64,000 nt of DNA from Tubiluchus corallicola (lineage: Eukaryota > Animalia > Priapulida). The stretch spans positions 343,673-407,672 of the forward strand of contig JAQGDQ010000197.1 of the NCBI GenBank assembly GCA_030141605.1. The letters are read 5' to 3'. Positions 1 to 64,000 of this stretch are shown here, piece by piece. Each line of letters starts with the position of its first letter. Positions within the stretch are counted from its first letter, which is position 1. The translations under genes were made by a program, and so were the position numbers. The notes beneath the pieces were generated by a model. The model worked only from the letters and a program-made list of their open reading frames with translations. It was not told the DNA's origin and ran no database searches.

Positions 1-152
1 GCAAGAACATCCTTCTTTAGGTATACTGAGGTGCGCGTATTGAGAAGTAGAAAATCAATAGCACCGTTCGCACCAACGAGAAGATACGCGACACGTCCTG
101 AATCTTCTAATTATTTCACACCTTTTAAGACATTGTCTTTTTGTACCCCATT

Positions 153-530
153 CAGGGCTGGATTATCGTATTAGCAGGTATAGGCTGCGGTCTAGGGCCC
201 TCAAATTTAGGGAGCCCTCAAGTTGTGGTAACAGTTGGTAGAAAAAATCTGTTTTTCGCTATGGTTGTGTTGAAATATGTGCTAATTTGGTTTGCAGTAA
301 GTAGTAAAAAAGTAGTAGTTCTTGAAGAGTGTTTTTATTGAGAAACAAAAGAGTGTTCTAGTTTGCTTAAGTAATTTCGCTATGTGAATGTCGCTAAAAT
401 GTACAGCGAGTAAAAAATATTCAATACGGGTGCGAGCGAGTTAGAGAGGATGGCTCCGTCTAATAATTTCATTAGCCTAGGGCAATAATTTCATTAGCGT
501 AGGGGCCCCAAAAGCTCATAATCCGGCCCG
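153..530. mobile_element. Non-autonomous hAT-like MITE
   Basis: Ends CAGGGCTGGATTAT ... ATAATCCGGCCCG form an imperfect TIR; flanks accccatt/acccgagt resemble a decayed 8-bp TSD. A related copy lies at ~20497-20985. Confidence 0.6.
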
Positions 531-3500
531 ACCCGAGTTTACGTTACATGCAGATACACTGTATTTGGACTTAGTTTACTTCTGTGTCCTTATAAGACAC
601 TGTCAGTGTCCCCGAATGCAATGAAAAGTGCCTGGCCAGAGCCATCAGCCTAATAAACACATACACGACATAATGCCCTGTTTACATTACAAAATTAATA
701 CGGGTTCTGAAGGTATATAGCTTCTGTGATTACACAAGGACCTAATCACTGAAAGTCCAATACCCATAGTGGTCTACTGCAGGGAGAGTATTTTCTCATA
801 AGAAAACGTTGAATGCCCGTGTAGTCCCAAATAATTATTTTTATTTGTTACAGAAGCTTTCACGTTAGCGGACTTCATAAACTAAAAAAATTACAGATAA
901 AATGTTAAAAACAGTATGTACCAGAGTGAAACAAGAATATTAAAAGCAAAAATTGTAGCTAAACGTCACTGCTTTAAAGTACAATGACTGCATAGGAATT
1001 TTCTGCCTAATGTAAACGGGCAAACCTGTGCTCCTTTACAGAACTGGTTTCGCGGTATGTTTAGTAATAGTAACAACTTCAAATTTTGACTTTTTAGTTC
1101 CACAAAGTAATGTAAACTTAGGCCCCACGCAGACATGCCACAGACTAAAAGTTGCAAAATCTTTAAATAAATGAAACCCACGAGAGTTTTGCGCAGACAT
1201 ATGCAATTGCGAAACTAAAAGTTGAAGTCTGGGCTCAAAGTTTTAGTAGAACAACTGTTTTGAAATGCATACTGTTTTCAACGAGCGTGCGCAGACATGC
1301 AATTTTTAATTGCGCAACATTTAACCAACACGTTAGTTAAGCTTAAGAAGACGGCAGCGTCATATCAAGAATCGCCAATAAAGGTATAAAAGAGAAATTA
1401 AAAGAGAAACAAATAATGAACATAAATAATTCTTACCGTCTTTGCTATCATCTTTTACGAGATTTAGCGACAAATTTAGAAAAGGGAGATCAAAATGTGA
1501 AATTTTTGAAGAGAACAGTGCATGCGACCACGTCTCAGTACAATCAACACATTTCTGTTTTTCCACTGCTGATTTTTTTCCTACTACTTTTTTCACAACC
1601 TGTGATTGTATTTTTGTATTTCTGCGGTGTGGAACACTTCCAGCCTGGAAGTTATAGGGGAAACTCTTTTCCTCCTCACAATCCTTAAAAATCAGGAACA
1701 AAAGCATAGTAGCATCTTTTGTTCGGTGTTTTTCTACATTGTGATATATTTGGTGTTATAGGGTTATGATGCATTCTGTCTAATGCTGATAGAAAGAGTC
1801 TATTACTAAGCAATTAACTAACTAAATAAAATGAACTGAAATTGAATAAAAGGTAAATAAAAGTTAACGAAAACTGCGTTAAACTCGTGATTCGTCCTGC
1901 GGCTACTGATCTGGTTGATCACGTATTTGTATTGTGTTAGTTATATTATGTTTACATTTTATTTTTGTATTGTTTTTATTTACATTATGATTTGTATTGT
2001 ACGTATTGTGCCTTGAAACCTGACAGACTGTGACATACGCAGTGATTCTGAATGTTAGCTGTATACCTGTCATATTCTCCTGAAGTGAGGCTAGTCATTT
2101 AACTGCACATCCTCTGCTACTATCGCTTAGTGTATGAAGAGCATTACCTCTTGATTAAACTTGTTGCTGTACTGTTCCTTCACAAGTACACAGTTATGGC
2201 ACACAGGCTTACAAAAACGAGATGAAGAAAAGGCATTTTAATTGAATTCAACAAACGCTTCAAATACGTTCTAAAGTTATGAACTTGCTAACCGATATGG
2301 CGCATGCAGAGTTCTTTTAATATCACTGTCTCTTATCATACGACATCACTGTCACCACATCCTTATTTTTGCAATCGGATTTCGTCTTGATCGGTATTGT
2401 GAACTTTTAACTGATTATTGGAGATTTTTCTTGTTAAGCTTTGTAAAATTTGATTAACGCTACAAAACCCATTTTATAATTTTACCATTGTTATTTTGTT
2501 AGATATGAAAAAAAGGAAAAACCTAAAATCATATATTAAAACGTTTCTTTTTGGTCTATGCGTTTCTAGCGTATAAACAAACAACCGAGGAAGTGGGATT
2601 CATCGCTGGCTGTTGACTGACTATTGCTGACAATCCGACATTGCTGACTATTCGAGGACTTCTTCGATGATATCCAGCTTTAATCACACGTCCAATTAGT
2701 TTTGGTTTGGCTCGTTATTAAGATACTACATGGGAGTATGATGGCCACTAGAGACAGCTTGCGCGCCAGTTTGAATGTCATGCATCTAGTCAATAAAATT
2801 GATTGAGTCGTTGAACAAATCTGCGCATTTGCGCGCCAGTAATGAAAAGGATTTTAGGAAAATTTTTGCGCTCTTTGCCTGAATGACAGTGAATGCTGTC
2901 AAGTGCATAATTTATGAGACAGCTGTTTGAGTACAGCAGCAAGTACTGATTCAATTTGTAAAAGCAATTTACCGTCTCTTAGTTTTTTTACGTATTTTAA
3001 ATTTGTTTAATGCATATGGATAAAGCAAAATAAAGGAGATTCTTAACTCAACGGTGTCGCGTAAAGGCGCCGTAAAGCCATACTCGGTGCTTTAAGATTC
3101 ATTCTTAGCAATTGCTATATATGTCTACATGCCAGTTATCTCTTTAGGCCGTTAAAATCAATAACTGGTTAAGTATTATTAATAGTGACAAGAGGGTTGT
3201 TGCATTTTAACGAGAAATGAAACATCATCTGTTTATTAATACGGATATGATAAAGGTAAGGAATTCGTGCGAATAACTGCATTTGCAAAAGAAGATAAAG
3301 TAAAGTAAGAAAGTAAAAACACAAAACTATTGAAATACAACAACAATAAGGTGTCAAAGTTAAAGCTTAGCATGTTGGGTTTATTTTACTGATATCACTT
3401 AAACCTGGAAAAATATAACAAAGAAATTTGTAAAAAATTGTCTATATACCATAAAAGTCATTTATACTACCGCTGTATGGAAATTTTCAGGCACGGTGGT

Positions 3501-4929
3501 AGATGCCATTTACTTGAAAATTGCGACGTAACTGATAAACTTCATAACTTTTCGTAAGCGTGTCGTGGCTTTCCGCAAGTGCTCACTGTTTAAACTGGTT
3601 CAAACTTCTGCAACTTACCTAACATTCATGAAAAAATACTGCAAAATTAACTATCTAATTTTCTTCAGCCGATGAATAACGTCATTGTTGGACGAATGGA
3701 GACTCAAAATGGGAGCGCACAAACGTGAAATGATTGCTACTTTATAGTAATTTTACTAATTGTACGAGGCGCTTATAACACTCTTATTACAAAATCTTTG
3801 TAACATTTTTCGCAACACATTGAAATAAGCCAAACTTCCCAGAATGTTTGGCTTTCCCTTTAATTTTTAATAACAGCTTTTTTACTTTGTTATGAATGCG
3901 CAAAATCTGGCCTGACAAAACTTTATGTCAGTGACTTAATTCAACTCTGTTCTTTTTTTAAATTTATAATTGACATTTTTCATAATTCACGCTGCTCTTC
4001 CCTTTTGCAAATACTCTATCTTTTTAAGTGTCTCTCCTTTAAGCCTTCTTAAGAACTGTTAAACGGAGCAGAAGTTGTTCCTAACTGATTTCTAGAATTC
4101 AACATTTGTCTTATACCTAAACATGCAAGATCAGCGCAATAGTTAGAGCGTTCAGAATAACCACACAAAAATAATTAATGCTTATCGATTCACATTCACA
4201 AATTGTCACATTCAACTTTTTTCTTTTAGTTACATTCATTTTTGCCTTATTTGATACATCCAACAAATCCGTCGTTTTTGTAAAAGTGTGTGCAGCATAT
4301 GTCATTAAAATGGAAAAAAAGAGTGAAAGCTTTATTAGTTGCATTTTTAAACTTAATAAAAATGGGAATAAGAAAACTTTTGCACGTTTTTAGCATACAT
4401 TAAATGGTACCGTGGACCCTGGCAGCGATAAAAGACATTAAACTTTGCAAGTAGAAAGCGTGTGATTTCTAGGCGTCCGTGAAGCTTAATATCATGTCCA
4501 TAGTGTGGATTTTTTTTTAAAAATCGATTGGTAATTTTCAAGACAGTTAAGCGATTTTTAATGCACATGTTGAAGGTGTGTATTCGTGTACAATCAGAAA
4601 CCTGCCACCAATTTTTGTCAGAAAGAGTAGAGTAGAGTAGAGTAGAGTAAAGTATACTTTATTTAAAGTCAGATCATACAAACTATAAACATAAGCTATG
4701 AAGTTATTGCAATCGACTGATAAAAATATACCTATAAAATACACGCCTAATAACAAAAAACGCACTAAAAAGCGGAAGTGACATCCTTTGCGGGCGGAAA
4801 ACTTCGTGTTGACGTAAGCTCTATAGATTTTTGTTTGTCAAATCACTAAGCCTAGGATTACATACAAATCACTAAGCCCTAGGCCCTGTAACACATAACT
4901 GAAACTAAATGCGTGCTCAAAAAAATTAT

Positions 4930-6275
4930 ATTTTTATTTATTTATTAATGATACATCTGTGAACTGAAGTCAAGAGACTTATATGTCCATTAAAAACATC
5001 GTAAAATTTTCATCGACAATACATAGAATGTAAAATTACAACTAAAAGTACAAAATACATAGTACATGGTTAGTACAATATAAACACACAAGTACGTGCA
5101 AATAAATTAGAAGTGCAAATAAAAAGATGAAAAATTGATTAGTACGATAAAATTGTATAATTATGGTAAAAAAATTACATCTTACATCATTTATCAAATC
5201 ACACATTTTCTAGTAAATATTTTTTGAACGTTTCTTAAATTTATTTTTATTACTGACCTGTTTTATTTTACTGGGTAAATTATTCCACATTACAGCACCA
5301 TTATACATGACAGAATGTTTGATAACGTTGGTTCTACACTTAGGAATATGGAATTTGTGGTATTGTCGAGTTTGGTATGAATGTATACTGCTATTATAAC
5401 TGAAAAAATGTGATACATATTAAACGAAAGATTATTAACGTATTTGTACATGAACAGGTTAGTTTGCATGTCGACTACCTTGGGCGTTGTCAGTATTTTT
5501 AAATTTTTGAAGAGATTTTCGGTGTGAGCTATGTAATGCGAGTGCGTCATTAGACGGATGAGCTTTTTTGAACTGTTGATAATCTTTCTGAGGTATCTGC
5601 ATACGTATTACTCCATACTATACTGCAATAATCAAAGTAAGGGTGTGCAACCATATAATACAGCTGATTATAAGTAGATAAATCTAAAATTTTATAACAT
5701 TTTTTGAAAATTCCAAATATTTTACTAAGTTTTGAGCAAATGTGGTCGATGTGTTTTTTCCAAGATAAAATCTCATCCAAAACAAAACCTAAAAATTTAA
5801 CTTCTTTAACATGACTGATAAAAACACCATCGACATGAATCTGACAACTCTTTCTAAGATATCTTTTCTTTTTTCCAGTAAAAATTATAAAATTTGTCTT
5901 TTTTCCATTTAAACTTAATTTATTGGCCTTAGACCGATTCGATGGTAACATTAGTTCCTGATTAACGATTTCACAAAGAGAATAAACATTTTTATCAAAT
6001 AAGATGAAATATAAATGTCATCAGCAAATATTACCGTAAATAATTTTTTCGAAGCAGTTGCTAAATCATTGATGTAGATTAAAAACAATAGTGGTCCCAA
6101 AATAGAGCCCTGTGGGACACCACATACACTACACACGTCTAGTATTTATTATAGTAAACAAATTGTTTTCTATCACTTAAATAACTTTTAAGCCATTTGT
6201 AGCATATTCCTCTAATCCCATAAAAAGTCGATTTTTCTAGTAAAATTTGATGGTCGACAGTGTCAAACGCCTTCG
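4930..6275 (-). mobile_element. Decayed, 5'-truncated CR1-group LINE (reverse transcriptase fragment)
   Basis: Frameshifted ORFs contain [36 protein letters not shown] and KFLGFVLDEILSWKKHI; (AATA)n-like 3' tail near 4930-4948. Confidence 0.85.
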
Positions 6276-6763
6276 TGTATCTTGTAGACATAAATGCACA
6301 AAAATGAAGGTTACTCTGGCTGAGTAATGGTAAACGTATAGCCATAAAAAGTCGTTGCATAACAAAGTGACAGAGCATCAAACAAGCAAGCAGCCTATAA
6401 TTCTCTGGATGATATCATTTTCTCAAGACCGCTAATGAAGTATTCATTGGATCAAATCAAGATGGTATTCAGTATTTTGATGGAAAGAAGTATTCAGTAT
6501 TTTGGATTCATAGAAGCTGCGTGTAGCGGTTCTATGATCTATTAACGGAATAGTAACGAATCTACTAACTAAACTGATGTAGTACGATACAAAGGCTAGT
6601 AGAAAGCCTCTCTTTCATGTCAGAAATACGGCAGGATGGCGCTTTATCAATAGGATACCACACCACTTTATTAATTTTGGGCTACTCCGTTTCTGTTTGA
6701 AAATTCGAAACCATCCCCAGGCAAAGGGACCAAACTAAAATGTAAAAAACAAGCAAATTAAAC

Positions 6764-6882
<119 letters not shown>

Positions 6883-7399
6883 GATAGCTTATTATTTTGT
6901 TGCAATGCTGTAATTGTTATACTCAATAAGTGAACAAATTAAGATATTTATATACCTATATAATATTATATCAATCGTGCCGCTTCTTATGTTATGACTG
7001 AGTTGTTCATAAAATTTAGTCATAAATGTAGCAAATCATCAAATAAATGTAACGCACGCTCTTTAACGGACGGGTGGTTACCCTAACGCCAGTTTTTGGG
7101 TCTCTGTTGTTTAAAACTCCAATTTTAGGGTCTCCGTACTCCTAATGTTTATATGGTACATCATATATGGAAATGGTAATAACGAACAACACGTAACAAG
7201 TCCAATTTACGGCGCTCATTTTCAGGACCGAAATTAAAAAATGGCTTCATAGTACAAGTCAAGTGTTACTGGTAACAGCCATATTTGAAATGACTGGCTC
7301 TCGGTCGCCATAAAGAATAAAAAATGACCAAGAATTATGAAGCGCAAGTCTATTATTACCTGCTGACACAGAATTGGTAATTTAAATCCTAACATGGTT

Positions 7400-10375
7400 T
7401 ACAATTCGAAAAAAGATCAAGGCACGACTACCCAAATGAAGTTTTACTTGTTCGATACTTATTTCTTACAGATAAATGTCTTTTACTACAAATGCAGTCT
7501 TTTGATAAATGTTCCATACCAAATTGGATGATGGCAGAAACGGATGACATCTACGAGATTCTATGGAGATAAACTTTCCGTAACACATGCCCTATCAGAT
7601 TGCTTGTAGCATCTGTCTCGCCCTCTACTGGCCAATTCTTATTAACTAAGAGAAGACAGTGTAGTTTTTATATATATATATAATTTACAGTTTGCTGATA
7701 TATATATGCATATATATCATATAAAGTACATATAGTATATATAGTATACATACAAGTATTACCGTATCTGCATTTTAACAACAATAACAACAACACTCAG
7801 CAGAAAAAGAAACAATAAGAAAATGTTAGACCCTGTCTCAGAAGCAATACCGTTACTGAAAACTAAAAAGTCTCAGGATGCATACAGATCTATTCTGTTA
7901 ATATATAATTTAACATTGTTTGAATTTCATTATTTGGGAAATTTTTAATTGTTATTTGGCCTTCTCTTGTCCGGCGAATATATATTTATTTAAATGAATA
8001 TGTTTAAATATGTCTTATGAATGTATTGGAATTTTTCACAGTGATTAGACACTTATGAGATAATACGTATAACGCATTGTCTAAGTGCAAAAGGAGCGAG
8101 GCTTTCAGCGAGCCGCTGACAGCGCCACTAATGGCATTGTATGTGTCCGTCGACTTAATTTATGTCTTCGCTTGTAAATACATCAAGCCATAACAATAAT
8201 CATTTGAGAGCAGTGTGAGTTTACTTCACGAACAATCGAAGCATTTTAAAAAAAGCTGGCAACGTTGTGTGTGCAATACGACTTTTGTGTTCTCCTTTAT
8301 CGTACCTTAATGTAATTCCTAGTTTATAAAACTTATACCTTACCTTAGACCTTAGTCCTTCCTGCGCATTGATGCACATTGGGCAGACAGCATTTTCCAC
8401 TGAGTTCTATCGGCGGCTTCGTTCTCTACGTTTTCCCAACGTATGTTGACAGCTCGAAGGTCTTCTTTGAAGGATCTGCGCCACGTTGTTTTTGGCCGAC
8501 CTCTTTTTCGTTTCCCACCAGGTGGTTCCCACTGTACTGCTGTTTTGGCGTAACGACTTTCTGATAGACGGAGAATATGTCCAGCCAGTTTCATTCTTCT
8601 CTCTGTAACTATATCTTGTAACCGCAATGACTGCGCTCGTTGAAGAACTTCAACATTGGTGACATGGTCGCGGTAGGAGATTTTTAGTATCTTTCGAAGG
8701 CATTTTTGGTGGAAGACGTTCAGTTTCTTTGATAACTCCGCTGTGACTTTCCAGGTTTCGCTGGCATAGAGAGCCGTTCGCAGCACAATGGCGTTGTACA
8801 GACGAAGTTTGATTTTCATGTCAATTTTCTTGCTTGTCCAGATTTTTCCCATCTTCCTAAATACTGCTGTTGCTTTGCCGATTCTCCCCCTGATGTCATT
8901 TTCTGTACCTCCATTACAGGTCATCACACTGCCCAGATATGAAAAACTGGTAACGTTCTTAACCATTTGGCCTCCCACTGTTATATGTACATCATTCTGT
9001 TGGTTTGTCCACACTTTCAAAACTTTGGTCTTTTCTTGACTAATTCTCAATCCAATAAAACTTATACGTATGTGCATAAATATGCATGGAGAGAACACAT
9101 AAGTTATAGGGCACTGTGCGTTGTACAAATGCGTATATATGTACATATATTAACTACTATGAATGCCGTCGATGAGGACAATGATTTTGTGACAGATTTT
9201 AGCTCCGTAATTTCAGTACATATTTAACACCACACAGAGACGTGCTGGCAAATTTATAGTAACCAGTCTGTTCACGTTTGGTATTAAATTAGCCTTGTCT
9301 AATTAAATTTTGTGGTGTCTTAATTGCCTAGAGTAGGTACTAACTAGACGCAACTCAATACAACTAGATACAGTCACATATTCAATTCGCCAAGTTAACT
9401 TAATTTAGTCCTTAAAGATTAATATTATACATTTCTGCTGTCGAATTGGGTCTTTAAACTAAGGAAAAAGAAGAAACAAAAAGAAAAAGATGAACACTAT
9501 TGAAACCACTGTGGTTCATTCTCAGGTGAAATATTAAGAAAGAAAAAAAATCACATGAAAATATTAAGCGTTAATTTTTTGCGTTACTAATACAAAAAAT
9601 ACCAAACTTAAAAAAGAGTGCAATCATATAGAAAGATGGAGGAAACACACTAAATGAAAAGAAGGAAAAGCACAGAAGCGTAAAATAAATGGCCTCAATG
9701 ATAAATTTTGAGCCTCACTTGAATTTTGGGTTCAGACACATAAGTTTTGGGTTTTACTCTAAGATGTTGGGATTGCGGCCAATAATTTTATACTTCTTTA
9801 TTTTTCTGTCGTGGTTTTTATTCATTGTGTCGCTGTGTTTTTGTACTTTGTGATTGTATCCTTTTTACGTGTGGTACTTTATGTGTTACAAACCTAAAAA
9901 ATGAACATGTTTTAATTCTTATGACTTTTTTCTTTTTATTAATCTTTCATTTGAAACTGCAATGTGGCTTGAAACGTCGCATTCTTTCTTTTTTTTATTA
10001 ATTGTACCTATTCCTGTTATTGACAATTATAGGCTAGTTGAAAGCCTCGCTCCTTTCGTACCTAGCCAATGCGTTATACGTATTGTCTCAGTAGCGTCTA
10101 ATCACTGTGAAAAAGTTCCAATGCCTTCATAATTTACAGTTTCTCTTAATTGATAATAATTAGCCAGTAGAGGGCGAGGCAGATGCTAAGCAATTCGACA
10201 TGGCATGTTTTACAGAAAGTTTATCTCCATAGAGTCACGTAGACATTATCCGTTTTTGCCATCATCCAGTTTGATATGAGATGATACATTTATCAAAAGG
10301 CAGTAGGAAATAAGTATCGAACAAGTATAACTTCATTTAATGTAGTCGTGCAACGATCTTTTTTTCAGAATTCCT
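7400..10375. mobile_element. Foldback-like element: long inverted arms (~7400-7660 plus ~8015-8108 versus ~10035-10375) enclosing a LINE fragment
   Basis: For example tcacagtgattagac...aaaggagcgaggctttca (8036-8107) is the reverse complement of tgaaagcctcgctccttt...gtctaatcactgtga (10039-10110); gccctctactgg/ccagtagagggc and tacttgttcgatacttatttc/gaaataagtatcgaacaagta also pair. Confidence 0.7.
8337..9045 (-). mobile_element. 5'-truncated RTE-clade LINE (RT thumb/C-terminal domain) with a (TAAGG)-type tail
   Basis: ORF 8352-9146 contains FSYLGSVMTCNGGTENDIRGRIGKA ... LYASETW ... GKRKRGRPKTTW. The frame is intact over ~230 aa, suggesting a young insertion. Tail taaggtctaaggtaaggt follows the stop. 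Confidence 0.88.
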
Positions 10376-13300
10376 AATTTTGAAAACCAGCCAAATTGAC
10401 GCGTACGTGGTTTTTGCTCTTGCTTTCATTCTTATCACCAATGGACTGCGCGACATTGCTTCTTGCATAATAACAGAGTTTGCATTGCAACCTATAAATC
10501 GCTTTATGGGTGTTCGGAACGGGGAATACACAGGCCGTAAAACACGTCGTTCTGTCAGATCAAGTTATAAATCTATGTCGGCCATGCAAGCGCAGAGAAA
10601 AGGATTAGAAAGATGAACCACTAGAAGCAGACACCGTCTGTTAGATCAGCTAGATTTGTTACAAATGATTTTTCCTTGACTATGCATTGCTTTGAAAGGC
10701 AAGTTCTGCGGGGCTTCAAAATCAATCTTGACGATGCCTCTAAGTAAGAAAACGGACTACAGTTGTGTATGTCTCAAGTCGAAACGGCGCTTAGCTTTTA
10801 GAATAAAACTCACTCAGAGTAAGAGTAAATGAGTTTATTTATTACCATTTATAACGACAAGAGAAGTGAATAAAAAAATTATAATTATAATTATTATTTA
10901 TATACTTTATATTACATACAACTTTTAGTAACATTAGAAATTGCACAAGTGATTATTCAATTGAGTAATTAAAGGGTGGCGAAAGAACTATATTTATCAA
11001 TGTCAGCCACCATCCCAGATATGCGACTAATAATAATAAGTTAATTAATTATTGCGGATGTATCAAGAAACATAACGTCACGAAACTTTCCTGCATTTTC
11101 TCGCATCAATGAGCTATAACAGCTTTTAACTAGCGTTTGCTGCCAAAACTAATTTGAAGTAAGACAAAAGAAATTTCATGGAAAAATAACGGAAACAGTA
11201 TCAAACTATTTTACATAGAAATGTAACTAATGTTTAATTGATCACGTTTTCCACAACATTGTAGCTGGGATTCAGCTTTGCTCCAGTATCATTTTGATAT
11301 CTATAGGCTTCTAAATAGACCAGATAATTACAGTACGTCGATATGGGCGCCAGTAAGCTTAAGCTTCCATTCTTCGCCTCGGATGTCATTGATCACACTT
11401 GTTTCAATAGCCAGTACTGATGGCAGCTGTTGGCGACCTACTTTACAAAAGGGTTAATTCTTGGTCATGCTCTTCAGTATTATATTGCTATACGAGCAGT
11501 CATCAGGCAAAAGTAGATTCCATTGTGTGATGGATTCGAAGTCACTGGCTTGCTCAATGGGCTTCCTTAAAGTTTGTATACCTTCACATACACTCATATG
11601 ATGGCTAATCTGTAAGCCCATCATATTGTTCTTACCTTGTCGTAAGTCATAAGTCATTAAATTTCACACAATACATTTGCAACAATTTTGTGTACAAAAA
11701 TACAGTGAAAAAGTCACAATGAACATTACAGTTTCTTACTGTTTCTGAACAAGAAAAGCTTTACACTACGTTTGCTGCGTTGCAGGACAATCGAAAACCA
11801 GAGCTTGTTAGATTGCCACACCCTGAAAAGTTAAAGGAGTAATGAATATAAATGGCGGTTCTTCAAATTTAATACCATTAACAAAGCAGTGCTAAAAAAT
11901 CAAAAGAAACCAGTTTTATAGTAAGTTTATAACAAAACAAATTGATTATTCGTAATTAGAGTAGGATTTTAGGTTTTAAAACCTTATATTATAGTAGGTA
12001 GACTTTAAATGGTTGATTTGCAATTGCTAGGTGCTTGCAATAATCTGGAATATCTTGACGTGACTCACGTTTCGTTGTAGAAATTCGCGTATCGTGCATG
12101 ACTTTGGCGTGACTTTGTTCTACACATATTTCCCAACTACTGTTATTGAATATCTTAAATTTCGAGCAAGCAGAGTGAAACTGTAGCAACTGTGTAATCA
12201 CTCACTGTGCAATTGTGTTTGTCGAGAACTATTGCTGTTTTGACAACTGCAGAAGATAAAACGCTCCTTCAACAACCTTTTTTGATGAAAAAGCTGACGT
12301 CGCTTGACGAATATGGATGCGACGCGCTTTTTGAAAAAATGTGAGGTTTTTTGGCTTCTTCACAAATAAAATCAGCAACATACACAATACAGTTCTGGTG
12401 ATTTAGTATTAATATTCATGTTTTAGTACTCACTGCATTCAACTGCGAAACGTTTTGTCCTCTGCTGTCCGAGCATCACAAAGCAGCAAGAATATGCTAA
12501 TCAATGCTGGAATATTACGTTTGATAAGAAGTGAAAACAGCTTGTAGAATTTAACTTTATAAAAAGTTTTCGAAGCGTAGAGAAAGCAACAATAGACAAC
12601 CAAATCATGGTTATTATAATAGAAACTCTAGAGTTTCTTTTTAAAACCATAGCGCACATAGATGTAGAAGTTTTCTTTTTCAAACCGAATGGTTGGTCAA
12701 AACTGAATATCAGATTTTCGCATTTTATTATAATTATCCAATTAAGCATTTATAGATGGATGGCAACAATGCAACGGTCTTTACTACTTAAATCGCCTCG
12801 TTGATCTTTAGGAACGGGGTAGATATTAGAGAATTTTAAATCGTCAGGGGAAATATTGAATTAACATTCATATTCATCAATAGACATAAGTGCACAAAAA
12901 TGTAAGGGGCATGTATTAAGTGATCAGACGTTAACCCAAGGTTGCCATCAGATTTAGTAGGTTTCATGGTAAATCGTGAGTGTCGATATCATCACATAGC
13001 TTAGATGATCTCTGGCATCCCAGAAAGAGGATTCTCGGAAGGAGATATACAATTCTTTAGAAAGAGGTGGAACAGGGCTACACGATGGAAGGGTCACATT
13101 TCAGGACACCTCCAAAGACAGGAGTGGCGACGAGTTGATTAGAGGTTCCGTTTTGGGCAATTCTTGCTTGGAAAACTGTTGACGCAAGCCATTGTACTGA
13201 CGTCATTCCTTTGTACTCTGATTATAATTTTGTTAAGTAAAAGCAGCTGCTGGCTGTTATAATGTAAGTTATATAATGATAATTAATACGATCAAATTAA

Positions 13301-13459
13301 TACGAGCATATTAATACGATCAAAAGGAGCAGTTTGCAAACACTATTTAGAATATCCGTGCATTACTGTTCATTGATGGATGGATCTAAGAGCTTTTGTT
13401 ATAGCATACAGTTTCAACTTTCTGCAAAATGTTTTGCAACGTTTCGCTACGATACTGTG

Positions 13460-13919
<460 letters not shown>

Positions 13920-16353
13920 CACCATAAAATGATCAGGTTTCTGCTTGTTAAAACTGGATTCCTGACGCGAGCTATAATAGTTTACTCGCAGTTATTTTAT
14001 TACTGATTCAATAGGAGTTTCCGTTTCATATCATGCAGCCAATAAAACTATTTGTACAAGTTTCTGTCATCTTAACTTTGTGGTGACAGCCTTTGTGCTC
14101 CAACAACCTCTCAAGCGACTTACACCAAGCTCGGATCGCTGTGCAAATATGTCTCCTGATTTTCTGCTTCTCTTCTTTTTATACAAAACCCCACGAGACT
14201 GTCCTGACTTTGATTTATGTTTAATGATTTGTCACAAAACGCCATTAAGGCATGCGCATTACAAAAAGCAACCTTAGAACTATTATATCCCAGCAAATCT
14301 CAAGCCGTGACTGAGTGACTAACTAAAAGACTACCTCACTAGTTGGTTGACTTGCTGACTGACCGCATGGCTAACTCTCTTACTATAATTATATAGTGCG
14401 CTTACTAAGTGCCGTAATTTTTGAAATCTAGCATCATAACCACGAGTAGTTTGACGCAGCAGTTGTCTGAGTTTTTTTTTGAAGGGGGGCAAGTGCAAAA
14501 AATTGACTCGAAAATGAGGCGGATCATCTTGCAAATAGCTTTTCCGACTAAATAGCTGTGTGAATTACCGTGGCTGGTTGCAAAATCGATCCACTTTGGA
14601 AGCTGCGTGAATATACGCTGAGAAATATAGTCCTAATACTATATCAGAAACTTAAATGGTTGACAGATCCAATATAAACTTAATTACGTCTTCCCTGACT
14701 GAGCTGACTCGTTTGCAATGTGGTTTTGTCATACAGCTGTAAACCCCTGTCATGTATATGCAGGCTCGTGCGATATTAACTTGATGTAAATAATATTACG
14801 CATGCGCACATTGTAAGCAACAGTAAGTTGTGGATGACTAAACGGTAATTACTGGGAGTTGGAATAATATCTAATAATAATTAGGTATTTTAAAAAGACA
14901 ACAAGAAGAAACATATCAAAATAGGTTGAGAAAAGAAGGTTAAAAACACAGTGTCTAAAGCTCTGTTCGAAATAATTTAAAAATTGGTTTAGACGATTAA
15001 CTCTTAATTTAAGAAACAGCGGAAAGTTTGGAGATTTTAATGATAATTTTATCCTGCTGACTTTATCTTATTTTCAACAACATTTTGAAATGATCGCTTA
15101 GGCAATACATAAAAGCTACAAAATTACATGTTATCATTAACTTTTCAACTTTCGTTTGCTAACTAAAACTTAAGGGTTTTCACACCTAATTGGTTTCTAC
15201 GTAAAATTTTCGCTAGCCGTTGTCATTCATGTAGGGCTTCGCCGAAGACAACGCGTAATGGCTTCCCAGAACGCTATTTGAAAAGGTCATCTGTAGCTAA
15301 AAGCAATTCTACTTCCTAAATCCCTCAAACGAATTCAGTAGCTTGTATAATTTATCCGGAAAGGGCTGCCATATTTGCATTATCAAGTTTGCACAGTAGG
15401 AAACAGCGCGACATCTGCAATCTTGTATTAGGATTTTAGTCCCGCAACGTGAAGCCCTAATAGAAAGTATTAGAGACGGTGCAAGTAAGGGAAGATTGAG
15501 GAGACGATGTGAATCTTAATTTCACTATATGTGGTTGAACGATTGATGGCCATGTGAATGCTTTTGTATGGTGTCGTGAGATTAACTTCGACGTGTTTAA
15601 GTTGACCTGTCTTTTAGTGGTTCCTAGACATCAACTGAGCAATTAGCAAGGCCCAACAACAGCATTTTCAAACTGGCACAATTACACGACACCGAAACAC
15701 CAACATTACCCACAAATAATCAATAACGCGCGGAAGTTCCGCCTAATGTTTTTTTATGGAGAAATAATTCAGAAATAATGGAAGGTGTGGCAACAGCAAT
15801 TGGCAGCATTGTGGGCTTGAGGCCAGTATTGGCGTTTTTGGAGATCTCTTCAGATGAACTTTTTGCATTTTCTAGACAAACATCCAACTAAATTCTGTTT
15901 GATAAAGCTTAATTTTTGTGCGTTAACTGTAATGATTTTATTGCTTTTTGACACTATCCTAATATCTTATTGATATAAGCAATATAAACGAATTGCCGAC
16001 TACTAAGTAGATTTATGTGTTGTGTCTTAACTAGTTTGGTATCTTTGTTCGTTTATATGCACACGCTAATTTCTACTACTATAAAATTAAAGCTTTTCCT
16101 TAAACTTATTCATGGCGATAGTTCAAAATTTGTTACACCCATACATAATTTCGCTGTTTCATGGTTTTATAGTTTTCATTTTGATAATACGGAATGACAC
16201 GATATGACGTCGAACCTTTACGTTGTAATAATAATCAATAATAATATTCTTTATTTAAAGTCGGCTTTTGGATGAACAATTAACATAATCTCAAAGAGCT
16301 TTTGGGCCAACAGTAAATAACAGACTACAACTACATAACAGAGACTGTTATTT

Positions 16354-16492
16354 CCCCATTTTTACCCTAAATACCGCGCCCCAGGCAGGGCAACAGCATG
16401 TACCATTTTTAAAGTCTTTGGTATGACCAGGCCTCTGTATCGTACTCACGACTTCTTGAGGGAAAGCGGACGCGTTACAACTACACTAAACC
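16354..16492 (-). mobile_element. tRNA-derived SINE with a Meta-type core
   Basis: Minus strand reads GGTTTAGTGTAGTTGTAACGCGTCCGC... (tRNA-like head), then GGTCATACCAAAGACTTTAAAAATGGTACATGCTGTTGCCCTGCCTGG, which resembles the MetaSINE core as I recall it. Confidence 0.6.
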
Positions 16493-16748
16493 ATATGGTC
16501 TAAACTCGTAACTTCACGTGTTATTGTGTTTTGCCAAAGTGTATTTAAAAGAGGTTTTTACACTTTGGCTCTGCCAACAATTCTGGGTGCAATAATCAGC
16601 AGCAAAATATAATATGGCTAAAGTTTACAATTCTCCACACAAAAGAAATACCGTAAAAGTATTATGACATCATTTCGGTAAATTAAATACATTATTATTA
16701 CTCTTGTTTCAGTTTGACACTCTCGTTGGCGAGGTGTTCAAAAGCAAG

Positions 16749-16874
16749 ATGGATGTGGCGGGGAGCGAGGGCGAGAAAGAACCTGTTCCCATGAATCTGG
16801 TGCGCAAGGAACGTGATTTGACCATTGACGAAAAGCGATTCCTTCTTGCAGTCGAACATGGGGACATGCCAAAG
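16749..16874 (+). CDS. trp-gamma: TRPC coding exon 1 ([42 protein letters not shown]); acceptor ttgtttcag ends at 16712, so 16713-16748 is 5'UTR
   Basis: Too short for the ORF track; translated by hand. [12 protein letters not shown] matches the first TRPC ankyrin motif. Donor AAG|gtattg, phase 0. Confidence 0.88.
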
Positions 16875-19800
16875 GTATTGTGATTGTCGGCGTCCTAAAT
16901 TCTAAATTTCAATTAAACTTTATGTAATTTTCACCGTGAGCTTTGCCTTGATCTTTATTATGTTAATTATGTTAACTTCATATAGGAAAATAATTTGTAT
17001 TGGCCTGAATGGTCAGATTTTTTTACCAAAATATCGCTGCCACCGCAAGACTACCTTTACATAAGGTGACTTCCAGAAACAGTTTTACCAGCTTAACAAA
17101 AAAGGCAAGCAAGGAGAAGGGACCTGCTAACTTCTCAAACTTTGTCAGTTGTTCACATCTTGTGTCGTATTTGTGTGCAGTGAAGCACATTCCACACTTC
17201 ACTGTTGCTAGAAGAAAAGCTGCATCTAGTATCTAGATTAGAAACAATGATAAACGTGATAATTTCATTATTAGTGGGTTTATGGATGTGTCAGATGTAT
17301 GATATAGATCAAACTTCGTGTTGCACTGGTCGCAGGTACTTCTATCAGGTTCAATTATATAACCTTTGCGTATACGATAACTTTTACTTTCTATATAATT
17401 TTTTACTCTAATATCTAATTTTATGTCATTTTTTCCATACAGATTGTTAACATTGTGTGCCATAGTTTAGATTTACTTGTATGTGTTTGTTTATGGCTTT
17501 AAACTGCAATAGACTGATAAATAAATAACACAGTCTCATTCGAACGCAACAAGGCTTTAACTGTAGTCTCACTGTAAATTTGTAAATTTCTTGCTTGCCA
17601 GCAGAAAGTGTCATTACAGTAACTCCATTAAATTTTAAAATAGGCGTATGCATTTAAATTCGTCTACTAAATATTAAATTCGAGAAATAGTAGAATTCGC
17701 GGAAACTTGGAATGCACAGAGGGCTATATATTTAACATTAATATTAAAGCTAAATTCCAGCCAGGAATACACGAATTCGTGGATGAATGCAAATTTATAA
17801 TATCCTGCTTGTAAACAGTCAGTCGCGCGCACTTAAATTCATCATCTTTAAAAAAGTTACTTTTTGTATATTATAATCGGAAGTCATTGTCAGATGTAGA
17901 TACGCTAAATATATTTTATGTTTTTTTTTGTGTATTTTAACTCTGGTGTAATAATTTGTATTTGTGTTGTTTAGGTGAAATAAACTGAATTTGAATTTGA
18001 AATATTTGAAAAACTGGGAACACTGGCTGGCACTATTCGAATTCTGCTAAAACTGCAACTGTTTTTAAATCGACGCCGTTCTAACAGTTTGCATTGAAAA
18101 TACCGATTTTTTCATTCATTTTATCAACTTAAATTGTGTTTAATCGTCTGTCTTTACCGTTAAGTTAATTGCACGTCCTCATTTTATTAATATGCATAAT
18201 ATGCATTTCCAGAGAACTGGAGTACTTCTTCAATTATTTAGCAGTTCTATGTTTCTTACTACTCTTTGTTGTCATTTGTTCTTTTTTATACACTTCGTCA
18301 CACTGCATGTCAGAATCCCACATTCAGCGGCCTGACCTACTCAACGAAACGTTTGAGTCATGATCAGAGCCATGTATCATGGTGCCAAATATCTTATCGA
18401 GAACATGTCTATAAGTTGAGCCACTGACCCAGTAGAAGTGAATTAGGTTTGCGAATGATACCGCTCGAAACGAGTATCAAATCGCCAGCAGCCACACGCA
18501 ACTCACAAAGTGTGCATGTTTACCTACTCGGCCATGAGCCTCGCTACATCTTTTGACAAATTTCAGAATTGTCAAATTTTTGTAACAATTCATTTGTTTT
18601 CTTGTGCTGTACGTCTACAAAAAACAAACCTAATATGTCGCAAAACAAAATTTCAGGTGAAGCAGTTTCTTCAGGATGCTGCCGCAACAGGTCACATAAA
18701 CATCAACTGCGTCGATCCGCTAGGTCGCTCCGCCCTTCTCATCGCCATTGAGAATGAAAACTTGGAACTACTAGAAGTGCTCCTCCACCACAATGTGGAA
18801 CTAGGCGATGCCTTGCTCCATGCCATTAGTGAAGTCAACGTGGAGGCGGTGGAGATGCTGCTCAATTACGAGGAAGACAAACGCAAGGAGCAAGAAGAGA
18901 AAGAAAAGGACGGGGTAAGTTAAGGGAAAATTACCAATGATTATGGCTAAGTCCAAAAACATTACTTAATCACATAAAAACAAGAAATTAATATTAAAAT
19001 CGAAAGTCTAAAAACCTCCACGGGGTTCAATTCAAGACCTTTTGCTTTCCGGGCAGCTATGTAACCATTATATCACATAGGCTCAATAGTCCAAATGTCG
19101 GGAATGTCAAACTGAAGAATTTGTAACTTAGTCTGCATTTGAATGAGGGACTTTTATGGTATTAGTCTGCTTCGTGGGAGATCATTACCTAACAATTCTG
19201 ATTGCTGTAGCATCGACTTATCCGACAATAACAAGCTCTTCTGCTCAAAAGCCCAAAAACTGATGTCATCTGGCAAAGTCTAGCCTCTTCTCCTTTCATC
19301 TTCTGATGTCAGGTTGTCTCTTCCGTGCTAAGATGCAGGATTTGAGTCTCAATTCCTTACTTCGAAAAAGGTGTGAAATAAGTGTTAGTGCTATTTCAAG
19401 GCGAGTAAGTAAAAATTCAAGGCCTGCAACACCGAAGCCACACCTAACGCAAATGATAAAAAGGCTAGACTTTGTCAGACAACATCAATATTGGCCTGTT
19501 GAACAGTGGAGGAGCTTGTCGTTCTCTGATGAGTCGAGGCTGTAGCAGTTCATACGTCGCAAGAGACATGTATGGCAGTACTTACGTACCTAGGTACGTA
19601 GAACTGTGCAAGAAGAAGCGAAAACTGCATGTGAACATTCACAAAGGCAAAATTTTCATGCAAGGTGGTGCACCGGTGCAAGGTAGCAACCAGCTTCCTG
19701 AAATAGATGAAAATCCCTGTGTTGGGATTCCCTACAGTCTAGATCTCAATCCCATTTAGGGTCAGTACAGGTGGCAGAGTGATTAAGGTAACGGACTGTG

Positions 19801-22333
19801 GATGCTTCTCTGCTTCCAGCCCGAAATCGAATCTCACGACCACCTGTATTGGCGCAAACAGTTGTTATTTGTATCATTTATTTGTGGCGTCTTAGTGTTG
19901 TTGTATTCGTTAACAGTCGCTTATAGTTGCCTATGGCTAATGTTGTCTGTTGTCCCAGCGACTCTCAATAAGTATCTTTGTCATTTGTCCTGTGTATATA
20001 CTAAAAGATAAGGTGATAGAAAAACAGCCAACAAGTGCTGAACAGCCAACAGGTGCTGAAAATTTAAAACAAACTATCAAAAACGTATAAACAAAGAAAT
20101 TTGTGAGGAGAACTGTGAATTTATGGTTTCAGGTACGTCGATGCCTAGCAAAGGATATGATATTGCATGTTATGATAATGTAAAAACTAGATAAAGATAG
20201 TTTTGTCAAATTTCTTCAAAAATTGGCACTGGTCTTTGACTTTCACAAATCAAATGACTGTCCACTGCAGATTTACGTTACAGTGAACAACTGCTCCATG
20301 TAATCGATGTAGCTTCGAACTAGAAAGAAGTCAGTGCGGGGAAATTAAGCAAAATGTTCATATAAAATGGCAGCTATAGTATCCCTACAGTCATCAAATC
20401 GTCGTATACTGTAATTGAGTTGTTATCTACAGTAATGATGTGTTCGTCAATACCAACTCACACAAATTTGGAGTATAGTGGAATTGTATATCATGTAGTG
20501 CCGGATTAAGGCATGGGCTTTATGGGCTGCAGCCCAGGAGTCTCCGCTAGCTGAGAGACCTTCACAGATTAAGTGAAACTAATTTACTGTGAAAAAGTTA
20601 CTGCAGAATGAGAGTAAAAGTATGCTGAATTATCTCTTTAAAGGGACTAATTTAATTAATATACGGTATAATAATATACTGGTATTATTTTTTTGTCCAT
20701 CATTCCAACTCATTGGTACTGCTGCACCAATAATTTATTTATTGTAATTTGTACGTATTATATTTAATATTTCAAAATACAAAAATATTTCTACATATCA
20801 GAATATCATTTCTCTTTTTGTTGTGCCAGACTTGCACCCATCTATTTTAGCCTAATGTTGGCATTATGTTATAGAAGTTGAATAAACTGATTTGAAGAAG
20901 CCAACATTCATGCTTTTGTCAATTGTCACTGGGGGTCGGGCCTCACAACGTCCTGTAGGAGCCTACAAAATCATAATCCGAGTTCAGAGTGGTGTGATAC
21001 CTAATAATAAAAATAATCCGCATTGTGGGCTCTAAAATCGCGTCGAAACAACGTGTTTGTAATTCTCATAACAAAATTTTATGTTTGCCGGGAGAAAAAT
21101 TGTAGATAACAGAAAAGTATGATTTGGACATTAAGTGAACGGAGATTTAGTGGAATTGACCAATGAAGGCTTGTATAGTTGACTTTAGCGAATTCTTAAT
21201 CAAAGCGAATTTAATCAGATACATCTAACAAAACACGTAGCAGTAAAATTGAGATTTGATCGCTCTTTCATCACTGACAGTGTTAAATTTTCTACCGCAT
21301 CGTCTGCAACTGCCCACTTCAGGCATTATTATTGATTAATCAAAACTTGTTCTACCACAAGACTGCTCTGCTTGCTTAATCCAAATTGGTTGCATGTAGC
21401 AGTGTTCTCAACCTCCTCCATTTAGACTATTCAGAACGAAATGGATTGCTAATGTGTGCGTGTAGAGAGGCATTAGCGTATGCTCTGAGACAGTGGCTTC
21501 GACAATGCCACCACCGATAATGATAATTAACCTTGTCACACGGTTTCGTTCATGCCCAGGAATGCATTGGATGCTTAGGTAGGTACAGCTGCAAGCCTAG
21601 GCTAGGCAAAAGTTCTCCAAATTCCCATCATGAGGCACAAGCATAGTGGATATACGATTGGTGTCTTATATATTAAGGCCATTATCACCAATGAGCGACA
21701 GCAACTACTCTCACAAGAAACGATATCTTACTATGCCATAATTAAACCTGTGCACTACAGTGCAGTTCATCCAACGAACTGCAAGGCAACTGTTTTATAT
21801 ACTTACAGAGCTTTTAAAACCTCACACGATGTCCAAGTATAGGAAGCCGTGTATTAGCGATTATTTTGTCTTTCAAGGTTTTCATGGCTCCATTTCATCT
21901 TGTTGTCTTCCACGGTCCGGTCTTTATGCTTCGTGTTCTTTATAGCATTTTCGTGAAGCCGCCAGACCCAAAGGGAAACGGAAATAATGGCACACACGCC
22001 ATGCTTTGTCTCATTTGTCACGTGAAATCTTTAATGATCAGTGCATCATAACGATGTGATTCTTTTGGGATTAAGCCGGAAATACTCCTGCATTATCGCA
22101 GTGCTGCTCAGAAACCAAAATCTACGACGATGAACTAATGGTTCCTACTATCCAATATAAATATCCTGCATGAGATGCGAATCCCCCAAATTTGCGGAAA
22201 TACGTCAGTTTGTTACTCGTTATTTCTCTTATGAAAATACTTTTGACTTTTCAACTCCCAGCACGAGCCTCAAAAATGAATACTTTTTTGTTTTGCAAGA
22301 AGAGGGTCTGAGGGAGGGAGGGAGGGTCTGAGG

Positions 22334-22397
<64 letters not shown>

Positions 22398-25300
22398 CGA
22401 CTGATTGTGCTATCTGATGGTAATTGCCTGGCTACTGTGAGTGAGCAGGCGCCTAAAAACCAGGAGGTAAGTCGACTGAAGCAATATATGTCCGCCTGAA
22501 AACCACTTATATTTTATTTATAGTTTTAATTTGTAGTACTTTATTATGGTAAATGTATATTTAGATGAACTGTATTACGAATCTAGGCCTTTCCGGGACT
22601 TTCATGCAGTGCAAAATGAAACTAGAGCATAGCTCGAGTATGTATCTGTATATATGTATAATACAAATATGCATATAATACACTATATGCATATTTCCTT
22701 ATACGTAGAGACTCTACAACATATGGTAGAGATTCAATTATTTGGTATTATATATCTTATAATACCAAATAACTGGGTCTCTACCATAATTGTTTCCTCC
22801 AGTCTACGTGACCATTTCTTAAGTAACATGTAGCTGACTGTTTATCTAACCTCGGCTTCTAAAGTGCAGGCACGCTAGGTGTATTTGCAGAAGCTAAGGT
22901 ATACAAGATCCACAAAATGCAGCCATGTGGGAAATTAAATGTCACTGTAATATATCTTACTGCATATTTGTTGTTCCCTGCTGTAATGTACACATGCTGT
23001 GGTCAACATGTTATTAACTAAGTTCAAATAGATTAAATTTATTAACAATCGCTATATATGTCTAATAATTATGTTGTGGGTTTACACAAAAAAACATAAG
23101 TGTTATTATGAAATAAACTGAAATTATAGCACCGATGTTATAATGTAGGCAGGCAAATTTATATATCGGCTGCGAACAGTAAATGGATTTTTTTCTAGGC
23201 ATTCATGATAGACTTCTGTGCAATAATGCTTAAAGTTAAAATACAAAAACCATAACAATTCTTAATTATCACTGTAATGGTCACTTTTTTATGAAAAAGG
23301 CGGAGTACTTTTTCTTTTTTTGAACTTTGTGTCTTTTATCTTACAGAAGCTTTCACCCTACCCGACCTCAGCAGCAGCAGAGTCTATACAGCTAATAAGG
23401 ATCCGCTAGGGTGAAAGCTTCTAAGAGAAATAAAAGTTATTATTTTAAGACTATGCAGTCAACGTTTTTTTATGCTAAAATGGTAAGTCTCATGAGAGCT
23501 CTTTCATATTTTAGGCCGTTATATATATTGACGCACAGCCGTATTACGCGCCAAACCTAATGATTAGACAACAAAATCCATATCTATTGTTTACCCAGCT
23601 TGATTTATCACTTGACCAACTTCATCTGCAAATACACGCTGGCTTCATTGCCTTGTTAATAAACCGTGTTGGCTTCGTTTTGTTGGCACATCATCCCACA
23701 GTTGTTAATCTTTGATTGTTTATACAAACGGCAAAAATAGGGCGTTTCAACGTAAACGTAGACGAATTAGGCAGAAACTGCTTCTTTTTATAAAAAAATC
23801 CCACAATTAAATTTACATTGTTTGTTTCATCTCTCCTTTTGAAACTTTTTAATTGTTTATGTTTCTTGATACAGATCTGACGATAAGAACTAGTGAATTC
23901 TTGAAACGTTGTCATGCAGTAATAAAAACTTTATGTATTAGTAGGATTTTGTGTAAAAATGCTTCCAGCTTATGAAGAATTTCGTAGTAATTCTTCTTTT
24001 TATAGTTTATAAATTCGGTGTCCAATAAAATAACTACCATTAATAATATTGCTTTGTATAAAAATGAAAAAGGTGTAAGGCATTGAATTATACTCCTATA
24101 TTAAAAATTTAAATATTTAAAAACCCAAAAAGCTGGCATTATCCTAGCGACTCACAATCCCAATGTCCATCCGTAGCAAAGAAAATAATCATTATTAATT
24201 AAGCTTTTTAGACATGTATTTTTACTGAGCTAATGATGTGTACACAACTAATTTTTGCTAACTTTCACAAAAATGTAACTGTGAACTACAGCTAATAGAA
24301 CTCGTTCGGTTTCTTTGCAGACGCTGAACCAGTTATAAAATGGCTGATTCTAGTAAGTTAGCGCGGGAGTTAGACTTTTTTAAGTTTTAACACTTCTCGA
24401 AATGGGAAGCTTTAAAATAAAGTTGAAAATTTCCACTTAGATAAGGTTTAGAATTTAACATAATGTAATATAATCTTTATTTCATCTTATCGCGCACACA
24501 TACAATTATAATGCAAATGATATTTTGAAAAACATATTGTAAGAAAATGCAGCGAAAAACCAATTACTCATATCTAGTCAGTTGCCTGTTGATTAGTGAC
24601 GATCATTTTGTTTGATGTTGTTCTATTACAGTTAATAATACGTTAATAATAAAAATTAATTCTTATAATATGACATTAAATTAATAAAATAAGGAACCAT
24701 AGTTCATTAGTGACAGATGAAATAATAATATATGATAATCAATTTGAATGTTAATTTGTTTGACTGAATTTTATAACGCTGTTTTGCAGGAAGCGTTTCC
24801 GCCGCCGCCTCCATATGAACAAGTTAGAGAGAGTGCCTTCACGTCAGATATTACGCCTATCATCCTCGCAGCTCACCGGGACAATTACGAAATCATTAAA
24901 ATTTTACTGGACAGAGGTGCGAGCATACCCATGCCTCATGACGTGCGCTGTGGGTGTGACGAATGTGTCCAGAACAACATGTCGGACAGTCTTCGACACT
25001 CGCGCTCTCGATTAAACGCTTATCGTGCCTTATCTAGCCCGAGCTTGATCGCCCTGTCGAGCAAGGACCCCATCCTAACCGCATTCGAACTCAGTTGGGA
25101 ACTCAAGTATTTGAGCGGTATTGAGAACGAATTCAAGATGGAGTATGAACATTTAGCGAAACAGTGTCAAGAGTTCGCGGCCGTCCTGCTCGATCAGACT
25201 CGAACTTCGCAGGAATTAGAGGTCATACTGAACCATGATACCGGCTCGAATATGTTCGATCAGGGCACGTCGGTGCAACAACCGCCACCTAACGACCGAA

Positions 25301-28300
25301 TGTGTCTCAGCCGACTTCGGTTAGCCATAAAATACAAACAGAAAAAGGTGAGCCTTTGAGGTATTCTGTTAGTTTCTTGAGATTTCAATTTCCGTGTATT
25401 TCAACTTGCAAATTGCAATTTCTGAGGCCAGCTACTAAAGGGTGTAACGTAATCATTTCTTGTGGGTGCTGAAACAAAAAACAATTTATTGCATAAAAAT
25501 ATTGCCCGTAATGAAAGTACAATCTACATCATCCATATTTCGTGTGAGAGCCTCGCATGTCTCGCACAGCCTACAATATTGAGGGGCATGAATGGAGACT
25601 CAAAGAGAACAGCTAGGGTTAAACTCGTGATAGTTCAACATATCCTGTAGATGTCTCCCAAGCTTGCCTTTTACGTCGATCAATGATATGTCTTTGGATC
25701 GTCTTAGCCTCCATCCTATCTTCATGATATCTCCAAGGTGTTCCGGTCCGGGGGTGAAGTCCGTCAAATTTTCAAGTCATAAATTTCAATTTGCCCCAAT
25801 CTCACCATCTCAACATTGCAGGATATGCTAGATACACAAGGTTTCGACACTAGATGTTGAGGGCACGATAGATTCTCAATTACCTGAATAGTACCTCTGA
25901 TGAAATAAATTGTTCTATACTATTACTTGTTTTTTTCACCCCTCCCCCGCCATACTTTACAGGACACAGTTTCAATGATCATTTTGCACTAATTTCATAC
26001 TTTTACAACTTTACGTTTTTTAATTGATATTTTCACTAATTGTTATTGTGAACATTAAACTAAAATGAATAGAAGGTTTCAGGCGCCTAGATAAAGCTCG
26101 TAACAGCTTAAATAAAAAGTTTTTTGTGAAAATGGATTTCTAAATGCATAGCAAGTTTGCTTCAATACAGGCTAATTTGCTTTAATTCCATGCATGGACT
26201 TCAATAGAAACAGCAACATCGCTAATTTTAGCCACTGTCAAGCAACTGCCATATGGAAGTGACATTTCTGTACATCTCGTTTCGTCACAAACCGTTTTTA
26301 GATGTGAGAAATACAAAATCGTATTGGTAATAATAAAACCAACTTATCGAGTGACATGAAGCCCATCTGAGAGTTCTATTAAACATATAGATGGAAAGGT
26401 TACATCGTCGACGATCCCTCACTCTCTACATGCACACATAGGAATTGTATTTGTGTGCGCGAGAGACGGAAGTCAAAATTCTTTCTCCTGCTAAGAAGAC
26501 TGACGTCATCATCTGGCTCTTGACATTTCAAGGTCGAAACTCTAAAAGTCACCTTTTACATATAACACAGTCTGTTGCCATATACGGTAAAAGTACGGTT
26601 AATTATCTCGATTTTTCATAAGGTTGTGTACTAGAATGCTCATTCAACTGTCTTACGTTGATGACAAATCACACAGCGGGATTGCTTTATTAACTGCCTG
26701 ATGAAAAATAATCGTTTCGTGTCTGAGTAGCAGCACTTTTCTGTTTTTGGCGTGTAAAACAAACAAGATCCTGACATATGTCAACAATTAAAAAATTTAA
26801 CAAAAATATTACGCGTAAAATATATCAAGTTACATCTCATAGTTGTGTCGCTTAAAAATACAAATACTATAATAAAATAATTGTAATAATATAATTAATT
26901 ATATTAAATTATATTATTTTTTTATATTAAATTATATTATAATTATATAATTTCATATTATAATAATTATAATATGAAAATATTGTAAATAGATTATTAA
27001 AAAACTAATACTTTTTTAACATTAATGAAATTTTTAAACTGTTGAGTGCACCTAAATTAATGCACTAGGGAAACTTATCTGTTCTGTAGAAGACATGTTT
27101 CTTACTTGTCATAGTTTTGATGTAATTTTTTGCTTTTTGCAATAAACTCATCTAAATTATAACTCAAATAACATTTCCAGGTCAAGGGTTTCTATTAGGG
27201 CAAATTACTAGACGCATGTTTCCTACGTTTCCAACGTCAATGAATTAAATGTCTCATATTAAATATTTATGCTACAACTGGTAAATTTTAAAAATATATA
27301 AGCTCTACCTAATTATTTACCTATTAAAAAATAAAATGTCACGAGATCCGGTTTAGATGCATACGAAGGGCATACAGTCTTAGTCTTACTTGTCAGTTAT
27401 ATATACCTTTCTAATCCGGAATAAATTGAAGCGTGCCCAAGAAACCTGAGCCACTTATTAGTCCGATTTCAAATCGTCCGATTTGCCGAGCAAACACGAA
27501 TTTGTGTTACTGGGCTTCAGTCTGTGGCTTCCTAACCTGACTTGTAATATAAGCACAGAACAGCTCACTGCCACTGTCTTCCTGATTTAACCTGTAATGT
27601 AAGCACTTAACCGGTTACTGGATTACTGCATTTTGCATGATGCGTTCCTGTAATGACAATGTGTCACATAGGACTTTCTGTCATTTCAACGTACCATTCC
27701 TTGTGAGTGGTAAATACGAAAGTAATTGCAGCTTGCATCTCAGTCTAATGTCTAACTGCAAACAATTACTTCCAGCAAATTGATGTAACATGATTTAAAC
27801 AATTTTTTGTCGAGATCGATTTTTTTTATTACTCGTGAAGTATTAATATGGGAAGAATGAAAACTATAATTTATTAGTCTGAATTCTGACCTCACCGTTT
27901 GCACAGTTTCAAATTGTGTAACGTTTGTGAACGTTTATTGGGTAGTAAAAAATAACCGAAGTTTACAGTCATTGGTTAAGCAGGCAAAAATAGATCTTAT
28001 ATAATTTATCACTCTGAAATCCTGAATACACCCTGAATACAAAAATTAATGATATAGTTAGTAATAATTAAGGAGTTAGGAACCTTTCTGAGCTACCAAA
28101 GCCCTTCTTTTATGATGGCATGGTGACCTAAGCGTCCAAGTTGAGATCCTTATTAGCAAAAGTCAATACGTAATGATACTGTTGAAATTACGTTTTCGGA
28201 ACCGAATTTTGACTTTTACGATAAACCTGTCACATTTAGGCCTACCGCTTTCTATAACTCTGTCGTTTCATTAATACTTTAACATTTTGGTTACAGTATA

Positions 28301-28530
28301 ATACTAACACATTTTTTGCTTATGCCGTCTTCCAGTTTGTTTCCCATCCAAACTGCCAACAACTGCTAGCTTCCATTTGGTATGAAGGTTTACCTGGCTT
28401 CCGACGACGAAATATCGTTTATAAGGCAAGTATTATCAAGTGCAAATATTATTCTAATAAAATCCGTCGTTAACCAAAAGCGAGATCATGTTTCGTAAAG
28501 CGAGGGCACTGAATGCTTTTAATGTGTGCA

Positions 28531-28583
<53 letters not shown>

Positions 28584-31500
28584 GTGTGTGCGTGTGTACG
28601 TATACATATATGCCTATACATACTATTAATATTATATTTAGAAACATATACATATATAGTTCTGTTTATACAGAAAAACGATTACTGTGCGACTTTGCCC
28701 AGTATAATGATTTTGCCTAGCCATTCATTAGTTTGATGGCAGCCATTTGAAAATCAAGATTGGTGTTAGTTATAAACAGAGTAATGAAATAATCACACAG
28801 TAAATTATAATCAATTAGTAATTAATAACCAGTCGCCTTGTAATATAGCTCGGCAACGTAACCCCGGGCTACACGATTGTCATCACTTCTAAAGAAAATG
28901 AAAAGTTAAAGGAAAACAGGATGATTTTTCATATACCCCACCCCATTTTGAAGTACGGTAAAAAGTTTATACTTTAAGACTTATAATAATGTCAAAGAAT
29001 GTCCGGTAATTACATACTTAAATAACGGCAAGGGAGTCCAACTAGTGATGATGTCACAACTGAATATAGTTTTCAACTGCACAAACATTCAACGAGCATA
29101 TTGCAAGGGTTTGAAAAAGCGAAAATTGAAGTACAGTGCTACTATACAACATTCAGTGCGATGTACAAAACTCATATGATTTTTTAATATTACCACTGTG
29201 CTCACGCATGAGCTCTCGAACGTGTGCACTACGTCACAAGTGAACAACGCTGAATTGAGAGGTAGGCCACCTGCTTTTTATGCAATTTGTTTGCGAGATG
29301 TAAGTGCTAGTGCCCTTCGAATTGCGAATGGCGAAATGAAAGTAACACAGAACAGAACTAGCCGCGCAAACGCGAAACTACCATTTCTTGGTAATCATTC
29401 TTTCACAAAAGTCATTCTTGAAAAAATAGCATGTTCCCTTTCACTATTTTACAAGGTCGATTGAGCCTAGTTTAAGATGGGGTCTTTTAAGATTCTTACG
29501 ATTCTTCGTACGAGTCTGTTAGTTAGCTAAAAACAATATCTGAAACGAGATTGCAGTTCCTCAATAAGCTGTGTGGCTCCTGATTAAAGCTTTCACAATA
29601 ATTTTTCATCGTTTTTGTTTTCAGTTATCCATGATTGGTGTCGTAGGGCTCATGTTTCCAATTTTTTCCATTATCTACATGATAGCGCCAAAAAGCAGCG
29701 TTGGTCGTATGCTGAGGAAGCCATTTATAAAGTTTATTTGTCACAGCGCCTCATATTTTACATTTTTATGTGAGTATTTTCTTTTTTCTTCCTTTTTCGT
29801 AACGACAAATCTAAATTTAGGTGCCAGCCAAGTTTGAATAGCGTTGCAATATCATGTACTTCATCATTTAAATAGTACACAATGCCATTCTAATTCCATC
29901 TGTGCCACATGAGATTTTCGTTCTTCAATTCTCTTCTTACATGCTAAAATCAATGTGTTTAAAAGCATGTAAGAGTTTGATTCATTTATTTTTGCACAGA
30001 TGGAAAGGTAGATGCGCCTTAAATGCTTCTCAGAAAGTGATTTATTAGAAAACTCCTAAACACGTGCATTTTGGCAAAAATAGGGTACCTAGCGTTGATG
30101 ACCTTTAAATTTTTATCAACACTTTTATCAATAGTTATCGCCGATCCATTATTGATTGTTATTGAATAAGATTGCAACAAAGTGCTAGAAAATATTAAAT
30201 AATCAACAAGACAGATTGCTGTACGTCAACAAAGGACATATACTAGAGACAAAATCCCCTTACAATGGAGCACAATAAAGGGATTTGTTTGTTTGTCATT
30301 TTGTCTGCCTATTAACTGTATATCGGCGGGTCATTGGGTCTCTGTCTGTCGGTAGGTCAGTCGGTTTCTGTCTGTTTGTCTGTCTGATTAAAAGACTATA
30401 TGTTTCATACTTTTACTTTAGTGTTTTGTCTTTAACGTGAGCTTTTTTGCAGTTTTTTTAATATTGGCATCACAGAGGATAGAGTCAATTATCAGCATAG
30501 GAGAAGAAAACATTCCAGACCAGGAACCAGACAATAGCTCCTCTACGCCTACTTACAAGAATGAACGTCGCGGTGCCCCTGCCACAAGCATAGAATGGAT
30601 GATAATGGCGTGGGTCTTTGGTAAGAATCGGCGTATTTGCTTATTTGTCTATTTGTCTGTCTGTCCGTTTCTGTTTGTGTTTTCCCGCTGGTGGATAGCT
30701 TGTTAATTTGTTGCTAGAGTCTGTCTTATTTCTTAGGCTGTTTTTTTATTTGTTTCTTGGATTTATTATGACAAATTTAAATGCTGGTATTAGAACATCT
30801 TATTCGGAACTCATTCTGTGAAACGTTTTCTTGGCACTTCGAAGTGGAAGGGATTTTTTCACACTAAAGTCGAACAGACACCTTACTTATTACCCCATCC
30901 ATCAATCGGTGCACAACAATAAGGATACTAATCTGTACGCTCATGCTTTACTTTCTCTCAGGTTTAATATGGATGGAAATTAAGCAATTATGGGATGATG
31001 GATTGTGGGAATACGTTCACGACATGTGGAATATTCTAGATTTCATTACCAATGCGCTTTATTTGGCAACTATAGCACTACGTACTTGTGCCTACTTCAT
31101 GGTATGTATTAAAGTCACTTAAGATTTTGAAATAAATTTATGCCGCATTGCTTATCGACAGTGCAAAAGTGATTTTCTCAAGCCACGTTGCATATATTTT
31201 TTATAATTGCGCAAGAACAAACGAACAAGCGAAGATTAAACGTTTGTAAGCAAAACTATCCCACTTTAAAGTTATATTGTAAATGATTTATTGGGCATTA
31301 AAACTATCAATTATTTATTGGTATTAAAATTTTTGTTATTGTTAAATTTCAGTACACTATTGTATACAATTTTTACCTTGAATCCACAAATTTTGCAGGA
31401 CCGTTGCATCCACCCGAAGACATTGCGTTTGTTCGTTGAAAGTCTATTATGTACAACACATTTGTAAAAATGTGCGAAATGCTTTATTTGCTTCAAAACA

Positions 31501-34500
31501 CGAGAAACTGCACTATGAAGCCTTTCAATTACAAAAGTAAATTCGCAAAAAATATTCATTTAATTAACTGTAACATTCATTCTTGCTTCCAGAGCTCACA
31601 AGCGATAGGGATTAGACTGTAGACTGTATTTTGCAATAATGGTGAATACATACCCAGCATTTAATGACGTTGTAAACTCAACAGTTAATTAGTTGCTTAG
31701 AGGCTGCACATTAAAATTTCAGCCTTTGATTTACGGCTGCTTTGTCCGCTTTTCTAAGCAACGAAGTCCCCAAATACCGTCTTTCTAACATCCCATTTAG
31801 ACATGCACATCAGGCAGGCAGGCAATGCCCTATAACAAGAAATTTTTTATAATTTGAATATTAAGGTCTGAAAAAAGCAATACAAAACTGGAAGACCGTT
31901 ATAGTAAAAGGAATTGAAAACACCATACATGGTATAAAGCAACATGACTCAAGCAACTGTAAGCCATTGAATCTATAATTATAAAAAAGATAAAATCTTT
32001 AGGAAATATAAAAAATAAAAAAGGAGATACACTGTGTTATGATGGGCAGTGAAATCTTCGGGTTTCAGTAATTGGGCCTACTGCTTATTAGCCGTCCACC
32101 AGAGACTATACTCTCTAAGCTTGTTATCTATGCTGATTATCCTAAGCCTACACTATCTAACTCACTACGAGTAAATAACTCGCATGGAAGCCTTGAAAAT
32201 GATCTTGAGTTGGCTTTGAACTTTAGCCAAGATTAGCTTGTCACCTTTAATGCAAAGAGGATGAAGCTTATGTCAGTAGTGTGAAACTTCTTAGAAATAC
32301 ATTTTCCGTCGAGCCTTCTACCGTATTTTTTGCCAGAAGTTTTTTCCTTGCTAATTACAACCTCAAGAAAGCGCTACAATTATTAGACAATTAATTATTT
32401 AAATTGAGTTTTATCAACTTACGCTTAGAGGCGGAATTAATTGAGTCTGATAGGCAGCGATCGAAACGTGCCATGATCACATAGGTGCAGTATGGTAGGT
32501 GCATTTTGGGAGTCCGTAAAGTGATTTAACAAACTGTTTGATTTTTGCGCACAAGCAGACGTCTTCAAATCTGTAGTGCCTTAGCGAACTTACCCTTGCC
32601 GCACATATACTTGTGCTTGCGTAAATCATTAATGTATGATTGATGCGTAGGTCAAATCTGGTGAAATAGGCTTAACACTTTCTGTAACAGAAACTTTTTT
32701 CTCTCTTAGGTCGAACAAGAAAAGCTTGAGGGTAAATGGGAAATGGCCATGGCTCCCCGCAAAGACTGGGACGCTTACGATCCTACTCTCATCTCAGAGG
32801 GTTTGTTTGCAGCAGCAAATATATTTAGTTCTTTGAAGCTTGTACATATTTTCACCGTAAATCCTTATCTCGGACCGCTTCAAATATCGCTAGGTAATCA
32901 AATTTTACTCTATGTACTGGTCATGAAACAATGTATTTATTCAAAAGCTATTTCTTTGCGCAATCATAATTTAGTCAGCAAAACCGCGAAAAGAAATTTA
33001 TTATTTTTACATAGAATTCCTGCAAATAATTGTAAGGTATTATGTGAGTACTAAATTTTATGTACAGATGTCAAATTCATCTTTGTATGTATTTTCTTCT
33101 TTAGGTATAAGTTATTTACATAAATTTGATACAAATTTCTTTCCACAATTTTGCTGACTATACTGTAACATTGTGTATTTTGGCGTCTATAAATAGTTGT
33201 CGTCGAACTGACGCAGCTGAGAAGGGCCGATGGGCTGAGCCACAATAGGGCAAGTAGGTGTGGGGCGAGACATTAGGGTGGAATAGGATGAAATTGGAAT
33301 GGATTGAAAACTTTGGATGGTGTGAATTAGGGTGGCATGGATTTTTAACTGCATAAGTTTTCATATATAAGAAAAACTGCATCAGAAATTTGAACAACTA
33401 CTTAGATAGTTGTAATAAACAGGACGTGGCTGTACATTGTGTACAATTCATACATTGTGCACAAGTTTCTTAATGAGAATAGCTGATTTTTGTAACTCGG
33501 ATTAAGGTTTTCTAAAATGGTATTTAGCCCTAAAATATTACGTGTTTTATATAATATTATTACCTATAATAATTTTTTTATTTCATATGTTTTTGAAGTT
33601 TTTTCTTATTACCTACTTGCAACAGTGATAGAACAGTAGAAAAACTGCAGACAGTTTGCAGGCATATTCACTTATTATTAATGATAATATGCGAATTTAG
33701 TAATTATATATCAGTCTTGTTTGTTATTTTGTTCTAGGTCGAATGGTTTTTGATATCATGAAATTTGCTTTCATTCTTGCTCTTGTGGTGTTTGCTTTTG
33801 CTTGTGGTCTGACGCAACTGTATTGGTATTACGCCACCATGCGAGCAGACGAGTGCCTCAGGGGTGGTCCTGAAGATTCTTCCTGTGATAAAAAATATAA
33901 GAGTTTTTTAAAGTAAGTGTACAATGGTAAATATGGCGCGACGACTTTAGTTACTCTGTGTATGTATATTATATAGCTCTTCCTGATAAAAGATGAGTAG
34001 ATCGTCTTTCTAGTACTTTCTTTCAATCAACGTTTGACTCTGGTAAGGAATCTTGTGATTTCAGCAAACGATTTTGCATTTGCTATTTCCTAAGTACCTA
34101 TCTAAGATTCCGAAGAAAAATCATTTCTGAGTGCTACTGCTACTGCTGCTCGTATCTAAAGATTATTAGAATCGTTTTCACTTTTTGCTCTTATTATGTT
34201 TGCTGCAACAAGGTGTTCCTTCTGTTAGACTGACCTATGTATCATTAACTTTTAATGTGGTTTACAGACAGTGTAGTATTAGACTTATTTAGAACATGGA
34301 CTTATGCCCCAAACTGTACGTTGCTGATGATAGTACATTTTCCCGCTAATGAGTAATTCAGTGTAACAGAAACTATTCATTGAAATCCTTGTAAACATTT
34401 TCAGTAATTTTCAATTCATTGAGATCTTTTTAATACATTGTGAACATATTTTCTAAAATGTAAACCTTAAAACTGTACAGTAAATCACACTAATTTTCTT

Positions 34501-34972
34501 TGTATATGTGAGGAGCGGTGCACAAGTAATCCAAAAAGGAACTGACTATGCAATACAATAGCTATATTCATTTTCTCTATGAGCGCCCCAGCCCCATAGA
34601 ATAAAATTTCAGTAGCGTAACCATAATAACGAAGAACTTTTAAAGCTTTAGAAATATATCTTTTACAGAAACTTTTAGAGAAATCTTTTTAATGAATTTT
34701 CCTCTATAAAACAGTATTACACAGCATTTATGCGCAGTATTCCACAGTATTCATGAGGAATTTTATTTACGCTTTGTATTGTCGCTGTTTTAAGATATCC
34801 CATTTTGCATCTTTATACTTTTACCTATGTAAATATACAATGATTTTAGGTGTTAACTGTAGGTCTTATTTTCCTTAATATTTTTGGTATTGACTAATTA
34901 TTTTACTATTGTCAGTGTCTTGCTGAGAAGCAGTGTAGCGCTGTAAAAATTTATTATTATTATTGTTGTTGC

Positions 34973-35006
<34 letters not shown>

Positions 35007-38000
35007 ATATCGTCAATACAGAATTTCTGTAATGATTTCGTAAATTCTAAAAAATTGTGTATTTTTATTTACTAGTTAAGTAATATGCATTGATAAAGCA
35101 CAAATCTATTATGCTGATTATACTAAATCTATTATACTGATTTTACTAAATTTTATCTGTTTCCAGCTTGTTCGAGACATTGCAGACCTTATACTGGGGT
35201 CTGTATAATTTGATCGACTTAGATCGGTTTGACTTGAAGGAAAATCACACCTACACAGAGTTTGTTGGACTCCTTATGTTCGGCTGTTACTCGGCCATTT
35301 CTATTGTAGTCCTTTTGAATATGCTCATAGCTATGATGTCCAACTCATTTCAGTACATTGCTGTAAGTACAGCAAATTCACTGTGCAAAGTGTGCAATGT
35401 GCACTGGTTGACCTCACTGTACTTATGTTGTTGTTATCTGCACACTTAAACTACCGGGCTTTGAAATGTCAAAGTTTTTTCATGTCGGTACAGTTTATGA
35501 CTGAAATTGAAAGAAAATTATATCCTTTTCTGAGCTATTTTTTATTTCAAAATGTTTTCAAAGCTCAAATTTATATTTTACAATGAAAAGATCCTCTCAT
35601 TTTGGAGGTGCGCATTTCAATGCCTAGTAGTTATTCTTTAGCAGCACACGTAGTGATTGTACTTTACTCCTTGTGTAGAGCTTCACAGTAGGCGTTTCCC
35701 GCGTTTATAAGGGCTTGTTTTCAATTTATTTGGTTTTATTTCAGTTTGTTTGAGACTCTGCAGACTCTGTACTGGGGCCTTTTCAGTCTGGTAGATCGTT
35801 CGCACTTTGATCTACTAGAAAATCACGAATACACGGAATTCGTAGGCCTGTTGATGTTTGGTATTTACTGTGCTATGTCGATAGTGGTGCTTCTGAACAT
35901 GCTGATTGCAATGATGTCGAATTCATATCAGTTCATAGCAGTAAGTTGCTATGCCAACCGTCGCATGTCTATCCATCTTTACCTTCAGCTTGTTTCTTGC
36001 ACCAGTTGACTTAAAGCTATGGGGAATTTAAGTATGCGATTCGTCAATCTTACCTCACACAAGCGTATAACCAACATAAGAGACATGAAAAAAACAGCTT
36101 AAAATTGCGTCATTACTGATGCATAAATAAAAATTTCATTACTTACAATATTAACATGACACTTTTCTTTGTAAAGCTGTACGTAAATCAAAACAGAAAT
36201 AGAACTTTACCGTGTACATGATCAGTAGGTCCTAAATTATAACTAAATACTGTTGACTTGCTTTGCGAATAACTTGTATTATTGAAAGAAATAACTTTTA
36301 TTAAAAACTTTAAATTGCAAAATACTAAAAAATGTCAAACGTTTCGACTGCAGAGCCTAACAGTCATCTTCAGTGTGTAACAACTAGCTGCTTTTGTATA
36401 CTGTATCACACTGAAGGTGACTGTTAGTCTCTGCAGTCGTTATATGCTTTTAATGTTTTATATTTTAAAGTTTTTAATAATAAAAATTGCTTCTTTCAAT
36501 AATACTGACTTGTGCTTATTAAGATAGTTCTAAATTTGATAACGTTTTCTTTTCTTATGCAAACACGACATTTCAGCTGTACAGCGGCCTTTTTCAAATG
36601 AAAAATGTCGTTTTTGTGTAACAAATTAGCTTTCGTGGTATTCATGATTGATACTTTGGTATATTAGTGCAAGGGCATATGTAATTCCATGGGAAATTCA
36701 TGTTAATTTTTGATGCTACATATTATGTAAAGCTTGCGATGAGTATATTTTAAAAAATAAGATGTAATTTTTTAAGCAATTTTAACTCAAATATCAAAAT
36801 GGCTGCCGACTGTTGGAGCTTCTATATTCTTAATTCTATATTAAGTGAAACTAATTGTTCAGATGTTTAGTTACAATGCCTGTTAGTGTCCATAAATGAA
36901 TAAATCTCACAGCGAAACATCTCCTTGGCTAAGCCGCGTGCCCCTACAACCCACACAACACCATGGCAACAATCCAAACTGCTCCACAACAATAACCAAC
37001 ACCACATGACACAACGACGTTGGTGAGGTTGAACAACACCGACGACAACAACAACAACAATGACAACAACGACAACAACAACGAGGACAACAACGACGAC
37101 AACGACGACAACAACGACGATGACCACGACGACGACCATGACGACGACCACGACGACGACGCAGTAGCGAAACCATGCAAAAACATTTTGCCCAATATTA
37201 AAAGTGTATATACAAACGCTATTAGACCGATCCACTAATGATCAATAATGCACGACATTCAACATAGTCTTTCTTTACTACTTTTCAGATGGTAACAAGC
37301 TAACATATACAACTTATTATAGCTCTTTCTATAACACAAATGAAGGTGATGACACAGTGGTTGATGACAATACCTTTCCCATTTGCCAGCAGTGGATATC
37401 TCTTTAAACGAAACATCCACACCTTACAGATCTGCCCATTCTTTTTCTGATAGTGTGTATAATTATTTTCTTCCAAGACGCGCAAACAGCACTTCGAGTT
37501 TTCTTGAGTCTGTTTGTGCAGAAACCGCTGATCGCCACAAACCACGGGTCTATCACGAAATTTAATTATGCCTATTACACTCACCACTGAATGGATTCCC
37601 AACCATTATTGGCGCGACACCGGCCCACCCCTTTCTCTCAAACTAAGGACTATAAGTTTTGTGAAAATGGCGATTTTTGAAGGTTTTCGTCGCCTGTTCC
37701 TCCCGGTAGCCACGATTCAAAAGGTAAGCAATCGATAGGAGTACACAAATCAAGACCTTTCATTTGATATGTAGAAGTATAGATCTATAGATCACCAACA
37801 AAGGCGCAGCCCTTGAAGCTGCAGTTGCGGCAGTTACATAATAGAATAGCAATGGATAGTGGGGAGGGATACAGATAGAGCATAACCAAGATGGTATTAC
37901 ACTAACGCTAACAGGTATTACAACTAGATATCTAAACTAAAGTCTATTTTCACTTAATTAGAAGCAAGAATATATCAACTTGAACAGTTGGCAGCCATCT

Positions 38001-41000
38001 TGGATGCTATCTTGAATTTTGAGCTTACATTTGTTAAAAAATGAAACCACATTTTTGCAATGTACACGTCATAATCTTTAAAGTGATATATACAGTAGCA
38101 TCAAAAATTAACACGAATTTACCATAGGACCAAATAATCGTACATATGCTACTACACAGTATTGTTTGTTTTTCATTTATTTATTTCCTTATTTATTAAT
38201 GTTTATCCAAAATATTCCTTAAGCATGTATGCTTGTTATTTTCATGTTTAGTAATACTAGAGCATGTTTTACTCAAGTTGCTTATTCATTAAAGTGTAAG
38301 TCTGTGGGTAAAAACTTGATATTAAAGAAAAGTGGTACATTTTTCACCAAGTTCCGAAAGGCAGGTGGCAATAATGAGTTTCTCTGAAGAAAAACTGTCA
38401 GCGAACATGATTAACATCATTTTTGTTGCCAAGTTTACCACCCGTAATCACTGATACATGCGTCTAGACAAAAAACCCACTCCTGGTTAAATTACAAAAG
38501 TCAGCGGACTTGTAGTGAGGATGTAAAATGATCCCTGTCTCTGTTAAACGAACTGTTAAACTGTTCGATTCAATTCCATAATAAATTGTGTTTAAACAAA
38601 GTATGTAGATGCATTATTGATGTTACTTTGATTATAAGAATCATCACGTTAGATAAAAAGATTCTCTGTAACCTATGCATGCATTTGGTGTTGGGTCTGA
38701 TTAGATTTAGATTTCTCACCAGTTTTTAGTTTTTAGCTAATCAGTTTATCAATTACTTGTGTAAACCACAGGCACCACTTCTTTCATGGTGAATAAACAA
38801 ATTATATAATACCCAGCCAACGGCCACTCTTGCAATTAGAAAAATATACAAATTCTCCATAAATTATTGCTTCTGCTTATTCTGCTTAAATATTTTCACA
38901 AATCTAATTGACTGAATGTTGATTAAAACTGTCACTTTTTGCGTTTCCTGGATCAATTGCTTATTTGTTTGTTTCATTCTTGCAGAATCAAGCTGATTAT
39001 GAGTGGAAGTTTGCACGTTCCAAGCTTTGGATGTCTTATTTCGAGGAAGGAGGAACGGTGCCGCCGCCTTTCAATATCATCCCCAGTCCCAAGTCCGTGT
39101 ATTACCTGCTGAAATGGTTTTACCAGAAAATTTGTAGCTGTTCCACTAAACAGAAGCGAACTCGCTGGAAAAGTCTCAGAGTAATTTTTTACATTTAATC
39201 GCTCCCCCCCAACCGTCTAGCGCTTACAAAACTTCAGTGACACTTGAATTAACAGAAATAGGGTTTCGCTTGTTTTACCTAACTATTTCACCCCAGAAGG
39301 TTTTTTTTTGAATAAGCAGATATTGTTTGCATACTTGCGATCTTACAGTTTCTAGAACATAAGAAACTTGATTAGACTACTGTGCTATCACTATTCCAAC
39401 AAACGTTCGTATTGTTATAGTGAAATCGATTTAGTTTGTTTGTTTCATTTGTTTCATAAAACAGTAAACCTAAAATATGCAGACAATTGTTATTTTTCTC
39501 TCCTCTGGTCCTCTGGATTACTGGCCCAAAAATATTTTTTCTACAGACTATTCCAATAGCTACAATCTACAGCAAATACTATGAGGCTATCACTATTATA
39601 ATATAGAAAATCAAATCAAAATGGTCGTATCAAGTTACATGATGGGAAAACTGGAATAATGACGTAAAACTATTTATGCCTTTATAATGTCATAATGCAG
39701 AAGTGCAGGTCCATTTCGTCGTGCTTCGTAATATTTCTATTACACCGCTTCTTTTAGAACATCCTGTAAGATTGTTAGAACACCCTTTTATTTTTGTCAT
39801 GCATTATTGGGCATTTCTGTGACCAGTAATCATTACAAGAAGCTTTCCTTTTTTGGTTATATCTTAGACTTTAAATAAGCATTTCTTTCACAGAAATTTG
39901 TGCGAAAAGTCAGTGAAAGAGACGCTCGCTATCAAGCGGTTATTCGGAGTCTGGTGAAACGTTACATTACTAACATGCAGCGACAGCAACAACACCAGGG
40001 AGTCAACGAAGACGACATCAACGAGATAAAGCAGGACATATCTTCATTTCGATATGAACTTTTAGAAATACTCAAGTATAGTGGAATCTCAGGCCCACCC
40101 GGGGAACGCAAATCGAGTTAGTATTGATTTGAAAACTCAGGCCCTCATTTCTAATAAAGCAAAACTTACCGAAAAAATCTTATCATTAAGAAAGATGTTT
40201 CAGACTGTCGCTGGAATTTATCTTTTATGTGAAAGAATAAGAAAGAAGGAAGGAAAAAAGATAACAAAAAATTACTATACTAATTTAGGGGGGAGTTTTT
40301 ATATTGTCAACACACAAAGCTATCAGACTAAAAATAATACGACCACGTAGAAAAACAAAGAAGCACAGCAAATAAAAACAGAAGGGAAAAACACGGAAGT
40401 ACAAAATCACTGTCTACAGTATATAAGAGTGAAACAACGAGTTTTTTTATTTTAACTTACAGACCTATGAGTACTCAAGTTTATTTCAGGAGATAAAAAG
40501 TGCTATATAAAAGTTAAAATTTACACTAAAAACTGAGAAATACTACATGTCATGCACTATTAAAAGAGCTATGAAAATTTACAAAAACATAATAAAAATA
40601 TTTACGGAATTTAAAAATACAAAGCATCAGTTAGAAAACCAGCGGTTTCTACATAAAAAATCATGACATCTTCTAAATATTTTACTATACAATCGCACAT
40701 CTGTTTGGTGGCATATATGATTTACAATAAAATTTTTATCTGTCAATTACAAGCACTAACATTTAATTTGTTTCAGCAATGAACAAGAAAAACCGGCTAC
40801 AAGAACGTCGACTGATGAAAGGTTTAAATCTGGAGCGAAACATTGAAACCATCCCGGAACAGGATTTCGATCTTCCAGATTTCCTCAAAACCGATTACAA
40901 AAAGGGACGACCCCGGCATTCTCAAAGTGTTAAAAGATTTACTCATCTATCTCGATTTCGAATAGGAAGTAGAAAAGGAAAGGCTTCAGCGGCTCAACAA

Positions 41001-41495
41001 TGGGACGACCTCATTTCAACAGTACGTGCACAAAGACAAAAAGAATGCATTAAGAAAACTCAAAGTGCCTCGCTAGATAGGCAGTCCACATTAGAAACAG
41101 ACACTAGTTTTTCCAGTGATCCTAACCTTGTACGTGACACAGACAACACGGTTCAAGTTGCAAGTGCATCAGCTCTGGCTACAGCTGTGGGGTTGCACGC
41201 AGAACCAGGTTTGAAACTTCGCCGTACAGTTTCTCAACCTCCTCTGAACAATTCCGGTTCCTCTCCATTTAACATACAACCTAGTAGCTCAGATACGACG
41301 GACGTTCTTCAGTCTGAAGGGCCAAAGCGCGTCACATTTGAGTGGAAAAATTCTGTTGAACCTCAGACTGTACAATATGTTGAACCGGACCATAAGTACA
41401 CCAGCGTTCCCAGTACGTCTGTTGGGCTAAAGAAACGCAGTTATGGCGCAACAGTGACCAATGGTGACCAAGAGCCATCTGATTCTCCCTCCTGA
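16749..41495 (+). CDS. trp-gamma: TRPC-family (canonical transient receptor potential, TRP-gamma-like) cation channel gene; 13 coding exons per isoform, ~1058 aa; join(16749-16874,18657-18914,24790-25347,28336-28425,29625-29769,30453-30620,30962-31101,32710-32893,33738-33912,[35167-35362 | 35745-35940],38986-39180,39894-40116,40777-41495)
   Basis: Ankyrin repeats ([46 protein letters not shown]), TRPC Zn-binding motif [75 protein letters not shown]4-S5 [12 protein letters not shown]6 [14 protein letters not shown] box [21 protein letters not shown], coiled coil [18 protein letters not shown] and ERRLMKG. All exon phases match and lengths sum to 3177 nt. The TRP-gamma orthology is from remembered motif similarity and needs a phylogeny. 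Confidence 0.93.
18657..18914 (+). CDS. trp-gamma: TRPC coding exon 2 (ankyrin repeats)
   Basis: tttcag|GTG AAG ... GAC GGG|gtaagt; 258 nt, phase 0/0; inside ORF 18510-18923. Confidence 0.93.
19306..19760 (+). mobile_element. Decayed Tc1-family transposase fragment in TRPC intron 2
   Basis: [32 protein letters not shown] and IFMQGGAP...SLDLNPI match Tc1 motifs (FSDESR, FMQDGAP, SPDLNPIE); interrupted by a stop and frameshift. Confidence 0.8.
22337..22397. repeat. (GA)n microsatellite
   Basis: Direct inspection. Confidence 0.97.
24790..25347 (+). CDS. trp-gamma: TRPC coding exon 3 (ankyrin 4, Zn-binding TRP_2 domain, linker helices)
   Basis: ttttgcag|GAA ... AAA AAG|gtgagc; 558 nt, phase 0/0. 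Confidence 0.95.
28336..28425 (+). CDS. trp-gamma: TRPC coding exon 4 ([30 protein letters not shown]), followed by a GC donor
   Basis: ttccag|TTT ... TAT AAG|gcaagt; 90 nt. Only the GC donor keeps frame with exon 5. Confidence 0.9.
28528..28580. repeat. (GCAC)n(CA)n microsatellite
   Basis: Direct inspection. Confidence 0.95.
29625..29769 (+). CDS. trp-gamma: TRPC coding exon 5 (pre-S1 elbow, start of S1)
   Basis: ttttcag|TTA TCC ATG ... TTT TTA T|gtgagt; phase 0/1; contains [17 protein letters not shown]. Confidence 0.93.
30453..30620 (+). CDS. trp-gamma: TRPC coding exon 6 (end of S1, S1-S2 loop, start of S2)
   Basis: ttttgcag|TT TTT TTA ... TTT G|gtaaga; phase 1/1; LILASQRIE ... [11 protein letters not shown]. 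Confidence 0.92.
30962..31101 (+). CDS. trp-gamma: TRPC coding exon 7 (S2-S3: [47 protein letters not shown])
   Basis: ctctcag|GT TTA ... TTC ATG|gtatgt; phase 1/0; translated by hand, not in the ORF track. Confidence 0.93.
32710..32893 (+). CDS. trp-gamma: TRPC coding exon 8 (S3-S4 loop, S4, S4-S5 linker)
   Basis: ctcttag|GTC GAA ... CTA G|gtaatc; phase 0/1; [21 protein letters not shown] ... LGPLQISL. Confidence 0.93.
33738..33912 (+). CDS. trp-gamma: TRPC coding exon 9 (S5 and extracellular turret: [58 protein letters not shown])
   Basis: gttctag|GT CGA ATG ... TTA AA|gtaagt; phase 1/2; translated by hand. Confidence 0.92.
34951..35006. repeat. (TTA)n(GTT)n microsatellite upstream of exon 10a
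   Basis: Direct inspection. Confidence 0.93.
35167..35362 (+). CDS. trp-gamma: TRPC exon 10a (pore helix, selectivity filter, S6), alternative copy A
   Basis: ttccag|C TTG TTC GAG ... ATT GCT|gtaagt; 196 nt, phase 2/0; [65 protein letters not shown]. Confidence 0.93.
35745..35940 (+). CDS. trp-gamma: TRPC exon 10b (pore helix, selectivity filter, S6), alternative copy B
   Basis: tttcag|T TTG TTT GAG ... ATA GCA|gtaagt; 196 nt, phase 2/0; [65 protein letters not shown]. Confidence 0.93.
36276..36505. repeat. ~230-bp intronic inverted repeat (hairpin) downstream of exon 10b
   Basis: cgactgcagagcctaacagtcatcttcagtgtg pairs with cacactgaaggtgactgttagtctctgcagtcg; the outer arms gtattattgaaagaa / ttctttcaataatac also pair. 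Confidence 0.85.
37032..37161. repeat. (AAC/GAC)n degenerate trinucleotide microsatellite
   Basis: Direct inspection. Confidence 0.93.
38986..39180 (+). CDS. trp-gamma: TRPC coding exon 11 (TRP box and proline-rich TRP domain)
   Basis: cttgcag|AAT CAA ... CTC AGA|gtaatt; 195 nt, phase 0/0; [32 protein letters not shown]. Confidence 0.95.
39894..40116 (+). CDS. trp-gamma: TRPC coding exon 12 (rib/connecting helix and coiled coil)
   Basis: ttcacag|AAA TTT GTG ... AAA TCG A|gttagt; phase 0/1; [13 protein letters not shown] ... [19 protein letters not shown]. Confidence 0.9.
40777..41495 (+). CDS. trp-gamma: TRPC terminal coding exon 13 (cytoplasmic Ser/Thr-rich C-terminal tail)
   Basis: Branch-like cactaac upstream, then tttcag|CA ATG AAC; phase 1 matches exon 12; [15 protein letters not shown] resembles the insect TRP/TRP-gamma tail; 238-aa open frame to TGA. 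Confidence 0.88.
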
Positions 41496-42125
41496 CAATC
41501 AGTGAAATTTAAGACTCATGCTGTCTTTCTTTGACAGTTTTGCTTCTATGACTAGCAAATTATATATTTTGTAGGCACTTTGTGCCATATTGTAAATACT
41601 TAATTAATTATACAAATATTATATAAACTAATTTAAATAATAAACCTTTTCAAAGTCTTGCCATTACTTAGAAGTTTCAGTGTCAGTGTCTAGTAAATCT
41701 CGACAATATATGCTAGATTTAATGTATCTATTGCTGTCCTGCATATATGATGAGTTTTGAAAACTTCGAATAGTAATGCCTGCATTCAGCTTATTTCTTA
41801 TTCTGTGCTTTACTACAGTTTGTCTGCATTTCAGTACATGCATTATTCCCACTGCCTTCTGTATCGTTACTAGGCAGTTGTCTATTCCTGCTTTACGATT
41901 TCATCATATTTGTCACAAAAGTTGTATCCAACTACGCTTCTCTGTTATGTATGGTGTGAGCTTGGTTTCATTATTTTATGTGGCAAGCAGTAATGTTGCC
42001 TCTCAAACTCAAAATAAAAAATCATAAAAAATGATCAAACTGCATTAGTAGATTTGCCTTACGAACATAAAAAGACTTCCAAACAAGAATTACATGCTAG
42101 TTTATACCAATAAAATAAATAACTT
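41496..42125 (+). other. Probable 3'UTR of the TRPC gene with candidate AATAAA signals (~41638, ~42012, ~42108)
   Basis: AT-rich sequence after the stop codon with several AATAAA hexamers; the true 3' end cannot be determined from sequence. Confidence 0.4.
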
Positions 42126-45100
42126 TTTATTTGGGGAATTTAAAAACATAAAAGTAATTATAACCAATATTTATCTCTGTTTTTCGCTCCACGTAATGTT
42201 TACAAACTATAATGTTTATAAGCGGTTTTTAAATGTTTCCTAAACCTCTGACGGTTGGTTAAATAATTATAGTTAACATATTTTGTGTTAGGTCAACTGC
42301 AGTATGTACAGAATGTTTGCTGTAGGGCTAAGAAGCACAAGCCTATTATAAAGCGATATATTATTTTAAAGAATTATTCATTACGATGTAATATTTTATC
42401 TGTGATACAAAGCAAAATTCGTTATCTGTTTATTTTGTTGTTTTGTAAGATATGAATTGTTTGTTGTTATGGATTTACAGATTAAATCATGAATCTTGCA
42501 TTAATGACTGAATGTATGATTTGCAATGAACTACAATTTGAGCTAACTGTGAAAAAAATTTGAGGTTACTACACAATTGAAGCTTGAGCTAAGGAAAATG
42601 GCAAACATGCTGTTTTGTTGTCATCTGACGTTAATTCGATTTACTGGTTTTTAGCAGTGAGTCTCCTAATGCTGACCTAATATTATTTGACAAATTCCAA
42701 ATAAAAATCATTATTTTTATTCCTTCTTTCTTCCCATCATTCGCCATTTACTTATACCGTTCATTCATTCATTTGTTCTGAATGTATGCCTGTTTATTGA
42801 TTGATTATTTAGCGCCTTCGTGCAAAAGCTTACTGGTCTGACTTCAGAAATTTTTTTCTGATATAGGCTTGTAATAACAATATTATTACAATAATGTATA
42901 ATTTTCCTATGAATGTGCAAACCCAATAATTGTACATGCGTTTAAGATGTGTGTACAAGAACAAGCTTATATAGAGAACAGTTTTATTAACACCAAAAAT
43001 TATTATTGTTTTTCTGTATCCTGTGCCAATGAAGCATTGCTTTGGAATAAATTACCATTATTTATTTTCAAGTGATCTAAATGCAAATTAAAATAATTAG
43101 AACCCATCCTAGATCATTACGTCCATGTGTATGTGCACAAAGTTCATATGTTAACGCTTGCTCGCCTCAACATGACCAATAATAATAATTATTAAAATGG
43201 ATTTTTTCAGTATAGACTTGTTTACGTTGTTTATTATGAATGTTTGACATAATTATTAATCGCTACATACTTTACGCTGTAGCTCTATTTATCTCTCAAT
43301 GAAATTTTGCTGAAAGTGAAGTTGAATCAAAAGGACTACACGCCTTTTTTGACCGTGATTTAGTTGTTATACGCTACTGTTGAGTACTGTTTAGGCTGTA
43401 GCTTGCTAGTGTGTAGAAAAAAGTAACGTAGTAAAGTCAGTAAAGCAAGGGCTTTTGTGGCACTATCAGTAGGTGAACTCCCAAGGTTAAATTGCTTCAC
43501 CTACCTTTAGGGTATCTAGATTTTACTTGTAGCTAAAACCAGTATTTCTCAGTATTCGGAGTAGGGAGGGATATTATGTCACTACCGTGATTATGGCAGT
43601 AAATGGGATTTTGCAAGTAAATTCATTAACATTTAATGTATTGGACGCCGGGCCGGCTCTTCCACTAGGCAAAGTAAGCAGTGGCCTAGGGCGCCTAGAT
43701 TATACATTACAATATTTTCTACATTATTTCATGCCAATATGTATGATTCATCCACGATAACATGGAATTGTCTTCCTGCAATAAGCGCTTTCTCCTTTTT
43801 CTTTATCAGGTTTCCATAGATTTACGCCTGATTGCACTACTTTTGTTCATAATTTATATTATATGCAACTATGCTTTGAGTAACAGTTTCTTTCAAAGCA
43901 TTTATCTAATTACGACACAAACTTGTGAGAAATAGAAGTTTTCAGCCTTCAAGAATTAATGCAGGAAGCTAACGTACAGAGCTGGAGGACATTCAATTAT
44001 TTGAACAGTAGAAAGATGCGCCATGAAGTGTTTGTAACCGACGAGAGTGGTTGTGATGATTATTAAAATAATGAAATGGAAATGCTAGAAAAAAGAATTA
44101 GGGATTTAGAAATTTTCAGACGATTGACACTGTAATAGCTGTAATTGAAACCTTTACATTATATTTACTATATAAACTTAACAGGTTAACACCCGGGTAA
44201 TATGATAACATATATACAACAAAACAATTTTAAGGGTGGGGGCCGTAGGAAAGCTAAGTTTACCAATAGGCTAACTAGGCTGCAGGCTAGAACGGGGAAA
44301 ATTTGATGGGCACCAGAATTTAAGGGTTTAGTGTTGAAAATTCTTATTCTCCTCGGAAAATGCATATGCGTTCATATTCATTTAACACATATTTTATAAC
44401 ACCCACAAGCAGTTGCTAAAGCACATTTTATATAAGAGCCCATATATGTGTGTAATGTATTGGCAATAAATTTGTAATAATGTTATTATTATAATGTTCA
44501 AAGCTAGGTACAGACCCTGTACAAACAAGCAGATTACTTCTGTTACATAAAAGGTGCTATGCGTAATTGTGCAGCCTGCTTAGATTAGCTATATCAGTTT
44601 TTGCTTCCTCTCACTAATAAAAAAAAACTCAACAAAATTCTTATTATTGACTTAAAGAAATAACGTTCGCTCTACATTCGCATGTTTATCATTCATTATA
44701 TGCAATACATTCGATTTTAATGAATAAGGAAAACTTAATAGCTGTGAAGTAATATGGCCTGTGAAGTAATACATGACAACGCAACACCTGCGTGGGCAAA
44801 AAAGGTTACTTTGACTGGCACAGATTTTGACGTTCAAAACTACAAGTTTTGCTAATTCGTCTCAAATTGTATATCTTACAGACAAGAACAACCCAATCAA
44901 CAGACTAGTGAAACCTTGCAAAAACATTTTGAACTATGTGAAATTACAAATGTTCTTAGACTCATCCAGTGATGATCATTAATGCACCAACATTTTACAT
45001 AGTCTTTGAAAGCTACTATTTTAACCATGTTTACTGGTTGCAGCAATAATAACACCCAGCAGTCAGAGTACAATGCAATGCGCCATCAATTTTCCAAGCG

Positions 45101-45587
45101 AGAGTCTTTCGAAATGGAATCTCCAATCAACTCGCAGCCGCCCTTCCTGGTGGAGGCGTCCTTAAAAGAGACCTACATCATCCTGTAGACCAGTTCTTTC
45201 TTTTGCCAAAGAGCCATATATCTCCTTCCTAGAGTCTCATCAGGCGCAGTGAGAACGTTTTTCTGCACAGTTTTCAGTTAAAAGTTTAAAAAAATCCGGC
45301 GTTGGGTCCGGGAAAACGCCCGTTACGGGAAACCGCGACTCCCGCGAATTCTAAATACACCTGGTACACCCACCGTATCCAACCATTGCCAGCACTACCC
45401 CGGCCCGTTCCCGATGTCTAGAAATAAGAGGTTACGAAACGAATTTTCATTAAGGAATCAGTTATAGCCAACAACATGCTATGTTTCAGGTAATGCTCTT
45501 CCATCGGTTCCTTTAAGCAATTCATCAATTTTTCCAAGAAACTGTTGCTTTCTAATATTAGCTAAGAAACTGCGGCTCACACTAAGC

Positions 45588-46086
45588 CAGGGGTGTGCAA
45601 ATTATCTGACTAGCCGGGCCACATTAAACTTTCCCGCAATTCCTGCGGGCCACAGGCAGTTTGATCAAGGAGCCAAGTACAGAAAGGCCTAATAACGATT
45701 TTTTGCATCCGACCTGCGTACATCATTACTATTACACTCAGGAACCTATCTTAGTAGTTATTAAAATTTATATTACAAACCATATATTTATACTTTCACT
45801 ACAGATAGTGGTAATTTCATTACAATGTATATTAGTAATGTGTATCACACAGTCTGTATAGTACAGTGTTATTAAGCTACAACCGTCTTGTAAGGGTTAA
45901 TGGCATCCGATCTAGTAGAAAAAACTACCCGCACTATCTTTGGGTTCGTGGCACGGACTTCAGCTGGATACACTCAATTAATCGCCCGGGCTGCACTTTC
46001 ATTAGGTTGACAAATCTCTTCGCAGGCCGCACAAATTCACTCGGTGGGCCGCAAGTGGCCCGCGGGCCGCAATTTGCACACCCCTG
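45588..46086. mobile_element. Intact 499-bp non-autonomous hAT (Charlie-like) MITE
   Basis: Perfect 16-bp TIR CAGGGGTGTGCAAATT / AATTTGCACACCCCTG; perfect 8-bp TSD CACTAAGC at 45580-45587 and 46087-46094; subterminal GCGGGCC motifs. Confidence 0.93.
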
Positions 46087-47568
46087 CACTAAGCCCTATG
46101 GCGTCACTGACACGTCACGATCATATTTCTTGGAGTTCCAGTGTTGGTTACCAACAAATGTAATAAACATACTAAACCTCATTTACGATTGTTTGGTTTG
46201 TCTTTTGACAAAACATACCGTATTTTCTTCATCGATGCATTTTGCATTTTTGCTATTACTAACTCTTACCAATGATTGAATGAAAGTTTTCTGTCATTCT
46301 GATTTTCAAATTTTTGGATCATTTCCTAATTTTTAAAATTTAATCACTTATATATAAATTAATTACATGATTTTGTAGAATTCTGATTGGAGCTTGTTTT
46401 AATTTGCACTTGAGATATCTTATTCTACCCCACTAAAGGACCAGAGGGCTTACTGTAGCCATGAGCCTCACGATACCAAGAGTAAAACAAACCCTTGGTA
46501 TACTCTCGCAAAAATACCCTAATATCTCGTGTAGTACGCTCACCTCATGGAAACACTTACCAGTTACCAGCACCACCAACGAGATTTTGCTAAATTGTTG
46601 TATTTTCATTAAAAACAATCGAAAACATGCGCCATATGTGCCCGTTTCCAAAATGACCAATTTTTCCACGGGATAACATTCCCAACCCTAGAATATCTCG
46701 GCAATATTATTGTTATCTTAGTGACACACGCGGATCATACAGTGTACTAAGAACAGAATAACATCATAATGTCAGGCAAACAAGCTGCAATTCCATAAAC
46801 ATAAAGGCGCGTGCACGCACGCAAGCTAAATGGTTACTCTGGTGTGAATGTGAAAAAGGCTAAAATTCATATTTAGCCAAAAGAGGGCCCGAGGACGACG
46901 AATATGCAAAGAAAAACTTGCGAAACACACGCGCACACGCACACACACATTCACACAAATGGACTGGAAAATACCAAATAGTAATTTACAACAACGATTA
47001 TAGATTGATGACGTTATATTTAAAGGAGAAGAGAATTTTAAAGTATGCCACCAAAAAACTTTCCACACAAAGTTATATTACTTTCCACTACATTTACCTG
47101 CCGGACTTATGTAACTAGAAAAGAAAATTCTGAGTAATTTAAAATGTTTGCGCTAACTGGTAAAATGCCACTGTCTCACCTTTTCAGGGTGTACTGCTTG
47201 CTCACCAAAAAACACATTATTGATCTTATTGACAAGATAAAATAATTTAAACTTTCCTTAATTAGCGAAGAGTCTGCTAAGAGTACTCTGTTTTTTCAAA
47301 CTCTACGCTATGTTACCTAAACTTGTTTCAAGCGACTTACCGTTAAAATGGCTGCGGCTAACGGTCATCGCGGGAGTTTAAATTTACAAGTTTTATACAG
47401 AGCTACTACTAACGCAATAAGCCATCATGTATGTGATATAAAATATCAAGACAATTTTTTTATTATTATTAATAAATAAATCTCGTTTATTTACAAATTA
47501 ATCAAAACTTTCCATTTGCAAGGCACGTGGACAAAAGAGAGAGGAACAGGGTGATAGATGGAGAAAGG

Positions 47569-47868
<300 letters not shown>

Positions 47869-47889
47869 GAAACTGTTGTGCATAAAATA

Positions 47890-48705
47890 AACAATTTTTC
47901 AAAAATAACAATGATCGTACATAATCGTACCTAAAAATAACGTTGGTTTTCACATATCCTTCACAGATAATCTTGTAACCACACATTAAGAACATTAATA
48001 TCTAGTTTTTTATCATTATGTTACCAAACCTCAAAGATAAGCCATACTTTCTTCTTAAGTGACAATGACAATCGTTAGTTAAATACAACGTTAATTGAAT
48101 ATTGTCGATGCTTGAATTTTGAATTTTCTTTAAAAAATTTAATTTTCTACAATCAGTTAGAACGTTTGCAGGCGTGCTACCACGGTAATGCATTAAAACC
48201 TTGACACACTCATTACTATTCTTCCTATGAAAAATCTTCCTATAGGCTATGTTCCAGCAAACTTTTTAAATATTTTCTTGAATATAACAATATGAATTTA
48301 TCAGCGTTTTGGACACCATTTCATTACATCTCCTTCCTAGAGTTGACAATAACGAGTGAAACAATGCATAAAATTTGCTTTTATTTATAGCAATGTCCAT
48401 TTTAAAAATTTTATAAGATTTTATATCAATTCCTAAGTATTTTACCTTCTCCTTCTAAATCAATGTTTTACCATAAAAAAATATTTTACCAACCCTATGA
48501 CCCCACATTATCTATATAACTACCAAGTTTTACAAGGATTAAATGTAATAGACCCAGTCTGACCATACATTTCATAGATTTTCAACATTTTCTTAAGATG
48601 ATTATGTGAACCAGCCATTAGGGCAATATCATCGTCAAACATGACTGATCCAAAGAAGTTTCACCAACATGACACCCCAAACCTGATTCACGCAGTCGCT
48701 TATTA
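47890..48705 (-). mobile_element. Decayed non-LTR retrotransposon RT fragment flanked by (AAT)n tracts
   Basis: Minus strand translates, with a frameshift, to LRESGLGCHVG...FGSVMFDDDIALMAGSHNHLKKMLKIYEMY...ITFNPCKT and KVKYLGI, i.e. the RT YADD region and the following motifs. Confidence 0.65.
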
Positions 48706-48715
48706 TAATATTGAA

Positions 48716-48985
<270 letters not shown>

Positions 48986-49996
48986 TTTCAGAAAGGGTGA
49001 GTGAAAGAGAGGGGGAGCAGAAAGACAGAGAGAGAAAGAAGAACGGAAGAACCGCAGAACGAAAAACGAACCTTACGTAGATGTACAAAACACATGATAC
49101 GATACAGTAACTATGTAAATACAGCTGGTTGTTGCTTAATACCTTACTGAAAAACTCGTCCTAGGCTCACTGTACAGTAACGAAGCGTACGAAACTAGAC
49201 ACAATATTCTGTATACAAATTCTGCAAAGAACTGAACGAGTGGGCAACGACGTCAAGTTTTTGTTTGTTTGAAATGGACTGTCGGAAGCCAAGAGACCCC
49301 GTATAAAAGCAGCGAGCACACCATTACAAAGCATTTTTATTGAGCGTTCCATTGTGTGAAACACGTGAAGTTTGTGGCGTAGGCCTATTTACGAACATTA
49401 GCAAAACATTGGTAGCCACGATCAGATAATTTTTGTTTATAACAGTGAATACTTTTGAATGTTACCAACATCTGAGTAAACTTGTGCAACTTGAGTAAAC
49501 GTGAGTACACTTTATATTTATTACTTACTATGAAGAAAATTATTTTAGTACTCGCGTAACATCGCGGACAATAGCGGTTAATTTCGATAATCATTTTCGG
49601 GTTACTGAGTTTAAAAGTCAGAAAAAAATCTTATGCCATTGTTATCTTTAGATATCGACAGGAAGCACTTCAGTTCATATAGTATTGGTAATGCACACGG
49701 CTGTGCAAAAATGACTAAATTTTCGCCATGTTTGCAAGCTACTGTTACTGTATGATTTTGTTATATGCAAGCCAGTCATCTACGATTGGTGATTTTTTTC
49801 GATTTTTTGCTTTGAAGCCTTCATATAATTTTTAAAAATTTAGTTTTCTCAGCACTATTACAATTTTGCAGCTGTTAATTTTTCAGCTAGTTTTTTTTCG
49901 CCAGAATTACGATTATTTTTAGGTAGAGATTTGAAGCCCTGGCGCAAACACCTACAAGTTAAAACATGATGCGGTAGTTTAATAGTGCCGCTGTAC

Positions 49997-52900
49997 TGCA
50001 AGTTAACTGTTTTCTTTGCCAAGTGACTAAACATTCGCATTACATCAGTTGGCACAAAATACGTGCCAAAGTTTAGAATATATGCCGACGATATTATAAG
50101 AAGAAAAAAAACAAAATCATTTGAAAATTATCACACTGATGTTGCATACGGAGTTTTACATCAGCAATTCAAAAAGTAAATCGAGACCGCCCGATATGCT
50201 TAACTATGCTTGATTACTGCTTTAAATTTAGGAAGCTCTTAATAGTTAGATAACATTTTCCCTTTAAAACTTGGGCAGATGCTTCATTTTGTCTCATGTC
50301 TTCGATCATTAACTATTTTTACTGTGCAGCTAATGCATTTTAATAAAACAAAATTAAACTTCAGATTCAAACTGCCAATTTGAAATAATTATATGGGATA
50401 TGTATGCCAGTAATTTATAGGCCTATGTATCCATTTTGAAGAGGTTGCGCACTCGCGCTCATCGAGTTGTAGAGACAGTTTCCACAAATGCATCAGAACT
50501 GGAAAAGAAATCTATACAAATCTCGCTGTTGTGACAAAACATTAGCCAAAATTTTGCCAAAGAAGAAGAAAGAAGAAATAAATACTGTATCAAAATTAAA
50601 TCTGTAATTTGTAATGACATATTATTTTGTGCACTTGGTAAGAATCATCATATATGTCAACCATATTAATCATAATTTATTTATGTAATTTTTCTCATGT
50701 TTTTATTATTTGGGCTTCGCTTCTACCTAATCAAATTAAGCAGTAAATGTAATAATTAAAATGTTTGCATAATTTTAGCATAGGGACGGGACAGGCCTAA
50801 CACACCGCCATAATAATACGCCGGTTAAGAAGGGAGTAAGCAATATAGAACGAAGTTAAATAATTCGACTTTAAACTTGAAATTATTTTCTGTGGTTGAT
50901 TCTCTGTTAAAACTTTACACCGCATTTTGTATTGAATTGTTCTGTTTTATATAATAATCAATTGTTTCTTTTCCAACTTTATTAACTTTATTTATCATTG
51001 CATTTTAGCTCCTTAACGTCGTTATTGAATACATGGATGAGGGAGTTCTGGTAACGAAAAATTTATGTATCATACTAAACCACAAATAAAAATCGTATGA
51101 CTGTATTCCATCGCCATAATAAATTACGAAGAATATCAGTTCTTTATCATTCTGTTGGAAACTCATTTACAGAAAATACCCTGTTCAAATTGTGCAATTT
51201 ATCAATGAATCTTATTTATTTAATTTTTGCTTTTAGGCGCCATTCCAGTTTTCCAGTGGACGGTCATCAAATTCCTGCCCTTGTATAGATAAAACGGGAA
51301 AAAAGGAGAACGAAAATAGCAGATCCTGATATTTCAAGGAAACGTGTTCGGTTGCCATTGTCCAATAAACGAATGATACATCAAATATGAGTTTATGTAC
51401 AAAAGTCTGGTTTATATTTGACTAAATACACAAATCTTAATTTTTCTCGTAAAGAATGTTCATTTACATTAAACTTTTGATTTATTTTCTCTGCTTCGAG
51501 GTTGAAGTATGCTAGGTAGTTTAGCTGAAGAGTTTTTAAACACGTTTGCATATTAACACAAACGTTTCTTTCCAGTAGAAGATGCGGCAAATGCACAGTT
51601 ACGGTCGTAGATGGGAAGCAGGTCCTAAGAGGCTGCATCGGGCGCAGAAACAGGATTCAAGGGCGACGTCGGCACTACAAGAGGTAAAACTGCCTGTGGG
51701 ATCAGGAGAATCCGATACCAGCTTCACAACCTTGAGTGACGAGGTAAGTGAGACATTAGAGATGCCGTGGCATCCCTTATCATACGTGATGATAATTATT
51801 AACTTTCTGATGTCTTCACGCTGAGAAAATGTCCGGGGTATCTCTAGATTTGTAGTGGTTCAATTATAAGTTAGGGCCCTTTCACATTATTTTTGAAACA
51901 AATGTAGGATCATATATGAGAATATTTAGCAGTTTTCCAATAATGGAGAAATGCGCTGTGCCATCATTATGAACGGCCATGAAAAATACAAGTTTATAAT
52001 ATTACGTGAATAAAGTTATGCTTACTTTAGTGATTCTGACAATACCTTCTGACAAGTGCTAGATGTTTTAGGTAAATATATGCAGCGTACAGCAACAGAT
52101 TTTCAATGTTCATTATGAGAATTCCATAAACCAACATTGCATGAATTTTTGTAATTTTTAATAGTAATCAGATTTTTGCGATCTTTTCTTTTATTATTAA
52201 TAATTCAGTTATATAAATTATGCTTCTTAAATAACTGCACATCTGTATTTTTGACATTAATTCGTTTCTAAAATTCGTTTAAAGTCTTTGCAATGCATAC
52301 TAGTGTGATGAGTGATGACTCATACTTGTATAACAGTAATGTACTAAACCCCCATTGACCCAAGAAGTGAGTCTATTAAGTAGCGCCTACTGTATTATCA
52401 ATTTTTATTGTTATCAATATGGTACTATTTTCTCTTTTTTATCATTACTCCTAATAAAAAATGAGTGTTTAGCAAATAGACAAAAAGATATTAAATATTT
52501 CAGGCATTGTTATGCTTCATTTTATCTCCCTTTTCACTTCATTAATACATCATTTTTTGTCTCATCACATTGTTTTTTCAGTTATTTGTCTTCAGTAGTT
52601 TTTTGTCTAACACAGCCAAACGCGCTGACATTGTCTTTTGAAAACTAATTTAACTTTAATATGTGCAGAAAACATCTTGCTATTGGCTGTAACGGTGGTT
52701 GTCCTGTTGTAGCTAAATGTTCTATAACAACTGTCGCATATTGTAGTTACGTAGTGTTTTGCTAATCATTTTGCAAGGTATTTCGAAACTCTCAAATGCT
52801 TACAAAGAGATTAATTGTTTTATTTGTGTTAGCAATTTGGTCACCATTTATTTTCTATTAATGTTCAACCTTGATAATTATTTTTAGATTCAAATCAATG

Positions 52901-55900
52901 TTGATTACACAAGGCAGCAGAGCAGCAACGACAAAAAGAAGATAACAGTATAGCCGTTCATTCACAAGCAATCTTATGACAGATACTGCGGGTATTCCAG
53001 AATCGTGGCAGTAGCAAAGCTTCTTCCGCCTTGGAACAAGGGCAGTTCTTTCCAAACAGTCTTAAGGTCATGTATATATTGTTGATTTCCTATTCAAATA
53101 GAGAATCCAAGTCCAAAACGGAAATTAAGAACCATGAATTAAAAATTAGCATGAAAGGTATTGGTACTTGACCAATTAAATTGAATTTCAATACTTTTAA
53201 TCGAAATTTAATACAAGTTAGCACTAATACGAAAATTTCTTGTTAAAACTGAAGTGTCTATTTTTTGCTATTTGATTTCAATTCTGCCTTAAATATACAA
53301 ATGTAAACTTTCTAAACGGATTCAATGTACGAATCAGACGTACAAACAACATGAAGTCTGTCACTGAAGTCACTTTCCTACTTAAGAAGTTAGATCACAA
53401 ACTATGAAAAAGGGAGCCTACTGAGAACAGGGTGGTCAGGTTTGTTACAAGGCAGGATCCGCATTGTTGAGGGTGTAAGGTGCCAGACAAAAGTTCTGTC
53501 CTCGGTAGGTTGAGTGTTGAAGGTCAACATTTTTACTGCATTCATTCTGCAACGTCGAACTTTTGGGTAAAGTTTTGATCACACTCATTCATTCACTTCA
53601 CTCACTCACTCACTCATTCATTCACTCGCCCAATCACTCATCCTCTCACTCACTCACTCAGTCACTCACCCACTCACTCGCTTGCTCACTTATTCACTCA
53701 CTTGCTTGCTCAACTTATTCACTCACTCCTCTAAAATTTATTAGGTTGATGTACACTTTAATCATGTAAATTTAACTATTAGGAGCTTTTTTGCAATAGC
53801 TTTTTTGTCACAACGAATCTCTGACTTGCAGAAATTTTGTAGCCCGAGGGAACATGATGAATATGAATAGAACAATAATACAGCTGTAAGGAGCTTAGCT
53901 TAGCACAAAATAATTTTATGAATATCCATATGTACATACGTGGAACTTTTACATCCTGTAATTCACAGCCTAAAGTTCTCTCGGTGAGCAAAGTGCTTTG
54001 CAATTTTAGTAAAACTATTCGTGTTTGTCTTTCCAATTATTTGCTGGTCACTGCAATAATTGTAAACAAGTTTAACTTCCGCTATCAACTACTGCATAGA
54101 TCAAAGAGTTGATTCTTTACTTTAAATTTCATTATTATTTTTTATAGTCACACTTGCTTCATTTTCAAGCTGCTGCCTGCTTTTAGTTGTGCTCTTAGTA
54201 CCATAATTAAGTAATAATTAGTGTCACTAGACAACAATATTACGTTAGGTAATTGTTACAAAGCATAAGTAAGGCTTATAGTTGGTAGAAGAGGGTAAAT
54301 TTAGAAAAGTGGAGCTCCTTCAGTCATGAACGTGTTTTTCTCAGTTTGGTAACATCTTTTTGACACCAAATTTCATTGCCATTTTACCCGAAGGTTTAAA
54401 AAGCACCCTAATGTAATTTACCCTCACCCTCACATAATACACTAACATTAAAATTGATTAATAATTAGTAAAGTTAATCTCTAAATTTTACAAAATCAGC
54501 AGTGCGCGCGAAGTTTGGTTACCCTTAATACAAAATGAACAGGTATATTTTGTAAAATTTTGACTTAGTTAGTTACTTAATTGTTTTAATTAATTTTAAG
54601 TAAGAAGTAGATTTATAGCTACTAACTCCTCTAGATTACTAGAAATGGCATTGAAGGCAGCTTGAGTTATGAAGTATTTAGTGATCAAAAGTTTTCAAGT
54701 ATCACTCATATAATTTTTTAAATGGCCTTTGCTTTTTATGCTAATGCAAGTTAACTGTTTTCTTTGCCAAGTGACTAAACATTCGCATTACATCAGTTGG
54801 CACAAAATATGTGCCAAAGTTTAGAATATATGCAGACGATATTATAAGAAGGAAAAAACAAAATCGTTTGAAAATTACCTCACTGATGTTGCATACGGAG
54901 TTTTACATCAGCAATTCAAAAAAGTAAATCGAGACCGCCCGATATGCTTAACTACGCTTAAGTATGCTTAATTACTGCTTTAAATTTAGGAAGCTCTTAA
55001 TAGTTAAATAACATTTTCCCTTTAAAACTTGGGCAGATGCTTCATTTTGTCTCATGTCTTCGATCATTAACTATTTTTACTGTGCAGCTAATGCATTTTA
55101 ATAAAACAAAATTAAACTTCAGATTCAAACTGTCAATTTGTAATATAATTTGGCATATTTGAAATAATTATATGGGATACGTATGCCAGTAATTTATAGG
55201 CCTATGTATCCATTTTGAAGAGGTCGCGCTCATCGAGTTGTAGAGACAGTTTCCACAAATGCATCAGAACTGGAAAAAAATCTGTTCAAATCTCGCTGTT
55301 GCGACAAAACATTAGCCAAAATTTTGCCAAAGAAGAAGAAAGAAGAAATAAATACTGTATCAAAATTAAATCTGTAATTTGTAATGACATATTATTTTGT
55401 GCACTTGGTAAGAATCATCATATTTATATGTCAACAATATTAATCATAATTTATTTATGTAATTTTTCTCATGTTTTTATTATCTGGGCTTCGCTTCTAC
55501 CTAATCAAATTAAGCAGTAAATGTAATAATTAAAATGTTTGCATAATTTTAGCATAGGGACGGGACGGGCCTAACACACTGAAGATTCTCATAATCTCTT
55601 TCCAGACTCGTACCACCTTTTTGAAAACTCTATCGCTCATAGCTACAGCCTTTTTTGTTATTTTTCCGTGCTCTATTCCCATGGACAGCACAGCTTTAGA
55701 CTACAAGTGCATATCATATGAATTAGGCTTTATATATTGTCACAACTTGGATCAGAATTAAGATGTCTGTTTGTTAATGGCAAGATTAAATACGCCGATT
55801 AAGAAGGGAGTAAGCAATATAGAACGAAGTTAAATAATTCGACTTTAAACTTGAAATTATTTTCTGTGGTTGATTCTCTGTTAAAACTTTACACCGCATT

Positions 55901-58900
55901 TTGTATTGAATTGTTCTGTTTTATATAATAATCATTTGTTTCTTTTCCAACTTTATTAACTTTATTTATCATTGCATTTTTAGCTCCTTAACGTCGTTAT
56001 TGAATACATGGATGAGGGGGTTCTGGTAACGAAAAATTTATGTATCATACTAAACCACAAATAAAAATCGTGTGACTGTATTCCATCCCCATAATAAATT
56101 ATGAAGAATATCAGTTCTTTATCATTCTGTTGGAAACTCATTTACAGAAAATACTCTGTTCAAATTGTGCAATTTATCAATGAATCTTATTTATTTAATT
56201 TTTGCTTTTAGGCGCCATTCCAGTTTTGCAGTGGACGGTCATCAAATTCCTGCCCTTGTATAGATAAAACGGGAAAAAAGGAGAACGAAAATAGCAGATC
56301 CTGATATTCCAAGGAAACGTGTTCGGTTGCCATTGTCCAATAAACGAATGATACATCAAATATGAGTTTATGTACAAAAGTCTAGTTTATATTTAACTAA
56401 ATACACAAATCTTAATTTTTCTTGTATAGAATGTTCATTTACATTAAACTTTTGATTTATTTTCTCTGCCTCGAGGTTGAAGTATGTTAGGTAGTTTAGC
56501 TGAAGAGTTTTTAAACACGTTTGCATATTAACACAAACGTTTTTTCCAGTAGAAGATGCGGCAAATGCACAGTTACGGTCGCAGATGGGAAGCAGGTCCC
56601 AGGAGGCTGCATCGGGCGTGCAAACAGGATTCACTGGCGACATCAACATTACAAGAGGTAAAACTGCTTGTGGGAGCAGGAGAACCCGATACCAGCTTCA
56701 CAACCTTGAGTGACGAGGTGAGACATTAGAGATGCCGTGGCATCCCTTATCATACGTCATGATAATTATTAACTTTCTGGTGTCTTCACGCTGAGAAAAT
56801 GTCCCAGGTATCTCTAGATTTGTAGTGGTTCAATTATAAGTTAGGGCCCTTTATTTTTGAAACAAACGTAGGATCATGTATGAGAATATTTGGCAGTTTT
56901 CCACTAATGGAGAAATGGCCATGAAAAATACAAGTTTATAATCTTAATATTACGTGAATAAAGTTTTGCTTGCTTTAGTGATTCTGACAAGCAAGCACTA
57001 GGTGACTAGATGTTTTAGGTGAATATGTGCAGCATACAGCAACAGATTTTCAATGTTTAATATGAGAATTTCATAAACCAACATTGCTTGAATTTTTGTA
57101 ATTTTTAATGGTAATCAGATTTTTGCTATTTTTTCTTTTATTAATAATTCACTTATATAAATTATGCTTCTTAAATAACTGCACAACGATATTTTTGATT
57201 CGTTTAAAGTCTTTGCAATGCATACTAGTGTGATGAGTGATGACTCATACTTGTATAACAGTAATGTACTAAACCCCCATTGACCCAAGAAGTGAGTCTA
57301 TTAAGCAGCGCCTACTGTATTATCAATTTTTATTGCTATCAATATGGTACTATTTTCTCTTTTTTATCATTACTCCTAATAAAAAATTAGTGTTTAGCAA
57401 ATAGTCAAAAAGATATTAAATATTTCAGGCATTGTTATGCTTCATTTTATCTCCCTTTTCACTTCATTAATACAACATTTTTTGTCTCATCACATTGTTT
57501 TTTCAGTTATTTGTCTTCAGTAGTTTTTTGTCTAACACAGCCAAACGCGCTGACATTGTCTTTTGAAAACTAATTTAACTTTAATATGTGCAGAAAACAT
57601 CTTGCTATTGGCTGTAACGGTGGTTGTCGTGTTGTAGCTAAATGTTCTATAACAGCTGTCGCATATTGTAGTTACGTAGTGTTTTGCTAATCATTTTGCA
57701 AGGTATTTCGAAACTCTCAAATGCTTACAAAGAGATTAATTGTTTTATTTGTGTTAGCAATTTGGTCACCACTTATTTTCTATTAATGTTCAACCTTGAT
57801 AATTATTTTTAGATTCAAATCAATGTTGATGACACAAGGCAGCAGAACAGCAACGACAAAAAGAAGATAACAGTATAGCCGTTCATTCACAAGCAATCTT
57901 ATGACAGATACTGCGGGTATTCCAGAATCGTGGCAGTAGCAAAGCTTCTTCCGCCTTGGAACAAGGGCAGTTCTTTCCAAACAGTCTTAAGGTCATGTAT
58001 ATATTGTTGATTTCCTATTCAAATAGAGAATCCAAGTCCAAAACGGAAATTAAGAACCATGAATTAAAAATTAGCATGAAAGGTATTGGTACTTGAGCAA
58101 TTAAATTGAATTTCAATACTTTTAATCGAAACTTAATACAAGTTAGCACTAATACGAAAGTTTCTTGTTAAAATTCAAGTGTCTATTTTTTTGCTATTTC
58201 ATTTCAACTCGGCCTTAAATATACAAATGTAAACAACTTTCTAAACGGATTCAATGTACGAATCAGACGTACAAACAACATGAAGTCTGTCACTGAAGTT
58301 ACTTTCTTACTTAAGAAGTTAGATCACAAACTATGAAAAAGGGGAGCCTACTGAAAACAGGGTGGTCAGGTTTGTTACAAGGCAGGATCCGCATTGTTGA
58401 GGGTGTAAGGTGCCAGACAAAAGTTCTGTCCTCGGTAGGTTGAGTGTTGAAGGTCAACATTTTTACTGCATTCATTCTGCAACGTCGAACTTTTGGGTAA
58501 AGTTTTGATCACACTCATTCTCTCATTCATTCACTCACTCACTCACTCGCTTGCTCACTTATTCACTCGCTTGCTCAACTTATTCACTCACTCCTCTAAA
58601 ATTTATTAGGTTGAAATTTAATCATGTACACTTTAATCATGTAAATTTAACTATTAGGAGCTTTTTTGCAATAGCTTTTTTGTCACAACGAATCTCTGAC
58701 TTGCAGAAATTTTGTAGCCCGAGGGAACATGATGAATATGAATAGAACAATAATACAGCTGTAAGGAGCTTAGCTTAGCGCAAAATAATTTTATGAATAT
58801 CCATATGTACATACGTGGAACTTTTACATCCTGTAATTTGCAGCCTAAAGTTCTCTCGGTGAGCAAAGTGCTTTACGATTTTAGTGAAACTATTCGTGTT

Positions 58901-59602
58901 CGTCTTTCCAATTATTTGTTGGTCACTGCAATTATTGTAAACAAGTTTAACTTCTATCAAATACTGCATAGATCAAAGAGCTGAGTCTTTATTTTAAATT
59001 TCGTTATTATTTTTTATAGTCACACTTGCTTCATTTTCAAGCTGCTGCCTGCTTTTAGTTGTGCTCTTAGTACCATAATTAAGTAATAATTAGTGTCACT
59101 AGACAACAATATTACGTTAGGTAATTGTTACAAAGCATAAGTAAGGCTTATAGTTGGTAGAAGAGGGTAAATTTAGAAAAGTGGAGCTTCTTCAGTCATG
59201 AACGTGTTTTTCTCATTTTTGACACCAAATTTCATTGCCATTTTACCCGAAGGTTTAAAAAGCACCCTAATGTAATTTACCCTCACCCTCACATAATATA
59301 CTAACTTTAAAATTAATTAATAATTATTTAAGTTAATCTCAAAATTTTACAAAATCAGCAGTGCGCGCGAAGTTTGGTTACCCGTAATACAAAATGAACA
59401 AGTACATTTTGTAAAATTTTGGCTTAATTAGTATATAGTTAATTGTTTTAATTAGTTTTAAGTAAGAAGTAGATTTATAGCTACTAAATCCTCTATATTA
59501 CTAGAAATGGCATTGAAGGCAGCTTGAGTTATGAAGTATTTAGTGATCAAAAGTTTTCAAGTATCACTCATATAATTTTATAAATGGCCTTCGTTTTTTA
59601 TG
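49997..59602 (+). repeat. Head-to-tail tandem segmental duplication: unit 1 ~49997-54744, unit 2 ~54745-59602
   Basis: Both units start tgcaagttaactgttttctttgccaagtgac and end ...aagtatcactcatataatttt..aaatggcctt; they are near-identical throughout, with duplicated ORFs 52858-53055/57783-57980. Unit 2 has ~205 extra bp at ~55580-55787. Confidence 0.95.
53579..53728. repeat. (TCAC)n tetranucleotide repeat; the shorter paralogous tract is at ~58509-58593
   Basis: Direct inspection; tract length differs between the two duplication units. Confidence 0.9.
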
Positions 59603-60626
59603 ATAATTTCTTATTATGTTTGCACCTCTTAATAAGACCTTTACGTTTGGAAGTTAAATTTTACCCTTTTCAGCAGTTTCGTGAATTGTAATTAAGAAAT
59701 GTTGCGTATAAAGTTATGGGGTGTTCCGTTTAGCATTTTAAAGAGACATTTTTGTATAGGAATAGCTGAACTTATACTAAATTGTACTCCATAATAACTG
59801 TAGTTAAAAATAGCAAAATTCATTTTCAATCGGACATTTCTTAGCTATATTATTTTCCTTAATGGTGGTTATATTTCTATTATTGTGCTTCACTGGACAG
59901 GTAAGCAACTAGTACTTTCTTCAAAAGTTTTTAGACAAAGGTCCAACTTAACTTAACGACTCCGGTTAAGCCGTTTCGTTTCTTAGGAAGCAGCTACGTC
60001 ACTGAGCAAAAACTTGTATATTTGTTTTGTGGTAGTTATTGAAAAATGTGAGGTTCAGCGGTACATTTAACAGTTCAACAGTTCTTTTTCCTTGTCAATG
60101 CTAAATATGATGTAGCGATAACGGGTCTAGCAGTTTGCCTCACTAGCACGCGGAGTATTTTAGACTAATGGAGCAGTACCCAGTACCAATTCTGATATAA
60201 TTGTAGCTTTGTTTTATAAATAGTTCTTGCAGTTAGGCTTATAATTTACAGTTTTTGCTTACAGTGTTCAGTGTTAGTTCTTGATTACACGTATTAAGTT
60301 TTGTAGTGATTTACTAGTAGCACTATGCCTTATATCTTCCACTTTGAAAAATTATGGGTCCCATGGTAGGCTTATTACTATCAACATTGCTTTTCCCTTG
60401 GTTTATGCTAAACATGATCGTAACGGTAGCGTTTCACTGCAAAAATATTAGCAAACAATGAATTTGTCACTTCAGTTTCATGGTAGTAGACATAGTAGTT
60501 GGCAAGCGGACGTATTTGGTATTATTGGAGCCTGTTTACCAATAAGACTTATAATACCGTATATTTAAATCACGCTGAGATAAACAGATGTGATTAAGAA
60601 ACCTCGAACACGTGCTCTGTGATAGG

Positions 60627-60862
60627 GAAATGTGCACGTATAAAAATATCGTCAAACTTTTGTTTTAGTTTGCTTTATCAGGAACTAATTCTGTACTTCT
60701 TTTATGTGGCAACCTGGTATTGATTTGTGTTAGGGAAACTAGAAGAAATGTGCACGTATAAAAAATATTGTCAAACTGTATAGAGAGGAGCTTTTGTTTT
60801 AGTTTGTTTCATCAAGAACCAATTCTGTGCTTTTTTTATGTTGGCAACCTGGTATTGATTTG
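60627..60862 (+). repeat. Short tandem direct repeat (two ~100-118 bp copies)
   Basis: gaaatgtgcacgtataaaaa...ggcaacctggtattgatttg occurs at ~60627-60727 and ~60745-60862. Confidence 0.85.
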
Positions 60863-62249
60863 AGCTTTTTTCAATTGAACAGAATCACTGGTTCACATCC
60901 AGAGGATCCAGAGGACACATCCATATAGAAGGGCAGGGTCGAATCCATATGGTTGATAAAAGAACTGGTAGCAGTTGGACCACGAAAGTTTCGTCCAATG
61001 ACAGTGACACAGGATAGTTACATATTTGGTCATACGTGTATCAGTTATTAGTTCACAGCTGCCATCAGTAAATCTGATCAGAATCATTGTCAGCAAATTC
61101 ATGATTAGCTTGCACTTTTGTATAGCGCATTTTTTTGTTTTTTAAACGCGTAAGCTTTTATTTTAGAAAAGTGAGAGACTTGTTAGCCTATAGTTCCTAA
61201 TTTACTGTCATATTTTAGACATTTCAGTCTGAAAGTTTTATACACGAGTGTTTTGATTGACTATAAAAGAGACCCTGCGTGGAAAAACGTGAATTTAAAA
61301 GAACGAAATTTCTTTTGCGCTTGTGTTTACCATCCGAGAGAAGTTATTTTAAAAAACTGCCGCATCAGGATTGAGGTGTCTGCAAAAATAGATATGACGG
61401 GTGCAGCCAAAAAATGACATTTGATCATATCTGTCCAGAGTTGCCGAGAGGTTTTAATCCAGATTAGTTCATTCATTCAACTTTGTGAAAAACTTTGTGA
61501 AAAGAAGACTCGTTAGTTATGAATGAGACAACAATAGGCCATTGTAGGCTAATTTTTATACACATTTTAAAGAGTAAGATATGAGATTTAAAATATTTCC
61601 CAGTGAACTTTCCACACAAGTTATATTACTCGTCATTATGCTTACCAGATTGTAATTGGAAAAGAAAATTCTTAATATAAAATTTTCGCGCTAACTGATA
61701 AAACTTCACTACATCGCCGTCAAAGCGTACACCACTGAGTCACCAAAAACACGTTGCAGATCTTACTGACCAAATGTGCAATTTAACCTTTTGCTTAGTT
61801 TTTTAGAGAAAATCAAGTATGTTTTATCTTCACCCACTCTAACTACCCTGCGTTAGTGAGTGAGGTAATTCTTGAAACACTCGGGATTGCAAATCTATAT
61901 GTTATATTAAATAGCGAGTTGGTTATTTTTATTTAAATGTTTCTAGCAGTACATCCCATCTTAATCTATACTAACGTGCACTGTACATGACATTGACATT
62001 GACTATTCGTACTGACGTGTGTAGAGGCCTACACCCGTTCTAACATGTGCTGTATTCCTGGAAGCATAGTGATAAAAACAACAAAAACAACATTGAATTG
62101 CGGGTAATTTTGTCAAAAAATTTAACAATTTCAGCAATGAATAAAGCGGCATTTGCGTTAACCTGCAATGCAAGTTAAGATCAGACAAATAACAGTGCGT
62201 ACGACTTTGATCTAACCACTGATTAGTTTTTTTCGTTTTAGTGTAAATA

Positions 62250-63975
62250 AGAGCAGCAAATATATCAATTTTTCACTTCTCAATTAGTGGTTTTACTAAA
62301 TCAACTTCCACTTCAGCAAAAAATCGAATAACGTATTGGATGTGCCTTTTTATCGTTTTCCTGATTTAGAAATGGTGTATACATTGACCTTTCGCAACTC
62401 TCTCTAAGTGCTATAAAGAGTCCCTTTGTTGTCTCTTTCATAAGTATTAAGTCTTTTTCTCACATTGATCGATGAATTAATTAATCCTGAATTAAAGAGA
62501 GTTTGTTCCAGACTGGACCTCTCTTACATAGCCCAGTCTAATGACTCGCGTGTTAACGTTGTTAGCTTAAAATTGAAGTAGTCAATTAAAAACCACTGAC
62601 TAGGAACTGATTCTCACTTTTCTAAAAATAGAACTCTATACAGTTTAAGTGAAAAAATGCACCATAAAAATATAAGATTGTGAATTTGCTGAAAGATTAG
62701 GATTACTAATTGAAGTAATCAGAGTGAACGATACACAGTTCGACAAAATATGTACTGCCTTCACCCACTAACTACTCTGCATCAGTGCGTGAGGTACTAG
62801 TCGAAACACTCGAGATTCCAATTCTTCTTGAATTCAAAACTTGAACCAACGGCAGGATTCTTCAAAAAAATTAAGCAGAAAAATTATCGTAGACCAAAAT
62901 CACAGACGTTTCAGATGAAGTTTGCGGAGTCTATTTTTTGTTTTGTTGAGTAATAGTACAACGAAATGCCAAGCAAGAACCTAATAGGCTAGGTTACTTA
63001 CAATGCTATATTTCTGTATGTTGCTTCAAACTGTTTTTTGTATTTTGAAATTCACCAAATTAGTGATTAACAATGCCTCATTCTTTTTTATGCAAATATT
63101 TGCAAGCTCTCTGCAGGGTTTTATTCCTGACAGAATACTGCTCCTGGTTCAGATTTAGGGTTCAAGAAGAATTGGCTTCTGCTTCGAAATTTTTGAAATT
63201 GTGGAATACTTTATCTTTACGATGACATTGTAAATTTTAAATTGTAAATTGTAAATGTTTTGTTTTTTTATATTTAGTAATGTCAGTGTTTTTAGTGTAG
63301 TTGTTAGTCGTAAAATTTAATTGTAATTTCTTTGGCTCATTTATGCTGAAATAAATAGCAACGAATAAATAATCTGTTGAAAATCTCTAGTGTTTCGACT
63401 AGTACCTCACGCACTGATGCAGAGTAGTTAGTGGGTGGAAGGCAGTACATATTTGGTCGAACTGTGTATCGTTCACTCTGATGACTTAATTTCTCTTTAA
63501 TCAGTAAACTTTTTTTCAGTAAACCTAATCTTTTTTTCATAGAATTCACAATCTTATATTTTTATGGTGCACTTTCACCTAAAATGTATAAAGCTGTATT
63601 TTTAAAAAAGTGAGAGTCAGTGGCTAGTCTAAAAATTTTAACACGAGAGTCCTTAGACTGGTCTATACAAGAGGGGTCCAGTTTGAAACAAACTTTTTCA
63701 ATTCAACATTAATTAATTCATGCTTCGGTGTGAGAAAAAGACTTAATACTTATGAAAAAGACAACAGCATGAATTGTGGTTGATATGCATTTGTAGTCAT
63801 TTTGTGAAGACACTACAGTGAAAGAGAGAGAGTGGCAAAAGGTCAATGTAAACATTATTTCTAAATCAGGAAAATAATAAAAATGCCACATCCAGTATGT
63901 TATTCATATTTTGTTTCCCGAAGTGGAAGTTGATTTAGTAAAGCCGCTAGTTGGCGAAAAAATGATATACCTGCT
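62250..63975. mobile_element. Long inverted repeat / foldback element: arms ~62250-62822 and ~63378-63975, spacer ~555 bp
   Basis: actaactactctgcatcagtgcgtgaggtactagtcgaaacact is the reverse complement of agtgtttcgactagtacctcacgcactgatgcagagtagttagt; tttactaaatcaacttccacttc pairs with gaagtggaagttgatttagtaaa. More diverged partial copies lie at ~61100-61190 and ~61830-61892. Confidence 0.85.
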
Positions 63976-64000
63976 AGAAATAGGGTGCAGTAGGATGTAA

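Follow-up and report, generated by a model that had tools for sequence, protein, structure and literature searches.

Tandem, mutually exclusive exons that encode pore helices and a selectivity filter are known from an invertebrate cation channel, NALCN. Exons 15a/15b and 31a/31b of NALCN swap E for K at the key filter site in one repeat of a four-repeat chain, and the duplications are separate in different lineages (exon 15 versus exon 31) (PMC3557258). In invertebrate Cav3 channels, the alternative near-pore exons 12a/12b alter Na versus Ca permeation while the main filter ring is unchanged; the swapped turret varies in length and in number of cysteines (PMC4436565). For a TRP channel, TRPM3 (alpha1/alpha2), splicing in the pore loop alters pore and drug properties, and two donors in one exon add 12 residues (PMC9290681). 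TRPC channels of invertebrate photoreceptors range from barely Ca-permeable to strongly Ca-selective (PMC3250099).

Here we describe a TRPC gene with two tandem pore exons in a stretch of 64,000 nucleotides from Tubiluchus corallicola (the window). We consider it fairly probable that either exon can be spliced in, giving two TRPC channels with predicted differences in the chemistry of the filter and outer mouth.

A TRPC gene with two versions of its pore exon

The gene belongs with TRPC1/4/5 and TRPgamma. The model has 13 coding exons per isoform and no internal stops, and it encodes 1058 amino acids with either pore exon. All acceptors are AG, and the donors are all GT except one GC, at 28426. 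The features are:

16749..41495, + strand, TRPC1/4/5-TRPgamma-like gene
16749-16874, 18657-18914, 24790-25347 and 28336-28425, + strand, exons 1-4
29625-29769, 30453-30620, 30962-31101 and 32710-32893, + strand, exons 5-8
33738-33912, + strand, exon 9, constitutive, encoding S5 and the S5-pore turret; donor phase 2
35167..35362, + strand, exon 10a, encoding the pore helix, the filter Tyr-Asn-Leu-Ile-Asp, the outer loop, and S6 through the lower gate
35363..35744, + strand, intron between 10a and 10b, 382 nt
35745..35940, + strand, exon 10b, encoding the pore helix, the filter Phe-Ser-Leu-Val-Asp, the outer loop, and S6
38986..39180, + strand, exon 11, encoding the TRP box (EWKFAR) and TRP helix; acceptor phase 0
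39894-40116 and 40777-41495, + strand, exons 12-13

Four full-length relatives aligned collinearly by tblastn across 16749-40118, with exons 1-12 in order, and the gene has the layout of the TRPC1/4/5-TRPgamma group (ankyrin region, six-helix core, TRP box, C-terminal coil). The pore exon scored 69-72 bits against structures of TRPC4/5 and TRPgamma versus 42-45 bits against TRPC3/6/7. It aligned without gaps over the exon to structures 5z96, 6aei and 9vqq (vertebrate TRPC4/TRPC5 and Drosophila TRPgamma; E 1e-15 to 1e-19). Full-length trees, built without priapulids, kinorhynchs, onychophorans and invertebrate deuterostomes, placed the protein loosely among invertebrate TRPgamma-like proteins, outside the spiralian and arthropod groups. 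Its neighbor was the nematomorph Gordionus (SH-aLRT 91 in a quick tree; 97/98 in a 21-row tree), a position that fits a likely origin in an ecdysozoan other than an arthropod.

An earlier reading of the letters without database searches (the sequence-only reading) had noticed the two pore exons, and recomputation confirmed their geometry. Each is 196 nt, they lie 382 nt apart, the acceptors are TTCCAG (10a) and TTTCAG (10b), both donors are GTAAGT, the phases are the same (2/0), and neither copy has an indel or a stop. The divergence counted by hand in that reading came out the same on our recount: 52 of 65 residues are identical, and 34 of those 52 codons differ synonymously. At the nucleotide level 132 of 196 positions are identical, and the 64 that differ are mostly synonymous sites. 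Pairwise Nei-Gojobori values were pS 0.94 (saturated), pN 0.139 and dN 0.154. This comparison, and the absence of lesions, agree with the proposal of an old duplication kept under purifying selection.

Joining exon 9 to 10a and then to exon 11 gives an open frame, and so does joining exon 9 to 10b and then to exon 11. Splicing 10a to 10b gives Phe-Val-stop (TGA at 35751-35753), and if both copies are skipped, exon 11 is read out of frame and runs into a stop at 39110-39112, which lies 68 nt ahead of the next junction. That is, the proposed logic of one exon out of two holds, and the pair has the following features of mutually exclusive exons: homologous neighbors of equal length and phase, each with its own splice sites, where inclusion of both or neither breaks the frame. 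By tblastn within the window, the pore exon has exactly two copies, and no duplicate was found in the window for the 11 other coding exons tested, a set that stops short of the last exon. The silent divergence and the frame logic put the pair far beyond chance and argue against alleles or an assembly slip. Judged by their sequences, 10a and 10b are real alternatives for the pore exon of this TRPC gene, an old pair under selection.

The two pores differ at the filter and outer mouth

The exon maps without gaps to TRPC5 residues 568-632. In TRPC5 the pore helix is 569-580 and the filter is 580-584, with the constriction at G581 and the gate at I621/N625/Q629; lanthanide potentiation involves E543 and E595/E598, and activation by Gd3+ is lost in G581A (PMC6656536). 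TRPC5 N584 sets Ca permeability, and N584D doubles PCa/PNa (PMC7565274). These roles may not be transferable to an invertebrate channel.

At position 14 of the exon (TRPC5 G581), 10a has Asn and 10b has Ser. The residue is Gly in 182 of the 188 distinct segments compared; the six exceptions are 10a, 10b, P0005 (see below), Terebratalia, and one copy each of two pairs. Both copies therefore lack the glycine that marks the TRPC1/4/5-TRPgamma group at this site, which is a departure within the family and no ground to exclude the gene from the group. Position 17 (TRPC5 N584) is Asp in both copies. Positions 18-20, directly after this Asp, are Leu-Asp-Arg in 10a versus Arg-Ser-His in 10b, and position 28 (TRPC5 E595) is Thr in 10a and Glu in 10b. 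Two residues are rare, Arg at position 18 and Met at position 44, each found in 1 of the 188 segments. The three lower-gate positions are Ile/Ser/Gln in both copies. Across positions 13-31 each copy has five acidic residues; the basic residues there are two Lys/Arg and one His in 10a, and one Lys/Arg and two His in 10b. An Asn-His-Thr sequon is present only in 10a, three residues before S6, where glycosylation-type use is unlikely.

Eight of the 13 differences lie within positions 13-28 (P 0.0015 versus a uniform spread). With weighting by the variability of 26 relatives, the expected mean was 4.6 and P was 0.017. Nine of the 13 fall on sites that are variable in the relatives (pairwise divergence 0.41-0.89), and differences at positions 14, 18, 44 and 61 are at sites that are nearly fixed. 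The clustering in the filter and vestibule that had been pointed out is thus real, but it partly reflects a generally variable region. The other five differences are in S6 (positions 40, 42, 44, 61 and 63). The 11-residue gate segment previously called invariant is indeed identical in the two copies; the invariance does not extend to these other S6 positions.

The Asp at the N584 site and the Ile/Ser/Gln gate, common to both copies, make tuning likelier than a large selectivity switch. There is no charge reversal at the key selectivity residue of the kind found in NALCN, and the pair likely serves pore tuning, not a NALCN-style charge switch. The two channels would differ at the narrowest position of the filter (Asn versus Ser). 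Further contrasts are predicted for the three residues that come directly after the filter Asp and for the E595 site. The predicted effect would be tuned conductance, Ca fraction and sensitivity to protons and trivalent ions, with no all-or-none switch between Na and Ca. Exon 10a would serve in other cells or stages than 10b.

It is possible, if on the unlikely side, that both exons are used and that the two pores are nearly equivalent, the pair being kept by split expression or by small differences in gating, or in the contact of S6 with lipids or drugs, that would count for more than ion selectivity. The similar features of the copies (the Asp at the N584 site, the gate, and the acid count), the placement of 5 of the 13 differences in S6, and the pairs from abalone and Owenia, in which neither copy has lost the filter Gly or Asp, would all fit near-equivalence. 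They have to be set against the changes at the four nearly fixed positions, a clustering in 13-28 that exceeds background even after weighting, and the finding that G581A alone alters TRPC5 activation (PMC6656536). We favor two pores that differ in their permeation chemistry.

The same exon is paired in other animals

A comparison with relatives, suggested in the sequence-only reading, showed the same exon paired in abalone, Owenia, Mytilus and genomic ORFs. In Haliotis rufescens, the RefSeq TRPgamma-like isoforms X1 and X2 (XP_046352623.1 and XP_046352628.1; 1034 aa each) have 12 differences, all in this exon. Isoforms X1 and X2 of H. cracherodii (XP_071086924.1 and XP_071086926.1; 1034 aa each) also have 12 differences, all in this exon. 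These abalone differences are confined to residues 603-665, and the rest of the protein is identical. Isoforms X2 (1034 aa) and X3 (1018 aa) of H. asinina carry the two pore versions as in the other abalones. The Owenia models P0012 and P0018 have 12 differences in the exon and eight in a second short segment, and Owenia P0003 and Mytilus coruscus P0004 contain both copies inside one model. The abalone RefSeq, Owenia and Mytilus coruscus entries are automated gene models.

We also searched 1.84 billion representatives with a profile and analyzed the best 150 of 1513 matches. Two-copy genomic ORFs among those 150 included four in the top five and one lower (P0201, P0202, P0203, P0006 and P0218). 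P0203 groups with arthropod TRP, and P0218 is of the same sequence type. The exon of P0005 is 83% identical to 10a, has the Tyr-Asn filter in common with it, and groups with it (98/83), indicating that exons of the 10a type persist in a second organism or gene. An orthologue of the 10b type, with Ser-Leu-Val-Asp-Arg, was found neither among the 188 segments nor in the best 150 of the 1513 profile matches.

No second pore version was found in the cluster members listed for 19 groups, for which protein lists cannot show genomes without a second exon. These groups were Gordionus, Lingula, scallops, Ruditapes, Mya, oysters (15 of 108 listed), Biomphalaria, Paramacrobiotus, Macrobrachium (15 of 24), Steinernema, Octopus (2 members), Pomacea, Patella, Physella, Aplysia, Daphnia (15 of 17), a mite, a barnacle, and damselflies. 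In the TRPgamma isoforms examined from insects and crustaceans, the pore segment was single. One entry, P0023 (Dendroctonus), has two identical pore segments 835 residues apart; here the whole gene is doubled, and the entry was left out of the count.

A filter residue other than Gly was found in 4 of 14 paired copies versus 0 of 26 others (p 0.011), with Terebratalia (which has Asn) and P0005 left out; with Terebratalia counted, the others were 1 of 27 (p 0.039). This is a hint that pairing is associated with loss of the filter Gly, among rows that are related and whose single status is unproven.

Origin of the duplication

We compared the exons in a tree of 44 rows and 65 columns, in which the bootstrap had not settled. 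Copies mostly grouped by lineage: Owenia 95/91, P0202 99/96, and P0346 92/16. The window pair grouped with two further exons (96/64), and the Mytilus and abalone copies had no resolved position. AU tests rejected a single clade of the upstream copies of the window, Owenia and Mytilus (p 0.0003) and a single clade of the downstream copies (p 0.006). With window and Owenia copies only, neither arrangement was rejected (p 0.059 and 0.061). A two-residue insertion found in gastropods is present in both abalone copies.

Repeated duplication appears to be a better reading of these results than one ancient pair, and the window duplication is likely separate from those of annelids and molluscs. Gene conversion could mimic independent origins. 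We think it unlikely that there was one duplication in the protostome ancestor, followed by conversion within lineages and loss in many groups. A single origin would fit the presence of pairs in an annelid, a bivalve, gastropods and the window animal, the residues at the E595 site (Thr/Val upstream and Glu downstream in the window, Owenia and Mytilus), and the survival of the window and Owenia clades in the AU test (p about 0.06), but it sits poorly with the grouping of the Owenia and P0202 copies by lineage, the insertion common to both abalone copies, and the rejection of position-based clades that include Mytilus. In addition, Glu is absent from the E595 site in both the P0346 and the P0202 pair, and the synonymous saturation between 10a and 10b speaks against recent conversion. 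We had considered upstream and downstream copies as two ancient classes, told apart at the E595 site; this idea is weakened by the AU tests.

Exon 10b is spliced, and 10a is likely used as well

Run X2 was assigned by its species label and has no RNA status on record; its RNA nature was taken from its spliced contigs. One X2 contig of 162 nt carries the joint 33912>35745 with GT..AG borders, and its shorter arm covers 58 nt. That is, exon 10b was used and 10a was skipped, as expected for one of the junctions proposed in the sequence-only reading. X2 also contains the joints 28425>29625, 29769>30453 and 40116>40777. Because it joins these three other exon pairs of the window gene, X2 behaves as spliced RNA. 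The joint 28425>29625 is displayed as 28423>29623, since two letters fit either side. X2 is apparently from a slightly different individual than the window.

No transcript with 10a was seen in X2, which covers the gene by a few short contigs, and we do not read this absence as silence of 10a. The signs of selection, a short tree branch, and the 10a-type exon of P0005 indicate that 10a is likely also used. We consider it very unlikely that only 10b is used, with 10a as a relic that is silent or hardly spliced in. A relic would agree with the sole junction seen, which skips 10a, and with two possible pairings that could mask the 10a donor (see below). It would not agree with a copy that is free of stops and indels although its synonymous sites are saturated, that has an exon-tree branch of 0.093 versus 0.23 for 10b, that has clear branch-point-like motifs upstream, and whose type is present in P0005; the cover of the gene in X2 also argues against giving the single junction much weight.

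DNA contigs of X1 match 35164-35377 and 35619-35900 with zero differences; X1 is possibly the window's own source, and no listed X1 contig spans both exons. We give practically no credence to an assembly artefact or to two alleles placed in tandem, which the lack of a spanning contig among those listed would permit, in view of the 64 of 196 nt that differ, mostly synonymously, the flanking introns that are unalike, the spliced contig in which exon 9 is joined in register to 10b, past 10a, and the equal layout in other animals.

How the choice of one exon may be enforced

Messages with both exons or with neither have premature stops, and nonsense-mediated decay would clear them, so exclusivity is likely enforced mainly by this quality control, the simplest enforcer. 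Spliceosome incompatibility was rejected as unlikely, as both donors are GTAAGT. An intron of 382 nt is too long for simple steric exclusion. This length, together with a stretch of 31 nt free of AG ahead of 10b, makes a steric block unlikely.

Each pore-exon donor can be folded into a small hairpin, and the inter-exon intron holds a further possible partner for the 10a donor:

35358..35375, + strand, candidate 7-bp hairpin across the 10a donor, with the exon end paired to intron +7..+13
35934..35953, + strand, predicted hairpin of 7 bp whose loop is the 10b donor hexamer GTAAGT
35417-35425, in the inter-exon intron, 9-nt complement of the 10a donor

The 10a hairpin was reached by 10 of 2000 shuffles and had a pairing probability of 0.03-0.14 in wider folds. 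For the 10b hairpin the values were 5 of 2000 and, with two window sizes, 0.87-0.99. At both pore-exon donors, and at 0 of the gene's 11 other donors, the exon end can pair with +7..+13 in a perfect 7-bp stem, and the stem letters differ between 10a and 10b. On the + strand of the window, 2 of 95 GTRAG sites have such a hairpin, by a criterion that was set after the folds were seen. The donor hairpins may help to set the choice between 10a and 10b, and we treat them as a lead only.

The 9-nt complement was reached by 20 of 2000 shuffles with a pairing probability of at most 0.16, and the fold of the inter-exon intron had a z of -2.1; neither was taken as a mechanism. We also looked for pairing of a docking site with selectors. 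The long inverted repeats in 33900-39000 (25 of 120 shown) were mostly TTG/CAA simple repeats or pairs wholly downstream of 10b, and they were not taken as the mechanism either. A search of Rfam gave two weak matches, far below gathering scores.

Significance and comparison with known systems

The structural basis of the range of Ca permeability among TRPC channels is known from few mutants only. Two natural pores under selection in an identical channel body would provide a ready test of what is done by the constriction of the filter, by the residues that follow the filter Asp, and by the E595 site. The pore pair is hidden or distorted where an annotation chooses one exon or fuses both (as in P0003 and P0004).

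A broader reading, tentative and less likely than not, is that the pore exon of invertebrate TRPC genes is a hotspot of repeated duplication, and that duplication frees the filter Gly. The hotspot would span the window lineage, annelids, bivalves, abalones, and arthropod TRP/TRPL-type genes. In the window animal there would be an Asn/Ser choice in the filter, different sites for protons and trivalent ions, graded mixed tetramers, and a choice set by hairpins. If repeated duplications hold, exon swapping as a means of tuning the pore reaches beyond the four-repeat channels NALCN and Cav3 into tetrameric TRP channels, and mixed subunits would there add a further level of tuning.

The sequence-only reading knew of no described whole-pore pair in a TRPC gene. 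We found no published description of a TRPC or TRP pore-exon swap in the literature searched, which was thin in subscription papers. The pair is not confined to this gene, as isoforms of this kind are present in abalone RefSeq models. Bandyopadhyay and Payne reportedly described, in 2004 and going by the title, variants of a Limulus TRP mRNA (pmid 15525336). Should these variants be a pore-exon swap, such a swap in a TRPC gene has already been published. The accessible portions of PMC13483504, PMC3250099 and PMC4843991 contain no TRPC pore-exon swap.

Like the NALCN exons, 10a and 10b are tandem alternatives that encode a pore helix and filter in an invertebrate cation channel. Unlike the NALCN exons, they keep the filter Asp and swap all of S6, and each subunit of the tetramer could choose its pore separately. 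Like Cav3 exons 12a/12b, they would alter permeation and leave the main filter ring as it is. In contrast to Cav3, the turret here is in constitutive exon 9 and the copies are of equal length (PMC4436565 for the Cav3 turret). The likeness to TRPM3 is that of a TRP channel with splicing in its pore; the window gene has equal-length duplicated exons and not an alternative donor that changes how long the pore loop is, whereas no duplicated exon and no swap of the pore helix or S6 appear in the accessible part of the TRPM3 report (PMC9290681). Relative to vertebrate TRPC4/TRPC5 and Drosophila TRPgamma, the sites of TRPC5 G581 and N584 are Asn/Ser and Asp.

Among the closest cases are the abalone, Owenia and Mytilus coruscus models, in which the same exon has two alternative versions. 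In these models the filter Gly is retained in each copy, and their duplications were probably separate. The window case appears to be one instance of an arrangement met repeatedly in the TRPC genes of invertebrates. What appears distinctive here is that the filter Gly is replaced in both copies, and differently in each.

Splice signals and repeats around the pore exons

We examined the introns around the alternative pore exons 10a and 10b for repeats and found the following (window positions):

34951-35008, (TTG)n tract 5' of 10a
35102-35156, 23-nt direct repeat immediately 5' of exon 10a
36345-36439, near-perfect 38-bp hairpin in intron 10
36678-36838 with 37959-38136, longer pair of inverted arms in intron 10
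37032-37167, (CAA/CGA)n tract 3' of 10b

The 23-nt direct repeat doubles the branch-point-like motifs of 10a; no motif of that kind was present in the 60 nt examined for 10b. The (TTG)n and (CAA/CGA)n tracts are approximately 80% complementary across 50 nt, and their pairing would loop out both 10a and 10b. This complementarity is probably that of chance simple repeats. The hairpin and the inverted arms in intron 10 resemble small inverted-repeat transposons.

Elsewhere in the 13-exon gene model, intron 4 (28426-29624) begins with a GC donor (GCAAGT). An exon-exon joint spans this intron in an X2 contig, one of those that behave as spliced RNA of the gene, although their RNA status is a guess.

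Repeats elsewhere in the window

The depth of DNA (X1) contigs, in the hundreds to thousands, marked high-copy repeats at two places:

about 28900-29450, within intron 4
about 40490-40710, within intron 12

Downstream of the gene, open frames at about 51500-53800 and 56500-58450, ~5 kb apart, were nearly identical. Their sequences suggest a local duplication or a repeated element.

Alternative segments in other TRPC sequences

The Owenia gene (models P0003, P0012, and P0018) has a second alternative pair, segments of 14 residues at residues about 738-751, directly after the TRP helix region. No second copy of a counterpart to this segment was seen in the window intron at 39181-39893. A protein from the brachiopod Terebratalia (P0019) has Tyr-Asn in the filter, as in exon 10a.

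The ORF P0284 (526 aa) has an S6-like segment in at least seven tandem copies; these may represent either a larger array of exons or a repeat. Three genomic ORFs (P0203, P0352, and P0218) have the pore exon in two tandem copies. Because these tandem exons are of the arthropod TRP/TRPL type, pore-exon duplication reached another TRPC paralogue too.
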